Shown: in pieces, positions 1 through 64,000 of the stretch
Layout of the letters: the number at the start of each line of letters is the position of its first letter
Numbering within the stretch: the first letter of the stretch is position 1
Assembly (NCBI GenBank): GCA_016280895.1
Contig: JAEEHM010000080.1
Coordinates: 1,297 to 65,296 of the forward strand
Reading direction: 5' to 3'
DNA length: 64,000 nucleotides
DNA from: Bacillota bacterium
GTDB taxonomy: Bacteria > Bacillota_I > Bacilli_A > ML615J-28 > CAG-698
The notes under the pieces: model-generated
Seen by the model: only the letters and a program-made list of their open reading frames with translations
Database searches by the model: none
Told to the model about the DNA's origin: nothing
Translations under genes and position numbers: made by a program

Positions 1-1863
1 GAAAAATCATTAGTACTTAATACTGTAGCTTATTTAAGAACTGCTTTACTTGTTATCTTTATTACTATTTTCTTACTAATCAATCTTGTATTATTAGTAG
101 TTGGTATTATCTATATTAGAAGAGAACAAGATTTAAAGAGTAATAGATTAAGATTCTTCTTTGCGAAACCATTCATTATTAATATCAATAGAAAAGGTAA
201 AATTAGAAGTATTAATAAACGTGCTCTTGATTCAATTCAGGGTTTAAGAAAATATAAATATATTTTTGATTTTAAGTTCTATGACTTAGATGATGAAATA
301 ATGAAACGTATCAAACAACAAAAATCATTCACATTAGAATCGAGAGATAAGGAAGATAATAAATTATATATTAGAATGGTTCCTTTAAAGATTCTATTTG
401 GATTTAGTTTGGTTGGTGAAGATGTTACTCAATCACTTTATGAACAAATTAAGAATAGTCAAATAGCTCTATATAATAATGTAACTAAATTACCTAATAG
501 ATATATTTTAGAGCGTGACTTAAATGAAGTATTAGCATCTCCTAAGTTTGCATCTACTACATACGCAATCGTTGCCATCGATTTTATTGACTTCATGAAG
601 ATCAATAGAATGTTTGGTTTTAGTGCTGGTGATAGAATGTTAAGAGAAGAAGCTAAGGTCTTAAGAGCTGTTACTGAAGATTTTAAAGCGAAGATTTATA
701 ATATTAGAACAAGTATCTTCTTTATCTTATTCTATGAAATTAGAGATTTCAATGTAATCATTGAATGGAATAAGACTGCAAGTGCTATGCTATCAAAGCC
801 TATCAATATCAAAGATAACTTCGCGACATCAATTGATTTCAAGATGGGTATGTATAGTACAGAAGGTACTAAAGCTGCTGATTTAAGTGCAGATAAGATT
901 TATGATTGTGCAAATTCAGCCTTAGAAAGAGCTAAGAACTCAAGATTATTAAAGACTGCAATTTATAATAATGAATTTGGTCAATCATTATCACGTGACC
1001 AATTGATGGAACAAGACTTATTTACTGCTGTTAAAGAAAGAGAATTTATAATGTTCTTCCAACCACAATACAATACACGTATTGGTAAGATTGTTGGCTT
1101 TGAAGCTTTGATTCGTTGGAATAATCCTAAATATTTCCGTGAACAAGTTGAAAATTACATCAAGATGGCTGAAAAGAATGGCCTAATCATGGAATTAGGT
1201 AAAATCATTATTGAAGAAACATTTAAATTTGCGAAGAAGATTGAAGACACTGGTATTCATATTTCAATGAACGTTTCACCTGCACAATTGTTGCACTCTG
1301 GTTTCGTTAATGATTTGATTAATTATTTTGATCAATATGATTTAAAACCAGGAAGAATTTCTATTGAAATTACTGAAACATTCTTGATGGAAAACTCTGC
1401 TGTTATCATTGAAAAGCTAAAGATCTTAAGAGAAAAAGGCTTTGGTATTCACTTAGATGACTTTGGTATTGGTTATTCATCAATGTTGTACTTAAAAGAC
1501 TTACCTGTTGATACAATCAAAATCGATAAAGACTTTATTAAAGATGCTACATCTGATAAATTCTCACGTGTTATCGTAACACGTATCGTTCAATTAGCCT
1601 TAGGTCTAGATTTAAATCTTGTTGCTGAAGGTGTTGAAAATGAAAAACAAATGAACTTCTTATCGCATATTGGTTGTGATGTAATTCAAGGTTACTTAAT
1701 TAGTAAACCAGTTAATGAAGAAGAAACACTTAAATTAATTGATAAATATAATAAAGATTATCAAGTATCAAGTGATGACATTAATGAACAAATCGCAAAC
1801 GCTGGAAATGGTGATGAATTCGTTAAACCAATTGCGAAGACTAAGAAGAGAAAATCAAGATAG
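1..1863 (+). CDS. Membrane-associated degenerate-GGDEF / EAL c-di-GMP phosphodiesterase (5' end lies outside the window)
   Basis: Frame 1 is open from nt 1, with a TM-like LLVIFITIFLLINLVLLVVGII before the listed Met at 301. EAL motifs are intact: EALIRW, MNVSP, EITE, DDFGIGYSS, KIDKDF, EGVE, QGY. The GGDEF signature position reads RTSIFF, so it is degenerate. Confidence 0.85.
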   Translation, partial: EKSLVLNTVAYLRTALLVIFITIFLLINLVLLVVGIIYIRREQDLKSNRLRFFFAKPFIININRKGKIRSINKRALDSIQGLRKYKYIFDFKFYDLDDEIMKRIKQQKSFTLESRDKEDNKLYIRMVPLKILFGFSLVGEDVTQSLYEQIKNSQIALYNNVTKLPNRYILERDLNEVLASPKFASTTYAIVAIDFIDFMKINRMFGFSAGDRMLREEAKVLRAVTEDFKAKIYNIRTSIFFILFYEIRDFNVIIEWNKTASAMLSKPINIKDNFATSIDFKMGMYSTEGTKAADLSADKIYDCANSALERAKNSRLLKTAIYNNEFGQSLSRDQLMEQDLFTAVKEREFIMFFQPQYNTRIGKIVGFEALIRWNNPKYFREQVENYIKMAEKNGLIMELGKIIIEETFKFAKKIEDTGIHISMNVSPAQLLHSGFVNDLINYFDQYDLKPGRISIEITETFLMENSAVIIEKLKILREKGFGIHLDDFGIGYSSMLYLKDLPVDTIKIDKDFIKDATSDKFSRVIVTRIVQLALGLDLNLVAEGVENEKQMNFLSHIGCDVIQGYLISKPVNEEETLKLIDKYNKDYQVSSDDINEQIANAGNGDEFVKPIAKTKKRKSR

Positions 1864-1877
1864 AAGGAGGAAATAGA

Positions 1878-3737
1878 ATGCTATTTGGATATGATATTGA
1901 CACACATTTAGGTTTAAATGTGCTTGTTGCGATATTTGCAGTTCTTGCAACAATCGCTCTTGCTTTCTTCATTTTCCGTTCAATTAAGAAGGAAAAGAAG
2001 AAATTCCAAGAGGAAGCAATCAATTATATTGATGGTCTAATTCAAAAGAATGAATTAATTGCGGATGTTACTACTTACATTTCAAGATCATCTGCTGCTG
2101 AATTTTCTCTAATCTATATTGACTTAGATAAGTTTTCTAATATAATTGATGCATTCGGAAAAGATGAAGCAAACAATATTTTAAGTAAGGTTGCTTACAT
2201 TTTAGTTGATAACCTACCTCCACGTGTAGAGCTTACAAGATTACAAGATGATAAGTTTGTTGCTTTTGCGAGAGGTGAATACAGAAAAGATGAAGTTGAA
2301 GAAATTGCGTTAAAATTGTTAGAGGCTATTAGTAAGCCAATTAAATTCTTTGGTGATAATGAAATAACAATTACAGCAAGTATTGGTATAGCCTTATACC
2401 CAAGTCATGGACTTACTTATAAAGACTTAATCAATGATGCCGAGATTGCGGTATATTTGTGTAAAAGAGAAGGTGGAAATGCTTATAAATTCTATTCACT
2501 TGAAAATATGAGTGAAAGTGCTAACCTTGCTTATTACCAACAAATTAAGAAGGGTATTAAGAACAAAGAATTTACATTGTATTATCAACCAATGATTGAC
2601 ACTAATAAGAAAGATATTTATGCTATTGAAGGTCTACTTAGATGGAATCATCCTGAATATGGTGTACTTTCTCCATTTAAGTTTATCAACATTATGGAAC
2701 AAACTGGTGATATTAACTGGGTTGGTGAATGGGGCTTAGAAACACTTGCTAAAGAACAAGCATATTTAGCAAGAAGATATCCTGACAAGACAATTTTAAT
2801 GTCTATGAACCTTTCTCCAAAACAATTAGCTTCAGCTACTATAGTAGAAAGTTTTACTACAATCGCAAGAAAAGCTAAAGTAAATCCTAAAAACATCATT
2901 TTAGAGGTTGAAGAATTTACTTTATTTGAAAAGCATGAAGCCATCAAACAAAATGTTGCTAACTTAAGTAAGGCTGGCTTTAATATTGCAGTTGATGGAT
3001 TTAGTTTAGATTATTCAACACTTTCAAAATTAGCTTCAATGCCAATTGATGTTGTTAAGGTTGGTAATGATTTCTTAGATTCAGAAAATGAAACATTCTT
3101 AAAAGAAAAGTTTGTTAATATGTTAGTTGATTATACTATGAAAGAAAACAAGACTATTGTTTCTGAAGGTATTGAAAACTTTGATATGTTAGTTAAAGCA
3201 AAAGATATGAATTTAGGTATTCAACAAGGTTATTATTTTGCTAAACCTATGGATGCTGATGATTTAGATGATTATCTTGATGCTGAAGAATGGGTTGGCT
3301 TAATCGATAGTAATAAGGCTAAGGAAGAAAATCCATTTGAAGAACAAACAACTGAAGAACAAACTTCTGAAGATGTTCAAACTTCAGATGAAGCACAAAC
3401 TTCTGAAGAAGTTAATGAAGTTGAAGAACTTCCTCAAGATGAAGCTCCAGTAGAAGAACAAACTACTAAAGAAGTTTCTAAAGTAAAGAAAGAAAAGAAA
3501 TCTAAAAAAGCTAAAAAGGAAGAAAAAGCTGTAGTCGAAGAAGAAACTCCAGCTGAAGAACCAGTAGCTGATGAAGAGCAACCTGCTGCTGAAGAAGAAC
3601 AAACATCTGGTGATGTCTCAGAAGATGTTCCTGCAGAAGAAGTAAGTGAAGAAGCACAAACATCTGAAGAACAAACATCTGAAGATGCACAAACATCTGA
3701 AGATGTTAGTGAAGAAGAAAAAGAATCTAATGAATAG
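1878..3737 (+). CDS. TM-anchored degenerate-GGDEF / variant-EAL protein with a long acidic C-terminal tail
   Basis: N-terminal TM (VLVAIFAVLATIALAFFIF). GGDEF fold (YIDLDKF...) with RLQDDKF in place of RxGGDEF. The EAL domain keeps EGLLRW, MNLSP, EVEE, EGIE and QQGY, but DDFG becomes VDGFSLDYS and KID becomes KVG. About 150 aa of E/T/S/Q-rich tail. RBS aggagg lies 8 nt upstream. Confidence 0.85.
   Translation: MLFGYDIDTHLGLNVLVAIFAVLATIALAFFIFRSIKKEKKKFQEEAINYIDGLIQKNELIADVTTYISRSSAAEFSLIYIDLDKFSNIIDAFGKDEANNILSKVAYILVDNLPPRVELTRLQDDKFVAFARGEYRKDEVEEIALKLLEAISKPIKFFGDNEITITASIGIALYPSHGLTYKDLINDAEIAVYLCKREGGNAYKFYSLENMSESANLAYYQQIKKGIKNKEFTLYYQPMIDTNKKDIYAIEGLLRWNHPEYGVLSPFKFINIMEQTGDINWVGEWGLETLAKEQAYLARRYPDKTILMSMNLSPKQLASATIVESFTTIARKAKVNPKNIILEVEEFTLFEKHEAIKQNVANLSKAGFNIAVDGFSLDYSTLSKLASMPIDVVKVGNDFLDSENETFLKEKFVNMLVDYTMKENKTIVSEGIENFDMLVKAKDMNLGIQQGYYFAKPMDADDLDDYLDAEEWVGLIDSNKAKEENPFEEQTTEEQTSEDVQTSDEAQTSEEVNEVEELPQDEAPVEEQTTKEVSKVKKEKKSKKAKKEEKAVVEEETPAEEPVADEEQPAAEEEQTSGDVSEDVPAEEVSEEAQTSEEQTSEDAQTSEDVSEEEKESNE
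3360..3413 (+). repeat. 3 x 18-nt in-frame tandem repeat (caaacttc[tg/ag]a[ag]ga...) encoding QTS[ED][ED]x hexapeptides
   Basis: Read directly: caaacttctgaagatgtt / caaacttcagatgaagca / caaacttctgaagaagtt. Confidence 0.9.
3657..3707 (+). repeat. Second cluster of the QTSE(D/E)x-coding repeat (15+18+18 nt)
   Basis: caaacatctgaagaa / caaacatctgaagatgca / caaacatctgaagatgtt. A related copy, caaacatctggtgatgtc, sits at 3600-3617. Confidence 0.9.
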
Positions 3738-3748
3738 ATTATAAAAGA

Positions 3749-3781
3749 AAACACCATTTTAATTTTAAAATGGTGTTTTTT
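3749..3781. terminator. Bidirectional rho-independent terminator between convergent genes
   Basis: aacaccatttta / taaaatggtgtt stem flanked by an A-run and a T-run. Confidence 0.8.
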
Positions 3782-3782
3782 C

Positions 3783-5831
3783 TTATTGATTATCTTTTTT
3801 AGCATCATAGATATGGAATTCTTTCTTTTTATATCTATTAGGTACTATTTGGATATAGAATGGATAAAGTCTAAAATTAGATGATATTGTATTTACATAA
3901 GCTCTGATTTTATTTAGAGTTTTTTCCCAAAGATTTTGATTATTGTCTGTTAGTTTTATATAAAATACTAATATATGATTTTCTATATCCTTTTTCTTTT
4001 TTGTTCCAACAACAATATGTAAGATTTCATCTGATTCTTTTGCGATTTCAATGATTTTTTGAATTACTTCTTGATTTGTATATGGAAGTAGTTTTTCACC
4101 GTAATTAAAGCGTAGATTTAAATTATAAGTATCATCCATTTTCTTGAATGTATGTTTCTTTAATTCCTCTTTTTCATCTTTCATTCCCATGTATGTATAA
4201 TATTCAAGAAGAAGTCCATGAGCTTGAGCTCCTATTTCAGAATTATCTTTTTCTACATCTATTAAATATGAAAGACATGATGAATCTAAATCATTTTTAA
4301 ATAATAATAAACCTAAATAGAATTTTGCGATTAAATTATTTGAATCTTTTTCTAATATTTTTGAAAATATTTCTTTTGAAAATTCTAAATCAGCAAAATC
4401 TAGAGAATCTTGTGCGATTGCTGATAATTCATTAACATCTTCATCGTAATTGTTTTCGATTAACTTTTTCTTTTCTATTAAATATTTTGTTGCATAATAT
4501 TGGTTTTGATCTTTAAGATTATTTAATGCGATATGGTCTTTTTGTAAATCATTATTTAATTCTTTGACATAATTATTGATATCTTCATCAAATTCTGTAT
4601 TTAAGATCAATTCTTTATCTATAACTTTACCTGTATCAAATTTTTCTAATCTTTGTTTGATGGTAGGGTGAGTTATGATAATAGGTGATAGATAGTTTTT
4701 ACTTGCATATGTGAAGAAATCTAAATGTTTGTAGTAATATGATTTTATTAGATTTAGCTTGATATTCAATAATTCTTCATCAAATTTTAATTCTTTAGTA
4801 AAATAAATATAATAATCTAAGTAAGAAACATTTTGACAAGATAAATCAAGTCCAAATATTTTAAAACTAGCATCGGAATATGCAGGTGCTAATCCTTTTT
4901 CTAATACTAGATCATCAGCCTTATGTTCGAATAGAACATTTGTAGCTTCTTTCAACATTTCGGATTCAATCGCAATTTTACCTAGATTAGGTGTTAAAAC
5001 ACTAAAATTAGATGGCGATAAATAATCTAATCTATTAATATATTTATACATTTCTGCTGATTTTGAAGTGTCTTTATTCTTGTAATGTGCAATTTCATGA
5101 TATATGATTGATTTTATTTCTTCAGTATTTAAGAATTTTAAAATGATATAAGAAATATTAATACCAATTTTATTCTTTATTTCATATATTCCAGCATTAC
5201 AATCATTTGTGATATTAATGATTATATCTTTATTTATTCCTTCTTTTTTAAATTCTTCAATTATTAGTTTTGATAAATTAGGATATAAATCATGATTGTT
5301 CTTGATAGATTGAATGTTGAATAATTTTAATAGCGCTCTGAAAATATAGCTGAATGCGATAGAAAAAATTACCATTACTGAAACAGAAATGACTGTTATG
5401 TATACAGCATTGTAATCAAATTCTTCTGATAATCTTGTTAGTACATGATAATTTAGCCCAAACATCAACATTGTGGAAAAGATAAATATGTGTGAGATGA
5501 TTGCTGTATAATATTCTTTCTTATAATTCTTTATTAGCTTTTCTTGTATTTCTTCAGTTTTAGTATTTAATTCTTTAATGCTGACAAGTTCTTGAAAAGC
5601 CTCGCTTGGCTTTATCTTATTCATCTTTTTAGTATTGTGTGTTTGTATTCCTCCATTGGCAAATATTAATACTAAAAATAATAAATGCATTATTATTGAT
5701 ATTATTGTGATAACATTATTATCAATATTAAAGAAATATGATAATAATATTCCTATTACATAAGGAATTGATGTTAAGATTAATGCTAATATAGCAGCAA
5801 TGATTATTTTTAATATTTTTAGTGCTTTCAT
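3783..5831 (-). CDS. Polytopic membrane zinc-metalloprotease-like protein (M48/M56-like HExxH) with helical-repeat C-terminal domain
   Basis: Several N-terminal TM helices. HEIAH motif in IIYHEIAHYKNKD. TPR-like C-terminal region (AKFYLGLLLFKNDLD...). Confidence 0.6.
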   Translation of the reverse strand: MKALKILKIIIAAILALILTSIPYVIGILLSYFFNIDNNVITIISIIMHLLFLVLIFANGGIQTHNTKKMNKIKPSEAFQELVSIKELNTKTEEIQEKLIKNYKKEYYTAIISHIFIFSTMLMFGLNYHVLTRLSEEFDYNAVYITVISVSVMVIFSIAFSYIFRALLKLFNIQSIKNNHDLYPNLSKLIIEEFKKEGINKDIIINITNDCNAGIYEIKNKIGINISYIILKFLNTEEIKSIIYHEIAHYKNKDTSKSAEMYKYINRLDYLSPSNFSVLTPNLGKIAIESEMLKEATNVLFEHKADDLVLEKGLAPAYSDASFKIFGLDLSCQNVSYLDYYIYFTKELKFDEELLNIKLNLIKSYYYKHLDFFTYASKNYLSPIIITHPTIKQRLEKFDTGKVIDKELILNTEFDEDINNYVKELNNDLQKDHIALNNLKDQNQYYATKYLIEKKKLIENNYDEDVNELSAIAQDSLDFADLEFSKEIFSKILEKDSNNLIAKFYLGLLLFKNDLDSSCLSYLIDVEKDNSEIGAQAHGLLLEYYTYMGMKDEKEELKKHTFKKMDDTYNLNLRFNYGEKLLPYTNQEVIQKIIEIAKESDEILHIVVGTKKKKDIENHILVFYIKLTDNNQNLWEKTLNKIRAYVNTISSNFRLYPFYIQIVPNRYKKKEFHIYDAKKDNQ

Positions 5832-5994
5832 AATATACCTCTTTTATATTATAACATATTTATGATGTAATTGTATATTTATATTAAAAAAATATAATAA
5901 TTCCAAAAAATATAAAAGAATTTGAGAAAATATCTCAAATTCCTTTACTTTTTTATTAAGATGTGATAAAATTATGGCATAAAAGGTGGATATT

Positions 5995-7203
5995 ATGTTA
6001 TTACAATTTAAATTTAAGAATTTTAAGTCATTTAAAGAAGAAACAATACTAAATATGGAAGCTACATCAATTAAAGATCATAATAATTCTTTAATTGAAA
6101 TTAATAATATCAAAACATTACCTGTTGCTGGTATATATGGTGCTAACGCAAGTGGTAAATCTAATCTATTTGAAGCATTTAATTTTATGCAAATATATTT
6201 ATCAGCTAAAGCAAATGATTTTATTAAGTCAAAAATAGGCTTTATTTTTGATGATAATACATATAAAGAAGCAACAGAATTTGAAGTATGTTTATACTTA
6301 AAAGAATTAGATAAAGAAATAAGATATGGTTTTTCTGTCTATGACAACGAATTCTTGGAAGAGTGGTTATATACTAAAGCTTTTTCTAAAACACCAAATA
6401 TTAAAGAAAAGTGTGTTTTTTATCGAAATGCTGATAACAAAATTGAAAGTGATATTAAAGATTATAATATTAAAAAAGAAATTGAATTTGTAGCTTCAGT
6501 TACTACTTCAAATGAACTTATGCTTACAAATATTGGTAAAAGAAATATAATAGAATATAGTGAGATATATTATTATTTATTAATGGATTCCAAATTTATT
6601 AATTATTCTTATATCATTGATGAAAATATATATAGAAATCAATTATTATTAAAGTTCTTATATGAACATAAAAACAACATTAATATCTTAAGTAATGCTT
6701 TAAATAAAATTGATAATGCGATAAAAAGAATTGAAATTAAGAAAAAAAATAATGAAAATTTAGAAATATATTATTATGTAGATTCTATCCATTTAAATTC
6801 AAATAATGAAGAAGTTGCATTTCCATTTGAAAAAGAATCTTGTGGAACAAAAAAATATTTTGGTTTAATCCTTTATATTATTGATGCTATGGAAACAGGT
6901 AAGCCTATTTTTGTGGATGAATTAGATTCTAAATTACATCCATTATTACTTCGTTATATTGTTAGACAATTTCATGATAAGAATGTTAATAAAAATGGTG
7001 GACAATTGATATTTAGTGCTCACAATATAATTTGTTTGAACAGTAAAGATCTAAGAAGAGATGAAATTTGGTTTGTGGAAAAGAAGAATCAAGCATCTGA
7101 ATTGTATTCTTTATATGATTTTAGAGATAGTGGAGCAAGAAATGATCTTGAATTTGGAAAGAATTATTTAAGTGGAAGATTTGGTGCTATACCATTTGAA
7201 TGA
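5995..7203 (+). CDS. AAA15/AAA21-type ATPase, AbiLi/RloA-like
   Basis: RBS aaaggtgg plus ATG at 5995, preferred over the GTG at 5986. N-terminus MLLQFKFKNFKSF, Walker A GANASGKSN, Walker B/D-loop FVDELDSKLHP, IFSAHN. Confidence 0.8.
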   Translation: MLLQFKFKNFKSFKEETILNMEATSIKDHNNSLIEINNIKTLPVAGIYGANASGKSNLFEAFNFMQIYLSAKANDFIKSKIGFIFDDNTYKEATEFEVCLYLKELDKEIRYGFSVYDNEFLEEWLYTKAFSKTPNIKEKCVFYRNADNKIESDIKDYNIKKEIEFVASVTTSNELMLTNIGKRNIIEYSEIYYYLLMDSKFINYSYIIDENIYRNQLLLKFLYEHKNNINILSNALNKIDNAIKRIEIKKKNNENLEIYYYVDSIHLNSNNEEVAFPFEKESCGTKKYFGLILYIIDAMETGKPIFVDELDSKLHPLLLRYIVRQFHDKNVNKNGGQLIFSAHNIICLNSKDLRRDEIWFVEKKNQASELYSLYDFRDSGARNDLEFGKNYLSGRFGAIPFE

Positions 7204-7211
7204 GGTGAATA

Positions 7212-7847
7212 ATGTCAAGAAGAGATGAGGGAAGAAAAGAAAGAATATCAAAAAATATCAGTCCAAAAGGCGAAGAGTGGTATTTCTATTCTGAAGGAAA
7301 AGAAACAGAACCTAATTATTTAAAATCTTTATTTGAAAATGTTGATAAAGATAAAGAATCAATTAATCCAATTATTGAAGGATTAGGTATGGTTAGCTTA
7401 TCTTTAGTAAATGATGTAATAGAGAAAGACAATAAAATAGTAAAAGAGCATAAAACATTTGTGTTATTTGATAAGGATGATAATCCTAATGTGAATTTTA
7501 ATTTTGCTATTGATAAAGCTAAACAGAATAATATTATTCCCCTTTGGTCAAATGAATGTTTTGAATTATGGCTATTACTTCATTTTAATTATATAGATTC
7601 TAATATTTCTAGAAATGATTATTATGATAAACTAAAAACTTTGACTAAAAGTAAGACATATAAAAAGAATTTGGAAACTATCTTTGACGAAGTTAATGGA
7701 ATAGACGGTCTTTTAATAGCTTATAAGAATGCGAAAAGGTTATTTAACAATTATAAAGGCAATAGTTATAAGGACATGGCACCATGTACAACTGTATTTG
7801 AATTGATAGATGAGATTAATAAGGTCATTAATGTTTTAAAGAAGTAG
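7212..7847 (+). CDS. RloB-like protein (AbiLii-like partner)
   Basis: Starts 9 nt after the ATPase stop. RloB signatures: YSEGKETEPNYL, LFDKDD, WSNECFELWLLLHF. Confidence 0.8.
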   Translation: MSRRDEGRKERISKNISPKGEEWYFYSEGKETEPNYLKSLFENVDKDKESINPIIEGLGMVSLSLVNDVIEKDNKIVKEHKTFVLFDKDDNPNVNFNFAIDKAKQNNIIPLWSNECFELWLLLHFNYIDSNISRNDYYDKLKTLTKSKTYKKNLETIFDEVNGIDGLLIAYKNAKRLFNNYKGNSYKDMAPCTTVFELIDEINKVINVLKK

Positions 7848-7866
7848 TCTTTAAAAACTTAAATAT

Positions 7867-7887
7867 CGAAACAAAATGTTTCGAAAT
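7867..7887. repeat. 21-bp palindrome-containing repeat cgaaacaaaatgtttcgaaat (copy 1)
   Basis: Identical to 10115-10135. Arms cgaaaca/tgtttcg are inverted repeats, and flanking bases are also partly similar. Confidence 0.9.
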
Positions 7888-7939
7888 TCGAGTTTTTAAG
7901 ACAGCGTCGAAATGTAAATTTTATTATAGAATAAAATAT

Positions 7940-7979
7940 TTGACATTTACGCTAAAATATATTATAATATTTAGCGTAA
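7940..7979 (+). promoter_or_regulatory. abiE promoter with embracing 10-bp inverted-repeat operator
   Basis: ttgaca (7940-7945), 17 nt, tataat (7963-7968). Perfect IR ttacgctaaa (7947-7956) / tttagcgtaa (7970-7979) brackets the -10. Confidence 0.7.
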
Positions 7980-7991
7980 GAGGAAAACGTT

Positions 7992-8579
7992 ATGAAGGAC
8001 AAATTAAATGATTTTGTGAACAAAAACAATGGTTATCTTATTTCTGCTTATGCGAGAGAAGAAGGTTTTTCAAGACAATATATTTCTTATTATGCTAGAA
8101 AAAACAACTTAGAAAGAGTTGCAGAAGGTATTTATATTACAGAAGATACATGGCCAGATTATTTATATATTTCACAATTACGAAATGAAGAAGTTGTGTT
8201 TTCATTTGAAACGGCATTATATCTTCATGGTTTAATGGACAGAGAACCTACTTTTACTAGTGTGTCTGTTAATTATGGTTATAACGCAATGCATTTAAAG
8301 AATAAGGGATTCAAAGTTCATACTTCTATTACAGATATTTATAATATTGGGATTGAGACTGTTGAAACACAATTTGGAAATGTTGTTAAAACATATGACA
8401 TGGAAAGAACAATTTGCGATATTATTAAATATAAAAAATATATGGATATTCAAGTGTTCACTACAGCATTGAAAGAATATGTAAAAAGTGATAATAAACG
8501 TATTCCTGTCTTAATGGATTATGCAAAAAAATTGAAGGTTGAAGATAAAGTTAAAGATTATTTTGAGGTGTTATTGTGA
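7992..8579 (+). CDS. abiEi: Type IV toxin-antitoxin AbiEi-family antitoxin / transcriptional repressor
   Basis: N-terminal wHTH pattern (NNGYLISAYAREEGFSRQYISYYARKNNLERVAEGIY). 4-nt overlap (GTGA) with the downstream AbiEii reading frame. Confidence 0.75.
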   Translation: MKDKLNDFVNKNNGYLISAYAREEGFSRQYISYYARKNNLERVAEGIYITEDTWPDYLYISQLRNEEVVFSFETALYLHGLMDREPTFTSVSVNYGYNAMHLKNKGFKVHTSITDIYNIGIETVETQFGNVVKTYDMERTICDIIKYKKYMDIQVFTTALKEYVKSDNKRIPVLMDYAKKLKVEDKVKDYFEVLL

Positions 8580-9415
8580 TTGTTAGCACTCCACAATTAA
8601 AAGCAAAAATAAGAAAACTATCAGATGGTAATAGTGACAAGTCACAAGCTTTGCTTAGAACATTTTTTATGGAAAGATTTTTGGAAAGGCTATGCAACTC
8701 TGATTATAAAAATAACTTCTATTTAAAAGGAGGCATACTTGTCTCATCATTATTGGGACTTGATGTACGTTCAACAATGGATATTGATACAACAATTTCC
8801 GAATTTAATCTAGATCATGAAACTACTAAACGCGTTATCGAAGAAATAATAAATATTGATATTAATGATGGGGTTACATTTGAAATAATTAAAGAAGCAA
8901 AAATAATGGATGAAGCTGACTATCCTGGCATTCGCTTCACGTTACAAGCAAATTTTGAAAAGATTAAACAAAAAATAAAAATCGATATTTCAACAAGTGA
9001 TATTATTACACCATCAGCAATTGAATATAATTATAAATTAATGTTGTAAGATAAGACTATTCAATTGAGATCTTATAATATTGAAACTTTATTAGCAGAA
9101 AAAATAGAAACAATAATGGCTAGAGGAACAACAAACACAAGAATGCGAGATTTCTATGATATATACCAAATATATATGCAAAGAGAAGATTCTATTTCTT
9201 TTAACTTATTGAAGAAAGCTTTTGAAAATACTAGTAAAAGAAGAAAATCATATAATTTATTTTCAAATATTGAAAATATATTATATGATATTCAACAAAA
9301 CGAAGAGATGATGTTAAATTGGGAAAATTATAAAAATGATTCTTATTATGTTGGTGAATTAAGTTGGAAAGAAGTGAACGAAACAATTCAAATTGTAATT
9401 AAAAAAATGAAATAA
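8576..9415 (+). pseudogene. abiEii: AbiEii/AbiGii-family nucleotidyltransferase toxin interrupted by one in-frame TAA (9047-9049)
   Basis: ORFs 8576-9049 and 9065-9415 are in the same frame (...KLML*DKTIQLRSYNIE...). N-terminal part has FMERFLERL...FYLKGG...STMDIDT. C-terminal part has LLAEKIETIMARGTTNTRMRDFYDIY. Confidence 0.75.
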
Positions 9416-9435
9416 TAATTGAGAAGGAGAAGAAA

Positions 9436-9969
9436 GTGAAGACAATATGTGGATCAAGCTGTTCAATTATTGATATGGCAGGTGATTTTTATGAAGCTTA
9501 TAATAGATGTGTCGAAAATAAAAATGTAAGAAATAATGGATTCGGAACAACAATTGCTGATGTAGTTAATGTTCCTGCAATAGTTAATGGAGCTTTTGCA
9601 ATTGAATTATACTTAAAAAGTATGATAGATCCAAAGAAAATTGAGAACAAGAGAATTCACAATTTAAAAAGGCTTTATTCTTTTTTGAAAAAGGAAGAAA
9701 AGAATGAACTAGAGAAAAGAATATGTGAAGAACTTTTAAAAATGAATTGGCAAATAAATAATGACACATTACAAGCAAATAGAAAATCTAGTACCGAAAA
9801 AGATATATTTGAAATATGCTTGAAAGGTATTAGCGAAGCTTTTGCTTATTGGAGATATATTTTTGAAAAGAAAAACACAGGGTTTGGTTTTCTTAATACA
9901 TTAAATGTGCTCCCAGTATTTTTAAAAAATATAAAAGTTTTTGCAGAAGAAAAAAATGGTAGATTGTAA
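9436..9969 (+). CDS. Hypothetical protein, possibly HEPN-like
   Basis: GTG start with RBS gaaggag. Helical pattern AFAIELYLKS...RIHNLKRLY...AYWRYIFE resembles HEPN-type helices by eye only. Confidence 0.4.
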   Translation: MKTICGSSCSIIDMAGDFYEAYNRCVENKNVRNNGFGTTIADVVNVPAIVNGAFAIELYLKSMIDPKKIENKRIHNLKRLYSFLKKEEKNELEKRICEELLKMNWQINNDTLQANRKSSTEKDIFEICLKGISEAFAYWRYIFEKKNTGFGFLNTLNVLPVFLKNIKVFAEEKNGRL

Positions 9970-10042
9970 ATAAAAATTGATAATAATTGAATAAATGATT
10001 GATTAAAACGAAGAGATATGATAAAATAATATTGATCAATGA

Positions 10043-10099
10043 GTTGGTGTACTGCTGGGTGGTGGCCTTTGGGTTGCAGCAGAGCCAACTTTTCTTTTT
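10043..10099 (+). terminator. GC-rich hairpin plus T-run terminator
   Basis: gttggtgtactgctg ... cagcagagccaac followed by ttttcttttt. Confidence 0.7.
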
Positions 10100-10114
10100 G
10101 TATAAACTCTAAAA

Positions 10115-10135
10115 CGAAACAAAATGTTTCGAAAT
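10115..10135. repeat. 21-bp palindrome-containing repeat cgaaacaaaatgtttcgaaat (copy 2)
   Basis: Identical to 7867-7887. Confidence 0.9.
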
Positions 10136-10223
10136 ATGCGTTTTTTGATATAGTATCTTTTTAAAAATGGTCTGTCAAAAACTATGGTGAAAACTATTTA
10201 ACATTACTTTTAAAAAAATTCGA

Positions 10224-10252
10224 TTGATAAATTGAGTGCTATATGATATAAT
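10224..10252 (+). promoter_or_regulatory. Sigma-A-type promoter of the HTH gene
   Basis: ttgata, 17 nt, tataat. Confidence 0.6.
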
Positions 10253-10292
10253 GATATTGCCCTATAATGTAGGGCGTTCAAGGAGAATACAT

Positions 10293-10595
10293 ATGAGCGA
10301 ATTCATCAACAATTTAAAAAAGCATGCTGTTAGAATAGAAGTACAACTTCCTGAAATCGATAAAGATTTTGTGAAAAGATTGAGAATCAGTTTAAATATG
10401 AGTCAATCATTATTTGCAAGTTATTTAGGAGTTACTAAAAAAGCTATTGAGAAATGGGAACAAGGTGTTAATAAAATAAAGGGAACAGCTAAGGTTTTAT
10501 TGTATCTGATAAATGATGATCCTAATATTCTTTCAAAAATAGCAAAAGTAGAATATAATGGCGAAAAACATGAATATAAGAAGGAGGCTATATAA
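10293..10595 (+). CDS. XRE/YiaG-type HTH protein (antitoxin-like, no toxin partner seen)
   Basis: RBS aaggag plus ATG at 10293; the upstream extension from 10236 covers the promoter. LRISLNMSQSLFASYLGVTKKAIEKWEQGVNKIKGTAKVLL is the YiaG/HigA-like HTH pattern. Confidence 0.7.
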   Translation: MSEFINNLKKHAVRIEVQLPEIDKDFVKRLRISLNMSQSLFASYLGVTKKAIEKWEQGVNKIKGTAKVLLYLINDDPNILSKIAKVEYNGEKHEYKKEAI

Positions 10596-10686
10596 ATATG
10601 AAATATGTAAAAGCAAATCAAAAGAGAGTAACAGATGTTAAATGTCAATATTATTTTAACCAAAAAAGAGAATATTAATTAAACCA

Positions 10687-10715
10687 ATTGACTATTTAAA
10701 TAAAGCAGAGTATAA
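10687..10715 (+). promoter_or_regulatory. Consensus promoter driving a short structured transcript
   Basis: ttgact, 17 nt, tataat. Confidence 0.6.
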
Positions 10716-10777
10716 TTAGCAATGCATACATTAATGATGCAATATTATTTGTATGCGCGTTTAAGGAGGTGGTAATC

Positions 10778-10861
10778 ATGAAAAGCCTTATTAAGGCGAT
10801 TATGATAATGGTACAGGGCCCAGAGTTGCATCGCTGTCCACCTCCAATAGCTATTTTATAA
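10778..10861 (+). CDS. 27-codon small ORF (MKSLIKAIMIMVQGPELHRCPPPIAIL) whose SD can be sequestered by its own 3' end
   Basis: SD ggaggtgg (10765-10772) sits 5 nt before the ATG and is perfectly complementary to ccacctcc (10838-10845) inside the ORF. Coding status is unproven. Confidence 0.3.
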   Translation: MKSLIKAIMIMVQGPELHRCPPPIAIL

Positions 10862-10879
10862 AAAATTTTAAAAAAATTA

Positions 10880-10909
10880 TTGACAACAATTACATTTATT
10901 TGATATAAT
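10880..10909 (+). promoter_or_regulatory. Promoter P1 (extended -10) for riboswitch 1
   Basis: ttgaca, 18 nt, tgatataat. Confidence 0.65.
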
Positions 10910-10928
10910 ACTAATGTAAATATAAGTT

Positions 10929-11017
10929 AATAGCAAAACACGGGAAACTGTGTGACGCAAAACTATAGGGTCTGAAATGATAGCCAGTTGCCAAATATAT
11001 TGGAAACTGGTTTTTTT
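10929..11017 (+). promoter_or_regulatory. c-di-GMP-I (GEMM-I) riboswitch 1 with intrinsic terminator
   Basis: agcaaaa, then cacgg-GAAA-ctgtg hairpin, then GACGCAAAACTATAGGG, TCTGAAA, TAGCCAGTTGCC. Terminator stem ccagttgcca / tggaaactgg (1 mismatch) plus T7. A second hairpin, ttttttgtaaca/tgttacaaaaaa, lies at 11012-11036. Confidence 0.8.
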
Positions 11018-11080
11018 GTAACATTTGTTACAAAAAAGAAAGATCGTGTTAAAAAATATTAAAAAAATTAAAAATATTTA

Positions 11081-11109
11081 TTGACAATATTTATAAAATA
11101 TGGTAAAAT
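11081..11109 (+). promoter_or_regulatory. Promoter P2 (extended -10) for riboswitches 2 and 3 and the operon
   Basis: ttgaca, 17 nt, tggtaaaat. Confidence 0.65.
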
Positions 11110-11142
11110 ATTGTTGTAAATTAAAAATAGTACTACAAGTGC

Positions 11143-11235
11143 TAAAGGCAAAGCAAGAGAAATCTTGTGACGCAAAGCTATAGGGCCTGAAATGGTAGCC
11201 AGTTGTCATTTGATGTTGACAGTTGGCTTTTTTTG
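11143..11235 (+). promoter_or_regulatory. c-di-GMP-I (GEMM-I) riboswitch 2 with intrinsic terminator
   Basis: AAAGGCAAAG, then caaga-GAAA-tcttg, then GACGCAAAGCTATAGGGCCTGAAATGGTAGCCAGTTGTC. Terminator gccagttgtca / tgacagttggc (2 G-U pairs) plus T8. Confidence 0.85.
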
Positions 11236-11277
11236 TTCCTTATAGAATTTAAAAAGCTAGCCAAAGGTTTTTAATGT

Positions 11278-11367
11278 TAAAGGCAAAGCAAGAGAAATCT
11301 TGTGACGCAAAGCTATAGGGCCTGAAAATGGTAGCCAGTTGTCATTGATAGACAACTGGCGTTTTTT
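11278..11367 (+). promoter_or_regulatory. c-di-GMP-I (GEMM-I) riboswitch 3 with intrinsic terminator
   Basis: Near-identical to riboswitch 2 over about 68 nt, with one extra A. Perfect terminator stem gccagttgtc / gacaactggc plus gTTTTTT. Lies 45 nt upstream of the 11413 start. Confidence 0.85.
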
Positions 11368-11412
11368 ATACCCCTGCAATATTTGAGAAGAGAGAAAGGA
11401 AGGTAATTAGTT

Positions 11413-12132
11413 ATGAAATTACTGACAACGAAGTATCTGATTACCAAGAACTTCTTACTTCTTGGAATATTGGTTACAGGTTTGTTATCAGCGATCATCG
11501 GTGTGTTAGCGTTCTTTGGTCAAAACATGGGAACATTCGTTATATCACTTGGTGATGATGCCTTTAGGACAGGTATTATCTTATCAGATAATAAAGAATT
11601 CACAACTTCAAGTCCACGTTTGTTGGTTAACCCAGTTAACAACTCAATGCCTGTATCGTTTGATGATATAGCAATTCAAGAGTGTATGTCAACAGATGGT
11701 GACTTTGAAGATCCAAAAAATCTTACTTATATCGGTTATACCTTCTATCTTATGAATGAAGGAAACACAATTGTAGATGTAGAATTCAATATTGATATTG
11801 TAACTGTTACAAAAAATATTGATGCAGCTGCAAGAGTAATGCTGATACAAGATGATGATGTAGAACATTTATCAATTTATAGAAAAGCGGATTCTAATCC
11901 AATAAATTACTACGATCACACTCCATACGAGTTATCAAAAGACTTTGAATCAAGTAGTAGAGTGTGCACAAACACCTTTGAGTCTTTTAGACCAGGTGAT
12001 GTTAAAAAGTACACTTTATTTATTTGGTTAGAAGGTTGGGATGAAGATTGCAACGACTCAGTAATGGGTGGACAATTAAGAATGAACATGACATTTAACA
12101 TTGTTAAGAGTCTTGTTGAAGATGATGATTAA
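11413..12132 (+). CDS. TasA/camelysin-like secreted or anchored protein with SipW-type signal-peptide-like N-terminus (accessory fibre component?)
   Basis: RBS aaaggaagg. N-terminal TM ending GVLAFFGQNMGTF, compared with the TasA signal ...GGGTWAAFND. C-terminal pattern MGGQLRMNMTFNI resembles the TasA-family terminal strand. Confidence 0.5.
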   Translation: MKLLTTKYLITKNFLLLGILVTGLLSAIIGVLAFFGQNMGTFVISLGDDAFRTGIILSDNKEFTTSSPRLLVNPVNNSMPVSFDDIAIQECMSTDGDFEDPKNLTYIGYTFYLMNEGNTIVDVEFNIDIVTVTKNIDAAARVMLIQDDDVEHLSIYRKADSNPINYYDHTPYELSKDFESSSRVCTNTFESFRPGDVKKYTLFIWLEGWDEDCNDSVMGGQLRMNMTFNIVKSLVEDDD

Positions 12133-12259
12133 AAGTAATTTATTAAATGTGATGAAAAATTAGTTTTTCTGATTCTTATTATGGTAATAACAAAAAGAAC
12201 AAAATAAAAAAAGAAAAGAACAAACAAAAGAAAAGGATTTTAAAAAAAGGAGAAAAATT

Positions 12260-13054
12260 ATGAAAAAATTTACTACAAAATTATTAATGTCTATTATTGC
12301 TGTTGCTTTTGCTTTCGTAGCATTAGGAACTTCTACTTATGCATGGTTCTCAATGAACACTGAAGTTACAGTTACTGGTATGCAAGTTGTTGCAAAATCA
12401 GATAACACTTATTTATTAATTGGTGATGGTGAAAATAACACTGCTGCTAAAATTCAAGGATTAGAAACTGCTGTTACAGTTGATCTTGCAATTTCTGATG
12501 ATGATTCTAAAGTATATCCAAGTGCACCAAAAACTGCTGACGACATTGGAGAAGGCAAAAAATTTGCTGATGGCACAGCTGTAACTGATGCTACATCTGC
12601 TGCTGCTTTTGCTAACTGGTATACTGCAAATGCTGAAAAATCAAGTGAAGCTACAATGAAAGCTGGAACTGCTAAATCATTAACAAAATTTGATGGTTAT
12701 GTATTAGTAAAGACTGTATATTTAACTGTAGCTAAAGGTGCTAACCCTGCTAAAGCTTTAACTGCAACTGCTACTTTTGCTCAAAAAGGTGAAGGAAATG
12801 ATTTATCTGCTGCAAGAGTTCTTGTTACAACTGATTTAGGCGCTGGAGGAATGGCAGTTTTATCATCAACAAATGCTTCAAATGTTGCAATCGCACCTGC
12901 TGATGCTGAAATCACTGAAAATACACTTGTAACTGTAAATCTTTACATTTACGTTGACGGAAATGACAGCAAAATTTTCACTAACAATACAGCTAATTTA
13001 AAAGGTGCTACTATTTCATTAGCATTTAATGTTAGTTCAGTACCTGCTGCTTAA
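12260..13054 (+). CDS. TasA/camelysin-family protein with SipW-cognate signal peptide (putative major fibre subunit)
   Basis: RBS aaaggag. MKKFTTKLLMSIIAVAFAFVALGTSTYAWFSMN matches the SipW-dependent signal class (G-T-x-A-x-F-[NST]). Ala/Thr-rich and Cys-free. C-terminal LKGATISLAFNV. Followed by a hairpin. Confidence 0.65.
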   Translation: MKKFTTKLLMSIIAVAFAFVALGTSTYAWFSMNTEVTVTGMQVVAKSDNTYLLIGDGENNTAAKIQGLETAVTVDLAISDDDSKVYPSAPKTADDIGEGKKFADGTAVTDATSAAAFANWYTANAEKSSEATMKAGTAKSLTKFDGYVLVKTVYLTVAKGANPAKALTATATFAQKGEGNDLSAARVLVTTDLGAGGMAVLSSTNASNVAIAPADAEITENTLVTVNLYIYVDGNDSKIFTNNTANLKGATISLAFNVSSVPAA

Positions 13055-13087
13055 TAAAGCAACAAATATTTAACGATATTTAATTTT

Positions 13088-13120
13088 ACGCCTAGGCGAA
13101 AACCTAGGCGTATATTTATA
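13088..13120 (+). terminator. Hairpin (attenuator or terminator) after the putative major subunit gene
   Basis: acgcctagg-cgaaaa-cctaggcgt followed by a weak T-tract. An extended -10 (tggtaatat, 13187-13195) follows. Confidence 0.55.
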
Positions 13121-13236
13121 TAAAACATTAATATGTGAAAATATAACAATTATTTTTCATAAAATATAGATTTTTTGTTAAAAATGTGGTAATATATGTT
13201 ATATAACTATGCTTATAAGATATATGAGGTGAATAT

Positions 13237-14127
13237 ATGGAAAATACTAAACAAATGAACCCAAAAGTAAAGAAAATATTAAGTATTGTATTTAATGTTT
13301 TATTTTATGCTTTCTTAGTATTGTTATTTGCATTTTCAATCAGTAATATTAGAAGTAGAAAAAATAATATTCCAAACATCTTTGGTGTTGGATATTTGCA
13401 AGTCCAATCAGGATCAATGACCGGCACTTTCGAAAAAGGAGATTTTATTTGGGTTAAAATTGCAAACGATAAAAAAATAGATAAACTTGAGATTGGAGAT
13501 ATAATTACTTTCTATGATCCTGCGATTTCTGAATCTATCGTGAATGCTGGTGGTGAAGATGATGGAACATCATTGAATACCCATAGAATCGTTGATATTA
13601 AAGAGATGGATGATGGATCATTACGATATATTTGCCAAGGTGATTATGTAAAAATTTCATTTCCAGCCAATGTTTATGATTCATCAAAATCAAGTAATAC
13701 TATGATTCAAATAGTTACAAAGGATAATATTCGTGCTATCTACACAAGCAATATGGGTAAAGGCATGACTGGCATCTTAAAGTTTGCTAAGTCAAGTTTA
13801 GGATTTGGATTATGTATTGTACTTCCAACTGCATTATTATTAGTTTATGAAGTTGTAATGTTAATTAGAAACATTATGAAGTTAAATAAAGAGAAGTTAG
13901 AAGCTCAAATGGCTGAAACACAAGCTGCTCAACAAGAAGATTTAGAAGCTCAAAAACAAAGAATGAGAGAAGAATTACTTGCTGAATTAAGAGCAGAACA
14001 AGCTAAATCAAATGAAGCTCAAGAAGCACAAGTAGAAAATGTTCAAGAAGAAAAAACATCTGAAGATGTTCCTGAAGAACAACCTGTTGAAGAAGAAAAA
14101 GTAGAAGAAAATAAAGAAGAAAATTAA
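13237..14127 (+). CDS. sipW: SipW-type (S26B, archaeal/ER-type) signal peptidase I with C-terminal TM and charged coiled-coil/acidic tail
   Basis: N-terminal TM. Catalytic Ser box QSGSMTGTF, His box NTHRIVDI, CQGDY. Second TM LGFGLCIVLPTALLLVYEVVMLI, then about 85 aa of E/Q/K-rich tail ending ...KTSEDVPEEQPVEEEKVEENKEEN. Confidence 0.75.
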   Translation: MENTKQMNPKVKKILSIVFNVLFYAFLVLLFAFSISNIRSRKNNIPNIFGVGYLQVQSGSMTGTFEKGDFIWVKIANDKKIDKLEIGDIITFYDPAISESIVNAGGEDDGTSLNTHRIVDIKEMDDGSLRYICQGDYVKISFPANVYDSSKSSNTMIQIVTKDNIRAIYTSNMGKGMTGILKFAKSSLGFGLCIVLPTALLLVYEVVMLIRNIMKLNKEKLEAQMAETQAAQQEDLEAQKQRMREELLAELRAEQAKSNEAQEAQVENVQEEKTSEDVPEEQPVEEEKVEENKEEN

Positions 14128-14147
14128 TTTAGTAACGAGGTGAAAGG

Positions 14148-15713
14148 ATGACAGAGTTCGCAAGATATTACGTAACTTTCTTAAGGGAATTATTCTCTAA
14201 TATATGGGATTTCATTAAGACATTATTTGGTGCCTTTGCGAATCTTCTATATTATGACATTAAAGACTATTTTAATATATTAGTTAATGCAAGTAATGGA
14301 TTTAACATCCTTGACTGGATTGTATTTGTATTTGTATTAATTATTAATGTTTCATTTATTGCTTTAATTGTAATAAGAATTGCTCAAGCAATAAGACGTC
14401 ATCATAAAAATAGAAAGAAAGATGCTGAAAAAGCAGAATTGTTAGAAGAAATAGCTGGACTAAATTATAAAGTTGAAGAATTAATTAATGAAAAAAATCA
14501 ATTGTTTGCTATGAAAGTTTCATCATTAGGTTTGCGTGCTAATGGTACTGTACCAGTTGAAGGTGGAGGATCATCAACTGAAAGAGGTGGTAAACCTGGT
14601 GAAGATAAGAAACTAAAAGCTGGTGAATCAAGATTCGTTAAATTAATCAATGTAGATAAAGACTACAATAAAGTTGCTATCATCACAAACATGGGTGAAG
14701 CTGATATGGTTAACTTGCCAGAATTAGTAGATAGATTTGTAAACTTCAGTGCTAGCCAATTGAAATTATTCTATGAAAAGAAATTAATTGCTATTTGGTT
14801 TGCTGGACTTGCAACATCTAAGATTTTAATTCTTGAAGGTATATCTGGTACTGGTAAAACATCACTACCATATGCTATGGGTAAGTTCTTCCAAAACGAT
14901 GCTGCTATCGTTTCAGTACAACCATCTTGGAGAGATAGAGCTGAAATCATTGGTTATTTAAATGAATTCACTAAGAGATTTAATGAAACAGATTTCTTAA
15001 AAGCATTATATGCTACTACATATCGTGATGATATTAATATCATCATCCTCGATGAAATGAACTTAGCACGTATTGAGTATTATTTTGCTGAATTCTTATC
15101 AATCATGGAAATGCCAGATGTCAATGAATGGAAGATTGATATCGTTCCTGATTCATTAAGTACAGACCCAGTTAATATTGTAAATGGTAAATTATTAGTA
15201 CCACAAAATGTTTGGTTCATTGGTACAGCCAATAAGGATGATTCAACATTCACAATTACTGATAAGGTATATGACCGTGCTACTGTTTTAGAGATGAACT
15301 CAAAAGCTAAATATATTGATGCAGCATTTACACCAGCTATCAATATGACTTATGAATACTTAGATAATCTATTCAAGAAAGCTTTGGAAGAACATCCATT
15401 ATCTTCTAAATCACTTGATAACTTAGCTAAGGTTGATAAGTTCATTGCTGCTAATTTCAAGATTACATTTGGTAACCGTATTCTTAAACAAATCAAGATA
15501 TTCGTACCTGTATTTGTAGCTTGTGGATTTAGTGAAACAGAAGCTATTGATTATTTCTTAGCTTATAAGATTATTAGAAAATTTGAAAGTTTAAATCTAT
15601 CATTCTTACATAATGAATTAAACGAATTGATATCTGTATTAGATAAGATATACGGCAAGGGTGCATGTGAAGAATGTATTTCTTGTATTAAAGACTTTAT
15701 TAAGAATTCATAG
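14148..15713 (+). CDS. Membrane-anchored McrB-family (AAA+ GTPase) protein
   Basis: TM ILDWIVFVFVLIINVSFIALIVI, a short coiled coil and a Gly-rich linker. Walker A EGISGTGKTS, Walker B IIILDEMNLARIEYYFAEFLS. FIGTANKDDS aligns with McrB IGLMNTADRS, giving the NxxD motif NKDD. Confidence 0.7.
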   Translation: MTEFARYYVTFLRELFSNIWDFIKTLFGAFANLLYYDIKDYFNILVNASNGFNILDWIVFVFVLIINVSFIALIVIRIAQAIRRHHKNRKKDAEKAELLEEIAGLNYKVEELINEKNQLFAMKVSSLGLRANGTVPVEGGGSSTERGGKPGEDKKLKAGESRFVKLINVDKDYNKVAIITNMGEADMVNLPELVDRFVNFSASQLKLFYEKKLIAIWFAGLATSKILILEGISGTGKTSLPYAMGKFFQNDAAIVSVQPSWRDRAEIIGYLNEFTKRFNETDFLKALYATTYRDDINIIILDEMNLARIEYYFAEFLSIMEMPDVNEWKIDIVPDSLSTDPVNIVNGKLLVPQNVWFIGTANKDDSTFTITDKVYDRATVLEMNSKAKYIDAAFTPAINMTYEYLDNLFKKALEEHPLSSKSLDNLAKVDKFIAANFKITFGNRILKQIKIFVPVFVACGFSETEAIDYFLAYKIIRKFESLNLSFLHNELNELISVLDKIYGKGACEECISCIKDFIKNS

Positions 15714-15738
15714 ATTTCTATGAATTCTTTTATTTTTT
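15702..15738 (+). terminator. Perfect 11-bp hairpin plus T-run overlapping the stop of the McrB-like gene (intra-operon attenuator?)
   Basis: aagaattcata-gatttc-tatgaattctt followed by ttattttttgg. Only 27 nt remain before the next start, so there is no room for a promoter. Confidence 0.6.
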
Positions 15739-15764
15739 GGTAAAGTAAAGAAAGGAGAAAAGGC

Positions 15765-18587
15765 ATGAAAAAGGATCAATTAGCAAACAAACAAAAGATC
15801 AATGATGATGTAACGAAATATTCTCAAAAATTAGATTATGCTTTATTTAATCTAAATAATGAAGACTTCTATAAATATTTTGAAAATGCCTTTTTGAATG
15901 GTGATAGAACACTTTATCAAAAAAACATTTCCGAAGCAAAAACATTTGATGATACATGGATTAAAACAGTTGAATCTTATTTTCCTAGTATAGATAAAAT
16001 CACTAGAGAACCTAAATCAATTTTAAGATATGATGAAGATATTGTTGCAGTAGAAAGAGCTAAAAAGACAAGTGCTAAATCAGTTAGACATTTAGCTAGT
16101 CATACTGAGAATATCAGAGATATTGATGAGAATAATTATGTTACTCCAAAGAAGGTTTTAATTGAAATACCTGAACAAGAATATGCTATTTATGAAAATA
16201 GATTTATTAAAACATTAATTAATCGTTTATATTTGTTTGTGAAGAATAGATATGAAATCATTAAGAATAATGTTGAATCTTTCCAAAAAGATCGATTATC
16301 AGGTACTGCTAATTTTGATTTTAATGATACTAAGGTTGAATTAAGTGTTGATTTAACTATCACTAAGGACTTAGATGATAAGAAGATCAATGAACATAAT
16401 TATGATTTGTTGGCTAGAACTGAGAAATTAAATTATTTGATTACTGGTTTAAAGAATTCACAATTCATGAAGATGTTGAAGAATGCACCTGCTGTGCATC
16501 CTCCTATCATGAAAACAAATATCATCATGAAGAATCCAGAATTTAGAAATGCGTATAACTTATGGATCTTCTTAGATAAATATTCTATTTTAGGTTATGA
16601 TGTAACTATTAGAGAAAAAGATCTTGAATTTGATGATGGATTCATTGATGATATCAATCATATGTTTGCAACTAACTATGCAATTATATTAGGTAATCAA
16701 TTAAATAGATTAGAAAAATATAATGTTCCTGATGGATATCAAGAATTAATAAAGAAGAAAACTAAGATCGTTAGTCAAAATCCTAAAGATTTTGTACCTA
16801 ATCCAGATTTAATTGAAATGGAAGAAAGTCATTTAAATGAATTCTTCTTACAAAAATATAAAGAATTATTGGATTCTGGTATTAATAAGGAAACTAAGAA
16901 TGAATTCTTAGATGAACCTAATGATGCGATTATTAAACGTAATGTTCGTCAAACTACTGATATTGTGAATGCATTGTATGATGCTAAATTTGAAATATCA
17001 GAAGAGGCTGATATCTTACATAGACTAGAAGATACTGACTTAGAAAAAGAATATCAAAGATCTCTTGAACAATTACGTTATGCTAAAATTATTAGAGAGG
17101 TTAAAGAAGTCGATTACAACAATTTCTTTAGAACTGAAAGAAGATTACTTCGTGCTCTTTCTAAAACTAATACTGAGATGATTAAGAAATTAATCGAAGA
17201 AAGAAAGTATGAAGAAAAAGAAAGAAAGATTAAAGAAATTGAAGCAAAGATAGATGCATTAAAGAAAGAGAATGAAGAAAGAAGCAAACAAATAGATGCT
17301 TTAAACGATCATCAAACTTTAATGAAAGAAGAGAAACAAAGACTTATTGATGAGAGAAATAAGACTATCAATAAGGTTGATGAAGAGATGAAGAAGTACG
17401 ATCAAATGATGGAAGCTAAGTACGAAGAAGAAAGACAAAAAGTACTTGCTCAATTACAAGCTGAAAAAGAACGTGCTAAAGAACTTAAGGCTTTAGAAGA
17501 TGAGGCTAAGAAATATCGTAAGCAAGCTCTAAACGATATGATTGCGGAAGAACGTGCTAAAGCTCAAGAAGAAATGGAAGCTAAGTTCAAACTTCATCGT
17601 GAAGAAATGGAAGCTGCACTTAATGATATTAGAGATATCGCTATTAGATATCAAGAAAAGATTCAAAGTGAAGTTGAAAGAAGAGAATTAGAGAACAGTC
17701 AAAAAGAAAAAGAAGCTATTGCAATCTTTAAAGTTAGCAAATATGAAGAAGCTTTGGAACAAAAGAACAAAATTGAACTTGAAAGTGCTGAGGCTGCTTA
17801 TAATAAGGCTCTTGCTGAAAAGCAAGCTAAGATTGATGCTAAGACTGAACTTGATAATAAATTGAAGGAATTAGATGATGAATATCAAAACAGATTATCA
17901 TCTAAATTACAAGATTTAGAAGCTGAATATAATGAAGCTATGGCTCAAGTAATTGAGAAACCAGAAATCTTAGAAGAACAAGAAGTTGAAGATCAAACAT
18001 CTGACGATGTTCTAGATGATGCTGAAATTCAAGAAAAGGTAGCTTCTGATTTAGCAAGACTTCAAAGTATTGAAGAAGAAGAGAGAAAGCAAGAAGAAGA
18101 AAGATTAAAAGCTGAAGCAATAGAGGTTGAAAAACTAGAAGCATTAAAAGAAGCTGAAGCTGCTAGACTTCAAGAAGAAGCATTTGAAGCAAAGAGACAA
18201 GAAATTGAAGCTGAATTAAATAATTCTTATGATAATTCATTAGAAGAAGAAAAGCAAAAACAAATCAATTTAAATGCTATCCAAAGAGAAAAAGAAGCAA
18301 AAGCTATTTCTTTAGTTCAATCTTATGAAAAAGGTAAGAAGGATGAAGAAGCTTTAGCTTTAAAAGAAGAGGAAGAAAAAGCTCTTGCTGAACAAAAGCG
18401 TTTAGATGCTTTAAAATTTGAAGAAGATCAAAAGCGAATTGAAGCACAAATTGAAGAGCAAGCAAGACTTGAAGAAAAGAAGCAACAAATCAAATTAAAT
18501 GCAATTCAAAGAGAAAAAGAAAATAAAGCAATCTCTCTAGTTCAAGAATATGAGAATAAAAGAGATGCAAAATCTATTGAAAGATAA
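15765..18587 (+). CDS. McrC N-terminal-domain-like (DUF2357-like) protein fused to a ~600-aa E/K/A-rich coiled coil; no nuclease motif recognised
   Basis: RBS aaaggag. YAIYENRFIKTLINRLYLFV resembles the McrC/DUF2357 ..ENR.iK..L.. segment. Residues from about 340 to 940 are heptad-like E/K/A/L. Contains the internal repeat Q(I)xLNAIQREKExKAISLVQxYE. Confidence 0.45.
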   Translation: MKKDQLANKQKINDDVTKYSQKLDYALFNLNNEDFYKYFENAFLNGDRTLYQKNISEAKTFDDTWIKTVESYFPSIDKITREPKSILRYDEDIVAVERAKKTSAKSVRHLASHTENIRDIDENNYVTPKKVLIEIPEQEYAIYENRFIKTLINRLYLFVKNRYEIIKNNVESFQKDRLSGTANFDFNDTKVELSVDLTITKDLDDKKINEHNYDLLARTEKLNYLITGLKNSQFMKMLKNAPAVHPPIMKTNIIMKNPEFRNAYNLWIFLDKYSILGYDVTIREKDLEFDDGFIDDINHMFATNYAIILGNQLNRLEKYNVPDGYQELIKKKTKIVSQNPKDFVPNPDLIEMEESHLNEFFLQKYKELLDSGINKETKNEFLDEPNDAIIKRNVRQTTDIVNALYDAKFEISEEADILHRLEDTDLEKEYQRSLEQLRYAKIIREVKEVDYNNFFRTERRLLRALSKTNTEMIKKLIEERKYEEKERKIKEIEAKIDALKKENEERSKQIDALNDHQTLMKEEKQRLIDERNKTINKVDEEMKKYDQMMEAKYEEERQKVLAQLQAEKERAKELKALEDEAKKYRKQALNDMIAEERAKAQEEMEAKFKLHREEMEAALNDIRDIAIRYQEKIQSEVERRELENSQKEKEAIAIFKVSKYEEALEQKNKIELESAEAAYNKALAEKQAKIDAKTELDNKLKELDDEYQNRLSSKLQDLEAEYNEAMAQVIEKPEILEEQEVEDQTSDDVLDDAEIQEKVASDLARLQSIEEEERKQEEERLKAEAIEVEKLEALKEAEAARLQEEAFEAKRQEIEAELNNSYDNSLEEEKQKQINLNAIQREKEAKAISLVQSYEKGKKDEEALALKEEEEKALAEQKRLDALKFEEDQKRIEAQIEEQARLEEKKQQIKLNAIQREKENKAISLVQEYENKRDAKSIER

Positions 18588-18605
18588 TGCATAATTTGTA
18601 TGAAT

Positions 18606-18640
18606 AAGCAACTTGTGTATTTATCAAGTTGCTTATTTTA
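18606..18640 (+). terminator. Hairpin plus short T-tract between the coiled-coil gene and sipW2
   Basis: aagcaacttg-tgtatttat-caagttgctt then atttta. Confidence 0.55.
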
Positions 18641-18659
18641 ATTAAAAAAGGAGGTAATT

Positions 18660-19340
18660 ATGGAAAATGTCAAAAAAGATAATTCGAAAATATCAAAAAG
18701 AATTATAACTATTTTTGCATGGGTAATTACTGCCTTACTTAGTTTAATGGTTATATTGCTGTTGGTATTTGGTCTTAGTTCAATCAAACAAGGAAAGATG
18801 GTAAAAATATTTGGTTATTCATATTCTGTTATTGTATCAGAATCTATGGTACCAACAATCAATGTCAGTGATATTATTATCATCAACACTAAATATGAAT
18901 TTGAAGATGTTAAAAAAGATGATATTATCGTATTTTATAATCCAAATGAACAAAAGAATATTGCTCATAGAGTTGTAGATATTTTAGAAGATGGTAGCCT
19001 ACAAACATGTGGTGATAACAATAATGGTCTTGTTGATGGATTCCATGTTACTGAAGAATATTATATTGGTAAAGTAACAAAATACGGACATTTCTTAGGT
19101 CTTGGTTCATTAATGATGAACGGACGTGTTGTTTTCTTTATTGCACTTGCTGCGATATTCATGTATATTATTGTTACAGAAGCAATCAATATTTATAAGA
19201 TGAGCATGAAGAAGAAACACGAAGATAAGATGAAAGAAATTGAAGATAATAAGAAAAAACAAGAAGATGAATTACGTGCTCAATTAAAAGCAGAATTATT
19301 GAAAGAACTTGAAAATGAGAAAAACAAACTTTCCAATTAG
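18660..19340 (+). CDS. sipW: Second SipW-type signal peptidase I with C-terminal TM and K/E-rich tail
   Basis: RBS aaaggagg. VSESMVPTI (Ser box), IAHRVVDI (His box), TCGDNNNG. TM VVFFIALAAIFMYIIVTEAI, then a charged tail. Confidence 0.8.
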   Translation: MENVKKDNSKISKRIITIFAWVITALLSLMVILLLVFGLSSIKQGKMVKIFGYSYSVIVSESMVPTINVSDIIIINTKYEFEDVKKDDIIVFYNPNEQKNIAHRVVDILEDGSLQTCGDNNNGLVDGFHVTEEYYIGKVTKYGHFLGLGSLMMNGRVVFFIALAAIFMYIIVTEAINIYKMSMKKKHEDKMKEIEDNKKKQEDELRAQLKAELLKELENEKNKLSN

Positions 19341-19373
19341 TAAAATTTAATAAAAGATTTTTATAATCGAAAA

Positions 19374-19418
19374 AACCCTCATCCATGAGCTACTCAAGGA
19401 TGAGGGCTATTTATTTTT
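19374..19418 (+). terminator. Rho-independent terminator closing the locus
   Basis: ccctcatcc ... ggatgaggg stem followed by ctatttattttt. Confidence 0.8.
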
Positions 19419-19477
19419 GTATGTAATGTAAAAAAAGTTTTGATTAATTAAACTAATTTAGAAAAAAAGTATAAGCA

Positions 19478-19640
19478 CTAAAGCCATCTTGTTTGCCTGA
19501 ATGCTTCTGTTAATCTGGCATGTAAAGTAACTTCAATTTTCAACAAATAGTCTAATAAAAGCATTGGTAATTTTTTATCAAATTCATATATAGATAAAAT
19601 ATCATCAAATTTTGGATTAAATCTGTAGGCGATAAATAAG
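19478..19640 (-). pseudogene. Fragment of an Abi_2 (AbiD/AbiF-like) abortive-infection gene
   Basis: Minus-strand translation ...FNPKFDDILSIYEFDKKLPMLLLDYLLKIEVTLHARLTEAF... matches the Abi_2 core pattern (lY.FD.kLR.lll..l..iE..l+). It is bounded by stops about 50 codons apart, and adjacent frames look frameshifted. Confidence 0.5.
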
Positions 19641-19888
19641 TTTTAGAATATGACAACATATTAAAATTCCCCTCAATAAAAAAAGTCCCACCTTGATACG
19701 CATTCTTGTCAAAAGACAAAACTAAGCTTGGTAGGTTCTATTATAAATATTCTATCACTAGTTAACATATTTGTCAATATATTTAACATTTATGGACAAC
19801 AATTATCGATTAGAATTATTGTCTAAAGAAGAGAACGTACGATTTAGATATGAATTAAGGCAAATGTTTTTTGATGGTGGTAAAAGTA

Positions 19889-19938
19889 ATTTTTTTAGTA
19901 AAAAAATGCTCTTTTTTTTAAAATATATAATTAGGGAG
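19889..19938. repeat. ~48-bp direct repeat, copy A (atttttttagtaaaaaaatgctcttttttttaaaatatataattagggag)
   Basis: About 85% identical to 21689-21737. The shared core ttttttagta sits at 19891 and 21691, exactly 1800 bp apart. Confidence 0.8.
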
Positions 19939-19950
19939 GGAAAAACAAAA

Positions 19951-20026
19951 AGTGTATAAAATATACACTTTTTGTTGACATATTACGTCAGAAAGGAGTA
20001 TAATAAAAGTGTATAAAATATACAGT
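19951..20026 (+). promoter_or_regulatory. Promoter sandwiched by two copies of a 19-bp palindromic operator
   Basis: agtgtataaaatatacact (19951-19969, perfect palindrome); ttgaca (19975-19980), 18 nt, tataat (19999-20004); agtgtataaaatatacagt (20008-20026). Confidence 0.65.
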
Positions 20027-20038
20027 AAGGAGACGTTT

Positions 20039-21190
20039 ATGTTAGAGAAAATTATTATCAATAATATCAATTCTATTAAAAATGCCGAAATAGACTTTAA
20101 AAAAGGAAGTTACAAATTTGGCGAAGACAATATTGTTGAAAACATTGTAAATCCTATGGCCTTATATGGTCATAATGGTAGTGGTAAAACTTCTGTATTT
20201 CTTGCATTGGATAGTTTAATAAAGATTATGAATCAAGCAAGTGTAGAATTGCGCCCTTTTGTTGTTAATTATTTTCTTTATAATAAATATCAACAGGCGA
20301 AAGAGAATGAAAGAAACGAAGACGATATCAGTGGTTCTATTACTTTAAGCTTTTCTTTAAATAATGATAATTATGAATATTTTATTTCTACATCAATGTT
20401 AGCTTATATTAGAAAGGAATATTTAAAATTTAATTCTAAGATTATTTTTGAAAGAAATAAGGAAGGAAGCACTTATAATGGTAAATATGTGTCATTTGAT
20501 GGTAATTATAATCTTGTGCCTATGCTTAGAAGTTTGGCATCGTCAGAGATCAACAATCAAATAATACAGGATGCATATTCATACATTAGCTCTTTTACTT
20601 TCTTGAGCCTTCCACAAATTAATAAGGGATACTTTGTTACTTCAAAGGTGTTCAATAATATCGGTTATGCTGATTTGTTAGTAAAAAAAGCAGAGGAAAT
20701 TGAAAACATTTTAAAGACATATAAGGAATTCCCTGTCTTTAAAGTAAAGAAGAAAAGTGAATTAGTTGGTATCAATGCGCCTATATCTCAATTTGTGTTT
20801 GAAATACAGGATGGTTCCTTCAAAGGAGAATTACCATTTTCTTTATTATCTGCTGGTATGAGAAATCAAGCAATTCTATTATCAATTCTTGTATCCATCC
20901 CTGAAAATAGTGTGGTATTTGTAGACGAATTAGAACAAGCATTGCATCCAAGTGCAATAAAATCTTTTTTAGAAGTTGTAAAAAAGAAAAAAATTCAATT
21001 AGTTTTCTCTTCACATAATACATATATCCTACAAATGTTAAGACCTGACCAAGTATATTTTACTCATTGGCATGAAGGTTTTTCAAAGTGTTCACGCTTA
21101 TCTAAGATATATCCTAATATTCGTGAAATCAATAACATAGAAAAAATGTACTTGTCATCAGTATTTGATGAGGCCATAAAGAATGGATAA
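20039..21190 (+). CDS. Stand-alone AAA15/AAA21-type ATPase (defence-associated family; partner gene absent)
   Basis: RBS aaggag plus ATG at 20039; the listed GTG at 20009 lies inside the operator. Walker A GHNGSGKTS, VFVDELEQALHP, FSSHNTYIL. Confidence 0.7.
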   Translation: MLEKIIINNINSIKNAEIDFKKGSYKFGEDNIVENIVNPMALYGHNGSGKTSVFLALDSLIKIMNQASVELRPFVVNYFLYNKYQQAKENERNEDDISGSITLSFSLNNDNYEYFISTSMLAYIRKEYLKFNSKIIFERNKEGSTYNGKYVSFDGNYNLVPMLRSLASSEINNQIIQDAYSYISSFTFLSLPQINKGYFVTSKVFNNIGYADLLVKKAEEIENILKTYKEFPVFKVKKKSELVGINAPISQFVFEIQDGSFKGELPFSLLSAGMRNQAILLSILVSIPENSVVFVDELEQALHPSAIKSFLEVVKKKKIQLVFSSHNTYILQMLRPDQVYFTHWHEGFSKCSRLSKIYPNIREINNIEKMYLSSVFDEAIKNG

Positions 21191-21356
21191 TTTTTTATTA
21201 TAATTAGTAAAAATAAAAGCCATTTTAATAAATATAATAATAGGCCCTTAATATTGGATATTTTCTCTATATAATTACTACAATAAATGTATTAATAATG
21301 TGTTGACAACATTAACACAATAATATATAATATATTTATAGAGGAGATAAAGAAAA

Positions 21357-21626
21357 ATGGCAAATGTAAATGTTAGAATTAATAATGATATTAAAGCTAA
21401 TGCTGAAAATGTATTTAAGAGATTAGGTATTACTCCTACAACTGCTATTACCTTGTTTTATAATCAAGTGATTAGAACTAATAGCATTCCATTCGAATTA
21501 AAAGCAGATGTACCTAATGATACTACAAAGAAAGCTATTAGCGAATTGGATGATATGAAAAAGAATCCAGATAAATATAAATCATATAAAAATGTTGATG
21601 AATTAATGGAGGCCTTAAACAATTGA
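21357..21626 (+). CDS. RelB/DinJ-family type II antitoxin (orphan)
   Basis: MANVNVRINNDIKANAENVFKRLGITPTTAITLFYNQVIRTNSIPFEL is the DinJ/RelB RHH pattern. Downstream, only a 13-codon TTG ORF overlaps the stop (TTGA). Confidence 0.75.
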   Translation: MANVNVRINNDIKANAENVFKRLGITPTTAITLFYNQVIRTNSIPFELKADVPNDTTKKAISELDDMKKNPDKYKSYKNVDELMEALNN

Positions 21627-21688
21627 TTTATCATACAGTCATACTGATTTGTTTTAGGAAATAATAAACTTCTTTTTAGAAGTTTTTT

Positions 21689-21737
21689 ATTTTTTTAGTA
21701 AAAATATATTCTCTTTTTTTAAATATATAATTAGGAG
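21689..21737. repeat. ~48-bp direct repeat, copy B
   Basis: atttttttagtaaaaatatattctctttttttaaatatataattaggag; see copy A. Confidence 0.8.
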
Positions 21738-22155
21738 TGAATATGTATTGCGCTAAAAAAGAAAAGAGAAATTTATTTGGTATATTGAAAGAATATGATT
21801 GTAGGAATTGTCCATACTTTTTAAATGATGAGGAAATTAAAATAGGATATAAGAGTATCAAGATTTATTATCTTGTTAATGAATGTATATATAATAAGAA
21901 AGAGATTATATATAATAAGAAAAGCAAATTGATATTTAAAGACATTTATATTGATCAAACAATTAATAGAAATGATAATAATATCTTTCTTTGGTTGGAT
22001 AAAAATGATAAATTAAATAGATACTATGATATTTTTAATTATTTCTTAAATAATAATTATAATATATTTATAATTATTTGATTTTATGTTATAATATAGA
22101 TGTAAGGAGATTACTTACATCATATTATAATACTCCTTACAGAAAGAGGTCTATT

Positions 22156-22701
22156 ATGAAAGTTATCGTTCGTGGAAAAAACAAATTTGAACCTGGTGTT
22201 AAGATCACCGACTATGCAAGTGAAAAGATTGCTAAACTAGATCAATATTTTCGTAATGCTAGTGAAATCGAGGCAAGTGTTTTATGTAAAGCTTATTCAG
22301 ACCATAAGACAGTTGAGATCACAATACCCACAAAGAACATAATTTTAAGAGCTGAGGTAAATGGCGAAACTATTTATGAAGCTCTAGATGGTGCAGTAGA
22401 TCGTATTGAAAGTCAAATTAAACGTCATAAGAATAAACTTGCTAAAGCTATTAAACATCGTGAAGGTGTTAGTGGACATTATCAAAATGAATTAAATGTA
22501 AAAGAAGATAATGAAGATGAAGTAACAAAACTATTCAAAGAGAAAAAGATTGAAGTTAGCGAAATGGATAGAGAAGATGCTATTACACAAATGGAAATGT
22601 TGGGACATGATTTCTTCTTATTCATCGATTCTAAGACTCACAAACCATCTGTAGTTTATTTAAGAAATGATGGTAATTATGGAGTAATCGAAGCTAAGTA
22701 A
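22156..22701 (+). CDS. hpf: Ribosome hibernation promoting factor (long form)
   Basis: MKVIVRGKNKFEPGVKITDYASEKIAKLDQYF... (S30AE/YvyD family) plus the C-terminal dimerisation domain FLFIDSKTHKPSVVYLRNDGNYGVIE. Start chosen at the ATG with RBS agaaagagg. Confidence 0.85.
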   Translation: MKVIVRGKNKFEPGVKITDYASEKIAKLDQYFRNASEIEASVLCKAYSDHKTVEITIPTKNIILRAEVNGETIYEALDGAVDRIESQIKRHKNKLAKAIKHREGVSGHYQNELNVKEDNEDEVTKLFKEKKIEVSEMDREDAITQMEMLGHDFFLFIDSKTHKPSVVYLRNDGNYGVIEAK

Positions 22702-22846
22702 TAAAAAAGATAATACTTCAGTTATTAAACTGAAGTATTATTATTTTTTTATAAATAGATGTATATTATTGACAATTGATGAGAAAAGTATTATAATTTA
22801 GATGAAAATAAATTCAGTGAAATAAAATTCATCTTAGGAGGGAATT

Positions 22847-24220
22847 ATGTTTGTTGGTAGAAATGAAGAATTAAAAACATTACTAAATACATACGAAAAA
22901 CCAAATCAGCACTCTATTGTTTATGGTAATCGAAGAGTAGGAAAGACAGAGCTTATTACAGAATCTGCAAGAAGAAGTGGACTTACATTTATCAGTTATG
23001 AATGCTTAAAATCCTCATTAAGAAATAATATTGATACTCTTTCCAAACAATTATATGATGATGGATTGTTGCCATCACTATTCTTTTTTAATTCATTTAT
23101 AGATTTGTTTAATTATATTGATTCTTTAAAACGTCATATAATTATTCTTATAGATGAATATCCTTATTTATATTATAAAAATGATAAAAATGAAATAGAT
23201 TCTATGTTTCAAACTATATTAGAAAAGAGTTCTAATAACCTCAATATTGTTTTATCTGGATCACATGTGGGGATGATGAAAGACTTGCTTAAACAAAAGA
23301 ATCCTTTGTTTGGAAGAGTTAGTACTATTATTCATTTAGCTGAACTTAATTATTTGGAATCTAGTGAATTCTATTCAAATTTATCAAATTATGATAAGGT
23401 AGCATTTTATGCTGTTTTTGGTGGCTCTCCATTTGTGCTAAAGCAACTGAATTATAAAAAAAGTTTGGAAGAAAATATTTGTGATACTTTCTTAAATCAA
23501 ACTAGTTCTATATTTTCTTTTGTATCTGAAGGATACACAACAGATTTGGCTACGAAGGATTCTGCAAATCAAATATTTGAAGTGATTGGAAATTCAAAGT
23601 TGAGGCATAATAAAATTGAAGAATTGTTGCATTATGAACACAATGGTTTATTAAGCAAGCAGTTAAATTTATTAACTGAGATGGAATTTGTTGATAAAAA
23701 CTATCCAATTAACAAAATTGGTGATAGTAAGAAAACAACATATTTTATAAAAAATAATGCTTTAAGATTTTATTTTACCTATTTATATGGTAAAAAGAAT
23801 ATTATCTCTTTAATTGGGCCAAAGGCCTTTTATGAAAGATATATTAAAACAAGCATAACAACATTTATATCATATAGATTTGAAGATATTGTGAAAACAT
23901 ATTTATCTATGCAAGTGAAACAAGGTAAGATACAAGGGATTTATAATATTGGATCATATTATTATGATGATTTTGCAAATAAGAAAAATGGCGAATTTGA
24001 TGTAGCATTACAATGTAAAGATGGCTATGATATAATTGAAGTGAAGTTCTATAAAGATAAAATAAAGAAATCATTAATCGAAAATGAGATTCAACAAATA
24101 AAAAAAATCAATGAAATAAATGTTGAAAGAATGGGTTTTGCGTCAATTAATGGTTTTGAAGAAAATATAAATAATATTTCATATATGATAAATGGTGATG
24201 ACATTTATAAAATAAACTAA
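22847..24220 (+). CDS. ATP-binding protein, Arch_ATPase/DUF234-type
   Basis: FVGRNEELKTL..., Walker A GNRRVGKTE, Walker B ILIDEYPYL. C-terminal DUF234-like region. ttgaca, 17 nt, tataat promoter upstream. Confidence 0.65.
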   Translation: MFVGRNEELKTLLNTYEKPNQHSIVYGNRRVGKTELITESARRSGLTFISYECLKSSLRNNIDTLSKQLYDDGLLPSLFFFNSFIDLFNYIDSLKRHIIILIDEYPYLYYKNDKNEIDSMFQTILEKSSNNLNIVLSGSHVGMMKDLLKQKNPLFGRVSTIIHLAELNYLESSEFYSNLSNYDKVAFYAVFGGSPFVLKQLNYKKSLEENICDTFLNQTSSIFSFVSEGYTTDLATKDSANQIFEVIGNSKLRHNKIEELLHYEHNGLLSKQLNLLTEMEFVDKNYPINKIGDSKKTTYFIKNNALRFYFTYLYGKKNIISLIGPKAFYERYIKTSITTFISYRFEDIVKTYLSMQVKQGKIQGIYNIGSYYYDDFANKKNGEFDVALQCKDGYDIIEVKFYKDKIKKSLIENEIQQIKKINEINVERMGFASINGFEENINNISYMINGDDIYKIN

Positions 24221-24346
24221 AAAATAATCATTTTGATTTATATAAAATTATTTGTAATCGAGAATATATACCTTGAAAAAATGGGCGATTTTTGGTAAAA
24301 TATATATATAATAAAAATGTATGAATAATCGAAAGGAAATATAGAA

Positions 24347-26854
24347 ATGGGATTATTTAAGGGACTGTTTGATGCAGGATATAAAGAATTAAAAAGAGTT
24401 GAAAAAATAGCTAGTCAAATTGATGCACTAGCTGAAGAATATAAAAAATTAACAGATGAAGAGTTACAGGCAAAAACTCCTGCTTTTAAAGAAAGAATTA
24501 AAAATGGAGAAACACTTGATGACATTCAAGTAGAAGCTTTCGCAACTGTTAGAGAAGCATCAACACGTGTGCTTGGTATGACACCATTCTTTGTTCAATT
24601 AGAAGGTGCTCTTGCTATGCATGGTGGTAATATCGCGGAAATGAAGACAGGTGAAGGTAAAACATTAACTGCAACTATGGTTGTATATTTGAATGCTTTA
24701 TCAGGTGAAGGTGTTCACGTTGTAACTGTCAATGAATATTTAGCAAGACGTGATGCCACTGAAATGGGTGTTTTATATAATTGGTTAGGTTTAACAGTAG
24801 GTTTGAACTTAAGAGATTTAACACCTGAAGAAAAGAAAGCTGCTTATGCTTGTGATATTACTTATTCAACAAACAATGAATTAGGTTTCGACTATTTAAG
24901 AGATCATATGGTTCTTTATAAAGAAAATATGGTACAACGTCCACTTAATTTTGCAGTTGTCGATGAAGTCGACTCAATCTTAATCGATGAGGCACGTACT
25001 CCATTAATTATTTCTGGTGGTGCTAAGAATAATGATAATCTTTATATTCAAGCTGACGTTTTCGCAAAAGGTTTGAAAGAAGAAGATTATGAAATTGATA
25101 TTAAATCTAAGTCTGTTGCTTTAACTGAAGAAGGTATGTCTAAGGCTGAAAGATTCTTTGGTCTTGATAACTTGTATGATTTAAAGAATGTTGGTCTAGT
25201 ACATCATATTCAAAACGCAATTAGAGCTAACTACATCATGCAAAAGGATGTAGATTATGTTATCCATGAAGGTGCTATCATTATCGTTGACCCATTCACT
25301 GGTCGTTTAATGATGGGACGTCAATGGTCTGAGGGTCTACACCAAGCAGTTGAAGCTAAAGAACGTGTTGAAATTAAGAAAGAAACTAAAACTGTAGCAA
25401 CTATTACATTCCAAAATTACTTTAGAATGTATAAGAAATTAGCTGGTATGACTGGTACTGCTAAGACAGAGGAAGAAGAATTTAGAAACATCTACAACAT
25501 GTATGTTGTTGAAGTTCCTACTAACCGTCCTATTATCAGACAAGATATGCCAGATTCTATCTTCTTAACAGCTAAAGCTAAGTTTGAAGCAATCGCTAAT
25601 GAAATTGAAAGAAGACATAAATTAGGTCAACCAATTCTAGTAGGTACAATCTCAATTGAAACATCTGAATTATTGAGTGAATTACTTACAAAGAAACATA
25701 TTCCACATGATGTATTAAATGCAAAACAACATGAAAGAGAAGCTGATATTATCGCTAAGGCTGGTCAAAAAGGTGCAGTAACAATTGCGACTAACATGGC
25801 TGGTCGTGGTACCGATATTAAATTAGGTGAAGGTGTTGTTGAATTAGGTGGTTTATGTGTATTAGGTACTGAAAGACACGAAGCAAGACGTATTGATAAC
25901 CAATTACGTGGTCGTTCTGGTCGTCAAGGAGATCCTGGATATACAAAATTCTTCTTATCAACTGAAGATGAATTAATGCGTCGTTTCGGTAGTGAAAGAT
26001 TCCAAGCTATCTTAGGTATCATTGTTAAACAAAAAGATGGTAGTGAAGAAGCACTAGAAAGTAAGACTTTCTCTAAATTCGTTGAACAAGCACAAAGAAA
26101 GATTGAAGGTCAAAACTTTGATAGTCGTAAAACATTACTTGAATATGATGAAGTTTTAAGAAAACAAAGAGAATTAATCTACAAACAAAGACGTGATATC
26201 TTATTCTTAGATGATTTAACTGATACTATTAAGAAGATGTTTAGAAATTCAATGGATCGATTAGTTGAAGAGCATCTAGATAGAAGTAGAACTGTTGATT
26301 ATCCTAAATTATATGAATCAGCACTTAAGTACTTTCCTGCAGATGCAATTTCTATTGAAGAAATCAATTCTAAACAAGCTGATGAATTGAAGGAATATTT
26401 CTATGCACAATGCTTAATATTATTAGAAGATAAGAAAGAAAGATTCCCAGAACCAGTATACTTTGAATTCTTAAAGGTTGTATTACTTCGTGTTGTTGAT
26501 ACTTATTGGACTGAACATATCGATGCAATGAGTGAATTACGTCAAGCTGTAAGATTACAATCTTATGCACAAATCAATCCTTTAAGAGAATATAAGGAAG
26601 TTGGTTTCGAAAAGTTTGAAACAATGATTATGAATATTGAAAATGACACTACTCGTTATATCAACCGTGCGCAAATTCAATCTAATTTAGAGCGTGAAGC
26701 TGTTGTAAAAGATGCTAAGGCTGTGAGTGGTAAAGATGAGAATGTAAAGAAAAAACCTGTTGTTAAGAGTGCTGAACAAAAGGTTGGAAGAAATGATCCT
26801 TGTCCATGTGGTAGTGGAAAGAAATATAAAAATTGTTGCGGTAGAAACGCTTAA
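24347..26854 (+). CDS. secA: Preprotein translocase ATPase SecA
   Basis: Full-length SecA signatures ([38 protein letters not shown]) and C-terminal zinc motif [14 protein letters not shown]. Confidence 0.97.
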
Positions 26855-26860
26855 GTAATT

Positions 26861-26899
26861 AAGTATATCTAGGATTATTTCTAGATATACTTTTATTTT
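26861..26899 (+). terminator. secA terminator
   Basis: aagtatatctag-gattattt-ctagatatactt followed by ttatttt. Confidence 0.7.
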
Positions 26900-26910
26900 A
26901 AGGAGAATGT

Positions 26911-28014
26911 ATGTTAGAAAATTATGAAATTGTGAAAGCAATTGATGATTTTAAAAGAAGAATAGATGAAATCAAAGTAGCTATCAATATCGATAAAGCA
27001 AAAGAGGATTTAAAGACTGATGAAGAAAAGATGAATGATCCTAACTTTTGGTTGAATCAAGATCTATCTAAACAGGTATTGAAAGAGATAAAATCATTAA
27101 AAGATAAGGTTACAACAATTGATGATTTATCATCAAAATTAGAAGAATTAAATTTCTATTTTGATATGCACAAATCTGAAGAAGAAGACTTAATGGAAGA
27201 TATTGAAGATTTGATTAAGAAAATTGAAAAAGAACTTTCTGATTTTGAAATAAGAATGTTGCTATCAGGTGAATATGATGAAGCTGATGCCATTATTGAT
27301 ATGCATCCAGGTGCTGGTGGTACTGAATCTCAAGATTGGTGTCAAATGTTGTTTAGGATGTATCAAAGATATGCAGAAAGAAATAACTTTACCTTTGAAT
27401 TATTAGATTATCAAGATGGTGAAGAAGCTGGTATCAAATCAGTAAGCTTTGTAATTCGTGGTGATAAAGCATATGGAAAATTAAAGAGTGAAAAGGGTGT
27501 ACATAGATTAGTTCGTATTTCTCCTTTTGATTCTAATGCGAGACGTCATACATCATTCTGTGCAGTATCGGTAATACCTGATATTGATAAGGACATTGAT
27601 ATTGAAATTAAACCAGAAGATATTAAGGTTGATACTTATCGATCAAGTGGTGCTGGTGGACAATACATCAATAAGACTGAGTCTGCTATTCGTATTACTC
27701 ACATTAAAACTGGTATTGTAGTATCATGTCAAACACAAAGAAGTCAATTCCAAAATCGTGATTTTGCGATGAGAGTTTTAAAAGCTAAATTATACCAATT
27801 AGAACTGGAAGCACAGGATAAGAAATTAAAAGAAATAAGTGGTGAGGCTAGTGAAAATAGCTTTGGTAGTCAAATCAGATCTTATGTATTCCACCCTTAT
27901 TCAATGGTTAAAGATCATCGCACAAACTATGAAAACTTCAATGTTAATGCTGTTATGGATGGCGATTTAGATGGCTTTATTAACGCATATTTAAAATCTC
28001 CATATAATAAATAG
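26911..28014 (+). CDS. prfB: Peptide chain release factor 2 (uninterrupted ORF)
   Basis: SPF motif (RISPFDS) and GGQ motif (SGAGGQYINKTES). No internal in-frame TGA. Confidence 0.95.
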   Translation: MLENYEIVKAIDDFKRRIDEIKVAINIDKAKEDLKTDEEKMNDPNFWLNQDLSKQVLKEIKSLKDKVTTIDDLSSKLEELNFYFDMHKSEEEDLMEDIEDLIKKIEKELSDFEIRMLLSGEYDEADAIIDMHPGAGGTESQDWCQMLFRMYQRYAERNNFTFELLDYQDGEEAGIKSVSFVIRGDKAYGKLKSEKGVHRLVRISPFDSNARRHTSFCAVSVIPDIDKDIDIEIKPEDIKVDTYRSSGAGGQYINKTESAIRITHIKTGIVVSCQTQRSQFQNRDFAMRVLKAKLYQLELEAQDKKLKEISGEASENSFGSQIRSYVFHPYSMVKDHRTNYENFNVNAVMDGDLDGFINAYLKSPYNK

Positions 28015-28022
28015 GAGCTTAT

Positions 28023-28928
28023 ATGAAAATAGAAAAGAAAGAATTAAAAGGATTTATAAAAGAATATTTATTGATGACTGTTGGTGTAATGTTAGTTGCA
28101 TTATCATTTAGCTTCTTCCTTGATCCATATAATCTAGTAATCGGTGGAGTTGGTGGTATTGCGATTATCTTAAAACCTTATATGGATACATCATTAATGA
28201 TTTTAATTATCAACGTTGCATTATTAATCCTTGCTCTTGTAACATTAGGTAAGAAGGCATGTATTAATAGTATCTATGGTTCCTTGATGTTTCCAGCATT
28301 TACAAAGATATTTAATATTTTATATGAATGGTTAAAATCATTAAACGACAATCAAAATTTAATTGATAACAGCCATATGCTACTGATTACAATTGCTGGT
28401 GCAATCGTAATGGGAGTTGGACTTGGTATGGTTGTTAAGCATGGTGGTACTACTGGTGGTACAGAAATACCACAAAATATTGTGTTCAAATATTGGAAGA
28501 TTCCATATTCATTATCACTATTTATGTTTGATGGAACAATCGTTCTTCTAGGTTTTATTTTCTTAAGAAATGAGCTTGGTAATCTTCAATATGACTTCTT
28601 ATTATATGCTGTAATCTTCATTTATTTAAGTGGATTAATCATGGATCAAATCGTATTTAGGGGCTTTAATAAACGTGCTGTATCAATAATATCAAGTAAA
28701 AATGATGAGATAAAAGAACGTATTTTGAAGGATTGTAATCGTGGTGTTACTATTCTAAATGCAGTTGGAGGATATACTGGAGAAGCTAGAACTCAGCTTA
28801 TCTGTGTACTATCTTCATCCCAATTCTATAAGCTCAAAAACATTGTTCATGAAATAGATCCTCAAGCCTTCTATTATGTAGTACGTGCTAGTGAGGTTGG
28901 TGGTGAAGGATTTACATATGACGAATAA
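28023..28928 (+). CDS. YitT-family membrane protein (DUF2179 C-terminal domain)
   Basis: Multiple TM helices plus C-terminal GVTILNAVGGYTGE...YYVVRASEVGGEGF. Confidence 0.8.
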   Translation: MKIEKKELKGFIKEYLLMTVGVMLVALSFSFFLDPYNLVIGGVGGIAIILKPYMDTSLMILIINVALLILALVTLGKKACINSIYGSLMFPAFTKIFNILYEWLKSLNDNQNLIDNSHMLLITIAGAIVMGVGLGMVVKHGGTTGGTEIPQNIVFKYWKIPYSLSLFMFDGTIVLLGFIFLRNELGNLQYDFLLYAVIFIYLSGLIMDQIVFRGFNKRAVSIISSKNDEIKERILKDCNRGVTILNAVGGYTGEARTQLICVLSSSQFYKLKNIVHEIDPQAFYYVVRASEVGGEGFTYDE

Positions 28929-29736
28929 AAAAGATGATTATGATGATGTCCTAATTAAGAATGTTAGAATAAGACCGAGATCTAAAAAATATGTTATAGA
29001 AACTAATTATGAAGCTGATGAAGAGTTCGTTCTTGACGAAGATACAATCGTAAAATTCGGAATAATTAAGGGTAAAGTTTATACTTTAAATGAATTTAAA
29101 AAGATTTTAAAAGAGATAAAATTACAAAAATTGTTCAACAAAACACTTAATTATTTATCTTATTCAGCGCATTCTAAACATGAAATTTATGCATATTTAG
29201 ACAAGCAAGATAAGAAAGGCGAATATAGCCAAGAAGATAAAATGGCGATTGTGAAAAGATTAAAGGACTTATCTTATGTTGATGATCTTGCTTATGCTAA
29301 AGGGATAGTGAATTATTACCGAGATACAAAGGGTAAATCTTATATTATCAATTTCTTAAAAAGTAAATTAGTTGAGAATGAAATAATTGAAACTGTAGTT
29401 GAAATTTATGATGATGAAGAAGAAGTTGCATATAAAATTTTAGATAAAATTCATTATCAATATAGGAAATATCCAATTAGCAAACAGCATATTTTAATGT
29501 CACAAAAGCTCCTTCGTGATGGCTTTTCGATGCATTCAATTAATTATGGTTTAGATAGAATTAACTTTATTGATGAAAGTGATGACACACTTGATAAAGA
29601 TATTTTGAAACAATTAAGAAAATATGAAAATAAAGATATTCCAATATACGAGAAGAAACAAAAAATATTAGCATCACTTATTAATAAGGGATATTCTTAT
29701 TCTAAAATTAGTGATAAATTAAAAGAATATTTATAA
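28918..29736 (+). CDS. recX: RecX-like regulatory protein
   Basis: Repeated helical modules with the RecX pattern (HSKHEIYAYLDKQ...IVKRLKDLSYVDDLAYAKGIVNYY). ATG at 28918 overlaps the upstream gene by 11 nt. Confidence 0.6.
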   Translation: MTNKKDDYDDVLIKNVRIRPRSKKYVIETNYEADEEFVLDEDTIVKFGIIKGKVYTLNEFKKILKEIKLQKLFNKTLNYLSYSAHSKHEIYAYLDKQDKKGEYSQEDKMAIVKRLKDLSYVDDLAYAKGIVNYYRDTKGKSYIINFLKSKLVENEIIETVVEIYDDEEEVAYKILDKIHYQYRKYPISKQHILMSQKLLRDGFSMHSINYGLDRINFIDESDDTLDKDILKQLRKYENKDIPIYEKKQKILASLINKGYSYSKISDKLKEYL

Positions 29737-29828
29737 TATTTAAAAAAGAAATTAAAGAATCTAATAATTTAATTTCTTTTTTAAGTTAATTATGGTATAA
29801 TATCTAATAGTTAAAAATGGTGATTATT

Positions 29829-31877
29829 ATGAAAATTAAAAGAATTATGTTTGCCTTATTATTTGCGTTTATGCTTGTAGCTTTATTTAATGTAAATTTA
29901 AAAGCAGAAGATGATTATGAAACAATCACAAACGCAAGTGGTGAAGTTGTTAAATATTTTGGTTCATCAGTACCAGTAAAGATTCCGAAGACTTATCATG
30001 AAAGAACTGAAGAATTTAGAGGAACTTGGGTTTCTTTCTTTGCAGGTGATGTTAGTACATATTCTACTGATCAAAATATGCGTGGCCAATTACTACAAAT
30101 ATTAGAGAATTTAGAATATTACAATATGAATGCGGTAGTATTTCATATTCGCACTCACAATGATGCTCTTTATGATACTGATATGGCACCACAATCTTCA
30201 TATACGCAAGCTGCTGATTATGAAAAGTGGGACTATTTAGAATGGTTCATCAAAGAATGTCACAAGCGAGGTATTGAATTCCATGCTTGGTTAAATCCTT
30301 ATCGTATTTATTCAACTGGTGGTTCATTAGATGGAATTGAAACTAAATATCAAAATTATCCAAACAATCCAGCTCATGATATTAATAATGTGCTAATCAA
30401 TAAAGAAGGTGCTGCAATCTTAGATCCAGGTCTTCCAGAGGTTCGACAATATATCATCGATACTGTTATTGAAATTATGGATAAATATGATGTTGATGCT
30501 ATTCATTTTGATGATTATTTTTATATCAATGATGTCGATGATTCAGCAACAAGAAAGAAATATAATAAAGCAAATTTATCAATTGATAATTTTAGAAGAG
30601 CACAGGTTGATACCTTTATTGAAGACTTAAGCAATGCGATGTTTGCGTATAATACTGAACACAATCGCTGTGTTCAATTAGGTATTTCACCTACTGCAGT
30701 ATATCGAAACATCAGTGGTTATGTTGCACCATCTGCATATAAATATGATGCTAATGGCACAATGACATATCCTAATGGTTCATCTACATCTGCTTGGCAA
30801 CATTATGGTTCGAGCCTATATTGTGATACGAAAAAATGGGTAGATAATGAATGGATAGACTACATCGTACCCCAAGCATATTTTGCACTTGATTATGCAA
30901 TTGCATCTTTTGCGCCAGTATCTGATTGGTGGAGTGGTGTATGTAAATATAAAAAGACTAAGCTTTATATGGGTATGGGCTTGTATAAAACTCCAGAAAG
31001 TGGCACAACTGGTTGGCAAATCAATGAAGATGAAATGTTGCTACAGCTAAGATTCGCAAATGGTAATCAATATATCGATGGTATATGTGTATATCAATAC
31101 AGATATTTACCACTTTATAAATCTAGACCGGCAATGAAGGATTTAGTCAAATCATATTGGACTACTACTCCAAAGAGTCCAGTTGTAGAAAGATACAGAG
31201 ATTATTTTGATGATAATGCGAAGGTAGATAATCTAGAAGTACATCAAGGTTCATCAGCCGTTTCTCTAACATTTAATAAGGTTGAAGGCTATAATCGTTA
31301 TGCTGTATATCGTTATAATGATGAATTAAATATCAATGATTTAAGCCAAATGATTGGCTACTGTGGTGAAATTGAAAATGGTATTTGTGGTATTGCTGAT
31401 AAAGATTACAGTAAAGGTAGTCATTATGCTGTTGTTCCATTATCAAGAGCTAATACCTTTGGCCTTCCTGCGAGCATAGAAATAAAAGATTTCACACCTA
31501 TTAATGTTGCTATTGGAAGTGTTGATTTATATGTAGGAGTACCTGCAAATCCATCAACAAATGCGCTCATTGTGCTAAATTCAATTAGTCAAAATTTAGG
31601 TGAAGGTGTCACATTTAAAGTAATTGGTTCTTTCAACAAAGATTTTAGTGATTCATTCACAATAATTGAAGATACTGATTATGTAGCATCTACTGTACTT
31701 AGATATAAATTCAATGATTATGGACTTGCAACCTACATTAAAATTGTGTGCACAAATAGTGTTGGCACATTTGAAAGTGATGTATATTGTCAATCCCTAG
31801 ATGATAATCTAGATTCAATTGAAAGATATGTTTATAATCTATATGATGATTTCTTTGATGAATTATTAGGTGACTAA
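29829..31877 (+). CDS. Secreted glycoside-hydrolase-like family 10 (GHL10/DUF187, YngK/YddW-like) protein
   Basis: Signal peptide. FRGTWVSFF..., NAVVFHIRTHNDALY, FHAWLNPYR, DAIHFDDYFY. Confidence 0.65.
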   Translation: MKIKRIMFALLFAFMLVALFNVNLKAEDDYETITNASGEVVKYFGSSVPVKIPKTYHERTEEFRGTWVSFFAGDVSTYSTDQNMRGQLLQILENLEYYNMNAVVFHIRTHNDALYDTDMAPQSSYTQAADYEKWDYLEWFIKECHKRGIEFHAWLNPYRIYSTGGSLDGIETKYQNYPNNPAHDINNVLINKEGAAILDPGLPEVRQYIIDTVIEIMDKYDVDAIHFDDYFYINDVDDSATRKKYNKANLSIDNFRRAQVDTFIEDLSNAMFAYNTEHNRCVQLGISPTAVYRNISGYVAPSAYKYDANGTMTYPNGSSTSAWQHYGSSLYCDTKKWVDNEWIDYIVPQAYFALDYAIASFAPVSDWWSGVCKYKKTKLYMGMGLYKTPESGTTGWQINEDEMLLQLRFANGNQYIDGICVYQYRYLPLYKSRPAMKDLVKSYWTTTPKSPVVERYRDYFDDNAKVDNLEVHQGSSAVSLTFNKVEGYNRYAVYRYNDELNINDLSQMIGYCGEIENGICGIADKDYSKGSHYAVVPLSRANTFGLPASIEIKDFTPINVAIGSVDLYVGVPANPSTNALIVLNSISQNLGEGVTFKVIGSFNKDFSDSFTIIEDTDYVASTVLRYKFNDYGLATYIKIVCTNSVGTFESDVYCQSLDDNLDSIERYVYNLYDDFFDELLGD

Positions 31878-31878
31878 T

Positions 31879-32574
31879 ATGAAGAAAGTATTAATTGTTG
31901 CTGTATTATTATTTACTTTCTTAATATTGAGTGGATGTAGTCGTACATTTAAAGTCACATTTAATATTTATTCAGGTGTACAAGAAAGCCAAATAATAAA
32001 AAAGGGTGATACAATCAATGATTTCACACCGACTCTTGAAGGTCATAAATTTATATCTTGGTTATATAATGATGAAGTATTTGATGTAAATACACCAATT
32101 GAAAATAATATTACCTTACAAGCATATTGGGAAAAGTTAGAATATGAAGTAAAATTTTTAAGTGATGGTGAATTATATTTAAATTCTAAAATAGCATATG
32201 GTGATATCTTAAAAGAAGTAGAAGCACCTACAAAAGAAGAATATTTATTTTTAGGCTGGCTTTACAATAATAAGGAAGTTGAATTTCCACTTATTGTTAC
32301 AGATAATATGGAAATAAATGCGAAATGGGTTAAGGATAGTGAATATAAACCAAAACTTAAAATATCATTCAATTCAACGGGAGCTAAAACTGAATATGAT
32401 GATATTATCTTAAATCGTCTAGATGAAGCACCTACACTACCTACACCTACTTATGATGGACATCAATTCCTAGGTTGGTTCATCGATGGAAGTGATAAAG
32501 AAATTAAAACTGGTGATATTATCAAAGAAATTGAAGATTTCACATTAGTTGCGAAATGGAAAAAAATAGACTAA
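31879..32574 (+). CDS. Lipoprotein with Listeria/Bacteroides-type (InlB B-repeat / Flg_new) repeats
   Basis: Lipobox ILSGC. Repeats HKFISWLYNDE, FLGWLYNNKE, FLGWFIDGSD. Confidence 0.7.
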   Translation: MKKVLIVAVLLFTFLILSGCSRTFKVTFNIYSGVQESQIIKKGDTINDFTPTLEGHKFISWLYNDEVFDVNTPIENNITLQAYWEKLEYEVKFLSDGELYLNSKIAYGDILKEVEAPTKEEYLFLGWLYNNKEVEFPLIVTDNMEINAKWVKDSEYKPKLKISFNSTGAKTEYDDIILNRLDEAPTLPTPTYDGHQFLGWFIDGSDKEIKTGDIIKEIEDFTLVAKWKKID

Positions 32575-32598
32575 TCAAAAAAATGATTAGTCTATTTT
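32567..32598. terminator. Bidirectional terminator between convergent genes
   Basis: tagactaatc-aaaaaaat-gattagtcta flanked by an A-run and a T-run. Confidence 0.7.
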
Positions 32599-33208
32599 AT
32601 ATTTTCTTTAAGATATTAGTATCAATAACAGCTTTAATGGCTCTTTTAATGTATGATAGAAATTCTTCTTTACTAATTGAATCTTTGTGATTAATCCAAT
32701 ATTCAAATAAAGAAGAAGAACCACCTGCGAAGAATGCAATTACTAAAGAAATTGGAGGGTTCATGCTATCATTAAAACCAGCATCGAGAATGACATTAGA
32801 AAATGATTCATCGAGTGCTCGATTAAACATAAATGAAGCCAAGTTATCTTCATTACGTTCTAAGATATGATTAAGCACAGGAACGTTGTTGTACACAAAT
32901 TCCACAAAGATTTCTGCAAGTATTGATAAACATTCATAAACATCTTTATGAATATCTAAATGTTTGGTTCTTTTATCATATTCCTCTCTTAAAAGTCTGA
33001 AACCATTAAGAATAGATTCATTAAATAAATCATATTTATCTTGATAATGATTATAGAAAGTCATACGATTAATATTTGCAGTTTCGCAAATATCAATGAC
33101 AGTAATTTTACTGAAACTCTTTTCTTTAAGTAGTTTATACAAAGCTGCATTTAATTCATATTTTGATCTTTTAATTCTTATATCTTCTTTTTTATTCATA
33201 TTATTCAC
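32597..33208 (-). CDS. TetR/AcrR-family transcriptional regulator
   Basis: N-terminal HTH FSKITVIDICETANINRMTFYNHYQDKYDL. Confidence 0.85.
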   Translation of the reverse strand: MNNMNKKEDIRIKRSKYELNAALYKLLKEKSFSKITVIDICETANINRMTFYNHYQDKYDLFNESILNGFRLLREEYDKRTKHLDIHKDVYECLSILAEIFVEFVYNNVPVLNHILERNEDNLASFMFNRALDESFSNVILDAGFNDSMNPPISLVIAFFAGGSSSLFEYWINHKDSISKEEFLSYIKRAIKAVIDTNILKKI

Positions 33209-33241
33209 CTTGCAAAATTATAACATACAATTATACAGGTG

Positions 33242-34063
33242 TCAATTATCTAAGAAGCTATGCTTTGTAAAGAATTCTTTAATTCCATGTTCCTTAACTG
33301 ATTTTGTAATATATTTCGCATTCTTAATTAATTCAGGATGAGAATTTTCCATCGCAACACCGAACCTTACATATTCCAGCATCTCAATGTCATTATGACC
33401 ATCCCCAAATGCGATAGTATGTTCTTTTTTGATATTATAATATTTTCTAATAATATCAAGTGCTTTCGCTTTAGAAACATCTTTATTAAATACTTCAATG
33501 ATTAATTGGTGATTGAAATCCCAAGGGCGTAGTAGAAATGGAAAATGATGTTCTTTGATATAATTATTTAATTTATCCATTGCGCCATATTTAGAGAATA
33601 TTATTGAACCATTTGTGTTGTCTTTTAATGTTTCTTTATAATCACCGATTATGATATTAGCACCTAATCTATCAATAAATGGTTCTACAGTTTCATCTTC
33701 CTTGATTAAATAAACATCATCTTTTATTTCTGAAAAAGCATTTGTGATATAATCTTTATTATTATCAATTAGATCGATTAAATTATCTTTATTGATGGTC
33801 ACCATAATTTCTTTAAAATTTGGATCATTTGGATTATGGACATAAGCACCATTATAATTGATAATTGGGCTTTTTAAATCTAAATAATCATAATAGATTT
33901 TGCTTGATCGATATGGTCTACCACTAGCTATCACAATGATATTATTCTTAGATAATTCTTTTAATAAATCTAAGGATTCAATATCTTTATTGAAATTCTC
34001 ATCAATGATTGTACCATCAATATCAATAGCGATTAAATATCCTTTCAATTCCTTATAGTTCAT
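33242..34063 (-). CDS. Cof-type HAD-IIB phosphatase
   Basis: IAIDIDGTII (motif I), ASGRP, FGDGHNDIEM. ATG at 34063 with RBS aaggtga, preferred over the GTG at 34072. Confidence 0.85.
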   Translation of the reverse strand: MNYKELKGYLIAIDIDGTIIDENFNKDIESLDLLKELSKNNIIVIASGRPYRSSKIYYDYLDLKSPIINYNGAYVHNPNDPNFKEIMVTINKDNLIDLIDNNKDYITNAFSEIKDDVYLIKEDETVEPFIDRLGANIIIGDYKETLKDNTNGSIIFSKYGAMDKLNNYIKEHHFPFLLRPWDFNHQLIIEVFNKDVSKAKALDIIRKYYNIKKEHTIAFGDGHNDIEMLEYVRFGVAMENSHPELIKNAKYITKSVKEHGIKEFFTKHSFLDN

Positions 34064-34213
34064 AATTGTCACCTTTTATGTATTTATTTTAACATAAAAT
34101 TATTTCTTAAACAAGATAATTTATTATGTAATTAGGGTTTGAAAAAATGAAGCTTTTTTGGTATAATATGTGGTATAAGGGAGAGTGTCGCGACTTTGTG
34201 AGGAGGAATAAAA

Positions 34214-35029
34214 ATGTTTCTGAATTTTTTTGATTTCGTGAAAGATTTTTTTAAAAATTTAGTAGATAATATTAACTTCACTGCCATTGTTGCGCTACTT
34301 GTTGGTATTATTTTTGGAATATTACTTTGTGTGGTAATTTATGTTATTGCATCACTTTCTGCAATTGATAAGAGTGCTAAGAAGAATCGTTTCAATAAGA
34401 ATAAGATAGATGCAAAAGATATCGATAAAGAAGAAATAGAAAAACATATTTTAGCATCAATTGATGAATATAATGAAGCATCAGTTGATATGACTTTAAA
34501 GATGAAATATGATTTGATGAAGGAATTGAGTGTAAATTTAGTTAGTGATATCGCATCCTTATACAATCCTGATTCTAATCATCCAATGTTTGAACTTAGT
34601 TTTGAAGAATTGATTCAACTAAATTTGTATATCACAAAAAGAATTGATGATTATGTTAGTACTAATATATTCTTAAAGAGATTAAAAAGATTTAAAGTGG
34701 CAAGTGTTTTAAATGTAGTTGATAAATATAATAAGGCTGCTGATAGTAAAATAGTAAAAGCGGCAAAGAAAGTAAATTTAGGTGGTATTGTTGGTGTAAT
34801 TAGAAATGCACTTGGAGTTTTAAATCCTTCTTATTACGCTAATAAGCTTGGAACACATTTAGTTATTGAAAAAGGTTTTAATAAGATAGCAAGAACTATT
34901 TTAAATATCATTGGTGAGGAGAGTGCCAAGATATATTCTAAGAATGTTTTTGCGAGTGAAGAAGAAATAGAAAAAGAACTTGTGGAAGTTACAGAAGACT
35001 TTCAAAAAGAAGTAGATATAAAGGAGTAA
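34214..35029 (+). CDS. Hypothetical single-pass membrane protein
   Basis: One TM (FTAIVALLVGIIFGILLCVVIYVIASL). RBS gaggagg. Ends 4 nt before the FtsK-like gene. Confidence 0.5.
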   Translation: MFLNFFDFVKDFFKNLVDNINFTAIVALLVGIIFGILLCVVIYVIASLSAIDKSAKKNRFNKNKIDAKDIDKEEIEKHILASIDEYNEASVDMTLKMKYDLMKELSVNLVSDIASLYNPDSNHPMFELSFEELIQLNLYITKRIDDYVSTNIFLKRLKRFKVASVLNVVDKYNKAADSKIVKAAKKVNLGGIVGVIRNALGVLNPSYYANKLGTHLVIEKGFNKIARTILNIIGEESAKIYSKNVFASEEEIEKELVEVTEDFQKEVDIKE

Positions 35030-35033
35030 GCAT

Positions 35034-37205
35034 ATGGATAATAAAAAGAATTTCTTTATTCCCCAAATTGAGGAAGATCAAAATGAAGTAAAACAAGAAA
35101 ATAATAATAACGAGAATGTACAAAAGAAGGAAAATTATAAAACTGAGAAGTTTGTATCTCCTATCTTTGGTACACGTGTAAAAGATGATGATTATTATCC
35201 ATCTTTCTCATATCAAAATGGTGGTAGACAATATGACTCATTTAGAGATGAAGATAAGCGAGTTAGACAAGATGATTATAAAGATTATATTATTAATCCT
35301 AATACTATTTATCAAGGAAATAATAACAACAATAATAATCAAAATTATCAAGAAACTAATTCCCAAAATTATGCTAATTCAATGAGAAATAGTGCTCCTA
35401 ATAGTAGTTATATTATGAATGTTACTAACCCATATGTAGAAAATGGTGAAGTAAAACAAAACTCTAATCCAAATAATGTTTACAACATTCCTAATAATAA
35501 TGCTTATGATAATCAAAATTATCAAAATATGAATAATAATGTAAATAATCAATTTGCGGAACAAACACCTCCACCAGTAAAAGAATATCATGATATTTAT
35601 GCTAGTGAAGAGAATTATAATTCATATGGTATTGAAGAACAAGATGTTGAAAGCGATGAAGAATTAGAAAATTATAGTCCTTATGCATCTAAAAACACAG
35701 AAGAAGAAAGACCAGTTAAGGTAGAATATAAGAAGGTTTCTGATAAACAAGTTAAACCTAAATTAGAGAAGAAACAAAAATATTTCTATCCACCAGTATC
35801 TCTACTTAAACATAAAGATTCATCAAGTGTTGATGATATGAGTGGTGTGCAAAGACAAAGAGATATAATTGATCAAACATTACAAGAATTTGGCATTGGT
35901 GGTCGTGTTGTAAGATTTACTAAGGGACCTACTGTTACTTTATTTGAAGTACAGGTTGATCCAGGTGTAAAATATGCCAAGATCCCACAAATTCAAAATA
36001 ACTTACAAGGAAATTTGGAAGCTTTAAGTATTCGTATTCAAGCACCAATTCCTGGAAAAGCAACTGTTGGTATTGAAGTACCTAATATTTCAAGAGATAC
36101 TGTATTATTTGGTGATATGGTTTCTAATGAATTCTTAAATGATGGTAATCCTATTAATGTTGTTTTGGGACAAGATATATCAGGAGATCCAGTTTACTTG
36201 AATATTCAAAAGATGCCACATGGACTAATTGCTGGTTCAACTGGTTCTGGTAAATCTGTATGTATTAACTGTATCATTACAAGTATCTTATATAAGGCAC
36301 ATCCAGATGATGTTAAATTGATTTTAATTGACCCTAAGAAGGTTGAATTTGCGAAATATCAAGGTATTCCTCATTTAGCATGTCCTATTATCAATGATAA
36401 CAAGCTTGCTGCTGCTGCACTTAAATGGGCAGTTGATGAAATGGAATCTCGTTATGAAACAATTGCGGCTAGTGGTGCTGTCAATTATTTAGAATATCTT
36501 GATTTAATTGGTGCTACTAAAGAATATAAGCATATGCCATATATTGTGATTATCATCGATGAAATGGCTGACTTGATGTTATCAGGTGCTGATGTAGAAG
36601 ATAGCATTGCACGTTTAACTGCAAAAGCTCGTGCTGCTGGAATCCATCTAATTGTGTCTACACAAAGACCATCAGTTAATGTTATCAATGGTACCATAAA
36701 AACAAACATTCCATCACGTATCGCCTTTAAAGTAAATAAAGCTCTAGATTCTAATATTATCTTAGACCACGTTGGTGCTGAAAAATTACTTGGTAATGGT
36801 GATATGTTGTATGATGAAGATAATGGTCGTCAAAGAAGATTGCAAGGTTCATATATTTCTACATCAGAAATTAAGGAAGTTGTATCATATATTGAAGATA
36901 ATTATGCAGCTGAATTCTTATTCAACACTGATGAGCTTCAAAAAATATCACAAGCAGGTCTTCCTGGTGAAGGTGATGATGCAACAAATGATGAATTATT
37001 TGCAAGTATCGCAAGATATGTTGTTGCAACCCAAAACGCATCAATCAATAATATTCAAAAGAAGTTTGGTTGTGGATTCAATAGAGTTCAATCAATCATT
37101 CAAAAATTAGAAGAATTAGGTGTAGTTGGAGCTAATGTTGGTTCACGTGCTCGTAGTGTTTTAATGCAAGAAGAGGATCTAGAAGATATTTTATCTAGCT
37201 TATAA
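35034..37205 (+). CDS. ftsK: FtsK/SpoIIIE-family DNA translocase lacking N-terminal TM helices (SftA-like)
   Basis: Motor domain with Walker A GSTGSGKSV, IIIDEMADL and STQRPS, plus a gamma wHTH domain (ASINNIQKKFGCGFNRVQSIIQKLEELGVV). N-terminal ~250 aa are N/Q/Y-rich low complexity with no hydrophobic segment. Confidence 0.9.
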   Translation: MDNKKNFFIPQIEEDQNEVKQENNNNENVQKKENYKTEKFVSPIFGTRVKDDDYYPSFSYQNGGRQYDSFRDEDKRVRQDDYKDYIINPNTIYQGNNNNNNNQNYQETNSQNYANSMRNSAPNSSYIMNVTNPYVENGEVKQNSNPNNVYNIPNNNAYDNQNYQNMNNNVNNQFAEQTPPPVKEYHDIYASEENYNSYGIEEQDVESDEELENYSPYASKNTEEERPVKVEYKKVSDKQVKPKLEKKQKYFYPPVSLLKHKDSSSVDDMSGVQRQRDIIDQTLQEFGIGGRVVRFTKGPTVTLFEVQVDPGVKYAKIPQIQNNLQGNLEALSIRIQAPIPGKATVGIEVPNISRDTVLFGDMVSNEFLNDGNPINVVLGQDISGDPVYLNIQKMPHGLIAGSTGSGKSVCINCIITSILYKAHPDDVKLILIDPKKVEFAKYQGIPHLACPIINDNKLAAAALKWAVDEMESRYETIAASGAVNYLEYLDLIGATKEYKHMPYIVIIIDEMADLMLSGADVEDSIARLTAKARAAGIHLIVSTQRPSVNVINGTIKTNIPSRIAFKVNKALDSNIILDHVGAEKLLGNGDMLYDEDNGRQRRLQGSYISTSEIKEVVSYIEDNYAAEFLFNTDELQKISQAGLPGEGDDATNDELFASIARYVVATQNASINNIQKKFGCGFNRVQSIIQKLEELGVVGANVGSRARSVLMQEEDLEDILSSL

Positions 37206-37216
37206 TAAGGGAAATT

Positions 37217-38215
37217 ATGGAAAATAATATAGAGCTTAATAAAATTGATAATTATAAAGCTAAATATAAGAAATCATTAATCATTGTGTCAATCACAAAT
37301 ATTATTATTGCCTTAATGATTATAGCCTTAATGCTTTATAATGATTTATTATTTAATGTCATTGGTAATATCTTTATTTCAAAAGACAGTCCTCATGTAA
37401 ATGACATTGCATATGCAGAAAGATTAGGTGCAATCGCATTTATTATCTATTTTATTATTTTTGCACTTATTTTTGCGATGTATTTTGCATGTGCTTTCTT
37501 ATTGAAATTAGAAAATGAAGATATTGTGTGGTTCACTGTTGGTGGCACAAAGAAAGAAAATGAATATAAAGAATTATATGGTGAAGAAAAGCATCATTTC
37601 AAAAGAAATGGAAAGATAATCAATATCTTTAAAAACATTGTCGATTATTTTAAAATCATCAATTTAGCGATTCTCACTGTAACATTCATTTTCACATTCA
37701 TCTTATTTCCGGCGATAGTCAATCAATCATCAATGGAACCTAACTTATATGAAGGCAATCGTGTCATTGTGTTAATATCTAAGAAGGTTAAGAAGAATGA
37801 TATTGTGGTATTTAAATATGATAGTGATATTCAATATGGAAATTCTAGCTTAAATGGTGATTTATTAATCAAAAGAGTGATTGCGACAGAAGGCGATACC
37901 TTTGAATGCCTTAGTGGTAAAGTATATTTAAATGGAACTTTACTTGAAGAAGAATATGTAAATCCATATAATATCGACCATGATTCATATGATTTATTAG
38001 GTATTGCAGCTAAAAATAATAATAGTGAAGAATTGATTAAATTAATTAGTGAAAATGGTGGTAAAATTCCAAGTGGTTATATTTTATGCTTAGGTGATAA
38101 TCGTGCCATCAGTAATGATAGTGAAAACTTTGGTCTTGTAAAACTAGATCAAGTTTTAGGTAAGGTCAGATTCTATAAAAATGAATTTGGGTGGAATAAA
38201 ATAAATAATAATTAA
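37217..38215 (+). CDS. lepB: Signal peptidase I (bacterial S26A type) with extended multi-TM N-terminus
   Basis: NQSSMEPNL (Ser box), LIKRVIATEGD (Lys box), LGDNRAISNDSENFG. Confidence 0.85.
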   Translation: MENNIELNKIDNYKAKYKKSLIIVSITNIIIALMIIALMLYNDLLFNVIGNIFISKDSPHVNDIAYAERLGAIAFIIYFIIFALIFAMYFACAFLLKLENEDIVWFTVGGTKKENEYKELYGEEKHHFKRNGKIINIFKNIVDYFKIINLAILTVTFIFTFILFPAIVNQSSMEPNLYEGNRVIVLISKKVKKNDIVVFKYDSDIQYGNSSLNGDLLIKRVIATEGDTFECLSGKVYLNGTLLEEEYVNPYNIDHDSYDLLGIAAKNNNSEELIKLISENGGKIPSGYILCLGDNRAISNDSENFGLVKLDQVLGKVRFYKNEFGWNKINNN

Positions 38216-38224
38216 GGAGGTCTT

Positions 38225-39073
38225 ATGGCCGGTAATATTCAATGGTTCCCTGGCCATATGGCTAAGGCCCAAAGAGAAATAGAAGAAAAAATTAAATTAG
38301 TTGATATTGTGCTCGAATTAATTGATGCAAGAATTCCTCTATCTTCAATTAATCCTGTCTTTGAAAATATCTTACAAAACAAGAAGAAGATTTATATTAT
38401 CACAAAAACAAAGATGGCAGATCCAGCTATCAATGAAAAGTGGTTGAAGTATTATAATGAAAATAATATGCCATGTTTATTTGTGGATTCAATTAAATGT
38501 CTTAATTTAAATAAAATATCTGTTCTTGCGAAAGAGATATTAAAAGAAAAATTAGAAAAAGAAAGATTAAAAGGTATGAAGCCTCGCCCCATAAAAACAA
38601 TGGTAATTGGTATACCTAATGTTGGTAAGAGTACCTTAATTAATTCACTTGTTGGTAAAAAGGTAGCTAATACTGCTAATAAGCCTGGTGTTACTAAGGC
38701 CCAACAATGGATAAGAATCAATAAGGATTTAGATTTACTAGATACTCCGGGAGTACTTCCACCTAAGTTTGAAGATAAAATCATTGGTTTTAATCTTGCA
38801 TTAACTGGTGCGATTAGGGATGATATTGTGTTAAAAGAAGATATGATCTTTTATTTCTTAGATTTTCTAAAAGATAAATATCCTTTATCTTTAGAAAAAT
38901 ATGAAATAAAAGATATAAATATTTCTAATTTAGAAATCTTAGAAAACATTGGAAAATCAAACAATTTATATTATAAAGACCATGCTGATTATGATCGAGT
39001 ATATGAGCTTATCTTAAATGATTTTCGAAATTTAAGATTAGGTCTTATTAGTTTAGAAGAGCCAAAATTATGA
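38225..39073 (+). CDS. rbgA: Ribosome biogenesis GTPase A (YlqF/RbgA)
   Basis: IQWFPGHMAKAQREI. Circularly permuted GTPase motifs (ITKTKMAD, GIPNVGKST, DTPGV). Confidence 0.92.
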   Translation: MAGNIQWFPGHMAKAQREIEEKIKLVDIVLELIDARIPLSSINPVFENILQNKKKIYIITKTKMADPAINEKWLKYYNENNMPCLFVDSIKCLNLNKISVLAKEILKEKLEKERLKGMKPRPIKTMVIGIPNVGKSTLINSLVGKKVANTANKPGVTKAQQWIRINKDLDLLDTPGVLPPKFEDKIIGFNLALTGAIRDDIVLKEDMIFYFLDFLKDKYPLSLEKYEIKDINISNLEILENIGKSNNLYYKDHADYDRVYELILNDFRNLRLGLISLEEPKL

Positions 39074-39711
39074 AAATGAAGAAAATAGATAATCATGGCG
39101 ACATGTATTTTAAAGAAAAAGAATTATGGAATTTAGGATATAAATATGTTGCTGGTACCGATGAGGTTGGTCGTGGACCAATGGCTGGACCTGTAGTATG
39201 TGCTGCAGTTATTATTGATAGCAAGCATTTAATTGAAGGCTTAAATGATTCGAAGAAACTAACTTATAAAAGGCGTGATGAACTTGCTGAAATTATCAAA
39301 AAAGAAGCTTTAGCTTATTCAATTACTTATATTGATAATAAAGAAGTGGATGAAATTAATGTGCTAGAAGCCTCAAGAAAAGGCATGGAAGAATGCATTA
39401 AAAAGCTAGAAAAGTGCGATTATGTACTGACTGATTGCATGGATTTATATAATATCAAAGTTCCATATGAAGGCTTTGTGAAAGGCGATGCCACATCAGC
39501 ATCCATTGCTGCGGCTAGTATAATTGCGAAAGTGGAAAGAGACCATTATATGGAGGAAGTGGCAAAATTATATCCAAATTATGGTTTTGAAAAACATAAA
39601 GGTTATGTTACTAAATATCATTTAAAAAAGATTGAAGAATTTGGTATTTGTGATTTACATCGTAAATCATATGCACCAGTTATAAAGATAATTGAAGGGA
39701 ATAAAAAATAA
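39070..39711 (+). CDS. rnhB: Ribonuclease HII
   Basis: GTDEVGRGPMAGPVVCAAV, DSKKL, IAAASIIAKVERD. Confidence 0.92.
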   Translation: MKMKKIDNHGDMYFKEKELWNLGYKYVAGTDEVGRGPMAGPVVCAAVIIDSKHLIEGLNDSKKLTYKRRDELAEIIKKEALAYSITYIDNKEVDEINVLEASRKGMEECIKKLEKCDYVLTDCMDLYNIKVPYEGFVKGDATSASIAAASIIAKVERDHYMEEVAKLYPNYGFEKHKGYVTKYHLKKIEEFGICDLHRKSYAPVIKIIEGNKK

Positions 39712-39729
39712 TTTTTAAGAGGAGAAGAC

Positions 39730-42306
39730 ATGAAAAAATTTATTTTTTTATTTTTTGTATTTCTATGTTCATTTATTTTAATTGCGTGTAAAGATGATAA
39801 AAAAGATAATAATGATGTTGATTTCACTGTAAAAGTAAATGAATATATCGGTATTGATAAGACTTATAATTTAGAAGCTCATGATAAAGATGGTAAATTA
39901 ATTGAAGCTGAATGGTCAATTGATGATGAAAGCATTGCATCAATTGATGGAAGTACTATTACCGGTTTAGATAAAGGTATTCTTACTATCACTGCAACAT
40001 ATAAAGGAAAAAAAGTTGAAGCTTTTTGTGTTGTCGACAATGTGAAGACAATAAAATATGAACTTGATGGTGGTACATGTGATAATTTAGAAGAAGAAAT
40101 ATTTGAAACTAAGGTATATAGCTTACCTACACCTGTAAAAGAAGGATATATTTTCTTAGGATGGTATTCAAATCAATCATTCTCAGGTAGTCCTGTTAGT
40201 GAATTGAATTCGAAAAATTTCTCAATTTCAACTTTATATGCAGCATGGCATTCAGAAGAATATGAAATAAAATATAATCTAGTAAAAGATAGTGGTGAAG
40301 AAGAATTTAAAGAATCATCATTATTTAAAACTGATTATCAATTAAAAATACCTGAATATGATGAAAATGAATTAGTATTTAGTGGTTGGTATTTAGATAA
40401 GAGATTATATGAAAAAATTGAATCTATCCCTGCTGGTACTACTAAAGATATTGAAGTATTTGGGGTATTAAAAAATAAAGATGAAAAAATTAATATTACT
40501 TATGTTGCTACTGATTCTAAATACGAAGGTGGCACTAATAAAGATGAATTATTAATTGGTTCTAATAATTTTAAAACTCCAGAAAGAGAAAATTATACTT
40601 TCTTAGGTTGGTATAAAGATTCTAAATATCAATATAGCGCAAATGAGGGTATTTATTTATCATCTAGTTTATATGCGAAATTTGAAGAAACATATAAAGT
40701 TAGTGAAGTTATAATTAAAAATACAGAAACGGAAATTGCGAGAAAATCTACACTTCAATTAGAATATAGTCTAAATCCTTCTAAAGTTAGTGTAAGTACT
40801 GTTACTTATTCTTCAAGTGATCCTTCAATTGCGAGTGTATCATCTACTGGTTTAGTTACTGCAATTTCTAAAGGTAATGTTACTATCACAATTACATCAA
40901 AATCAGAAAGTGGGGCAAGTGCAAGTATTAGTATGGAAATCTATGATAATGAATATTTCAATGTAAGTTATGATACAGAATCATATGTATTAAAAGGTGA
41001 AGAAATTAAATTAAATGCAAACTTTAATGCCCGTGTCGCAAAAGATGTTAAATTAAAATGGGAATCATTAAATCCAAATATTGCATCAGTTAGTGATGGC
41101 AAGGTAAAAGGTCTTGCTAAAGGTAATGCAACTATTAGAGTAAGTGTTGATGGCGACGATTCTAAATATTTTGATTTCAATGTATTTGTATATGAAGATA
41201 ATATTTCTGATGCTTTAAAATTTGTGTTGGCATCACATAATTCTAATGTCTTCACAAGATATAATTTAGGAATTGGTGCCGGAACTCCTGCATATTATAT
41301 GGATATCATTGGTAGTGTAAGTAAGATTTTATTCAATTACAATTACCAAGTAAACACAAAATATGAAGCTGCTCAACAAGCAATCACATCTAATCATGGT
41401 GGTTTAAAACCATCTACAGAATTTATCACTGTTCACTATACTGGTAATATGGCATCAGGTGCATCAGGTGCCGCAAATGCGAATTATTTTACATCAGGTG
41501 GTGGTGGTACATCAATTCACTATGTTACAGGAAATGATGGCGTATTCCATTGTCTAGATGATGATCTAATTGGTTTCCATGCTGGTGATGGTCATAGCGA
41601 TGATACACAATGTGAATGGTATCCAACTGGTGTAATGTATGAAGAAGGCGATTCAATTTATCCTACTTGGGGTATTTCTGAAAATTCTAAATACACACTA
41701 AATGGCAAAGAAACATTAATTACAGTGCCAACAGGCACAACACCTGCAACTCAAAAAGTTACAGATTCTAAATGGATCAACAAGATGGGATTTGGATATA
41801 AGATTGTTGACGGACAATACTATATGAATAAGACTTGGTGGTGCTACACACAAATCAGTGAAGGTAGACTTTGTAACAAAGGTGGTAATTTAAATTCAGT
41901 TGGTATTGAATCTGCAGTTAATAAGGGCACTGATTTATGGCTTACTTGGCAAATCACTGCTGAATTAGTTGCAAGATTAATGGTTAAATATGATCTTCCA
42001 ATTCAACGTGTAGTTGGACATCACTTCTATAGTGCTAAGAATTGTCCACAACCACATCTTGAAAACAATTTAGAGATATGGTGGGAATTCATTGAACTTG
42101 TAAAAGCTGAACATGAGAGAATTACAACATTTGATGGCTACAAATTTGATTTTGCAGTTATCAATGGTCCATCTGATAATATGGGTCGTGTAAGTGATGG
42201 AAACGAATTTAAGCTAATTACTTATAAGGTTACTATCACAAATCCTAATGGTTCTAAAGAAGAAGTTACATTATCTTCAATTATTAAAGGACAATTTGCG
42301 TTATAA
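39730..42306 (+). CDS. Lipoprotein with Big_2 domains, Listeria/Bacteroides repeats and a C-terminal N-acetylmuramoyl-L-alanine amidase (Amidase_2/PGRP) domain
   Basis: Lipobox LIAC. FLGWYSN/FSGWYLD/FLGWYKD repeats. Big_2-like SSSDPSIASVSSTGLVTAISKGNVTITI. Amidase ITVHYTGN...GFHAGDG...NSVGIE...VVGHHFYSAKNCP. Confidence 0.8.
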   Translation: MKKFIFLFFVFLCSFILIACKDDKKDNNDVDFTVKVNEYIGIDKTYNLEAHDKDGKLIEAEWSIDDESIASIDGSTITGLDKGILTITATYKGKKVEAFCVVDNVKTIKYELDGGTCDNLEEEIFETKVYSLPTPVKEGYIFLGWYSNQSFSGSPVSELNSKNFSISTLYAAWHSEEYEIKYNLVKDSGEEEFKESSLFKTDYQLKIPEYDENELVFSGWYLDKRLYEKIESIPAGTTKDIEVFGVLKNKDEKINITYVATDSKYEGGTNKDELLIGSNNFKTPERENYTFLGWYKDSKYQYSANEGIYLSSSLYAKFEETYKVSEVIIKNTETEIARKSTLQLEYSLNPSKVSVSTVTYSSSDPSIASVSSTGLVTAISKGNVTITITSKSESGASASISMEIYDNEYFNVSYDTESYVLKGEEIKLNANFNARVAKDVKLKWESLNPNIASVSDGKVKGLAKGNATIRVSVDGDDSKYFDFNVFVYEDNISDALKFVLASHNSNVFTRYNLGIGAGTPAYYMDIIGSVSKILFNYNYQVNTKYEAAQQAITSNHGGLKPSTEFITVHYTGNMASGASGAANANYFTSGGGGTSIHYVTGNDGVFHCLDDDLIGFHAGDGHSDDTQCEWYPTGVMYEEGDSIYPTWGISENSKYTLNGKETLITVPTGTTPATQKVTDSKWINKMGFGYKIVDGQYYMNKTWWCYTQISEGRLCNKGGNLNSVGIESAVNKGTDLWLTWQITAELVARLMVKYDLPIQRVVGHHFYSAKNCPQPHLENNLEIWWEFIELVKAEHERITTFDGYKFDFAVINGPSDNMGRVSDGNEFKLITYKVTITNPNGSKEEVTLSSIIKGQFAL

Positions 42307-42350
42307 AAAATATAAGATGTAATGATGATATCATATCATTACATCTTTTT

Positions 42351-42482
42351 TATTGGAAAAATGAGTATTTTGGCATAAAAAAGTATTGGAAAAGTTGATA
42401 TTTTAATATAAAAAAGTATTGGAAAAATGTAAAAAATATGCTATAATTATATTGGAAAAAATAATGTGAGGTGAAAATCATG
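42351..42482 (+). repeat. Four copies of tattggaaaa at exact 33-bp spacing (33-bp degenerate tandem repeat) overlapping the promoter of the downstream ATPase
   Basis: Copies start at 42351, 42384, 42417 and 42450. Units 1 and 2 also share ...tatttt...ataaaaaag. A tataat lies at 42442-42447. Confidence 0.85.
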
Positions 42483-43793
42483 TTTAAAAGAAAGATTGAA
42501 GAAAGATTATTAGAAAATTATCGCAATCCTGATGCTAATATTTTAATTGTGAAAGGAGCTAGACAAATTGGAAAAAGCTACATTGTGAGATATACAGCTA
42601 GCAACTACTTTCCTAATTTTGTGGAAGTCGATTTAAAATCAGATTATGAAGGAAAAAGATTATTTGATTCAGTCAAAACAACTAAAGATTTTTACATTAC
42701 TCTTAGTTCAATCGCTGGAGAAAAAATGAATGATTTTTTCGATACCATGATCTTTTTAGATGAAATTCAATATTATCCTCATTTAATTACAATGTTGAAG
42801 GATTTGAAAAAAGAAAGAAGATATCGCTTTATTGCAAGTTGGTCTTTACTTGGTATTACTTTAAAACATATTTTTATTCCGATGGGTTCAATCGAGGAAG
42901 TTAAAATGTTTCCTTTAGATTTTGAGGAATTTTTGTGGGCTAATGGTGTAGGTAAAGATGCAATTGATTATTTACGCGATGCATTTAATAATTTGAGTGA
43001 TATTAATGAAGCCATTCATGCTAAGTTCTTGGAATATTTCAAAGATTATTTAATATGTGGAGGCTTACCTGATGCAGTGAATGAATATGTAATAAATAGA
43101 AATGTAGCAAGAATGCGAATCATCCAAAGCATAATTTACGATTATTATACTGATGATTGCGCTAAATATGATAATGATCATAAGCTAAAGATTTCAAGAT
43201 TATATGGTATGTTGATATCTAATATGGCAAATAAAGTTAAAAGAGTACAATTCAAAAAGATAGAAGACACTTCTAATAAAGCCAGTGCTTATGAAGAAGA
43301 ATTTGATTATTTGATTTCATCAGGAGTTAGTTTATCTGCAAGAGCAATTTCAAATCCGGTCTTTCCACTTGCACAATCTATGGCAAAGAATTTAATCAAA
43401 TTATATTACAACGATGTTGGTTTACTTACAAATCTTTTATTTAAAAATAATATAAGAGCAATAAAAGATATTGACAAAGGTATTAATTTAGGATCCGTAT
43501 ATGAAACTGCAGCAGCAATGGAATTAATTGCGCATGGTTATGATTTATATTATTTTGATTCTAAAAAAGTTGGTGAAGTAGATTTTATAATTAATGATTA
43601 TAATAATTTATCACCTTTAGCGATTGAAATCAAATCTGGCAATGACCAAAACAATTTCCGTGCCATTCCTAAATTGGTTGATAAAAATGGAAGTTATAAA
43701 TTAAAAAAAGGTTATGTTTTTGGAAATAAGAATATTGTGAAAAAAGAAAATGATTTAATTACTTTACCTATTTATTTGATAATGTTTATCTAA
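42480..43793 (+). CDS. AAA_14 / DUF4143-type ATP-binding protein
   Basis: Walker A GARQIGKSY, Walker B IFLDEIQY. DUF4143 region KLYYNDVGLLTNLL and C-terminal restriction-endonuclease-like GEVDFII. Confidence 0.75.
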   Translation: MFKRKIEERLLENYRNPDANILIVKGARQIGKSYIVRYTASNYFPNFVEVDLKSDYEGKRLFDSVKTTKDFYITLSSIAGEKMNDFFDTMIFLDEIQYYPHLITMLKDLKKERRYRFIASWSLLGITLKHIFIPMGSIEEVKMFPLDFEEFLWANGVGKDAIDYLRDAFNNLSDINEAIHAKFLEYFKDYLICGGLPDAVNEYVINRNVARMRIIQSIIYDYYTDDCAKYDNDHKLKISRLYGMLISNMANKVKRVQFKKIEDTSNKASAYEEEFDYLISSGVSLSARAISNPVFPLAQSMAKNLIKLYYNDVGLLTNLLFKNNIRAIKDIDKGINLGSVYETAAAMELIAHGYDLYYFDSKKVGEVDFIINDYNNLSPLAIEIKSGNDQNNFRAIPKLVDKNGSYKLKKGYVFGNKNIVKKENDLITLPIYLIMFI

Positions 43794-43962
43794 GATTTAA
43801 GAACTACTTTAGGGTAGTTCTTTCTTTTATAAAGTATAAAAAAGTTAACAAAATTTTTTATATAATAAGAAAGAAAAAATAATATTTTCCTTGACAAAAC
43901 TTCAAGTAAAATATTATAATACTTATTGCGTTGAATATAGTTTAAAAAAATAGGAGTTAAAA

Positions 43963-45957
43963 ATGACAAAATATTTAGTGATTGTAGAATCACCTGCAAA
44001 ATCCAAAACAATTGAAAAATATTTAGGGGATGAATACACAGTTACTTCAAGTAAGGGTCACATTCGTGATTTAACAACTCGTGGTTATGGAGGCTTTGGT
44101 GTCGATATCGACAATGGCTTTGAACCAATGTATAAGATCATGAAAGATAAGAAGGAAACTGTCAAAGAACTTAAGGCCTTAGTTAAAAAGGCTGACAAGG
44201 TTTATCTTGCAACCGACCCAGATCGTGAAGGAGAAGCTATTAGTTGGCATTTATATGAAACTTTAAATTTAGTTAAGAAGGATTATGAAAGAATCGTATT
44301 CCATGAAATAACTAAAAATGCTGTTTTAAATGCGATTGATAATGGACGTAGTATCGATATGGATCTTGTTCATTCTCAAGAAGCAAGAAGAATCATTGAC
44401 CGTATTATTGGTTTTAGTTTATCAAAATTACTTCAAAAGAAGATTGGTTCTAAATCAGCTGGTCGTGTACAATCTGTTGCGTTAAAACTAATTGTGGATC
44501 GTGAAAAAGAAATTGATGCATTTAATTCTAAAGAATACTGGGAAATGTATTTGAATTTTGTGAAGAAAAACAAAAAGCTAAAAGCACTTTTGTTGAAAGA
44601 AAATGATGAAAATGTGAAATTAGAATCTAAGGCTGATTGTGAGAAAATTGAAAAACAATTAAATGGTGATTATGTAATTAAATCAGTTGAATTTAAAAAT
44701 AAGAATAAACAAGCAAAGGCACCATTTATTACATCTACTTTACAACAAGAAGCTTCTAATAAATTAAATTTCCAAGCTCGTAAAACAATGCAAATAGCAC
44801 AAACCTTATATGAAGGTATTGATATTGAAAATGAACGTGTTGGTTTAATCACTTATATGAGAACTGACTCGATTAGATTGAGTGATGAATTTATTAAAGC
44901 TGCTAAGGATTATATTGTGAAGAATTATGGTTCTAAATATTACAAGGGTTATCAAAAGTTCAAAACAAACACTAAGAATGTGCAAGATGCCCATGAAGCG
45001 ATTAGACCATCTAATTTAGATAATACTCCAGAAAGCTTGAAATCATATTTATCTGCTGATGAATTTAAATTATATGAAATGATTTATGATCGTGCAGTTT
45101 CATCTTTAATGAGTGATGCTATAGTAGAAGCTGAAGATGTAATAATTGAAAATAATGGATTTAAATTTGGACTTGCTGGCGAAAAGACTATCTTTGATGG
45201 TTATCTAAAACAAGTAAGTAAATATGAAGATGATGATACTAAAGCATTACCTGAATTAACTGAAGGCGATATTATTAAAAACGCTAAAGTAGAATCAATT
45301 CAAAAATTTACTAATCCACCACTAAGATATAGTGAAGCAAGATTAATCAAGCGTATGGAAGAATTAGGTATTGGTAGACCATCTACTTATGCAGTAACAA
45401 TTGATACATTAAAAACAAGAGGATATGCGAAAATAGAAAAGAAGACCTTTGTACCTACTAATCAAGGTAAGTTGACAATGGCCAAATTAGAAGAATATTT
45501 CTCTTCAGTTATTAATGTTAAATACACAGCTGAGATGGAACATGCTCTTGATGAAATCAGTGAAGGTAACATCAAGTGGGCAAGTGAGGTTGAAAAGTTC
45601 TATAAGGATTATAAACCAGTCTTTGATAAGGCTGAAGCATCAATGGAAAGAATGTATCCAATTGAAACTGATGAATTATGTCCTGAATGTGGTTCTAAAT
45701 TATTAATTAGAAATGGTCGATTCGGTGAATTCTTAGCTTGTTCTGGTTTTCCAAAATGTCACTATACAGCTAAAAAAGAAGCACCAGAACCAGTTATCTC
45801 AACTGGTATTAAGTGCCCTAATTGCGAAACTGGTTATATTGTGGAACGTATTTCTAAAAGAGGAAGAAGCAAGGGACAAAAATTCTATGCTTGTGGAAAT
45901 TATCCAGCTTGTAAAACAACATATACTTCCCTTGATGAAATTAAAGGATTGAAATAA
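43963..45957 (+). CDS. topA: DNA topoisomerase I
   Basis: Toprim VIVESPAKSKTIEKYLG. Active-site region ITYMRTDS. C-terminal Cys4 zinc ribbons (CPECGS...C..FPKC; CPNCET...C..YPAC). Confidence 0.97.
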   Translation: MTKYLVIVESPAKSKTIEKYLGDEYTVTSSKGHIRDLTTRGYGGFGVDIDNGFEPMYKIMKDKKETVKELKALVKKADKVYLATDPDREGEAISWHLYETLNLVKKDYERIVFHEITKNAVLNAIDNGRSIDMDLVHSQEARRIIDRIIGFSLSKLLQKKIGSKSAGRVQSVALKLIVDREKEIDAFNSKEYWEMYLNFVKKNKKLKALLLKENDENVKLESKADCEKIEKQLNGDYVIKSVEFKNKNKQAKAPFITSTLQQEASNKLNFQARKTMQIAQTLYEGIDIENERVGLITYMRTDSIRLSDEFIKAAKDYIVKNYGSKYYKGYQKFKTNTKNVQDAHEAIRPSNLDNTPESLKSYLSADEFKLYEMIYDRAVSSLMSDAIVEAEDVIIENNGFKFGLAGEKTIFDGYLKQVSKYEDDDTKALPELTEGDIIKNAKVESIQKFTNPPLRYSEARLIKRMEELGIGRPSTYAVTIDTLKTRGYAKIEKKTFVPTNQGKLTMAKLEEYFSSVINVKYTAEMEHALDEISEGNIKWASEVEKFYKDYKPVFDKAEASMERMYPIETDELCPECGSKLLIRNGRFGEFLACSGFPKCHYTAKKEAPEPVISTGIKCPNCETGYIVERISKRGRSKGQKFYACGNYPACKTTYTSLDEIKGLK

Positions 45958-46298
45958 TGATTGAATCATCATGTGGTTTTGATTGTAGTAAATGTCCTTT
46001 ATATTTAATCACTATTGAAAAAGATGAGAATTTACGTAAACTTATCGAAGACAAATATAAAATAAAAAAAGGTATGGACTGCTTAGGTTGTTTAAGTGAT
46101 AAGTGCGCTGTCATCTGTGATAAGTGCAAAATAAAGGATTGTTGCAAAGAGAAGAACATTAAAAACTGTGGCTGGTGTGATTCTTTTAATGATTGCAAGG
46201 AAATTCAATATATTCTAAATACTAATCTACAATCTAAAGAATATTTAGAAGAAGAAAATAAAAAGTATCAAGAGGCGAAATTATGTCAGAAATATTAG
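45957..46298 (+). CDS. Cys-rich DUF3795-like protein
   Basis: CGFDCSKCPLY...CLGCLSDKC...CDKCKIKDCC...CGWCDSFNDC pattern. Confidence 0.5.
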   Translation: MIESSCGFDCSKCPLYLITIEKDENLRKLIEDKYKIKKGMDCLGCLSDKCAVICDKCKIKDCCKEKNIKNCGWCDSFNDCKEIQYILNTNLQSKEYLEEENKKYQEAKLCQKY

Positions 46299-46585
46299 AA
46301 ATTGTGATGTTGATATGCTTTGGTTTTTCATGGCCACTTAATTTAAGAAAAGCATATAAAAATAGAAGTACAAAAGGAATTAGCTTAATATTCTATTGTT
46401 TGATAGAACTAGGATATGTAGCTGGTATTATTTCTAAATTTTTAAATGAAGCTTATATGGCATCATTTAGTACTAAATGGTATGTATTAATATTTTATTT
46501 CATCAACTTAATTGTTGTTGGATTAAATATCTTAGTATATTTTAGAAATAGAAGACTAGAAAGATTAGAAAGTGCTGAAGAATAA
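46283..46585 (+). CDS. Small 3-TM membrane protein (PQ-loop/SemiSWEET-like?)
   Basis: Three hydrophobic helices. WPLNLRKAYKNRSTKGISL resembles the PQ-loop motif. Terminator hairpin agtgctgaa/ttcagcact lies at its stop. Confidence 0.45.
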   Translation: MSEILEIVMLICFGFSWPLNLRKAYKNRSTKGISLIFYCLIELGYVAGIISKFLNEAYMASFSTKWYVLIFYFINLIVVGLNILVYFRNRRLERLESAEE

Positions 46586-46699
46586 TTCAGCACTTTTCTT
46601 TTACAAAAAAAAGTTAAGATACTTCATTGACAATTAATGATATTAGGTATATCATTATGATAGGTAGTCTATCATTTAAGATTATCGGAGGAGAGTTTT

Positions 46700-47305
46700 A
46701 TGACATTAAAGGATGCAAAGAGCGATTATATAATAAAGGTCGCAAAGGAATTATTTTTAGAAAAAGGCATTAATTCTGTAACAATCAAAGATGTTGCCCA
46801 AAAAGCAGAAATGGGAGAGGTTACCATTTATCGTTATTTTTCTAAGAAAGAAAATTTAGTAGTACAAGTAGCTATTGCACTTGAAAAAGAAGTATTTTCA
46901 AAATATTTTTCTGTTGATCATAATTTAAGTGGCTATGTTCAAATTGAAAGATTCTATAATAGTTTCTTAGATGTGTTTAATAATATGAGGAATTATTTTC
47001 GATTTGTACATGATTTTGATAGTTTAGTTGTTGCTAATCATTTAAGGGTTGAAGAATATGAAAAGAACATCTATTCATATTATCAAGTATTTATGGAAGC
47101 ATATAATAAAGGCCTTGAAGATGGAAGCCTTAGAAAAATAATTAATCCAGATTTATTCTATATGACAACATCTCATGCTATCCTTTCTTTATGTGTGAAA
47201 ATGGCATCTGATGATGTACTAGTTCAAGATCAAAATACTGACAAAACAAAAGAAATATGTACATTGATTATGATCTATATGAATTCATTAATTCCACAAA
47301 AATAA
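46700..47305 (+). CDS. TetR/AcrR-family transcriptional regulator
   Basis: HTH VTIKDVAQKAEMGEVTIYRYFSKKENL. Upstream palindrome atgatag-gtagt-ctatcat overlaps the promoter. Confidence 0.85.
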   Translation: MTLKDAKSDYIIKVAKELFLEKGINSVTIKDVAQKAEMGEVTIYRYFSKKENLVVQVAIALEKEVFSKYFSVDHNLSGYVQIERFYNSFLDVFNNMRNYFRFVHDFDSLVVANHLRVEEYEKNIYSYYQVFMEAYNKGLEDGSLRKIINPDLFYMTTSHAILSLCVKMASDDVLVQDQNTDKTKEICTLIMIYMNSLIPQK

Positions 47306-47374
47306 TTGATATATTATTGAATAATTGTTATAAATAGTGTATAATTGTTATATAAATATTTTAGGAGGAGATTT

Positions 47375-47803
47375 ATGAAAAAATATTTAAACACAATTTG
47401 TTTGGGATGCGCTGCTTTTTTCTTATTATTGAATTTTGCTTTCATGGCTTTACCTGGTGCAACAGTAACAATTCTTGGTACTAAAGGAAAAGCATCTATC
47501 TATGAAATGTTCGAACATAGTGGAATCTTAGTAGTAGCTATGGTATTTGTAATTATTGCATTACTTGCTATCGCATTCGCATTACTTGTTGAATTCAAAT
47601 TATTTGATTTCAAATTTGCAGGTTTCGTATTATTAGGTGCTGCATTATTCGCATTACTTGCTGGTATTTTCTATTTCTGTGCATGTACTGGCGATTATGA
47701 AGGCTTTGATTTAGGAATTGGTGCAGTACTTTGTGCTTTATTAAGTATATTTGCTGCTGGTGGAGCTGGCTTTGTAGGCTGTATGAAAGTTCTTAAGAAA
47801 TAA
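47375..47803 (+). CDS. Hypothetical 4-TM membrane protein
   Basis: RBS aggagg plus ATG at 47375. Hydrophobic, Ala/Leu/Phe-rich. Confidence 0.55.
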   Translation: MKKYLNTICLGCAAFFLLLNFAFMALPGATVTILGTKGKASIYEMFEHSGILVVAMVFVIIALLAIAFALLVEFKLFDFKFAGFVLLGAALFALLAGIFYFCACTGDYEGFDLGIGAVLCALLSIFAAGGAGFVGCMKVLKK

Positions 47804-47870
47804 GAAATTATAAAATTAGTGCTAATTTATTAGCACTTTTTTTATGCTTTCATCACTAATAAATATAATC

Positions 47871-47923
47871 TTGTCGAGTATACTCGACAAATACAATGCA
47901 ATTCTGTCGACTATACTCGACAA
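47871..47923. repeat. Two copies of a 20-bp palindrome (ttgtcgagtatactcgacaa; ctgtcgactatactcgacaa) offset by 33 bp
   Basis: Copy 1 is a perfect palindrome (47871-47890). Copy 2 (47904-47923) has 2 mismatches. They sit between two related hairpin+T-run elements (47818-47843 and 47938-47965). Confidence 0.85.
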
Positions 47924-48066
47924 AAATATTCTTTTGAAGTGCTATTATAATAGTGCTTTTTTTTATTTTTTAATAAATTGAATAATTGTATTTTTTACTT
48001 TTAAAATGGATTAAAATGTGGTATAATATGTGAGTAAGAAAAGCATTTAATTAGGAGTAAAAAAAT

Positions 48067-49053
48067 ATGGGTTTATTCAGTTTTTTTAAGAGAAATAAAG
48101 AGAAAAAAGAACAATTAAAGAAATATGAAGTAGGAATGGAAAAAACAAGAAAATCTACTTTTTCTAAACTTGCTCACCTCTTTAACAAACAAAACCAAAT
48201 CAATGATGCTTTATTTGATGAATTAGAAGAAATCTTTGTAATGGCTGATATTGGTGTAGATACAGTTGTTGAATTTGTTGACCAATTAAGAGAAGATGTT
48301 AGAGCTAAAGGTATAACTGATGCTAAGGAATTACAACCAATAGTAGTCGATAAGATGTTTGATATTTATCTAAAGGGTGAAATTGTAAATTCTAACCTTA
48401 GATTTAATAAAGATGGTTTATCTGTATTCTTATTTGTTGGTGTTAATGGTGTTGGTAAAACTACCACTATTGCGAAGATTGCGAATAAACTAAAAAAAGA
48501 AGGCCACAAGGTCTTACTTGCTGCTGGTGATACATTTAGAGCTGGTGCTATTGAACAACTTGTTATTTGGGGTAATCGTGCTGGCGTTGAAGTGGTAACA
48601 GGTAAAGAAGGTGCTGATCCATCTTCAGTTATTTATGAAGCTATTCAAGTTGCGAAAAATAAGGGCTATGATGTGCTTCTTTGTGATACAGCAGGAAGAC
48701 TTCAAACTAAGGTTAATCTAATGAAAGAATTAGAAAAGATGAAGAAAGTAATATCAAGAGAAGTAGAAGGTGCTCCACAAGATACACTACTTGTAATTGA
48801 TGCTACTACTGGTCAAAATGGCTTAAGCCAAGCTAAGGCCTTCATCGAAGCAACAGATGTATCAGGTGTCGTTCTTACAAAGCTTGATGGTACTGCAAAA
48901 GGTGGTATTGTGCTTGCTATTAGAGACAAATACAATATCCCAATTAAGTTTGTATGTATGGGTGAAAAGATTGATGATATCGAATATTTCGATATTGAAG
49001 GATACATCTATGGTTTATTTAGTGACATCATAAAGGATGAAGATAATGAATAA
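48067..49053 (+). CDS. ftsY: Signal recognition particle receptor FtsY
   Basis: NG domain: GVNGVGKTTTIAK, DTAGRL, TKLDGTAKGG. Confidence 0.95.
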   Translation: MGLFSFFKRNKEKKEQLKKYEVGMEKTRKSTFSKLAHLFNKQNQINDALFDELEEIFVMADIGVDTVVEFVDQLREDVRAKGITDAKELQPIVVDKMFDIYLKGEIVNSNLRFNKDGLSVFLFVGVNGVGKTTTIAKIANKLKKEGHKVLLAAGDTFRAGAIEQLVIWGNRAGVEVVTGKEGADPSSVIYEAIQVAKNKGYDVLLCDTAGRLQTKVNLMKELEKMKKVISREVEGAPQDTLLVIDATTGQNGLSQAKAFIEATDVSGVVLTKLDGTAKGGIVLAIRDKYNIPIKFVCMGEKIDDIEYFDIEGYIYGLFSDIIKDEDNE

Positions 49054-49363
49054 TATTGATGATTTATTAAATAAAAAAGAATATTTAAATTCTTTATATG
49101 ATATTTATAAAGACTTATTTACTCTAAAACAACAAGAATATTTTGAATCATATTTCTTTGATGATTTATCTTTAGCAGAAATTGCGTCTAATTCTAATGT
49201 TAGTAGAAATGCAGTCTTTACTGCTTTAAAAAGTATTGAAGAAAAATTAGAAGAATATGAGGATAAATTGCAAATCTTAGCTAAAAAAGAAAATATCAAT
49301 AAAATATTAGAAAGTTCAAATAATTTAGAAGAAATTAAAGACAAAATTAGAAATATATTATAA
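49046..49363 (+). CDS. ylxM: YlxM/UPF0122 HTH protein of the ffh operon
   Basis: YFFDDLSLAEIASNSNVSRNAVFTALK (sigma-70 region-4-like HTH) between ftsY and ffh. The start could also be 49037. Confidence 0.8.
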   Translation: MNNIDDLLNKKEYLNSLYDIYKDLFTLKQQEYFESYFFDDLSLAEIASNSNVSRNAVFTALKSIEEKLEEYEDKLQILAKKENINKILESSNNLEEIKDKIRNIL

Positions 49364-49373
49364 GAGGTGACTT

Positions 49374-50774
49374 ATGCCATTTGAAAGTCTATCTGAAAGA
49401 TTACAAATGTCTCTTCGTCGGATTACCGGAAGAGGAAGATTAAATGAAAATGATATCGATGAAATGATGAAAGAGGTTCGTCTTTCATTATTAGAGGCCG
49501 ATGTAAACTATAAAGTTGTTAAAAACTTCTGTGCTGATGTAAAAGAAAAAGCCTTAGGTGAAAAGATTATGAAATCTTTAACACCTGGTGATCAAGTTGT
49601 AAAAGTAGTTCATGATGAACTAAAGAAATTGATGGGTGAAGAAGCAGTTGAAGTAAAATACAACGAAAAAGGAATGTCAATCTTTATGCTAGTTGGTCTT
49701 CAAGGTGCTGGTAAAACAACACATGTAGGTAAGCTTGCTGCATATTTAAGAAAGAAGGACAAGAAAAGACCATTATTAATTGCAGGCGATATTTATCGTC
49801 CTGCTGCTATTGACCAATTAAAAACTGTTGGTAAACAATTAGGCATTGAAGTATTTGATATGGGTAATAAAGAAAAAGTAACTACAATTGTTGCTGAAGG
49901 TATCAAATACGCAAAGAAGATGAATTATGATTTAGTAATTATCGATACAGCTGGACGTCTACATATTGATGATGCTTTAATGAAAGAGTTACAAGATATC
50001 AATAATTTATGCCATCCAGATGAAATCTTACTAACAATCGATGCCATGATGGGTCAAGATGCTATCAATGTAATCACTACATTTAATGAGATGCTTCCTT
50101 TAACAGGCTGTATTTTAACAAAACTTGATGGTGATACAAGAGGTGGTGCTGCTCTATCAATTAGGTATTTAACAAATGTACCAATTAAATATATTGGTCT
50201 TGGTGAAAAATTAGACCAATTAGAATTATTCCATCCAGACCGTATGGCAGGACGTATCCTTGGTATGGGTGATGTTGTATCCTTCATTGAAAAAGCGACA
50301 GAATCAATTGATGAAGATGAAGCAATGAAGATGATGGAAAAGATGCAAAAGGGTATCTTCAATTATAATGACTTCTTAAAACAACTAAAATGGATTAAAA
50401 GAATGGGTTCTTTAAAATCATTATTAGGTATGATTCCAGGCATTGGTTCACAAATTAAGAACATGGATATTGATGACAAACAATTATTATACATCAATAC
50501 TATCGTGCTTGCGATGACTGAAGAAGAAAGAAGAAAACCTGATTTAATTGCGTCAAGTCCTTCAAGACGTGAACGTGTAAGTAAGGGTAGTGGTAGAAGC
50601 TATCAAGAAGTTAATAATCTTGTTAAACGTTTTGAAGACATGAAAAAACAAATGAAAGCAATGAGTGGTATGAGTGAGGCTGACATGCAAAGAAGTATGC
50701 AAACTGGCCAAGGCATGCCTAAACAAAAAGTGAAGAAGGGTAAAGGAAAAGGCAGAGGTAATTTTAGATTCTAG
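49374..50774 (+). CDS. ffh: Signal recognition particle protein Ffh
   Basis: GLQGAGKTT, DTAGRLH, TKLDGDTRGGAALS. Met-rich M domain and basic tail. Confidence 0.97.
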   Translation: MPFESLSERLQMSLRRITGRGRLNENDIDEMMKEVRLSLLEADVNYKVVKNFCADVKEKALGEKIMKSLTPGDQVVKVVHDELKKLMGEEAVEVKYNEKGMSIFMLVGLQGAGKTTHVGKLAAYLRKKDKKRPLLIAGDIYRPAAIDQLKTVGKQLGIEVFDMGNKEKVTTIVAEGIKYAKKMNYDLVIIDTAGRLHIDDALMKELQDINNLCHPDEILLTIDAMMGQDAINVITTFNEMLPLTGCILTKLDGDTRGGAALSIRYLTNVPIKYIGLGEKLDQLELFHPDRMAGRILGMGDVVSFIEKATESIDEDEAMKMMEKMQKGIFNYNDFLKQLKWIKRMGSLKSLLGMIPGIGSQIKNMDIDDKQLLYINTIVLAMTEEERRKPDLIASSPSRRERVSKGSGRSYQEVNNLVKRFEDMKKQMKAMSGMSEADMQRSMQTGQGMPKQKVKKGKGKGRGNFRF

Positions 50775-50795
50775 CCTTTCTAAATAGGTGAAATC

Positions 50796-52625
50796 ATGAG
50801 TGAAATAAGTTTAGAAATCTTATCAAAAGACTTAGTAGAAAATATGAAAAAAGCAGAATCAAAGCGTATGGCCTTTTTTGATGAAGCATTCACAAAGCTA
50901 AAAAGAGGTAATAAGGAAGCAGTAGATGCAATGCGTCAAATTGAAAAGAGCTTCCAAGAAGAATTGAAATTAGAAAAGACTGCTTTTAATGATTTACAAG
51001 CTAAGGTAAAAGAAATCGAAAACAATTTAAAAATTGGCTTAGATGCTTATTATAATCAATATAATGTTGATGGAGAAGCTAAGAAATTACAAGATAGCAA
51101 AGACAAGGGTGTACAACCTAAGATGATGATCTATCGTAAAGAAACTCATGATGCTAATTTTAAATATGATCGTATCTTAAAGGAAGAAAAAGATACCTTA
51201 AGAGAAAAACAAGATAATTTTGATGATTTTGAAAAGAATGCGAAAGCGAGAATCTTTGATTTAGAAAAGCGATGCAGAATTGAAATTAATAAGGAAAAAG
51301 CATCATCTTTAGCATCTTATGAGGATCTACAAAAGAAATTATTAGAAACTAATAATCGTAAAGAAATCAAAGATATCAACAAACAAATCCAATCTATTCA
51401 AAAGCAAGGTTTAAAGACTGAAAAAGAAATTAAATTAAATTATCAAGAATTAATTAAGACTGAAAAATTAAATTATGAAGAGAATAAAAAGAATTTATTA
51501 ATTGATTTATTAGAAACTGAAACTATTTATAGACTTAAAAAATTAGAGATTGAAGTTGAGAAAAAACATATAAATCAAAGATTACAAATAGAACTTGATA
51601 AATATGATTTTGGTTCAAAACGAGCAATTAATAACTTAAATCACAAGATGGTTGCTAAGAAAAATAGCTTAGTTTTATCTTATAAAGATGAGAAAAAAGC
51701 CCTTGTGGAAAAAGAAAAAGAAGCACAAATTGAACGTATTAAGTACAAACAAACTATCACTAATGATTTAATGACAGTCCAAGAAAACAATTATAAAGCA
51801 TATATTGATACTATCAATATGGGTTCTAAATTAACAAATGATCATTATGTAAATGAGCTTGATAAGTTCACCGAATATCTTCATAAGGTACTTGCTGGCA
51901 TGATGGAAATGTTGGTAGAGCTTCATAATGAGTATTTCAATAATGTGATTAATTTAGAATATGAAAATATAAATTTATTAATAAATGCGAAATATAATTA
52001 TGAAACATTGAATAAAATGCCATATGAAAATTTCCTAGTTGAATTAGATAATTTATATAATTCATTTAAAGAAGAGGCTAATAATTCTTTAAATAAACAC
52101 AGATGCGAAATTGAAGAAATGATTAATGACACAAATGAATATGTTAATAAGATGATTGAAAAATTAAAGAAATCACTTAGTGAAGAAAATTGTGTGATTA
52201 ATTATCATAAGGCTTTAGAAGAAAAATTGAATAGTTTTATTTCATCTACAAAAACATTTGAAAGTGATGCTTATGATAAAGAGCTTGTTACCTTCCCATT
52301 CATTGAAGGTGAACTTGCTGATTATGATAATACAGTAAAAGAAATGAATAAGGAAAATGAAGAAGTTAGCAAGAAGCATGAAGAATTAGATAAAGAACTT
52401 GATGCTGAAATAGAAAAATATCATCAAGAAAAAGATGCTGAAAGTGCTAATTTTGATAAAGAGCATGAAGATGAAATTGCAGCTATCAATCAAGAAAAGA
52501 AAGATAAGATATTAGAATTTGAAAATAAATATAACGAAGAAGTAAATAATATCAAACAAGAAAAAGAAAAGATGGATTTAGAAATTGAAGCATCTTATAA
52601 TGAAGCAATTAAATTATTGAAGTAG
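50796..52625 (+). CDS. Hypothetical long coiled-coil protein
   Basis: 609 aa, K/E/N/L-rich with a heptad-like pattern throughout. I recognised no catalytic motif. Confidence 0.5.
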   Translation: MSEISLEILSKDLVENMKKAESKRMAFFDEAFTKLKRGNKEAVDAMRQIEKSFQEELKLEKTAFNDLQAKVKEIENNLKIGLDAYYNQYNVDGEAKKLQDSKDKGVQPKMMIYRKETHDANFKYDRILKEEKDTLREKQDNFDDFEKNAKARIFDLEKRCRIEINKEKASSLASYEDLQKKLLETNNRKEIKDINKQIQSIQKQGLKTEKEIKLNYQELIKTEKLNYEENKKNLLIDLLETETIYRLKKLEIEVEKKHINQRLQIELDKYDFGSKRAINNLNHKMVAKKNSLVLSYKDEKKALVEKEKEAQIERIKYKQTITNDLMTVQENNYKAYIDTINMGSKLTNDHYVNELDKFTEYLHKVLAGMMEMLVELHNEYFNNVINLEYENINLLINAKYNYETLNKMPYENFLVELDNLYNSFKEEANNSLNKHRCEIEEMINDTNEYVNKMIEKLKKSLSEENCVINYHKALEEKLNSFISSTKTFESDAYDKELVTFPFIEGELADYDNTVKEMNKENEEVSKKHEELDKELDAEIEKYHQEKDAESANFDKEHEDEIAAINQEKKDKILEFENKYNEEVNNIKQEKEKMDLEIEASYNEAIKLLK

Positions 52626-52634
52626 GAGAAGGCT

Positions 52635-53186
52635 ATGTTTGATTATATCAAGGGTAAAATTACATATATTTACGCCAAATACATCACTGTTGAAAATAAT
52701 GGGATAGGCTACATTGTCCATGTTGCTAATCCATATGCATATAAATTAAATGATGATGTTATTGTGTATATCTATACTTATATTCGTGAAGAGACTAATG
52801 ACCTTTATGGCTTTATGAAGCTTGAAGAAAGAGATTTATTCATTAAATTGATTTCTGTTAAGGGTATTGGACCAAAGGGTGCCCTTGCTATATTAGCATC
52901 AGGTGAAATCGAAGAACTTCAAAATGCGATATTAAAGGGAGATGCAAGGTACTTGCAGAAATATCCTGGCATTGGACCTAAAGCATCTGGCCAAATTATA
53001 TTAGATTTACGTGGTAAATTAGTAAGTGATGCCCCAATTAATCCAAAAATTGAAAATGTGAAGGAAGCACTAAAGAGCCTTGGCTATTCAAGTGCTGAGC
53101 TTAAGAAATTAGATAAATTCTTAAGTGAAAATATTGATTTAGAAATTCAAGAATTAATTAAACTTTCTTTAAAGAGAATGTTGTAG
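52635..53186 (+). CDS. ruvA: Holliday junction DNA helicase RuvA
   Basis: MFDYIKGKI..., HhH motifs [16 protein letters not shown] and [12 protein letters not shown]. Confidence 0.92.
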
Positions 53187-53194
53187 GTAATAAT

Positions 53195-54220
53195 ATGGAT
53201 GAAATTACAAAAAGAGAAGCTAATAATGAAGATATGCTTTTTGAAGAAAGTGAAGCTAGCTTAAGACCAAAGAGACTTTGTGATTATGTTGGCCAAACTA
53301 ATTTGAAAGAAATGCTGAATGTCTTCATTCAAACAGCAAAGCTTAGAAATGAAACATTAGACCATGTTTTATTATATGGCCCACCAGGACTTGGTAAAAC
53401 TACCCTTGCAAATATTATTGCGAATGAAATGGGTGCAAATTTTAGACAAGTTAGTGCTCCATCTATTACAAGATCTGGTGATTTAGCATCGATTCTTTCA
53501 TCTTTAGAGGCTGGAGATGTTTTATTCATTGATGAAATACATAGACTGCCTAAGGTAGTTGAGGAAGTATTATATTCCGCAATGGAAGATTATTCAATTG
53601 ATATTGTTGTGGGTAAAGATACTATGGCCCAAACAATTAAAATTGACCTTCCACCATTTACCTTAATTGGTGCTACTACTAGACCTGGTGATATTTCTAG
53701 TCCTTTAAGAGATCGATTTGGAATCGTTAATGCCCTTAATTATTATTCAATTGAAGAATTAAGCCAAATCATCAATAGAACTAGTAAGGTCTTTGATTAT
53801 AAAATTGAGGATAAAGCAGCATATGAAATAGCAAGAAGAAGTCGTGGTACACCACGTGTTGCTAATAGATTGTTTAGACGTGTTAGAGATTTCTCTCAAT
53901 TTATGGGAGATGAGGGAATTATAAAATACGATATCACAAAGGATTCTTTAAGTAGACTTAATATCGATGATGATGGACTAAATGAAACTGACCACAAATT
54001 CTTACGCGCGATCATTGAAAAATTCAAGGGTGGACCTGTAGGTTTATCTTCAGTTGCAGCATCAATCGGTGAAGAGGTTAATACCTTAGAGGATGTATAT
54101 GAACCATATTTACTTCAAGAAGGTTTTATTATTAGAACTCCAAGAGGTAGATGTGTTACTGAAAAAGCATATCGTAATTTAGGAATTGTATATCAAACAG
54201 GATTTATAAAATGGACGTAA
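53195..54220 (+). CDS. ruvB: Holliday junction DNA helicase RuvB
   Basis: [40 protein letters not shown]. Confidence 0.97.
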
Positions 54221-55236
54221 AAGAATTTGATTATGAATTAGATGAATCTTTGATTGCGCAAAGACCAATTGAGGCAAGAGAACAATCAAGGTTAATGACA
54301 GTAAATAGAGAAAGTGGTAAAATTGAGCACAAACATTTTTATGATATAATCGATTATTTAAATAAGGGTGATGTCCTTGTGTTAAATGATACTAAGGTAA
54401 TGCCATCAAGAATTTATGGTAACAAGGTAGATACCGATGCTAAAATAGAATTTCTTTTATTAAAAGAAACATCTAAGGATGTATATGAATGTTTAGCAAG
54501 ACCATTTAGAAGAATTAAAGTTGGCACTTTAATTGATTTTAATGGTTTGATGAAGGCATCAATTGTATCAAAAGGTGAAGAAGGTCTTTGTGAAATTAAA
54601 TTTGAATATCAAGGAATCTTCATTGAAATCTTAGAAAAGCTTGGAGAAATGCCACTACCACCATATATTCATGAAAAGCTAGAAGATAAGGATCGTTATC
54701 AAACAGTATATGCGAAGAATCTAGGTAGTGCTGCAGCACCTACTGCAGGACTACATTTCACTAAAGAACTGCTTAAAAGAATTGAAGAAAAGGGTGTAGA
54801 GATTGAATATGTGACCCTTCACGTTGGCTTAGGTACTTTTAGACCAATGCAAACTGAAAAGGTTGAAGAGCATCATATGCATTCTGAATATTATGAAATA
54901 TCAGAAGATGTTGCTGAAAAGCTTAATAAAGCTAAGGCTGAAGGTAGAAGAATCATTGCAGTCGGTACAACATCTACACGTACCTTAGAGTCTAATATGA
55001 CTAAATATAATGAATTCAAATCTACAAAGGAAGATACATCAATATTTATCTATCCAGGTTATGAATTCAAAGCAATTGATTGTTTGATCACAAATTTCCA
55101 TTTACCTAAATCAACCCTTGTAATGTTAGTATCTGCATTTGCATCTAAAGATATTATTATGAATGCATACATGGAAGCTCAAAAGCAAAGGTATCGTTTC
55201 TTTAGCTTTGGTGATGCTATGTATTTATATAAGTAA
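54211..55236 (+). CDS. queA: S-adenosylmethionine:tRNA ribosyltransferase-isomerase
   Basis: [50 protein letters not shown]. Confidence 0.95.
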
Positions 55237-55237
55237 G

Positions 55238-55993
55238 ATGAAGAAAATTATTATTATAATTTTCTTTTCTCTTTTATTACTACTTTCAGGATGCAAAAAG
55301 GATATTGATAAAATAGATAATGAAGAAAAACAAGAATTAAATTATACTAATTTACAAGATAATGATTTTGATATCAATAAATATGAATTAGCAGAAATCC
55401 CTTTTGTGTTTGTAGAGAAATTATCAAGGCTTGATAATTACACTAAAACAACAAAGGGAAATACTATTGCGAAAAAGATAATCACATATAATCAGGAAAT
55501 AGATAATACCTATATTCAAAATAGTACAGAAAAGCACTTAATTACTATTTCTAAATCAAGTTTAAAGAATTTATATCATGAAGCATATTTTAAAGAAGAT
55601 ATAATTTCTTTAAAAACAAAAGAAAATGATGAATTTAGTGATATATCATATGAAGAATATCAATTAACATATGGCTATTTACCATATGGATATCATCTAG
55701 AAGGCTTTGTGCTATCAAAAGAATCAATTAAAGAAATAACAAAAGTAGATAATAATCAATATCATTTAGTTCTAGATAATGAAATAGGCACAAATGATGT
55801 GAAAATCCAAATGAAAGAATTTGGTGCTCTAAATGATTATCCAAGCTTTTCTTTAATTGAGATTGATATCGTAATAGAAGAAGACTTCACACCTATTAAG
55901 ATAATCTTAAAAAGTGAATATGAAGTTGATATTAAAATCTTAGGTAAAACTAAGTGTACACAAGATTATACTGTGGAATTTAAATATGAATAA
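55238..55993 (+). CDS. Hypothetical lipoprotein
   Basis: MKKIIIIIFFSLLLLLSGC lipobox. The start at 55238 comes right after the queA stop. Confidence 0.6.
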   Translation: MKKIIIIIFFSLLLLLSGCKKDIDKIDNEEKQELNYTNLQDNDFDINKYELAEIPFVFVEKLSRLDNYTKTTKGNTIAKKIITYNQEIDNTYIQNSTEKHLITISKSSLKNLYHEAYFKEDIISLKTKENDEFSDISYEEYQLTYGYLPYGYHLEGFVLSKESIKEITKVDNNQYHLVLDNEIGTNDVKIQMKEFGALNDYPSFSLIEIDIVIEEDFTPIKIILKSEYEVDIKILGKTKCTQDYTVEFKYE

Positions 55994-56028
55994 AAAAACT
56001 TGATGCTTTTGACATCAAGTTTCTTTTT

Positions 56029-56499
56029 TTATATCGTAATACGCATTAGGTCTAAGGCTCTATCTTGATTGGATCTTTTATTTCCTAGTTTTTCTTCTAA
56101 CATTCTATCAGCAGCATCCACAATGTCATAAGTATGATAAATAGGATAGTAGTCTATTATTTCACTGGCTGGAAATAATTTAAAGATTTGTTTGCTGATT
56201 AAATTGAATTTAATAGCAATTACTCGATAAATATAACCAATCCAATACATTTCATCTTGACTATATTTTATTTTTCCATATGTAGATTTTCCATATTCAT
56301 CATCTAATTCATCAAAGGTATCTTCTAAATTGCAAGACATAAACAAATAATCGAATTCATCAAATACTTTCACATATTTAGACATCATAAATCTTCTGAT
56401 AAATACAGGAGAACTATAATTAGTGTCTTTAACTGATAATTCAAATATTTTTGCTTGTAGGCGACACAAACATAATTCATGATATTCAAGTGGCATCAT
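56029..56499 (-). CDS. DUF3791-like protein
   Basis: Small helical protein that overlaps the upstream DUF3990-like gene by 4 nt. Family call is from recalled gene-pair context and pattern only. Confidence 0.45.
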   Translation of the reverse strand: MMPLEYHELCLCRLQAKIFELSVKDTNYSSPVFIRRFMMSKYVKVFDEFDYLFMSCNLEDTFDELDDEYGKSTYGKIKYSQDEMYWIGYIYRVIAIKFNLISKQIFKLFPASEIIDYYPIYHTYDIVDAADRMLEEKLGNKRSNQDRALDLMRITI

Positions 56500-57347
56500 A
56501 TAAAGACCTCCTCTATATATTTTCCTTTACCTTTGTATTCAATGCGAGCTAGACTTACCTTGTTCATACAAGTTTTCGCTAGTTCCATTCTTTTGTATTT
56601 GGCACGTTTTCTTTCACTTGCTGACATATATAGCTCTTTTATTAAACTCAGTTGATCTAGGGCTTTTTGTGTTTTAATGACATATTGCATACCTAAATTT
56701 GTGGCTGCAAGAGAATGAATGCACTGTTCATCTGTTATTGTACCTGTCACATATTCAGAAATTATATCAAACATTCTATTATCTGCAATTGGTGCTATGA
56801 TTACATCAGCATTTTCTATTTTTTGGATTAGTTTTTTTATAATTTGACTATTTTCATAGGATTTGATCCATCCTCTATAATATGAAATTGCAATCATCCA
56901 ATCTCTTTCAACATTAAAATTAATGATATTCAAATCATTTTTATCCAATTTGAAAGATAGTATTTTACCATCAATGTTTGATGCAATGTAAGCTTGTGCT
57001 TGAGTTAGATTTTCACCTAAATAAAAACCAATTCCAAAATCATTATGTTTTCGTGAATGGGAAACATAGTCAATTGGAAACTTAAAATCATCCTTTGTAG
57101 CATGAAAAAGAAGAACATCATTTTCCTTTAATTGCTCACGCCATAGGCTTTCATAGATAAAGTTAAAACAAATATCATGATTATAAGCATATTCATAAAA
57201 CAATTCGGCTTTTTGCCAATCAACATCAGTATTTTCTTTTTCCCATTTATTGATTGTTTCAAAGGATAAGCCTAATTCACTTGCTAATTCAGATTGACTG
57301 ATATTTAAAATATTTCTTAGACTAATTAAATCTTTATATATTTTCAT
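56496..57347 (-). CDS. XRE-type HTH fused to a DUF3990-like domain
   Basis: RBS gaggaa plus ATG at 57347. HTH ISQSELASELGLSFETINKWEKE. DUF3990-like LLFHATKDDF...HNDFGIGFYLGENLTQAQAY. Confidence 0.55.
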   Translation of the reverse strand: MKIYKDLISLRNILNISQSELASELGLSFETINKWEKENTDVDWQKAELFYEYAYNHDICFNFIYESLWREQLKENDVLLFHATKDDFKFPIDYVSHSRKHNDFGIGFYLGENLTQAQAYIASNIDGKILSFKLDKNDLNIINFNVERDWMIAISYYRGWIKSYENSQIIKKLIQKIENADVIIAPIADNRMFDIISEYVTGTITDEQCIHSLAATNLGMQYVIKTQKALDQLSLIKELYMSASERKRAKYKRMELAKTCMNKVSLARIEYKGKGKYIEEVFI

Positions 57348-57475
57348 AATTCTATTCCTCAACTATATTATACAATTATATATAAGTAAGTTCAAGGATT
57401 TTTTAAAACTTACTTATATGTTTTTATATATACAAGTTAAAAGAACATGATGTTTTATAACACCATGTTCTTTTT

Positions 57476-58258
57476 TTATATTAAATCAATCATATCTTTT
57501 ACTGAATTAAATACATAATCAGCTTTAATATCTGATTTATTGTAATCGTCTATACTTGTTTCTCCACTTAAGACCAAACAAGATTTAACATTCGCATTAT
57601 TTGCAGATTTAATATCTGTATATAATCTATCACCAATCATTAAAATCTCATCATTTTGAAGATTTTCTTTTTCCTTTAAGATATTTATCATATCAGGTTC
57701 AGGTTTTCCAATGAATTTTGGCCTTTTCTTTGTTGCATTATAGATCATATCGCAGATAGATCCACAATCTGGGATATATCTACCGCCAGCGATTGGACAA
57801 ACATAGTCAGTATTAGTAGCAAGATATATTTTACCATCATCGATGTATTTACAAGCTTTTTCTAATTTTTCATATGTAAGCTCTCTATCAAAGCCAATTA
57901 GCACTATATCTGGATCATCATCTACAATTTTGACATTATAGGCCTCTAATTCGCCCTGTAATGCTTTTGTGCCGACAAGGTATACACTTTTACCTTTGTA
58001 CATCTTAGATAAATACATGCCCATTGCCATGCCCGAGGTAAAGATGTTATCTAAAGTTACATCGATATTTAATCGCTTTAGTTTATTTAGATAATCAATT
58101 TGGCTTTTAGATGAATTGTTGGTTAAGAAGATGTATTTCTTATTTTCAGCTTTTATCTTATTTAAAAAGTCATAAACACCATCAAAAACATCATCATCTA
58201 GATAGATTGTGCCATCCATATCAAGTAAAAACAACTTAATATTCTTTAAATCCTTCAT
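57476..58258 (-). CDS. HAD-IIA family hydrolase (NagD/YutF-like)
   Basis: FLLDMDGTIY, FLTNNSS, GKPEP, IGDRLYTDI. Confidence 0.85.
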   Translation of the reverse strand: MKDLKNIKLFLLDMDGTIYLDDDVFDGVYDFLNKIKAENKKYIFLTNNSSKSQIDYLNKLKRLNIDVTLDNIFTSGMAMGMYLSKMYKGKSVYLVGTKALQGELEAYNVKIVDDDPDIVLIGFDRELTYEKLEKACKYIDDGKIYLATNTDYVCPIAGGRYIPDCGSICDMIYNATKKRPKFIGKPEPDMINILKEKENLQNDEILMIGDRLYTDIKSANNANVKSCLVLSGETSIDDYNKSDIKADYVFNSVKDMIDLI

Positions 58259-58267
58259 TTTTACCTC

Positions 58268-60394
58268 CTAAATATCATATTTAGCTAATATTTGACTTGG
58301 AGTCTTACGTAAAAGTGATGTAATTGGAAGTATTCCAATGATAATTGATACCGCAAATATACCTGCAAGAATTAAATATGTTGATAAGAATTCACTAGCA
58401 ACAATTTGCGTTGCATAGCCCATTGAAACCTTATTGATCGCTTTTGATATTATAGATGAACCTAAAGTTATCATTAAATATCCAAGTGCTGTCGTAAATA
58501 AGGTCATAAAGAAGATATCAAATACATATTTTACGGTAATTTTAGTTCTTGAATATGATAAAGCACGATAAATTCCGATTGTGTAAATATCATTGATCAT
58601 CTTAGATCTCATTGAGAAATAGATGTATACAAGGGAAATCGCAAATAAAATGATAATAACTGGAACAAGAATTAATTTTTGTTCACGGTTTTGTTCCTTT
58701 ATTTGTTGGTAGGTGATATTGTAGACAGTATCCATTACAAGTCCATTATTTTCTAAATATCCCTTTAATTGGTCATATTTAGATGTTGTAAAACAAGAAT
58801 ATACGATAAAAGAACTAGCATTTGCGTTTAATTTATAGGCACATTTACTATCTCTATCTACAATTCCTACAATTTTATATCTAGGACCTGCTGAAAAAGC
58901 ATAGCCTTCAGATAAATCTTCACCAATTAAAATATCATATGTTGCTTTTGAATCAATATTAGATAAGATTTCATCAGCTAATTTCTTTGATAAGACTATT
59001 TCATTATTATTTACAGGCATTGTACCCTTAATTAAAGTATTTCCTTCAATTAAATTAGTGTTAAAGATATAATCTGTAACTGTTACTTCAGTATTTTTAT
59101 AATAATTTGTGAAATAATTGAAACGTAACATTGATTGATCATTATATATTTCATCAATTAAGCCTTGAGTTTTAGCGACACTTAAGATGTTAGCAACATC
59201 TTTTGAATAATCTTCCTTCACCTTATAGACTGAATTATCATAAGATATTGTGTTTTTATTGACGTAAGTGTAATTAGCTAAGGAAATATTCATAAATGCG
59301 ACAATGATTCCAATTAAGAACATCGCAAAATGGAAGAATTTAGTTCTTTTCTTTCGATTAAAGAAATTAAAGAAGGAATCTTTAATTTGACGTAAGAATA
59401 ATTTAAAGCTTGAATTCTTTAGATTATTTGAAAATATTGAATGATCATATTCAAAATCATCATTTTCAATTGTTTTAGTGAAATCTGTACTTTTAGCATC
59501 AATTAATTTAAAATTAGTATCTTCTAATAATTTGATTTTCACATTAGATTCTAAGTAGAAAATATTATTTCTTTCTACTAATTTTAATTCAATTTTCTTG
59601 TTTTCATTATTTTCTAAATAGATTGTAGATGATAAATTATCATTATTTTCTTCGATTTTTTCTAAATCTTGTAGATAAATCTTATTGTCACCTGCATCGA
59701 GTACAGCATTTTCCTTATCACTTGCTCTTTCACCAATTACCTTACCATCAGATATTTCAATGATAGAATCACTGAAATATTCAGCTAGGTTCTTATCGTG
59801 AGTAACTAAAAGTACTAAAGCACTCTTTGATATTTTCTTTAAGATATTCATAATATCTAAAGAATTCTTACTATCAAGGTTACCAGTTGGTTCATCAGCA
59901 ATGATTATTGATGCTTCTTTAACTAAGCATCTAGCGATGGCAACACGCTGCATTTGACCACCTGATAGGGCTGATGCTAATTTTTTACGGAATTTGTATA
60001 AACCGACAAGTTTAAGTACATATTCTACACGTTTTTTAATTTCATCTTCATCAGTGATATTAATAGCATGAAGTGCTATTTTTAAATTATCATAGACAGT
60101 TTCTGAAAGAAGTAGATGATAATTTTGAAATACGTATGCTATTTTTTCTTTTCTGATTTTATCGACCTTTGTAAGTCGATATTTTTTTATAGTCTCATTA
60201 TCGTATTGGATTATACCACTTGCTTTATCTAGACCACCAATTACATTAAGTAAGGTAGTTTTACCAGAACCTGAGGCACCAAAGAAGGTGATAAGACCAG
60301 TATCAGGTAAAGTCAAGCTCACATCATTAATAACATGAATTTCGTTATTTTTATTTTTATTGTAATATTTATTTAAATTAGTGACCTTAATCAT
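58268..60394 (-). CDS. Fused ABC ATPase / FtsX(MacB)-type permease
   Basis: GASGSGKTT, LSGGQMQRVAIAR, IIADEPTGNLD. After that, TM, a large extracytoplasmic domain, then 3 TM. Confidence 0.85.
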   Translation of the reverse strand: MIKVTNLNKYYNKNKNNEIHVINDVSLTLPDTGLITFFGASGSGKTTLLNVIGGLDKASGIIQYDNETIKKYRLTKVDKIRKEKIAYVFQNYHLLLSETVYDNLKIALHAINITDEDEIKKRVEYVLKLVGLYKFRKKLASALSGGQMQRVAIARCLVKEASIIIADEPTGNLDSKNSLDIMNILKKISKSALVLLVTHDKNLAEYFSDSIIEISDGKVIGERASDKENAVLDAGDNKIYLQDLEKIEENNDNLSSTIYLENNENKKIELKLVERNNIFYLESNVKIKLLEDTNFKLIDAKSTDFTKTIENDDFEYDHSIFSNNLKNSSFKLFLRQIKDSFFNFFNRKKRTKFFHFAMFLIGIIVAFMNISLANYTYVNKNTISYDNSVYKVKEDYSKDVANILSVAKTQGLIDEIYNDQSMLRFNYFTNYYKNTEVTVTDYIFNTNLIEGNTLIKGTMPVNNNEIVLSKKLADEILSNIDSKATYDILIGEDLSEGYAFSAGPRYKIVGIVDRDSKCAYKLNANASSFIVYSCFTTSKYDQLKGYLENNGLVMDTVYNITYQQIKEQNREQKLILVPVIIILFAISLVYIYFSMRSKMINDIYTIGIYRALSYSRTKITVKYVFDIFFMTLFTTALGYLMITLGSSIISKAINKVSMGYATQIVASEFLSTYLILAGIFAVSIIIGILPITSLLRKTPSQILAKYDI

Positions 60395-62582
60395 TTTTCA
60401 CTTCCTCAGCTTTCAATGTTTTGTTGACGCTAAATTTAAATAGCTTTTTGTTGAATCTTCTCGCAATTAAAATACCAAATAATGTCATTACAATAAAATA
60501 TAGTATTGATGTTAATGGTAAAATATGCTTGAAGATGATAAATACAGATTTATTAATAGTTTTACCTAAGATAAATACTAAAATATACACAACTATGCTT
60601 AAGGCAATTGTTGTTATTAAAACCTCACATAGCACAATAAAGCGCATATCTTTCTTAGTAATACCTAGAGTTCTTATAATTGTGTAATCTTTTCGCTTAG
60701 ATTGATAAATCTTAGCTAAGATAATGTATGAGATAAAATAGATTACAATTAAAGTAAAGCTTGCCATCACAATTGCGAAATAGCCCCATAAATTATTGAT
60801 TAGCTTTTCAAGAGCAGATGTTGTTGAATATCCTTTAACAAGTGTACCAGAATAACCTAGTGATTCAGCCTTAGATAAAGCAACCTTAGGGAATTTTGAA
60901 TAGATGAAGGCTTCATATGGATTGTCATCGATTTTATCAATATATGATGGTGATATAAATAAAACATATGTTGAATAATAATATCCATTTTTTTCTTCAC
61001 TAGTATATGGAATTAATTCAAGCTCACAGCCATCAATTAGATGATATTTACCATAATCAAAATTATCAAGATAAGCACTATCAGCACTAAATGCTTCTGA
61101 ATTATATTTAAGATATGGCTTTGTAGCAGTTTCATCATATCTTATTTCAAAATAAGCACCATATTGATCATATCTTGTACCATCCTTCATGTAATATAGT
61201 GGAATGTTTTGATTGTTGTTTTGGAATAGGGCGTTAAAGATGAAATTCCTTTCAATTTCGCTATTTCCACATACTGCATATTTTCCACTTTCAATATCAT
61301 GAACGAATTTATAACCAACTACCTTGTATGATTTAATTGATTCATCCTTATAATTATACATATTATCAAAGCTGAATGTTTGTGATAATATTTCTTCTTT
61401 ATCAAGCTTCATCAGATTTTCTGGAAGTAATAATACACATTCATCATTACTTGTAGGCATTCTACCACCTGATAAGCTTGCTGCTAAATTATAAGGGCAG
61501 GCCTCATATGTGCATTCATAGAGGCTATCACTACCAAAATCTAAGAAGTGATAATAATTTGTTTGGGCATAGAAATTATTAATATCATAATCATAGATAG
61601 TGCCATTAGATTTTAGATTATCTAATTTTGATGTATCTAGCTTATTATGATTGATATCATAAATTAATACCTTATCTTCATTTTCATACACAAATGGATT
61701 ATAGTATTGTTCATTATTTTGTAGGTACATGATTGCTTGATAAAGGGAAATCGCAAATAAGGCAATGAAGAAGAAGACTAAAGATGTTAGAATTGTTTTC
61801 TTTGGTGTCTTTAAGATATTCTTTAAAGCAACATTGAAAGCAATCTTTTTATCTAATTTTACATAATCTAAATCTAATTCTTCATCAACATCATTATTTT
61901 CGGTTTCTCTTAAAATTGTGTCTTCCACAATTTCACCATCATGGACCTTGATTTTACGAGTTGCGATATGTTCAATAGATTCATAGTTGTGAGTTACAAT
62001 TAATACTAATTTATCTTTCGCAACTTCTTTAATTAAATTGATAATTTCTACTGATGTTTTACTATCAAGATTACCAGTAGGTTCATCACATGCTAAGATT
62101 TCCGCATTTGATGCTAGTGCTCTTGCAATAACACATCTTTGTTTCTCACCACCAGATAGTTGTACACCACGATTGTGTATTCTTTTCTTTAAGCCAACCT
62201 TTTCAATTAATTCAATGGCTTTGGCTTTAGCATCTTTAGAATTATTACCATTTAATCTAAATGGTAACATGACATTTTCTAGAACTGTATAGCTATCGAT
62301 GATATTATAATTTTGAAAAATAAAGCCAACTTTATTTTTTCTGAAATTATCCATATCATCGATAGAGAAATAAGATGTTTCATTACCCTTATAATAAATT
62401 TCCCCTTCATCGAAGGTATCCATCTTTGTAATCACATTTAAAAGGGTTGATTTACCAGAACCACTTTCACCAGTTATAGCAACAATCTCACCTTTGTGAA
62501 AACTTAGATTGATATTACGAAGTCCTAGATTTGTAACATTATTGTTGTTGTAGTACTTCGATACATTTACTAGTTTTAACAT
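60387..62582 (-). CDS. Fused ABC ATPase / FtsX(MacB)-type permease (paralogue, 8-nt overlap with partner)
   Basis: GESGSGKST, LSGGEKQRCVIAR, LACDEPTGNLD. Same TM / large loop / 3-TM topology. Confidence 0.85.
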   Translation of the reverse strand: MLKLVNVSKYYNNNNVTNLGLRNINLSFHKGEIVAITGESGSGKSTLLNVITKMDTFDEGEIYYKGNETSYFSIDDMDNFRKNKVGFIFQNYNIIDSYTVLENVMLPFRLNGNNSKDAKAKAIELIEKVGLKKRIHNRGVQLSGGEKQRCVIARALASNAEILACDEPTGNLDSKTSVEIINLIKEVAKDKLVLIVTHNYESIEHIATRKIKVHDGEIVEDTILRETENNDVDEELDLDYVKLDKKIAFNVALKNILKTPKKTILTSLVFFFIALFAISLYQAIMYLQNNEQYYNPFVYENEDKVLIYDINHNKLDTSKLDNLKSNGTIYDYDINNFYAQTNYYHFLDFGSDSLYECTYEACPYNLAASLSGGRMPTSNDECVLLLPENLMKLDKEEILSQTFSFDNMYNYKDESIKSYKVVGYKFVHDIESGKYAVCGNSEIERNFIFNALFQNNNQNIPLYYMKDGTRYDQYGAYFEIRYDETATKPYLKYNSEAFSADSAYLDNFDYGKYHLIDGCELELIPYTSEEKNGYYYSTYVLFISPSYIDKIDDNPYEAFIYSKFPKVALSKAESLGYSGTLVKGYSTTSALEKLINNLWGYFAIVMASFTLIVIYFISYIILAKIYQSKRKDYTIIRTLGITKKDMRFIVLCEVLITTIALSIVVYILVFILGKTINKSVFIIFKHILPLTSILYFIVMTLFGILIARRFNKKLFKFSVNKTLKAEEVKND

Positions 62583-62725
62583 TGTTTTATCCTTTCTTTT
62601 TAAAATATTTTGTTCTTTTTATCTAATGTATTATACCACATTCGATTAACTAAAGCAAATTACACAATTTCTTTTACAAATCACTAATATTATGTTATAA
62701 TACTTAAGTAAAAAAGGGAAGAATT

Positions 62726-63184
62726 ATGCATAAGATTTTATTTTTGTGTCATGGCAATATTTGTAGAAGTCCAATGGCAGAATTTGTGTTTAAAGATATT
62801 GTGAAAAGAAGAGGTCTTGATGATGAATATGAAATATCATCAAGTGCTCTAACTTATGATGAAATTGGCAATGATATGTATTATTTAGCAAAATCTACCT
62901 TAGATAAAAATAATATTCCATACACTAAAAGACAAGCAAAGCTTTTTAATAAACATGAATATGAATATTATGATTTGATTATCATCATGGATGATGAAAA
63001 TCAATATCTAATTGATCATATTATTAAAGATACAAAGCATAAGGTTCATAGATTACTTGAATACTGTAATCTAAAAAGAGATGTTTTAGATCCATGGTAT
63101 ACAAGAAGATTTGATGATGCTTATGCTGATATTAAAATGGGATGCACTGCTTTATTTGATTTTCTTAATAATACAAATAAATAG
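62726..63184 (+). CDS. Low-molecular-weight protein-tyrosine phosphatase
   Basis: P-loop LCHGNICRSPMAE and the DPWY aspartate motif. Confidence 0.9.
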   Translation: MHKILFLCHGNICRSPMAEFVFKDIVKRRGLDDEYEISSSALTYDEIGNDMYYLAKSTLDKNNIPYTKRQAKLFNKHEYEYYDLIIIMDDENQYLIDHIIKDTKHKVHRLLEYCNLKRDVLDPWYTRRFDDAYADIKMGCTALFDFLNNTNK

Positions 63185-63395
63185 AATAAATAGTTTCATA
63201 AATAATAAGATGCATCTTGCATCTTTTTTTTGACATTTATCGCCATCATAATGAGAAGACTTTATAAAGATGTTTTTTATTTATCGCATTTTTTTCACTT
63301 TTATGAGCCAAAACCAAAAATGAGTGCACCAAATATTAATTTAAGCTACTCATTAGAGGAAGTGTGGTAAGGATGTTTTTTGCTTATACGAGATT

Positions 63396-63651
63396 GAAAA
63401 TGTCGGTGTAAATGTCGGTGTAAACTGAAAATGTCGGTGTAAATGTCGGTGTAAATAATGAATTAACAGAAATAGAAATAAAAATCTTAGATGAAATAAT
63501 GAATAATCCACAAATAACCACTTTTGATGTTTCCTCAATAATTGGTAAAAGCAAAAGAACAGCTGAAAGATATATAAAATCACTTCAGGAAAAAGGGTAT
63601 ATAATAAGGGATGATTCTGATAAAAAAGGAAATTGGGAAGTCGTCAAGTAA
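63396..63651 (+). pseudogene. 3' fragment of a gene encoding (VGVN)n linker plus C-terminal wHTH, preceded by a 31-nt duplication
   Basis: gaaaatgtcggtgtaaatgtcggtgtaaa(c/t) occurs at 63396 and 63427, with a 31-nt period that shifts the frame. The second copy reads ENVGVNVGVNNELTEIEIKILDEIMNNPQITTFDVSSIIGKSKRTAERYIKSLQEKGYI... to the stop at 63649-63651. There is no start codon or N-terminal domain. Confidence 0.55.
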
Positions 63652-63693
63652 CAAAAACACCAATAGAATATTGATGTAAGATATTACATTTAA

Positions 63694-64000
63694 TTCTCAA
63701 TCAGCTGCAGCATCATATGTAACAGGCCACTTATTCAATTCAAAAAAATAGCTGACACCTATAAAAGTGTAACAAAAGATAATATTGATAAAGACACTGT
63801 AAAAAAATATATAGATTATTTTATTGATGCATTTGTTTTAAAAGAAGCAAAAAGGTATGATGTTAAAGGTAATAAGGAAATTGGTGCACTAAAAAAATAT
63901 TTCTTTATTGATAATGGATTAAGAAATGCAAGATTAAACTTTGCATATGACGATGAAGGACAAATGCTTGAAAACATGGTATATAACGAATTAATTTATA
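63694..64000 (+). pseudogene. 5'-truncated AAA_14/DUF4143-type ATPase fragment (runs off the window)
   Basis: ...FKKIADTYKSVTKDNIDKDTVKKYIDYFIDAFVLKEAKRYDVKG...KKYFFIDNGLRNARL... is the DUF4143 region. No Walker-A part lies upstream, and an in-frame TAA sits at 63691-63693. Confidence 0.6.

Follow-up and report, generated by a model that had tools for sequence, protein, structure and literature searches.

A putative c-di-GMP-switched surface-fibre operon with an McrBC-like GTPase in Acholeplasmatales-like bacteria

Gene order and riboswitch leader

The window, i.e. the whole stretch of 64,000 nucleotides that was analysed, carries six co-directional open reading frames on the + strand (ORF1 to ORF6), separated by gaps of 127, 182, 20, 51 and 72 nt. 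These genes and their short spacing had been described in an earlier note on this DNA, and both the coordinates and the gaps were found again exactly. The hairpins and the end terminator listed in that note, all on the + strand, are present as well. The hairpin 3' of ORF2 (13087-13112) has an imperfect T-tail and is a possible attenuating terminator; perfect 13-nt inverted repeats span the stop codon of ORF4 (15702-15729) and lie in the gap between ORF5 and ORF6 (18603-18637). The operon ends at an intrinsic terminator (19370-19412, extending to 19418); since its GC-rich stem has an A-run on one side and a T-run on the other, termination could work in both directions.

Ahead of ORF1 three c-di-GMP-I aptamers were identified on the + strand at 10922-10995, 11137-11210 and 11272-11346, as had been claimed. 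Their scores against Rfam RF01051 were 63.4, 61.4 and 63.8 bits, respectively, compared with a gathering score of 35 (E approx. 1e-10 for the three with the whole window searched), which is far above chance. Each aptamer has its own terminator on the same strand: a hairpin followed by T7, read from the sequence (10983-11010, T7 to 11017; -12.4 kcal/mol for the hairpin alone), a 12-bp stem with a U-run (11197-11228, to 11238; -14.9 kcal/mol) and a 10-bp stem containing 6 GC pairs, also with a U-run (11334-11360, to 11370; -17.9 kcal/mol). The 5' arm of the third terminator is GCCAGTTGTC, which includes the P2 3' strand of the aptamer, CCAGTT. In the minimum-free-energy folds of all three units the terminator forms at the cost of the outer P2 pairs of the aptamer. 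Since the P2 3' strand of each aptamer lies within its own terminator, ligand binding should block termination, and the three leaders are predicted to be c-di-GMP ON switches. The three aptamers are complete, and the proposed riboswitch gating of the operon, as predicted switching, is upheld. Acting in series, the three switches would make the response to high c-di-GMP both tight and steep.

A promoter-like site called by its match to the consensus (10880-10909, + strand; TTGACA, 18 nt, the TG of an extended -10, TATAAT) agrees with sigma-70 at 12 of 12 positions and lies 13 nt 5' of aptamer 1. It is the sole perfect match; promoter-like matches overall were not enriched (50 observed versus 54.8 in shuffles). 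A second consensus match, 11/12 with TG, stands between riboswitches 1 and 2 (11081-11109, + strand). Further upstream two GGDEF+EAL proteins of the same cluster (c4) are encoded on the + strand, the first at 301-1863 (Pfam EAL E 3e-64, GGDEF E 2e-16) and the second at 1878-3737 (EAL E 1.5e-46, GGDEF E 1.5e-22).

Candidate fibre subunits and signal peptidases

ORF1 (11413-12132, + strand, 239 aa; cluster c5) consists of an N-terminal TM helix and a beta-sandwich; in its AF2 model (pLDDT 87.1) the helix covers residues 2-38. The family opens the module in 50 loci, conservation of its TM residues is 90% or higher, and hhalign relates it to the major-subunit family c1 with 97% probability (E 8.5e-11, about 190 columns). 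The model is a generic beta-sandwich with no fold match in the PDB at or below 1e-3. Since the TM helix is conserved in the manner of a binding surface and not of a signal peptide, ORF1 is proposed to stay in the membrane, as a candidate for a membrane-anchored fibre base subunit.

ORF2 (12260-13054, + strand, 264 aa) is a putative secreted, Ala/Thr-rich beta-sandwich subunit and a candidate for the major fibre subunit. Its signal includes GTSTYA/WFSMN (the slash marks the predicted cleavage), and a signal of the type [YF]A/W[FL] is common to ten co-located small-protein families. Its similarity to family c1 is confined to the N-terminal 59 columns or so, and in the AF2 model (pLDDT 84.9) residues 22-45 are disordered. 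The top three PDB matches of the model in Foldseek were the TasA fibre 8aur (E 2.7e-4), the thread 7pnb and the bundling pilus 7ueg, with low TM-scores of 0.27-0.43. Neither ORF1 nor ORF2 matched Peptidase_M73 (TasA/camelysin) or TIGR04088, and E 0.04 against TIGR04088 was reached in only 2 of 41 relatives. The earlier note had named a failure of the TasA-like calls to match these profiles as a refutation of its reading. At the profile level the calls do fail; likeness to TasA survives, weakly, at the level of the ORF2 fold.

The calls of two SipW-type peptidases hold. ORF3 (13237-14127, + strand, 296 aa) is a SipW/archaeal-type signal peptidase I matching the SipW profile NF046067 with E 2e-16 and TIGR02228 with E 1e-12, the 48.3 bits of the latter being slightly under the cut-off of 51.85. 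SGSM and THR motifs can be read from its sequence, an N-terminal and a C-terminal TM helix lie at residues 14-32 and 192-210, and a charged C-terminal tail of 80 aa follows. ORF6 (18660-19340, + strand, 226 aa), the second enzyme of this type, exceeds the cut-offs of both TIGR02228 (73.6 bits) and Pfam Peptidase_S26 (34.7 bits, cut-off 22.9); it has SESM and AHR motifs, again as read from the sequence, a C-terminal TM helix and a charged tail of 50 aa. The tails of the peptidases contain a conserved motif of the type E-K-E-x-M-R-x-E-L-L.

The GTPase/DUF2357 pair and its conservation

In ORF4 (14148-15713, + strand, 521 aa) a TM helix (residues 58-76) is followed by a juxtamembrane coiled coil (about 92-125) and an AAA+ domain (about 200-515). 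The matches to McrB (NF008457, E 5e-4; PDB 6ut6, E 5e-3) and the TM helix bear out its earlier description as a TM-anchored McrB-family NTPase; homology of its N-terminus to FtsB was not recovered by Pfam hmmscan. ORF4 shares 44% identity (E 1e-85) with a GTPase found in a CoCoNuT context, where a UPF1-like helicase and a DUF2357 gene are its neighbours. Since ANKDDS of ORF4 and ANRDES of that protein align without a gap over NKDD/NRDE, the alignment places ORF4 in the NxD branch of McrB-type GTPases. Both Walker motifs, A and B, have stayed intact in every relative (82/82).

ORF5 (15765-18587, + strand, 940 aa) carries DUF2357 (Pfam PF09823) in its N-terminal 350 aa or so, with E 5.6e-9 and a score of 36 bits (cut-off 23.3). 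The domain was matched by 24 of 24 relatives too, so the McrC-N-like call stands. The C-terminal part is a coiled-coil tail of approx. 580 aa, composed to 67% of E/K/Q/R/L/A. As the earlier note had stated, neither a DNA reader nor a nuclease was detected in domain searches of the pair.

By its descent from a GTP-driven DNA translocase, ORF4 might still form a membrane ring that translocates nucleic acid, ring and fibre together being an apparatus for DNA uptake or transfer. Competence and conjugation systems follow this logic, pairing a pilus and a membrane NTPase. We consider this very improbable: in ORF4 the N-terminal DNA-binding domain of McrB is replaced by the TM helix and coiled coil, profile searches of the six proteins found neither a DNA-binding or nuclease domain nor a channel or relaxase domain, and in the McrBC structure of Niu et al. 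2020, as summarised in PMC11090510, the ring pore is filled by McrC and not by DNA.

The gene set and its order, the riboswitches and the GGDEF-EAL pair recur across Acholeplasmatales. In a synteny survey of 80+ Acholeplasmatales loci SipW was directly 5' of the GTPase in 68/68, the DUF2357 protein followed it in 71/74, and the second SipW was at most three genes downstream in 56/62. One to three tandem c-di-GMP-I aptamers precede the first gene in 38 of 42 loci, all 132 c-di-GMP-I matches being on the operon strand, and where a locus reaches far enough upstream, the c4-c4 pair mostly lies directly 5' of the riboswitch and the first gene. Even a 36%-identical relative (L089) keeps the core. 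A setting like that in Bacillus or Clostridium had been assumed in the earlier note, but wall-less Acholeplasmatales are where the family is centred, and its cultured hosts are all wall-less mollicutes. Among the carriers of the locus is A. laidlawii (L002, L035). The host of the operon is Acholeplasmatales-like and, judged by its relatives, most likely without a cell wall.

It could be supposed that the pair serves in anti-phage defence or conflict, either as a module inserted among matrix genes or as part of a surface-remodelling defence in which fibre and peptidases are accessories. The GTPase domain of ORF4 matches the PADLOC candidate PDC-M26A with E 1.5e-37, its close relative belongs to a CoCoNuT-type locus, and in this strain defence genes flank the operon on both sides. 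In the window the GGDEF-EAL pair lies about 7 kb away from it, with defence and toxin-antitoxin genes in between, the upstream flank including AAA_21/RloB, AbiEi/AbiEii, HEPN and MqsA-like genes and the downstream flank an AbiLi-like ATPase and RelB. However, these genes vary among near-identical strains while the operon is unchanged, and the PDC-M26A match is not specific, since the shared GTPase domain of the CoCoNuT-context protein is matched equally well; it reflects ancestry, not function. No other part of the locus is as well conserved as the pair (57-60% identity over the full length across the order, with matches in 467 species genomes), and its fixed position between two SipW genes with the same chromosomal neighbours in relatives is unlike that of a mobile defence gene. 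Domain searches of the locus proteins found no nuclease or other effector, and c-di-GMP riboswitches together with a GGDEF-EAL pair are the kind of control that typically goes with adhesion and biofilm functions. A defence role is unlikely. The synteny refutes an inserted defence module and strongly supports the preference of the earlier note for an integral machine.

Proposed mechanism and relation to known systems

With a probability of about 0.6 we regard the locus as a chromosomal, vertically inherited, c-di-GMP-switched surface-fibre operon with an McrBC-like GTPase. Sec would export ORF2 and SipW would cut it at the predicted site after TYA; its freed N-terminal strand would allow polymerisation through the donor-strand complementation known from TasA, archaeal bundling pili and threads, with ORF1 kept in the membrane as the fibre base. 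ORF4 may form a hexameric ring under the membrane, held by six TM helices, its pore plugged by the DUF2357 domain of ORF5 as by McrC in McrBC. The coiled-coil cytoplasmic tails of both peptidases would dock on the coiled coils of ORF4 and ORF5, and GTP hydrolysis inside the cell could in this way drive what happens to the subunits outside: their processing, hand-over or anchoring.

The proposal is weakest on what exactly the GTPase does mechanically. TasA, archaeal bundling pili and threads need no dedicated NTPase to polymerise by donor-strand exchange (PMC9674648, PMC9245690 and PMC9715654). Known TasA-type fibres assemble extracellularly with no NTPase at all, so it is not evident why a motor would be required. 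The fibre might self-assemble outside like TasA, the pair being a cytoplasmic regulator or scaffold, e.g. a checkpoint on the activity of SipW or a tether of cytoskeletal kind by which the fibre base is positioned or anchored below the membrane of a wall-less cell. This differs from our explanation solely in the role of the GTPase. No TM helix was found in ORF5, and its coiled coil varies in length among relatives (313 to 940 aa), which is more spacer- or scaffold-like than catalytic. Locus L085 has ORF2-type subunits without a GTPase in the 10 kb fetched on each side, and in two genomes (L066, L071) a tandem second copy of the locus is without its own DUF2357 gene. On the other hand, the strict conservation of the NTPase motifs argues for real nucleotide turnover, and the tight, universal linkage of the pair to two peptidases with conserved cytoplasmic tails points to functional coupling. 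We hold the regulator or scaffold role to be possible, but rather improbable.

The operon is not the undescribed system that it had been supposed to be: Bell et al. (eLife 2024) named the architecture CoCoPALM in two sentences and deferred its analysis (PMC11090510, section 7). In their description an McrB GTPase of the NxD type is fused to an FtsB-like TM and coiled coil; a coiled-coil-bearing McrC homologue accompanies it, along with signal peptidases that they interpret as factors of pilus assembly. The operon is a member of this class. In the literature we found no report of one to three tandem c-di-GMP-I riboswitches at these loci (38/42), of the GGDEF-EAL pair upstream, or of the cultured hosts being wall-less mollicutes. 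The nearest relatives of the ORF4 GTPase, the CoCoNuT systems, are predicted defence systems, and so is the PADLOC candidate PDC-M26. The likeness of ORF2 to the TasA fibre, the archaeal thread and the bundling pilus is weak and lies at the fold level of a predicted model only. Walled Firmicutes use wall anchoring, whereas here the membrane base formed by ORF1 would stand in for it.

Operon layout and the riboswitch leaders

The six plus-strand ORFs delimited in the earlier note (ORF1, 11413-12132; ORF2, 12260-13054; ORF3, 13237-14127; ORF4, 14148-15713; ORF5, 15765-18587; ORF6, 18660-19340) were confirmed at the same coordinates, with gaps of 127, 182, 20, 51 and 72 nt between them, and so were the internal hairpins (13087-13112, 15702-15729 and 18603-18637) and the GC-rich terminator at the end of the operon (19370-19412). 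ORF1 and ORF2 are the candidate fibre subunits, ORF3 and ORF6 the signal peptidases, ORF4 the GTPase and ORF5 its DUF2357 coiled-coil partner. Our overall reading of the locus, to which we give a probability of about 60%, is a surface-fibre operon switched by c-di-GMP and equipped with a McrBC-like GTPase pair.

The three c-di-GMP-I aptamers proposed earlier in front of ORF1 (10922-10995, 11137-11210 and 11272-11346, all on the plus strand) were recovered with the Rfam model RF01051, each covering the full model at 61.4-63.8 bits against a gathering score of 35, and they were the only matches to any family above the Rfam threshold when the 64-kb window was scanned. Every aptamer is followed by its own hairpin and U-run, overlapping the aptamer by at least 6 nt, and in all three units the 3' strand of the second aptamer helix sits inside the 5' arm of the terminator. 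In the minimum-free-energy folds calculated without ligand the terminator forms (-12 to -18 kcal/mol) and displaces the pairs of the second helix. Since the terminator competes with the aptamer helix, the ligand-stabilised aptamer should block termination, and the leaders are thus predicted to be ON switches; with three of them one after another, little leakage and a steep response are to be expected. A sigma-70 site that matches the consensus perfectly and has an extended -10 element is located 13 nt 5' of the first aptamer. A near-consensus promoter (TTGACA, 17 nt, TG, TAAAAT; 11/12) was also seen at 11081-11109, between the first and the second riboswitch, so some transcripts may start there, skip the first switch and pass just two of the three.

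The same type of leader was observed in the related loci. Rfam detected c-di-GMP-I aptamers 5' of the first gene in six of the six loci tested, those of A. laidlawii and A. hippikon included. A covariance model built from 15 aptamers and searched against 83 sources gave 132 matches, every one of them on the operon strand. Where a gene of the ORF1 family (c5) and at least 500 nt of upstream sequence were available (42 loci), aptamers were present within 700 nt upstream in 38 cases, as one copy in 20 loci, two copies in 11 and three in 7; in the divergent locus L089 no c-di-GMP-I aptamer was found. Extra aptamers were detected before the downstream minor-subunit modules, which are named here by their protein clusters (c7, n=19; c6, n=16; c16, n=7; c11, n=3). 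Examples of such in-locus aptamers are 14972-15057 in L017, 15113-15190 in L011 and 14119-14192 in L007, and many others lie at about 14-15 kb of their loci. Since they are placed directly before the minor-subunit modules, parts of one locus would have separate c-di-GMP gates. The two GGDEF+EAL genes of the window (301-3737) are the counterpart of a GGDEF-EAL pair conserved upstream of the relatives.

Products of the operon

The SipW-type character attributed earlier to the two peptidases was borne out by the NF046067 SipW model, which was matched by ORF3 with an E value of 2e-16 and by ORF6 with 3e-17. On TIGR02228 (cut-off 51.85) ORF6 scored 73.6 bits and ORF3 48.3 bits (E 1e-12). Since neither of them reaches the B. 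subtilis equivalog cut-off of NF046067, 190 bits, they are ER/archaeal-type, SipW-type peptidases and not SipW orthologues. The catalytic Ser/His motifs are SGSM...THRI in ORF3 and SESM...AHRV in ORF6. Both proteins have TM helices at the N- and the C-terminal ends, followed by a charged helical C-terminal tail, and in both cases the cytoplasmic tail carries a conserved charged motif.

The TasA-like assignment of ORF1 and ORF2 did not survive the profile test set for it beforehand: neither protein matched Peptidase_M73 or TIGR04088, or indeed anything else in Pfam (E up to 1), NCBIfam or PADLOC. Among 41 relatives in c1, the major subunit family of the related loci, just two matched TIGR04088, with an E value of 0.04, and a PDB search with the profile of these 41 proteins gave no TasA chain and no meaningful match. 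Ten co-located families of small proteins share an N-terminal hydrophobic segment ending in ...[ST]x[YF]A and followed by W/F/Y-[FLIVM]-[ST] at about residue 28, AWF being the commonest form. By eye, we take the resulting ...T-Y-A/W-F-S to resemble the SipW-dependent TasA signal ...T-W-A/A-F-N. In hhalign comparisons the small-protein families proved to be related through the N-terminus, and resemblances were seen between c6 and c13, c8 and c9, and c9 and c11. The ORF1 family was homologous to c1 over about 190 columns (97% probability, E 8.5e-11), while ORF2 and c1 were alike over the first 59 or so columns only. A relationship between ORF1 and ORF2 was also considered and rejected, the hhalign probability being just 2.9%.

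The AF2 model of ORF2 (pLDDT 84.9) is a beta-sandwich in which residues 22-45, where a donor strand would lie, are unstructured. Its top three PDB matches were the TasA fibre (8aur; E 2.7e-4, TM 0.27/0.29), the Sulfolobus thread (7pnb) and the Pyrobaculum bundling pilus (7ueg), all of them donor-strand-exchange filaments, with low TM-scores of 0.27-0.43. In the ORF1 model (pLDDT 87.1) a 37-residue helix is followed by a beta-sandwich, and the PDB matches were generic sandwiches, with 7ueg in the fourth place (E 3.9e-3). The TM residues of ORF1 show a conservation of 90% or more within the family; since this is unusual in a cleaved signal, it suggests that ORF1 is a permanent membrane anchor with specific contacts.

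Proteins of these types were also encountered in other settings. In locus L085 (10001-20840) an ORF2-type subunit stands first in a row of proteins that have its type of signal, along with a 3620-aa protein, and no GTPase was found in the 10 kb fetched on either side. Locus L087 (9044-10780) contains an orphan pair of c5-like and ORF2-like genes, which has its own c-di-GMP-I aptamer and ends at a MULE transposase.

The call of ORF4 as a TM-anchored protein of the McrB family was upheld. The protein has one strong TM helix (residues 58-76), then the basic cluster RRHHKNRKK, a heptad-like stretch (EKAELLEEIAGLNYKVEELINEKNQL) and a linker. In view of the basic cluster after the helix and the positive-inside rule, the portion following the TM helix is expected to be cytoplasmic. 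Bell et al. assigned an FtsB-like domain to such proteins by HHpred (PMC11090510); in our Pfam hmmscan of ORF4 residues 1-134 or 1-200 no match to FtsB/DivIC was obtained, though the architecture of TM helix plus coiled coil is present. The AAA+ domain is weakly but specifically McrB-like (NF008457, E 5e-4; 6ut6 and 6hz4, E 5e-3 to 7e-3, the former value being that of 6ut6). The motifs GISGTGKT (Walker A), IIILDE (Walker B) and ANKDDS are invariant in alignment A1, and the NTPase motifs are intact in 82/82 relatives of ORF4.

The signature of ORF4 reads G-T-A-N362-K-D364-D365-S, and N[KR]DD is found in 80 of the 82 relatives. The motif by itself is ambiguous, since HMMER also aligns NKDD gap-free to the NTAD of E. 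coli. ORF4 is, however, 44% identical over 326 aa (E 1e-85) to P0353, a GTPase which adjoins a UPF1-like helicase and a DUF2357 protein, i.e. stands in a CoCoNuT-type context, and in this alignment ANKDDS falls gap-free on ANRDES. It is on this similarity to a CoCoNuT-context GTPase that the assignment of ORF4 to the NxD signature branch rests. The PADLOC candidate PDC-M26A matches ORF4 strongly (E 1.5e-37); since it matches P0353 equally well, this hit reflects the common GTPase branch. The exact ORF4 protein is also present on a MAG contig (GCA_016295295.1).

For ORF5, the proposed resemblance to the N-terminal domain of McrC was supported by DUF2357 (PF09823), which was found on residues 72-168 at 36 bits, above the curated cut-off of 23.3, and which was matched by 24/24 relatives. 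The whole-length protein gave no Pfam, NCBIfam or PADLOC match, its N-terminal domain being masked by the coiled coil; after trimming to residues 1-380 the domain was recovered. A PDB search with the profile of the N-domain family returned no meaningful match. Residues 360-940 (about 580 aa), which consist to 67% of E/K/Q/R/L/A, are predicted to be coiled coil. Members of the family are 313-940 aa long, mostly about 620 aa, and the 940-aa ORF5 of the window is the longest seen; the length of the coiled coil seems to evolve freely. The part of ORF5 that encodes the coiled coil contains a tandem duplication of 75 aa, visible as an 86-nt repeat (18246-18331 and 18471-18556, 81% identical) whose copies are spaced at 225 nt, and a weaker third copy at 17686-17746.

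The earlier statement that the pair lacks a DNA reader and a recognisable nuclease agrees with the profile matches. No DNA-binding family was matched in ORF4 residues 1-200, which comprise the TM helix, the coiled coil and a low-complexity linker, and sequence profiles detected no nuclease family in ORF5 or in its 24 relatives at E values up to 1; an inactivated PD-(D/E)xK fold may be contained in residues 170-350 of ORF5. That the pair translocates DNA is highly improbable, as no DNA-related domain was found.

Gene order among relatives and the question of defence

Full-length relatives of ORF4 with 57-60% identity were found in Acholeplasma laidlawii, A. hippikon, Paracholeplasma and many MAGs titled "Bacilli", "Tenericutes" or Acholeplasmataceae, and when a collection with one genome per species was scanned by pattern, relatives were confirmed in 467 matched stretches. 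The cultured organisms among the best 80 loci are all Acholeplasmatales, the taxonomic range being based on these 80 titled loci. Six MAG loci (L007, L012, L014, L016, L022 and L065) are titled Bacteroidales, Omnitrophota or Staphylococcaceae despite their mollicute-type organisation, and the proteins of L012 are identical to those of the Tenericutes locus L011. These titles are probably due to mis-binning or mislabelling, and phyletic counts taken from titles are therefore unreliable.

ORFs were called in all fetched loci and clustered by BLASTP, and the gene orders were read. The recurrent order starts with a GGDEF-EAL gene of about 860 aa, a second one of about 475 aa and the TM-anchored c5 protein (about 240 aa); these are followed by two to six copies of c1 (about 320 aa, each with a signal peptide), SipW, the GTPase, the DUF2357 coiled-coil protein and a second SipW, and then by variable small proteins (c6, c7, c8, c9, c11, c13, c16, c17) and, in many cases, a very long protein (about 2000 aa upwards). 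The window operon is a minimal version of this arrangement, where one ORF2-type subunit replaces the c1 copies and the minor-subunit modules are absent.

In the neighbourhood survey which the earlier note had proposed, the McrB-like and coiled-coil genes were indeed found to recur beside SipW. A SipW gene lies immediately 5' of the GTPase in 68/68 loci with enough flank and the DUF2357 gene immediately 3' of it in 71/74, while the second SipW follows within three genes in 56 of 62. Even in L089, where the GTPase is just 36% identical, the core (c5-like, c1-like, GTPase, DUF2357, SipW) is kept. The GTPase pair is thus the most conserved element, and this synteny refutes its sporadic insertion as a defence module. 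A plasmid or phage origin was likewise rejected, since HPF, SecA and RF2 are encoded just downstream both in the window and in a near-identical strain.

Two loci are situated about 15 kb apart on one contig in Peloplasma aerotolerans (L066 and L039) and in HGW-Tenericutes-2 (L071 and L040). The upstream copy of these pairs has a GTPase of 508 aa, no DUF2357 gene and no second SipW, and is followed by c6-c7-c8 and a protein of about 2350 aa. Very large proteins of about 1950-2480 aa, with no Pfam match, flank many loci (L002 from 17394 onwards, L003 from 16980 onwards, and the c10 family in 12 loci). They are encoded either just 5' of the leader with its riboswitches or at the 3' end of the locus, and are absent from the window. 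The large flanking proteins could be adhesins carried by the fibre or associated with it.

In the window about 7 kb of defence and toxin-antitoxin genes (3783-10600) separate the GGDEF-EAL pair from the riboswitch leader, while most other loci containing the pair have it directly next to the leader. This island comprises an M48-like peptidase (minus strand), AAA_21 with RloB, AbiEi with AbiEii, a HEPN protein and an MqsA-like HTH protein. In strain L092, whose GTPase is 97% identical, its content differs and M48, HEPN and MqsA are missing, so that the island has the look of a small defence islet of variable content. The gene of the AbiEii nucleotidyltransferase toxin is broken up in the window into the ORFs 8576-9049 (157 aa, profile positions 1-120) and 9065-9415 (116 aa, positions 134-229); L092, L093 and L094 have one undivided gene of 279 aa, and the window copy is probably a pseudogene in this strain. 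Just past the operon terminator, at 20009-21626, an ATPase of the AbiLi/AAA_21 type (PADLOC AbiLi, E 5e-41) and a RelB antitoxin are encoded. Neither was called in L092, in which the operon is followed by a 112-aa ORF and, after it, by HPF, SecA and RF2.

A defence function of the locus itself, for which the ancestry of the GTPase and these variable neighbours are the sole support, is unlikely. It is contradicted by the synteny and the vertical conservation of the locus, by the lack of an effector and by the second-messenger control.

Proposed mechanism and comparison with known systems

If the locus is a c-di-GMP-switched fibre operon, its working may be pictured as follows. High c-di-GMP would permit read-through of the leaders, and the subunits would leave the cytoplasm through Sec and be cut by the SipW-type enzymes. 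The fibre would grow by donor-strand exchange from a base formed by the membrane-anchored ORF1. The GTPase would form a hexamer tethered to the membrane, its pore occupied by the DUF2357 domain as in McrBC, and would be tied through coiled coils to the tails of the peptidases. In the least secure step, GTP hydrolysis would be coupled to the hand-over of subunits, to anchoring or to gating.

Concerning the GTPase pair, we tentatively propose that the GTPase and the DUF2357 "shaft" might be a new cytoplasmic NTP motor under a single membrane, which is linked by coiled coils to the two peptidases and powers assembly, anchoring or retraction of a TasA-like pilus. That the pair acts as a regulator or a scaffold instead of a motor we consider somewhat less likely, although the present data fit either role. 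The long coiled coil of ORF5, 313-940 aa proteins being found among the relatives, would suit a scaffold, and TasA-type fibres elsewhere need no NTPase.

Were the motor proposal correct, the locus would represent a fifth principle of pilus building, unrelated to the type IV, chaperone-usher, sortase and conjugative systems, with a pilus motor evolved from a restriction enzyme in wall-less bacteria. The McrBC engine would have been exapted into a surface-fibre machine, and the view of TasA-type fibres, thought to be energy-free, would change; c-di-GMP signalling in mollicutes would moreover gain its first identified output. A. laidlawii has 14 GGDEF/EAL proteins (PMC2408644), and in the literature searched no paper was found that names their target; the locus is a concrete candidate target for c-di-GMP signalling in Acholeplasma. 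It bears on attachment and on the anchoring of extracellular polymers by wall-less cells. The system is tractable, since cultured hosts of the locus exist (A. laidlawii, A. hippikon, Paracholeplasma vituli and Peloplasma aerotolerans), the riboswitch leaders can be assayed in vitro, and the six-gene version of the window is minimal and suited to reconstitution. The biology could be surprising, and it is testable in cultured A. laidlawii.

With McrBC of E. coli (6ut6, 6hz4, 7vsr) the pair shares an AAA+ GTPase with Walker A, Walker B and an Asn-x(-x)-Asp signature and a DUF2357 partner, which in McrC inserts into the McrB ring. In contrast to McrBC, the B protein has no DNA-reading N-terminal domain and is membrane-anchored, no PD-(D/E)xK nuclease was found in the C protein, the similarity to E. 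coli McrB is just E ~5e-3, and the neighbours are surface-structure genes and not restriction genes. The CoCoNuT systems (CnuB/CnuC with or without the CnuH helicase), a predicted RNA-targeting defence, have a GTPase of the same branch, with NxD followed by D or E, and coiled coils on both partners. They are, however, cytoplasmic, are always accompanied by HEPN or other nucleases and often by a UPF1-like helicase, whereas the window locus has none of these and is membrane-anchored. In its logic the locus is like the type IV pilus or the archaellum: N-terminally processed subunits, a dedicated membrane peptidase and, as predicted here, a cytoplasmic hexameric NTPase at the membrane. Yet no part is homologous, the peptidase being a Ser/His type I SPase and not an aspartyl prepilin peptidase, the NTPase an AAA+ protein of the McrB and not of the PilB/FlaI type, and the subunits beta-sandwiches and not alpha-helical pilins.

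The tapA-sipW-tasA operon of Bacillus subtilis and the sipW-bsaA operon of Clostridium perfringens likewise have a SipW-type peptidase gene beside beta-sandwich subunits, whose signal ends in ...x-A / aromatic-F/L-S/T/N. Like the tapA operon, the window locus has a paralogous accessory or anchor subunit (TapA there, ORF1 here), and the TasA fibre is the best PDB match of the ORF2 model. Unlike in those operons, the subunits fall outside the Peptidase_M73 and TIGR04088 profiles, two peptidases are present, both with long charged tails, the GTPase and DUF2357 pair is added, and a riboswitch takes the place of SinR or temperature; the hosts moreover lack the wall, to which TapA/TasA fibres attach. 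The leaders resemble the tandem c-di-GMP-I (GEMM-I, RF01051) riboswitches of Firmicutes adhesin, pilus and flagellar genes in their class, being well above threshold, in their intrinsic-terminator expression platform and in having surface-structure target genes. They differ from them in the three complete units in series (7/42 readable loci), in their mollicute-like hosts and in the McrBC-linked fibre genes under their control.

The system was regarded in the earlier note as undescribed, and this has to be corrected. In section 7 of their paper Bell et al. (eLife 2024, PMC11090510) described a clade of NxD-branch McrB GTPases with coiled coils on the McrB and McrC homologues alike and named it CoCoPALM; it was treated in two sentences, with the analysis deferred, so the class is named and uncharacterised. 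The supplements of the CoCoNuT paper contain no text on CoCoPALM, and no follow-up was found in the searchable literature, nor any publication in which Acholeplasma is connected with TasA, SipW, pili or a target of c-di-GMP. In its architecture the window locus fits the definition of CoCoPALM: it has a McrB GTPase of the NxD type that begins with a TM helix and a coiled coil, an adjacent coiled-coil McrC homologue (DUF2357) and signal-peptidase genes alongside, no nuclease was detected, and no defining feature was seen to differ. What is new here, as far as the searchable literature shows, is the control by c-di-GMP-I riboswitches and GGDEF-EAL proteins, the fold of at least one type of subunit, which resembles those of TasA, the thread and the bundling pilus, the subunit families themselves with a TM-anchored paralogous subunit, the duplicated peptidases with conserved cytoplasmic tails, and the concentration of the system in the wall-less Acholeplasmatales.

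Follow-up and report, generated by a model that had tools for sequence, protein, structure and literature searches.

Why should an operon for secreted proteins be preceded by three similar RNA elements in a row, and how would such elements act together on the genes behind them? The question is raised by positions 10880-11412 of the stretch of DNA analysed here (the window, 64,000 nucleotides), which belongs to a MAG of an uncultured gut or rumen bacterium. The features of this region are presented in Table 1. It is quite probably the leader of a secreted-protein operon with SipW-like peptidases, in which three independent GEMM-I riboswitches, each an ON switch acting by transcription termination, are fed by two promoters.

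Three aptamers and two promoters

The whole 64-kb window was compared with Rfam 15 by cmscan at gathering thresholds. Three matches were found in total, all of them to RF01051 (c-di-GMP-I) and all on the + strand. Each of the three aptamers matches model positions 1-87 in full and scores 61-64 bits, where the gathering score is 35. These significant matches enclose the GEMM-I cores that an earlier note had recognized by eye at 10929-10992, 11143-11207 and 11278-11343. The elements are three genuine members of the c-di-GMP-I (GEMM-I) family, located in a row upstream of a secreted-protein operon.

Table 1. Features of the leader and of the operon that follows it
Feature	Position	Strand	Basis or remark
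Promoter P1: TTGACA, 18-nt spacer, TG-extended TATAAT	10880-10909	+	12/12 consensus match
Riboswitch 1 aptamer (GEMM-I)	10922-10995	+	RF01051, 63.4 bits, E 4.5e-10
Terminator T1	10983-11017 (stem 10984-11010, U7 11011-11017)	+	5' arm GCCAGUUGCC
Palindrome GTAACATTTGTTAC and A6 run	11018-11037 (GTAACATTTGTTAC 11018-11031)	+	Read from sequence
Promoter P2, internal: TTGACA, 17-nt spacer, TG-extended TAAAAT	11081-11109	+	11/12 match
Riboswitch 2 aptamer (GEMM-I)	11137-11210	+	RF01051, 61.4 bits
Terminator T2	11198-11227 (scan 11197-11228), U7 11228-11234	+	Terminator scan
Riboswitch 3 aptamer (GEMM-I)	11272-11346	+	RF01051, 63.8 bits
Terminator T3, GCCAGUUGUC / GACAACUGGC	11334-11360, U6 11362-11367	+	Terminator scan, 10 pairs, 6 G-C
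Ribosome-binding site AAAGGAAGG	11395-11403	+	Ahead of first gene
First regulated gene, 239 aa	11413-12132	+	ORF list
Rest of operon	12260-19340	+	Gene order conserved in L001, L082, L085
Operon gene 2, 264-aa secreted beta-sandwich protein		+	TasA-like signal end (LGTSTYAWFS)
SipW-like peptidase, first	13237-14127	+	NCBIfam TIGR02228 / NF046067, Pfam S26
521-aa weak AAA protein		+	After first SipW-like peptidase
940-aa protein		+	After 521-aa protein; function not assigned
SipW-like peptidase, second	18660-19340	+	NCBIfam TIGR02228 / NF046067, Pfam S26

It is useful to compare the aptamers with Vc2 of V. cholerae, the reference structure for GEMM-I, whose position numbers are used here (C44, A47 and G83 were mapped from published relations). 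Vc2 and the window aptamers have in common the GNRA hairpin of P2, the GACGCAAA junction, the AGCC bulge, the G14-C93 pair on top of the P1 helix and a 5-nt linker before position 20. In the window, P2 is capped by GAAA loops in all three aptamers, and GACGC-A and AGCC are invariant, with the A47 intercalator and the interhelical C44-G83 pair present. The P1 helix is AAGUG/CAUUU in aptamer 2 and AAUG/CAUU in aptamer 3. Vc2 has a G20/C92 pocket and a longer P3, whereas P3 in the window is one pair shorter and has a 3-nt bulge. The secondary structure is conserved and covarying: among 45 distinct aptamers of the operon family 98% of cells pair and double-sided changes occur in 12 of 17 pairs, values that none of 500 shuffles reached and that lie far above slid controls. 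The P2 stem of aptamer 1 and of its orthologues in the related loci L082 and L085 gives a direct example, with the compensatory pairs ACACGG/CTGTGT, GCAAGA/TCTTGT and GCACAG/CTGTGT.

Copies 2 (11143-11210) and 3 (11278-11346) differ by a single additional A in the P3 loop and are otherwise identical. Riboswitch 3 is a duplicate of riboswitch 2 at an offset of 135 nt, and the recent duplication suspected before is borne out by this near-identity. Copy 1 has 82% identity to copy 2 over 66 nt.

Both promoters proposed by the earlier note are found as consensus promoters and are conserved in relatives. The promoter calls are consensus predictions, and the terminator calls are consensus or energy predictions. 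Transcription from P1 is predicted to start near 10916, just upstream of the P1 helix of aptamer 1, and from P2 near 11116, 20 nt ahead of aptamer 2. In L082 and L085 both hexamers and the TG of P1 are invariant while the spacer is completely different. P2 is kept in L001, L082, L083 and L085, and across L082 and L085 its hexamers and TG are again invariant with diverged spacers. This retention of the promoter elements in diverging sequence indicates that the array is organized as "1 + 2". Three aptamers do stand in a row, as had been claimed, but with the predicted P2 between aptamers 1 and 2 they are probably not simply one leader. Transcripts from P2 are predicted to meet two switches, and those from P1 three. 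In the arrays of other genera the internal promoter was not found, each array having one promoter.

Two hairpins had been placed between copy 1 and P2, and both are present: the stem of T1 and the GTAACATTTGTTAC palindrome. The A6 run after GTAACATTTGTTAC would allow this hairpin to be extended by pairing with the preceding U7. L082 and L085 retain the palindrome and show no covariation in it. Lying about 50 nt upstream of the -35 box of P2, it can be read as an RNA hairpin or as a protein operator.

The layout with three aptamers is reproduced in independent metagenome assemblies, and in Acholeplasma-like Bacilli this operon family is as a rule preceded by 2-4 GEMM-I copies in tandem. Two copies are found in L001, three after P2 in L083, and four in L013 from a related genus. 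The counts in L001 and L083 suggest that the copy number varies, or else that assemblies collapse the repeat. The regions upstream of homologues in 17 more distant Clostridia loci were also scanned with Rfam for c-di-GMP-II and other riboswitch classes, and only one GEMM-I came out (L044).

Terminators and predicted switching

In all three units the 3' strand of the aptamer (GCCAGUUG(C/U)C) doubles as the 5' arm of a hairpin, and a U-run comes after this hairpin. In T1 this arm is formed by the 3' strand of P3 of aptamer 1 together with positions 91-93, and in T2 by the 3' strands of P3 and P1 of aptamer 2. Since the P3 3' strand, positions 91-93 and the P1 3' strand form the terminator 5' arm, aptamer and terminator are mutually exclusive. 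The terminators fold at -10.5 (T1), -13.2 (T2) and -17.9 kcal/mol (T3) and each is the MFE structure, that of its unit for T1 and T2; enforcing the aptamer fold costs 9.4, 9.9 and 13.7 kcal/mol, respectively. T1 is absent from the terminator scan because of an internal mismatch in its hairpin. In L082 and L085 the 3' arm of T1 differs, yet a shift in register still lets it pair with the unchanged 5' arm. The same shared-strand architecture, with differing 3' arms, recurs behind almost all aptamers of some 30 related loci.

The earlier note had argued from the shared strand that ligand should prevent termination. This logic, predicting an ON switch, agrees with the 5' arms being the aptamer strand, with the terminators being the MFE structures and with the precedent of Bc3-5 described below. 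The reading as an OFF switch was discarded, because the terminator 5' arm is the aptamer strand itself and not its complement. Vc2, in comparison, has been reported as an OFF switch or sRNA stabiliser, while the platforms in the window are predicted ON terminators.

The following mechanism may be proposed. In the absence of ligand the more stable terminator would form and RNA polymerase would stop. With ligand bound the aptamer would be locked, the terminator could not nucleate, and read-through would follow, making each unit an ON switch. The array would be fed by two sigma-70-type promoters. Transcripts from P1 would have to pass all three riboswitches; those from P2 would pass riboswitches 2 and 3, which could give a steeper, lower-leak, "more digital" response. 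From this serial layout with two promoters, the output of the operon would be roughly f2 × f3 × (P2 + P1 × f1).

Binding pockets and alternative readings

The canonical pocket of G20 and C92 is absent from all three aptamers. Aptamer 1 has A20 (10932), A47 (10959) and C92 (10991), with the equivalents of C44 and G83 at 10956 and 10983. Aptamer 2 has G20 (11147), A47 and U92 (11206), and aptamer 3 has G20 (11282), A47 and U92 (11342). The assignments of position 20 are taken from a model-based alignment. Within the array the GEMM-Ib signature of A20 with C92 is found in aptamer 1 only, and it is kept in L001, L082 and L085. The U92 of aptamers 2 and 3 is conserved across the clade and nearly invariant in many genera. 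Only three pocket types occur in the clade, namely G20/U92 (the majority), A20/C92 and G20/C92, and A20/U92 is never seen. A20 occurs in aptamers of three lineages, the window clade, L088-L090 and L045, and in each of them the aptamer concerned is the promoter-proximal one.

Substitutions at these positions in Vc2 are instructive. The G20A form binds c-di-GMP and cGAMP about equally, and C92U lowers the in vivo response 30-fold; each of these single substitutions leaves some response to c-di-GMP. G20A and C92U are reportedly the commonest natural GEMM-I variants and are said still to bind c-di-GMP. A motif search of the 64-kb window gave no GGDEF, EAL or HD-GYP genes. In L002 the orthologous operon is preceded, at a distance of 3.3 kb, by a gene for a canonical GGDEF cyclase (GHEAGD...RIGGDEF). 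The ligand of the array is most probably c-di-GMP. Because the canonical G20/C92 pocket is missing from every copy, c-di-GMP has to be taken as the default and not as a proven ligand, and with A20 in aptamer 1 and U92 in aptamers 2 and 3 its identity is not settled by sequence. The noncanonical pockets make the ligand less certain but leave the assignment of the fold untouched.

An unlikely possibility is that aptamer 1 responds to 3',3'-cGAMP in the manner of GEMM-Ib and aptamers 2 and 3 to c-di-GMP, in which case expression from P1 would need both signals and expression from P2 only c-di-GMP. The A immediately 5' of GCAAA (Vc2 position 20) is a known determinant of cGAMP acceptance, and its conservation in aptamer 1 of the window and of the three relatives named above, as well as its constant promoter-proximal place, are in line with such a role. 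GEMM-Ib (Geobacter Gs1761) and the Firmicute A20 riboswitch Cbe 1-2 of C. beijerinckii, which binds both ligands, share the change of G20 to A with C92 with aptamer 1. However, selectivity for cGAMP needs more than A20, which alone leaves Vc2 G20A and Cbe 1-2 bispecific; three lineages are too few for an "always first" position to be significant; and the gene context in the window, unlike that of GEMM-Ib, is not exoelectrogenesis. Neither a DncV-like nor a Hypr GGDEF synthase of cGAMP came to light, and the sole cyclase near a related operon has the canonical Asp. In general, we regard a mixed-pocket array, with unit 1 responsive to cGAMP (from, for example, a CBASS-type or Hypr-GGDEF source) or with a U92 pocket preferring an A-containing dinucleotide, as improbable. 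It is more doubtful still that all three aptamers, together with the whole G20/U92 clade, sense 3',3'-cGAMP, A20/C92 reading A-alpha/G-beta and G20/U92 reading G-alpha/A-beta through a U-A Watson-Crick pair. The near-invariance of U92, the restriction to three pocket types, the complementarity of both variant pockets to one G and one A, and the weakened c-di-GMP response of Vc2 C92U would all suit this reading. It has to face the c-di-GMP binding reported for the natural variants, the canonical G20/C92 aptamers within the same arrays in L002 and L088, and the canonical GGDEF gene neighbouring the L002 operon; in addition, no report of an experimental G20/U92 cGAMP switch was found in a literature search.

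The layout itself also allows other readings. P1, aptamer 1 and T1 might form a separate RNA roughly 100 nt long, acting as a ligand-responsive sRNA or as a ligand sponge, or else an insulator against upstream read-through, leaving the operon under P2 and the double tandem only. In favour of this, the unit carries a strong promoter and a terminator of its own, the second promoter that comes next is unique to the species group, and for V. cholerae it has been reported that Vc2 governs how stable an sRNA ending in this aptamer is. We consider this unlikely, because the 5' arm of T1 shares the aptamer strand in just the way seen in the predicted ON switches downstream. Ligand should therefore give read-through into P2 and riboswitches 2 and 3, as expected of a regulator and not of a fixed sRNA. 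There is very little likelihood that the third copy is an artefact of assembly and that the true locus has two aptamers. L001 matches the window at 99.7-99.97% identity and is short of precisely one unit of 135 nt, and contigs L084, L086, L087 and L091 break inside the array. However, the full layout is also present in L082, L085 and L083 (the last with three aptamers after P2), which were assembled independently from other samples, and their copies differ from one another in ways that mis-joining could not produce; short-read assembly more usually collapses repeats than expands them. The artefact was rejected on these diverged copies in independent assemblies. The preferred reading remains that of three serial ON switches fed by P1 and P2.

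Regulated operon, precedents and implications

The 239-aa product of the first gene has an N-terminal TM helix, a beta-sandwich and a conserved WLEGWD motif, and matches no Pfam or NCBIfam family. Pfam and NCBIfam scans of the operon proteins identified only the two SipW-like peptidases and weak AAA matches. The AlphaFold models of the 239-aa and 264-aa proteins are confident, with pLDDT values of 85.9 and 80. Foldseek searches of both against the PDB gave nothing at E <= 1e-3, only a weak, non-significant pilin-like resemblance that includes archaeal bundling pili, and profile searches of PDB sequences gave nothing meaningful. TIGR04088 ("SipW-dependent signal peptide") was touched by one of 28 homologues (E 0.009). 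That these are matrix genes, as the earlier note expected, is at most tentative: SipW-like peptidases and secreted beta-sandwich proteins with N-terminal signal or TM helices are encoded, but significant matches to TasA or to a solved structure are lacking, and a TasA or matrix-protein identity was not adopted for this reason.

The closest known system is Bc3-5 of B. thuringiensis CT-43, a triple-tandem c-di-GMP-I riboswitch upstream of cspABCDE that was found experimentally to be an ON switch (Zhou et al. 2016, PMC4759541). This is the B. thuringiensis precedent that the earlier note had named, and the ON-switch layout predicted in the window is the same. Both arrays consist of three complete GEMM-I units in series with their own terminators and highly similar copies. 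In both, the terminator 5' arm holds position 92, the P1 3' strand and part of P3, and both stand as ON switches (predicted in the window) upstream of genes for cell-surface or secreted proteins. However, Bc3-5 is described as one 5'-UTR, while the window array has a conserved sigma-70-type promoter between units 1 and 2. It also differs in A20 of unit 1 and U92 of units 2 and 3, in its host, an uncultured low-GC Bacilli/Acholeplasma-like MAG, and in its operon, which is of SipW type and does not encode LPXTG surface proteins.

Tandems of this class are more common than "rare but precedented" had implied. The precedent stands, but the rarity was overstated: the tandem data of Sherlock et al. 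2022 (PMC9481103) count 347 doublets and 12 triplets for c-di-GMP-I, and tandems are the norm in the operon family. Its tandems belong to the same riboswitch class as the window array, which would share their pseudo-cooperative series with multiple expression platforms. Its tandem table, in the portion available, has nothing beyond triplets for c-di-GMP-I, whereas relatives of the window locus reach four copies, and it has no pair of c-di-GMP-I and c-AMP-GMP aptamers within one array. The arrangement is therefore already documented, and what is distinctive here is the promoter inside the array together with the unusual ligand-contact bases.

Should the A20 and U92 pockets prove to change specificity or affinity, the array would amount to a multi-threshold or two-signal device of natural origin and to a ready-made biosensor part, as Bc3-5 already is. 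If true, a mixed-pocket array would be the first natural tandem integrating two cyclic dinucleotides on one operon, and G20/U92 would be a new specificity class across Acholeplasma-like Bacilli. The locus offers a clean, evolutionarily replicated case of riboswitch copy number tuned by tandem duplication: in near-identical strains the copies in front of this one operon family number two, three and probably four. The same locus puts an operon of SipW-type peptidases and uncharacterised secreted beta-sandwich proteins under predicted cyclic-dinucleotide control in wall-less or Acholeplasma-like Bacilli.

Aptamers, promoters and copy number

The entire window was compared with Rfam 15 by cmscan at gathering thresholds. 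The sole family matched is RF01051 (c-di-GMP-I; gathering score 35), with exactly three full-length matches, all on the plus strand. The three copies proposed in the earlier note are thus borne out at 61.4-63.8 bits, as is the near-identity of copies 2 and 3 with a 1-nt indel: aptamer 2 (from 11143) equals aptamer 3 (from 11278) except for one additional A in the P3 loop. Aptamers 1 and 2 share 82% identity. A consensus scan placed strong sites at both promoters claimed by the note. The T1 hairpin was overlooked by the terminator scan because of its internal mismatch, and the window ORF listing contains no ORF longer than 43 aa spanning the riboswitch region. The cmscan matches, promoter and terminator scans, T1 fold and lack of a long ORF together make the note's overall description of the region accurate.

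Features of the riboswitch array and the downstream operon (window numbering)
Feature	Coordinates	Strand	Basis or remarks
Promoter P1	10880-10909		consensus scan, 12/12, with TG
Aptamer 1	10922-10995	+	RF01051, 63.4 bits
T1 hairpin	10984-11010, then U7		internal mismatch; folds at -10.5 kcal/mol
Promoter P2	11081-11109		consensus scan, 11/12, with TG
Aptamer 2	11137-11210	+	RF01051, 61.4 bits
T2 hairpin and T-run	11197-11228		terminator scan
Aptamer 3	11272-11346	+	RF01051, 63.8 bits
T3 hairpin and T-run	11334-11360		terminator scan
Operon	11413-19340		genes in the order of the following rows
Gene 1, 239-aa protein			N-terminal helix and beta-sandwich, model pLDDT 86
Gene 2, 264-aa protein			signal peptide end LGTSTYAWFS, recalls SipW substrates
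Two SipW-like signal peptidases			second: TIGR02228, 1.5e-20
AAA protein			weak match
940-aa protein			function not assigned

Two metagenome contigs from other samples, L082 and L085, encode a 239-aa protein 95% and 88% identical to that of the window and have the same layout at equal offsets: P1, aptamer 1, T1, palindrome, P2, aptamer 2, T2, aptamer 3, T3. The possibility that the triple is an assembly artefact was therefore rejected. Aligning the three sequences shows conservation of the -35 hexamer and TG-extended -10 element of each promoter and of every terminator, while the spacer of promoter P1 is unrelated among the three. Differences in the aptamer P2 stem are compensatory pairs, and T1 pairs in another register in the relatives. 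For these reasons there is good evidence, from sequence comparison, that selection acts on both promoters and all three switches.

The number of copies differs among other contigs. L083 has three aptamers after promoter P2, and because the contig starts only a short way ahead of P2, it carries three or more copies in all, possibly four; L001 (2860-2934), 99.7-99.97% identical to the window, has exactly one 135-nt unit fewer; four other contigs are broken inside the array. From these differences, either the copy number is polymorphic between strains or the repeat was collapsed or broken by short-read assembly.

Promoter P2 is specific to the species group of the window, and arrays of other genera carry one promoter. 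The array is best viewed as a double tandem driven by P2, with an extra upstream unit that has its own promoter. Operon output would follow f2 × f3 × (P2 + P1 × f1). Alternatively, the P1-aptamer 1-T1 unit may produce a stand-alone RNA of ~100 nt; an sRNA of this kind is reportedly stabilised by the Vibrio cholerae switch Vc2. Between T1 and promoter P2 lies a perfect palindrome, GTAACATTTGTTAC, flanked by T7 and A6 (11011-11037 with its flanks). It is kept in L082 and L085 with no covariation, and might serve as an RNA hairpin or, ~50 nt ahead of the -35 box of P2, as an operator for a transcription factor.

Terminators and direction of switching

In every unit, GCCAGUUG(C/U)C(A..) comprises the 3' strand of P3, positions 91-93 (Vc2 numbering) and the start of the 3' strand of helix P1, and the same segment doubles as the 5' arm of the terminator. 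The minimum-energy fold (ViennaRNA) contains the terminator in all units (-24.9, -32.7 and -36.4 kcal/mol). Forcing the aptamer helices carries a penalty of 9.4, 9.9 and 13.7 kcal/mol for units 1-3, and the terminator is lost. This cost would be paid by ligand binding, and the ligand should therefore give read-through. An OFF switch would need a terminator arm complementary to the aptamer strand; the arm is not complementary and this alternative was rejected.

The triple-tandem Bc3-5 of B. thuringiensis is similar, its terminators containing position 92, the 3' strand of helix P1 and part of P3. Its switches turn expression ON and the triple is more digital (PMC4759541). The shared strand, the folds and this precedent support the ON logic of the earlier note. 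The membership of the array in RF01051 is genuine, and it is arranged as serial ON switches like Bc3-5. The precedent cited in the note stands, with the same overlap and direction, but the arrangement is less rare than the note has it: c-di-GMP-I is the class known most often in tandem (347 doublets and 12 triplets; Sherlock et al. 2022, PMC9481103), and tandems are usual in this clade.

Ligand-contact positions

The Vc2 positions were mapped using literature relations (A47 three nucleotides 3' of C44; G20 27 nucleotides ahead of A47) and the Rfam alignment. Key residues described for c-di-GMP-I are G14, G21, C46, A47 and C92; the Geobacter GEMM-Ib switch Gs1761 contacts its ligand through A14 and G74-C75-C76. 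Position 20 maps immediately 5' of GCAAA, and position 92 corresponds to the leading C of the gCC consensus that follows P3. The C93-G14 pair tops helix P1, with G14 five nucleotides ahead of position 20. The pocket of aptamer 1 is A20/A47/C92, and that of aptamers 2 and 3 is G20/A47/U92. A20 is kept in aptamer 1 of L001, L082 and L085, and is found elsewhere only in the promoter-proximal aptamers of the related loci L088-L090 and L045. U92 (GUC) is nearly invariant across clade aptamers; the A20/U92 combination has zero occurrences among those aligned.

Smith et al. in 2010 are said to have found G20A and C92U to be the commonest natural variants, with c-di-GMP binding retained. Vc2 G20A binds c-di-GMP (53 nM) and cGAMP (120 nM) about equally, and an A20 switch that occurs naturally in C. 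beijerinckii likewise accepts both ligands. Vc2 C92U lowers the in vivo response 30-fold, with partial rescue by a cyclase. In L002, the orthologous operon has a canonical GGDEF gene 3.3 kb upstream. A motif search found none within the 64-kb window. L002 is the closest relative (59% identity) among GTDB species-representative genomes, and its cyclase domain (1-534, GHEAGD...RIGGDEF) has a Pfam E of 4.8e-24. Given this literature and gene context, c-di-GMP would be the default ligand of the three aptamers; aptamer 1 probably binds both ligands, and the affinity of aptamers 2 and 3 is probably lower. It is unlikely that the array senses two ligands or has re-specified its ligand, a reading that would be considerably more interesting if true.

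Related loci and the regulated operon

A covariance model built on the three window aptamers and searched against 91 related loci gave 47 + 20 matches, nearly all of them in the 400 nt preceding the homologous gene; the subset re-checked with Rfam was confirmed. Tandem arrays are the clade norm, many loci having two copies, L011 three and L013 four. Pairing is retained in 98% of cells across 45 distinct aptamers, with two-sided changes at 12 of 17 pairs; none of 500 shuffles reaches this level, and slid controls collapse. A terminator reusing the aptamer 3' strand follows nearly every clade aptamer, with 3' arms varying by genus. Among 17 more distant Clostridia loci scanned with Rfam, only L044 has a riboswitch upstream of the homologue.

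Several loci differ in design. L013 (3392-3920, Acholeplasmataceae MAG JAIOQX010000003.1) has tandem RF01051 aptamers at 3444, 3569, 3699 and 3820, each with its own terminator, one upstream promoter for all and the homologous gene downstream; the survey reports only doublets and triplets for c-di-GMP-I (PMC9481103). L088/L089/L090 (2318-2480, a 78%-identity relative) have two aptamers separated by a 5-nt gap without a terminator, the sole terminator following the second; the first (A20/C92) falls short of the Rfam gathering score. Two aptamers may share one platform here, or the upstream copy may be decaying. L037, a sheep-rumen Clostridia MAG, has upstream of the homologous gene an aptamer (1455-1532) best matching RF03167, the c-di-GMP-I-GGC variant (59.6 bits vs gathering 59), and a canonical RF01051 at 4197-4282.

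The 239-aa protein has no family match in Pfam or NCBIfam. Homologues occur in uncultured Bacilli, Acholeplasmataceae, Mariniplasma, Peloplasma and some Clostridia MAGs, and an identical protein is on contig JAEEGK010016155.1 of GCA_016295295.1. Fold and sequence searches gave no significant PDB match; pilins, archaeal bundling pili included, reached only E values of roughly 1e-3 to 5e-2, and their TM-scores stayed below 0.3. It is a reasonable inference that the products are secreted, SipW-processed surface or filament proteins. The "matrix genes" reading of the earlier note, biofilm matrix included, is weakly supported.

Genes of defence or toxin-antitoxin type border the operon on both sides: AbiEi/AbiEii-like, HEPN and MqsA-like HTH genes upstream (7992-10595) and an AAA_21 (AbiEii-type) ATPase downstream (20009-21190); AbiE-like genes also precede it in L082 and L085. 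At 10688-10861, a promoter-like site (10688-10716, 11/12) precedes a small ORF, MKSLIKAIMIMVQGPELHRCPPPIAIL (ATG 10779 to 10861). Its RBS, AAGGAGGTGG, is strong and could be sequestered, since GGAGGTGG (10765-10772) and CCACCTCC (10838-10845) are complementary; the arrangement would be reminiscent of a type I toxin or small regulatory peptide. L082 is without the entire 285-nt segment, its upstream gene stopping 24 nt ahead of P1.

Serial c-di-GMP-I ON switches and tandem c-di-GMP-I arrays are already known. Less ordinary are the conservation of a promoter within the array, the co-occurrence of A20/C92 and G20/U92 pockets, the apparent differences in copy number between strains, a relative with four copies, and the link to an uncharacterised SipW operon of Acholeplasma-like Bacilli.

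Follow-up and report, generated by a model that had tools for sequence, protein, structure and literature searches.

A CoCoPALM-type McrB-like GTPase and its nuclease-less McrC-like partner within a conserved cassette of TasA-like pilins and SipW signal peptidases

The stretch of DNA analysed here (64,000 nucleotides from a Bacillota bacterium, referred to as the window) carries a membrane-anchored McrB-like GTPase followed by a McrC-like protein without a nuclease (Table 1). This locus is a genuine case of a kind that is known but uncharacterised, and not a new kind, since the arrangement was already named CoCoPALM in 2024 (Bell et al. 2024, eLife, PMC11090510). The two genes lie within a nearly invariant cassette of Acholeplasmatales-type genomes, and the pair most likely serves fibre assembly, as a cytoplasmic platform or anchor gated by GTP, and not phage defence. 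As a whole, the explanation that a CoCoPALM pair acts by such a platform mechanism in a c-di-GMP-induced operon, whose product would be a TasA-type, donor-strand-exchange surface fibre, is on balance the probable one.

Table 1. Positions of the features in the window
Feature	Position	Strand	Evidence
Two GGDEF-EAL proteins (520 and 619 aa)	301..3737	+	Pfam; synteny in relatives
Sigma-70-like promoter ahead of riboswitch array	10880..10909	+	TTGACA, 18-nt spacer, TATAAT, with TG; 12/12 consensus, pattern match only
c-di-GMP-I aptamer 1	10922..10995	+	RF01051, 63.4 bits (gathering score 35)
c-di-GMP-I aptamer 2	11137..11210	+	61.4 bits
c-di-GMP-I aptamer 3	11272..11346	+	63.8 bits
F5, 239 aa, first gene of the operon, TasA-family paralogue	11413..12132	+	N-terminal membrane anchor, no AWF cleavage motif
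TasA-superfamily pilin, 264 aa, SipW-type signal peptide (…GTSTYAWFSM…)	12260..13054	+	AF2, Foldseek
SipW-type signal peptidase, upstream copy, 296 aa, 2 TM, charged cytoplasmic tail	13237..14127	+	NCBIfam
Membrane-anchored McrB-like GTPase, NxD branch, 521 aa	14148..15713	+	McrB matches, PADLOC PDC-M26A (1.5e-37), conservation, motif
GTPase TM helix, residues 56-78	14313..14381	+	Positive flank C-terminal of helix
GTPase short cytoplasmic coiled coil (predicted), residues 86-135	14403..14552	+	Invariant heptad leucines
GTPase catalytic core, Walker A to sensor N362-K-D-D365	14838..15242	+	PDB matches, conservation, hhalign
Hairpin, 12 pairs, across GTPase stop codon, then T-rich run	15702..15729	+	Pattern search
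McrC-like partner without nuclease, 940 aa	15765..18587	+	Profile searches, homologues, AF2 model
DUF2357 (McrC N-terminal domain), residues 72-168, including YENRF	15978..16268	+	Pfam
Charged helical tail, residues 441-940	17085..18584	+	Composition, periodicity, repeated motif
SipW-type signal peptidase, downstream copy, 226 aa, 2 TM, charged cytoplasmic tail	18660..19340	+	Peptidase_S26, SPase I

The GTPase contains one strong hydrophobic segment (Kyte-Doolittle 19-residue mean 3.24), and because RIAQAIRRHHKNRKK directly follows it, the N-terminus is predicted to be outside and the C-terminus cytoplasmic. The single TM helix and the membrane anchoring described in the first-pass annotation were thus recovered, as were both reading frames, the short coiled coil and the Gly-rich linker (approximately residues 140-160). 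L98, L105 and L112 of the coiled coil are invariant at a spacing of 7 residues; the periodicity test over this region of 50 residues was not significant alone (z = 1.1). Walker A (GISGTGKTS, 231-239), Walker B (ILDEMN, 300-305) and FIGTANKDDS (357-366) were all invariant in 16 homologues, which agrees with the motifs given earlier for the AAA+ core. By sequence, E. coli McrB was the only match in the PDB, and the family profile aligned with it over the Walker A to sensor region (hhalign, 95% probability, E 3.6e-8), supporting the earlier assignment to the McrB family; GTPase activity is predicted. The NxxD signature proposed at the same time was not the conserved element. Approximately 140 relatives share the motif G-T-A-N-x-D-[D/E], in agreement with the NxD branch described by Bell et al. 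(PMC11090510), and the Asp at +2 is nearly invariant whereas position +3 varies (D, E, Q, A or G); NKDD is therefore an NxD(D/E) variant. Incidentally, NKDD fits NxxD also. The hairpin at the stop codon could act as an attenuator between the GTPase gene and that of its partner. Stable hairpins with altered sequences occupy the same position in the closest sub-lineage (L004, L005, L006, L007, L008, L017 and L021) and are absent from most loci outside it.

When the N-terminal 440 aa of the 940-aa partner were scanned alone, Pfam DUF2357 was matched with E 1.7e-8 and 34.4 bits (cut-off 23.3), as it also was by 23 of 45 homologues. YENRF occupies residues 143-147, and Y143, E144, N145 and R146 are invariant in the 45 homologues. 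The proposed McrC/DUF2357-type N-domain was therefore recovered as a Pfam family, but similarity of this domain to E. coli McrC was detected neither by hhalign, nor by the profile against PDB sequences, nor by Foldseek. A TM segment was sought in the protein and not found. Profile searches gave no match to nuclease families in the protein or in any of the 45 homologues, and the AF2 model was all-helical beyond residue 286, which bears out the apparent lack of a nuclease noted earlier. E/K/A-rich heptads had been noted over the remaining ~600 aa. Correspondingly, residues 441-940 consist of 56-78% E/K/R/D/Q/A, each 50 residues contain 0-1 Pro or Gly, their hydrophobic periodicity is maximal at 3.50 residues (z = 3.3 versus shuffles) and the motif EKExxAIxxVxxYE occurs in three copies; this tail is predicted to form a coiled coil and/or a single alpha-helix. 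Orthologues of the partner range in length from 504 to 940 aa.

The genes around the pair encode fibre subunits and their processing enzymes. For the 264-aa pilin, an AF2 model with a mean pLDDT of 85 was compared with the PDB by Foldseek, and the TasA fibre (8aur; E 1.1e-3, probability 0.99) ranked first, the S. acidocaldarius thread (7pnb; E 2e-3) second and the P. calidifontis bundling pilus (7ueg; E 1.7e-2) seventh, all with low TM-scores (0.26-0.42). F5 matched the TasA-like family by hhalign (97.9% probability, E 4.6e-13, 182 columns); F5 and F6 are TasA-family paralogues. F5 was found in the first cassette position at 50 loci and is a candidate for a membrane-anchored base subunit. Upstream of the GTPase, the 296-aa peptidase matched NCBIfam SipW (2.3e-16) and archaeal-type SPase I (9.6e-13); its S60, H116 and D136 were kept in 72/72 loci, and the tail beyond the last TM has a median length of 51.5 aa with 55% E/K/R/D/Q. 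The downstream copy matched Peptidase_S26 (2.2e-8) and archaeal-type SPase I (1.5e-20), with S62 and H103 present in 69/69 loci and D119 and D126 conserved. Thus, both copies retain the catalytic Ser/His/Asp, and their charged cytoplasmic tails of ~50 aa are possible contacts with the pair.

At the head of the cassette in the window, three tandem c-di-GMP-I riboswitches were found, and a c-di-GMP-I riboswitch was also present in 6/6 relatives tested. Downstream of aptamer 1 lie a CCAGTT...AACTGG hairpin and a T-run. Terminator-like hairpins overlap aptamer 2 (11197-11228, 12 pairs and TTTTTTT) and aptamer 3 (11334-11360, 10 pairs including 6 GC, and a T-run). Because the 5' arm of each terminator overlaps the 3' strand of the aptamer, the riboswitches look like ON switches. 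Adjacent GGDEF-EAL genes also fit control by c-di-GMP.

In 84 sequences the cassette follows, with little variation, the order F5, one to five TasA-like pilins, SipW, McrB-like GTPase, McrC-like protein, SipW. The SipW family was found in 84/84 and the McrC-like protein in 72/84, most of the remainder being cut-off contigs. The second cassettes of two genomes (L065 and L070) carry the GTPase without a McrC-like gene directly 3', and this weighs against the favoured explanation. A search of species-representative genomes found 467 loci; among the best 80 of these, the titles were nearly all Acholeplasmatales-type lineages or unclassified Bacilli/Tenericutes MAGs, and a few MAG titles named other groups. 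Within the operon, conservation is highest in the GTPase (70% mean column identity), followed by the McrC-like protein (48%), F5 (38%) and the pilins (25%), and searches of sequenced plasmids and phages yielded no full-length copy. Lineage distribution, conservation and the absence of such copies argue for a chromosomal, vertically inherited operon. Synteny of the cassette and the TasA-fold matches of the pilin bear out the matrix-operon context recognised earlier. The coiled coil had additionally been taken as the effector in a motor of the defence type; this found no support in any of the tests, and the conserved gene order together with control by a riboswitch suggests that the pair functions in fibre biogenesis. 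Altogether, the observation of the first-pass annotation was confirmed and its interpretation was borne out in part.

The window locus does not differ in kind from CoCoPALM, with which it shares an NxD-branch McrB-like GTPase with N-terminal TM and coiled coil, a coiled-coil McrC homologue, the lack of a nuclease and signal-peptidase genes next to the pair. TM anchor, lack of a nuclease and matrix operon, previously put forward as distinguishing traits, are therefore already stated features of this group, to which Bell et al. (2024) devoted two sentences, deferring its analysis. CoCoNuTs (CnuB/CnuC) share the NxD GTPase branch, the coiled coils and DUF2357 partners, often without an active PD-(D/E)xK domain, and the GTPase domain is 40-48% identical to TM-less relatives of 700-870 aa. 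According to the same authors, CoCoNuTs always pair with HEPN or another nuclease; they are soluble and located in defence islands, whereas the window locus encodes a TM anchor, its operon lacks a nuclease, and its context is one of fibre biogenesis. E. coli McrBC (6hz4, 6ut6, 7vsr) has its two genes in the same order, and its AAA+ GTPase core can be aligned with that of the window protein between Walker A and the sensor and arginine region. Unlike E. coli McrB, the window GTPase has a TM and coiled coil instead of the DNA-binding N-domain, and NxD(D/E) instead of NTAD; unlike E. coli McrC, its partner lacks the PD-(D/E)xK head and any detectable sequence or fold match. The tapA-sipW-tasA operon of B. 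subtilis, sipW-bsaABC of C. perfringens, archaeal threads and bundling pili likewise pair TasA-fold subunits with a peptidase of the SipW type, often with several subunit paralogues encoded in one operon as in the window, and BsaA oligomers of C. perfringens were reported as anchored to the cytoplasmic membrane. No cytoplasmic NTPase has been described for these operons, whereas the window operon encodes a predicted one. Assembly of such fibres is regarded as chaperone-assisted or spontaneous, and the machinery for threads is stated to be unknown.

Alternatively, the pair could serve export or quality control rather than assembly, for instance by clearing the membrane of cleaved SipW-type signal peptides or stalled pre-pilins, or by coupling pilin export to SecA. 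Tight linkage to two signal peptidases with cytoplasmic tails, the long and hydrophobic signal peptides of the pilins and a secA gene 5 kb downstream in the window would fit, but secA proximity was not found at the other loci examined. McrB-type rings (6hz4, 6ut6) are plugged by McrC and are not known to thread polypeptides, and we regard this alternative as unlikely.

Slightly less likely still is a system for phage defence or abortive infection, of the CoCoNuT or PDC-M26 kind and membrane-anchored by happenstance, in which the motor would detect nucleic acid that invades the cell or phage that adsorb at the fibre and act through a non-nuclease effector, e.g. by membrane perturbation or a secretion block. 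The GTPase shares its NxD branch with CoCoNuTs and matches component A of PADLOC PDC-M26 (1.5e-37), although only the GTPase part of the 724-position model is matched (best stretch: profile 312-432). Since the 940-aa partner matches no PADLOC model, PDC-M26 as defined is not present in the window; the literature search found no papers on it. Plasmids commonly carry GTPase-domain relatives, and genes for OLD/TOPRIM, PIN and MazE neighbour one TM-less relative (P0409). In the window, AAA_21/RloB, AbiE, HEPN and AbiLi-like genes flank the operon, but these are missing at 83 related loci, where the cassette directly abuts GGDEF-EAL genes (directly upstream of it in the synteny of 34 loci). Neither a nuclease nor another toxic domain turned up in profile searches, the GTPase shows strong conservation and not fast evolution, a c-di-GMP riboswitch governs the operon, and the pair is fixed behind the pilins and between two SipW genes throughout an order-level lineage.

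Least likely is a general membrane or cell-division scaffold of wall-less Bacillota (FtsB-like TM and coiled coil) that shares the fibre operon by co-regulation only: the long charged helix would suit a sub-membrane skeleton and both proteins occur almost throughout the lineage and are highly conserved there, but the coiled coil is predicted on the cytoplasmic side, opposite to that of FtsB, the pair was always within the SipW/pilin cassette at the loci examined, and c-di-GMP riboswitch control is unusual for a housekeeping division gene. The FtsB homology of the N-terminal part given by Bell et al. 2024 (PMC11090510) was not reproduced by Pfam, in which residues 1-170 did not match FtsB/DivIC with E up to 1.

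The platform reading has its own counter-evidence. Polymerisation of TasA, threads and bundling pili is thought to proceed extracellularly and without an NTPase, the closest TM-less relatives of the GTPase are located in defence islands, the PADLOC match is to a defence-candidate model, and no fibre reports for these organisms were found in the literature searched. According to this platform reading, the GTPase would form a hexamer as in McrBC, kept beneath the membrane by six TM helices, and its pore may take up the DUF2357 domain of the partner, a step suggested by Pfam membership and gene adjacency, so that GTP hydrolysis is stimulated. The short coiled coil of the ring, the long charged helix of the partner and the tails of both SipW copies would join in one sub-membrane complex, in which GTP turnover could gate or localise pilin processing and polymerisation. 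The complex may also hold the fibre base in a membrane that possibly has no wall for anchoring. With ON switches at the cassette head, high c-di-GMP would turn on the whole machine. What is new for this kind of system, relative to the text of Bell et al., is that the neighbouring pilins have a TasA fold, that the operon is under c-di-GMP riboswitch control, that the cassette is fixed across the lineage and that both SipW copies carry charged tails.

The two ORFs that the first-pass annotation had read as a membrane-tethered McrB-family GTPase and its McrC-like partner were recovered unchanged, both on the forward strand, with the partner gene beginning 51 nt past the GTPase gene. In the GTPase, residues 56-78 formed one strongly hydrophobic segment (19-residue Kyte-Doolittle mean 3.24), which agrees with the annotated TM helix; the cluster RIAQAIRRHHKNRKK directly after it places, by the positive-inside rule, the first 55 residues outside and the remainder in the cytoplasm, i.e. 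a predicted N-out/C-in topology. The short coiled coil and the Gly-rich linker described at first were confirmed as well, since the heptad leucines L98, L105 and L112 were invariant in 16 homologues at a 7-residue spacing and the linker follows this stretch. Likewise invariant in 16 homologues were all the AAA+ core motifs: Walker A GISGTGKTS (residues 231-239), Walker B ILDEMN (residues 300-305) and the sensor FIGTANKDDS (residues 357-366), which contains N362-K-D-D.

Features of the fibre operon and its flanks (positions in the window)
Feature	Position	Strand	Remarks
M48-like peptidase gene	within block 3783-10595	-	
HEPN gene	9436-9969		in inserted block
Consensus promoter	10880-10909		just upstream of aptamers
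c-di-GMP-I aptamer 1	10922-10995		Rfam, 61-64 bits across the three
c-di-GMP-I aptamer 2	11137-11210		Rfam, 61-64 bits across the three
c-di-GMP-I aptamer 3	11272-11346		Rfam, 61-64 bits across the three
F5, first operon gene	11413-12132		N-terminal membrane anchor, without AWF motif
Predicted TasA-fold pilin	12260-13054		264 aa; signal peptide end GTSTYAWFSM
Upstream SipW-type signal peptidase	13237-14127		5' of the pair
McrB-like GTPase	14148-15713	+	521 aa
McrC-like partner	15765-18587	+	940 aa
Downstream SipW-type signal peptidase	18660-19340		3' of the pair

Among PDB sequences, E. coli McrB was the only match of the GTPase, a weak one (E 0.003-0.007 with phmmer and a 16-sequence profile) whose alignment spans Walker A to the sensor motif. 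When the GTPase profile was aligned with E. coli K-12 McrB (sequence taken from NC_000913) by hhalign, the match reached 95% probability (E 3.6e-8, 161 columns). Matches to Pfam AAA_5 and NCBIfam McrB stayed under their cut-offs, and the PADLOC candidate model PDC-M26A matched at 1.5e-37. Judged by its sequence, with Walker A and B, the sensor and McrB-specific similarity, the protein is a McrB-type AAA+ GTPase.

An exhaustive search of 1.84 billion representatives returned 8171 relatives of the GTPase at E <= 0.001, 738 of them at E <= 1e-30. In the ~140-150 best relatives the sensor motif read G-T-A-N-x-D-[D/E]; the Asp at +2 was nearly invariant and +3 was D or E, sometimes Q, A or G. A major branch of McrB GTPases is defined by an NxD signature, in which N-x-D is strictly conserved and E or another D mostly comes next (Bell et al. 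2024, PMC11090510), and N362-K-D-D assigns the window protein to this branch at the level of the motif. The annotation had instead named an NxxD signature. The NKDD of the window does fit this form, because N and the following conserved Asp are as far apart as in E. coli McrB, but the fit is an accident of the second Asp and the motif of the family is NxD(D/E).

Four architectures were observed among the relatives: one TM segment at ~510 aa (the window type), two TM segments at ~490 aa, 4-5 TM segments at 550-660 aa, and no TM segment but a long N-terminal extension at 700-870 aa. One of the TM-less relatives with long extension lies alongside OLD/TOPRIM, PIN and MazE genes, in a defence island. 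The relatives fused to 4 or 5 TM helices (P0407, P0412, P0415-P0422 and others) showed ~40% identity in the GTPase domain and the same NxDD motif as the window protein. At locus L085, which encodes a two-TM relative, two tandem GTPase/DUF2357 pairs precede a 3176-aa protein, and no signal peptidase was found within 8 kb. A distant relative at L092 (34% identity, 1-2 TM) adjoins a phage holin gene and a DUF859 gene; this locus is possibly a prophage.

The 940-aa partner has no TM segment, and its Y143-E-N-R146 was invariant in 45 homologues. The full-length protein had no match in Pfam, NCBIfam or PADLOC. Only with the charged tail removed, in a scan limited to residues 1-440, did Pfam DUF2357 (PF09823) match residues 72-168 (E 1.7e-8, 34.4 bits vs a cut-off of 23.3). 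The same domain was matched in 23 of the 45 homologues (best 6.9e-13). DUF2357 is treated as the N-terminal domain of McrC by Bell et al. 2024 (PMC11090510), and its N-terminal position in a protein encoded beside the GTPase characterizes the partner, as far as sequence can tell, as McrC-like. The AF2 model of residues 1-440 was confident (mean pLDDT 81.5), with long beta-hairpins, e.g. 173-186 and 189-202, and nothing but helices beyond residue 286. Foldseek of this N-domain model against the PDB gave a best E of 0.14, with solved McrC absent from the matches, the family profile retrieved only coiled-coil proteins from the PDB sequences, which were judged noise, and an hhalign comparison with E. 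coli McrC lacked significance (0.1% probability). Since these three tests were negative, the McrC-like N-terminal domain proposed at first stands on its Pfam membership and on gene order, and no structural match to solved McrC was obtained.

The apparent lack of a nuclease held up. No nuclease family was matched in the window partner, in the 45 homologues or in residues 441-940 scanned alone; the model is all-helical beyond residue 286, and the tail is charged and of low complexity. A hidden nuclease was rejected on the missing family match, the helical model and the non-conserved tail of variable length, and the C-terminal PD-(D/E)xK nuclease of McrC thus appears to be missing from the partner. 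From residue 441 onwards the tail contained 56-78% E/K/R/D/Q/A and was nearly free of Pro and Gly. Hydrophobic periodicity in residues 441-940 peaked at exactly 3.50 residues (z = 3.3 vs shuffles), and E to K/R pairs at i+4 were also enriched; the two together point to a coiled coil, parts of which may be single alpha-helix, in good agreement with the E/K/A-rich heptads noted earlier. Differences in the length of the charged tail account for the range of 504-940 aa among orthologues, and this variation, together with non-conserved C-termini, argues against a hidden globular domain in the tail.

The motif EKExxAIxxVxxYE occurs three times in the window partner (17706-17747, 18288-18329 and 18513-18554; residues 648, 842 and 917) and once, near the C-terminus, in L005-L008, which are its closest relatives; internal duplication thus seems to account for some of the extra length (940 vs ~650 aa). 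At its C-terminus (L001, 13052-13882), the A. laidlawii orthologue carries two Rho_N-type helix-extended-helix modules (Pfam E 1.5e-7, passing the cut-off), which the window partner lacks; modules of this type often bind nucleic acid. Between the two genes, a perfect 12-bp hairpin spans the GTPase stop codon (15702-15729), with a T-rich run behind it. Loci of the closest sub-lineage (L004-L008, L017, L021) have stable hairpins at the GTPase stop too, their sequences changed; the majority of the remaining loci have no hairpin there and an intergenic gap of ~13 nt. The hairpin of the window may set the GTPase-to-partner ratio.

The pilin, F5 and the two SipW genes around the pair indicate the kind of operon to which it belongs. 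With the AF2 model of the 264-aa pilin (pLDDT 85), a Foldseek search of the PDB ranked the TasA fibre 8aur first (E 1.1e-3, probability 0.99), the Sulfolobus thread 7pnb second (E 2e-3) and the Pyrobaculum bundling pilus 7ueg seventh (E 1.7e-2), all with low TM-scores (0.26-0.42). For 25 TasA-like proteins, Pfam and NCBIfam gave only marginal matches (Peptidase_M73 0.045 and TIGR04088 0.95, one member each), and the profile of these proteins had no match in PDB sequences. Because the sequence models were negative, the fold assignment rests on AF2 and Foldseek, which place the pilin in the TasA fold class and no closer. F5 is homologous to the TasA-like family (hhalign 97.9%, E 4.6e-13). In both SipW copies the Ser/His/Asp residues were kept (~70 loci each), and each copy has two TM segments followed by a ~50-aa cytoplasmic tail that is 55% charged. 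Predicted TasA-fold subunits, FAWF signal peptides and a SipW peptidase together identify a fibre operon of the TasA superfamily. A terminator-like hairpin (13087-13112; 10 pairs, 6 GC) lies just past the pilin gene and is separated by a 183-nt gap from the first SipW gene, as one would expect if more pilin than machinery is produced.

Scanning 185,579 species-representative genomes yielded 467 loci. The titles of the best 80 of these were nearly all Acholeplasma, Paracholeplasma, Mariniplasma, Peloplasma, Anaeroplasmataceae and unclassified Bacilli/Tenericutes MAGs; a few MAG titles among the same 80 named other groups, e.g. Bacteroidales or Omnitrophota. When ORFs were called and clustered in the window and 83 loci (84 sequences), the order was near-invariant: two GGDEF-EAL genes, F5, one to five TasA-like genes, SipW, McrB-like, McrC-like and again SipW, often followed by the small-protein families F6, F8 and F7 with FAWF signal peptide and by a giant protein of ~2000 aa. 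The McrC-like gene was present in 72/84 sequences, the remainder being mostly cut-off contigs, and the complete genomes of A. laidlawii and A. hippikon showed the same order. With a mean column identity of 70%, the GTPase was the most conserved protein of the operon (McrC-like 48%, F5 38%, pilins 25%). L065 (Peloplasma aerotolerans) and L070 (Tenericutes bacterium HGW-Tenericutes-2) each carry two cassettes ~15 kb apart, and in the first of these minor-pilin genes directly follow the GTPase gene, with no McrC-like and no second SipW gene. Sequenced phage and plasmid collections contained GTPase-domain relatives but no full-length copy, and hpf, secA and prfB lie downstream of the operon in the window. 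The window is thus chromosomal, and an origin from phage or plasmid was rejected.

An arrangement of this kind was named CoCoPALM by Bell et al. 2024 (PMC11090510), who described its GTPase as joined to a domain that resembles FtsB and comprises TM and coiled-coil helices, and deferred the analysis to a later publication. The locus shares with it the NxD GTPase, genes of the signal peptidase family (SipW-type on both sides of the pair in the window, present in 84/84 sequences) and coiled coils, carried by the McrB and McrC homologues alike. When the N-terminus of the GTPase was scanned with Pfam, no FtsB/DivIC match appeared; the TM helix 56-78 and the heptad leucines are in place. Unlike CoCoNuT, the nuclease-linked relatives from the same study, the operon lacks the defining associated nuclease (HEPN or other), no nuclease being encoded in the cassette (11413-19340). 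The locus is therefore not a CoCoNuT; the HEPN gene of the window belongs to an inserted island missing from relatives. We regard it as very probably a CoCoPALM-type locus inside a TasA-type fibre operon. The first-pass annotation had described something real, and correctly, while the traits that it held to be distinctive, the TM anchor, the missing nuclease and the matrix-operon context, are all part of the published CoCoPALM definition. Rather than being a new kind, the locus belongs to one that was named and never characterized: our literature search found no follow-up CoCoPALM paper, no PDC-M26 paper and nothing on Acholeplasma fibres or Acholeplasma c-di-GMP riboswitches.

Three tandem c-di-GMP-I aptamers, scoring well above the Rfam gathering score of 35, sit just upstream of F5 and head the pilin-SipW-McrB-McrC-SipW operon. 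Natural c-di-GMP riboswitches in triple tandem are known from earlier work. Behind each aptamer of the window lies a hairpin with a T-run, and the 5' arm of the hairpin overlaps the 3' strand of the aptamer, so that ligand binding would prevent termination; this sequence arrangement suggests that all three are ON switches. A c-di-GMP-I riboswitch preceded F5 in 6/6 related loci tested, A. laidlawii included, and in 3 of the 6 a second copy preceded F8 (minor-pilin genes). With riboswitches ahead of F5 in the window and its relatives, the pair would be co-regulated with the pilins by c-di-GMP, which fits the adjacent GGDEF-EAL genes.

Anatomy, conservation and regulation are shown by the data above; from McrBC structures and the topology we infer how the pair could work. 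By analogy with these structures, the GTPase would assemble into a hexamer with the partner inserted in its pore and GTP hydrolysis stimulated, and the ring would be held under the membrane by six TM helices. The GTPase coiled coil, the charged helix of the partner and both SipW tails may join into one sub-membrane complex, and GTP turnover would then gate the processing and polymerisation of pilins or confine them to one site, or else keep the base of the fibre in place, for which the membrane-anchored F5 paralogue is a candidate subunit. Such an anchor is attractive for Acholeplasma, which has no cell wall, because B. subtilis anchors TasA via TapA at the wall; BsaA oligomers of C. perfringens have been reported as membrane-anchored. 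We lean slightly towards the view that the pair works in fibre biogenesis roughly in this way. Only tentatively do we propose the fuller account, namely that a McrBC restriction motor was recruited to drive or anchor a TasA-type donor-strand fibre from the cytoplasm, was placed under a tandem-riboswitch c-di-GMP switch and became fixed in Acholeplasmatales and relatives, among which at least the named Acholeplasma species lack a wall that could hold the fibre.

It is unlikely that the pair serves export or quality control, a reading that the present data fit as well as they do a sub-membrane platform. A defence function, which appears quite unlikely, draws on the family resemblance of the pair and on the defence genes flanking it in the window. 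The block 3783-10595, between the GGDEF-EAL genes and the riboswitches, encodes besides the M48-like peptidase an AAA_21 ATPase with RloB, AbiEi, AbiEii (split into ORFs 8576-9049 and 9065-9415, profile positions 1-120 and 134-229), HEPN and HTH/MqsA-like proteins; an AbiLi-like AAA_21 ATPase (PADLOC AbiLi, 5e-41) and a relB antitoxin gene (20009-21626) form an insertion that separates the second SipW gene from hpf/secA/prfB. However, the block was absent from the 83 related loci, the flanking defence genes are an insertion specific to the window genome, and the fixed synteny of the cassette, its riboswitch control, its strong conservation and a pair without effector all speak against defence. 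A general division or membrane scaffold is very unlikely, given the strict operon linkage and a topology reversed relative to FtsB. Altogether, the evidence gathered points to c-di-GMP-controlled fibre biogenesis as the place of the system, not to defence.

In the literature, the assembly machinery of TasA-type fibres, archaeal threads and bundling pili is stated to be unknown or absent. In the operon, a conserved GTPase motor is flanked by two signal peptidases and preceded by pilins; if the proposed role is true, this would be the first NTPase-dependent assembly machine for the TasA filament superfamily, and it would clearly exemplify how a module of the defence type is given a cellular function. 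As a warning for annotation, PADLOC-type PDC-M26A matches to this GTPase in these genomes should not be read as defence systems. The presence of the cassette in the culturable Acholeplasma laidlawii makes the motor question experimentally testable, and c-di-GMP offers a built-in switch of the operon that can be used in such experiments. The interest of the locus lies in its mechanism and in the evidence for c-di-GMP-controlled fibre biogenesis over defence.
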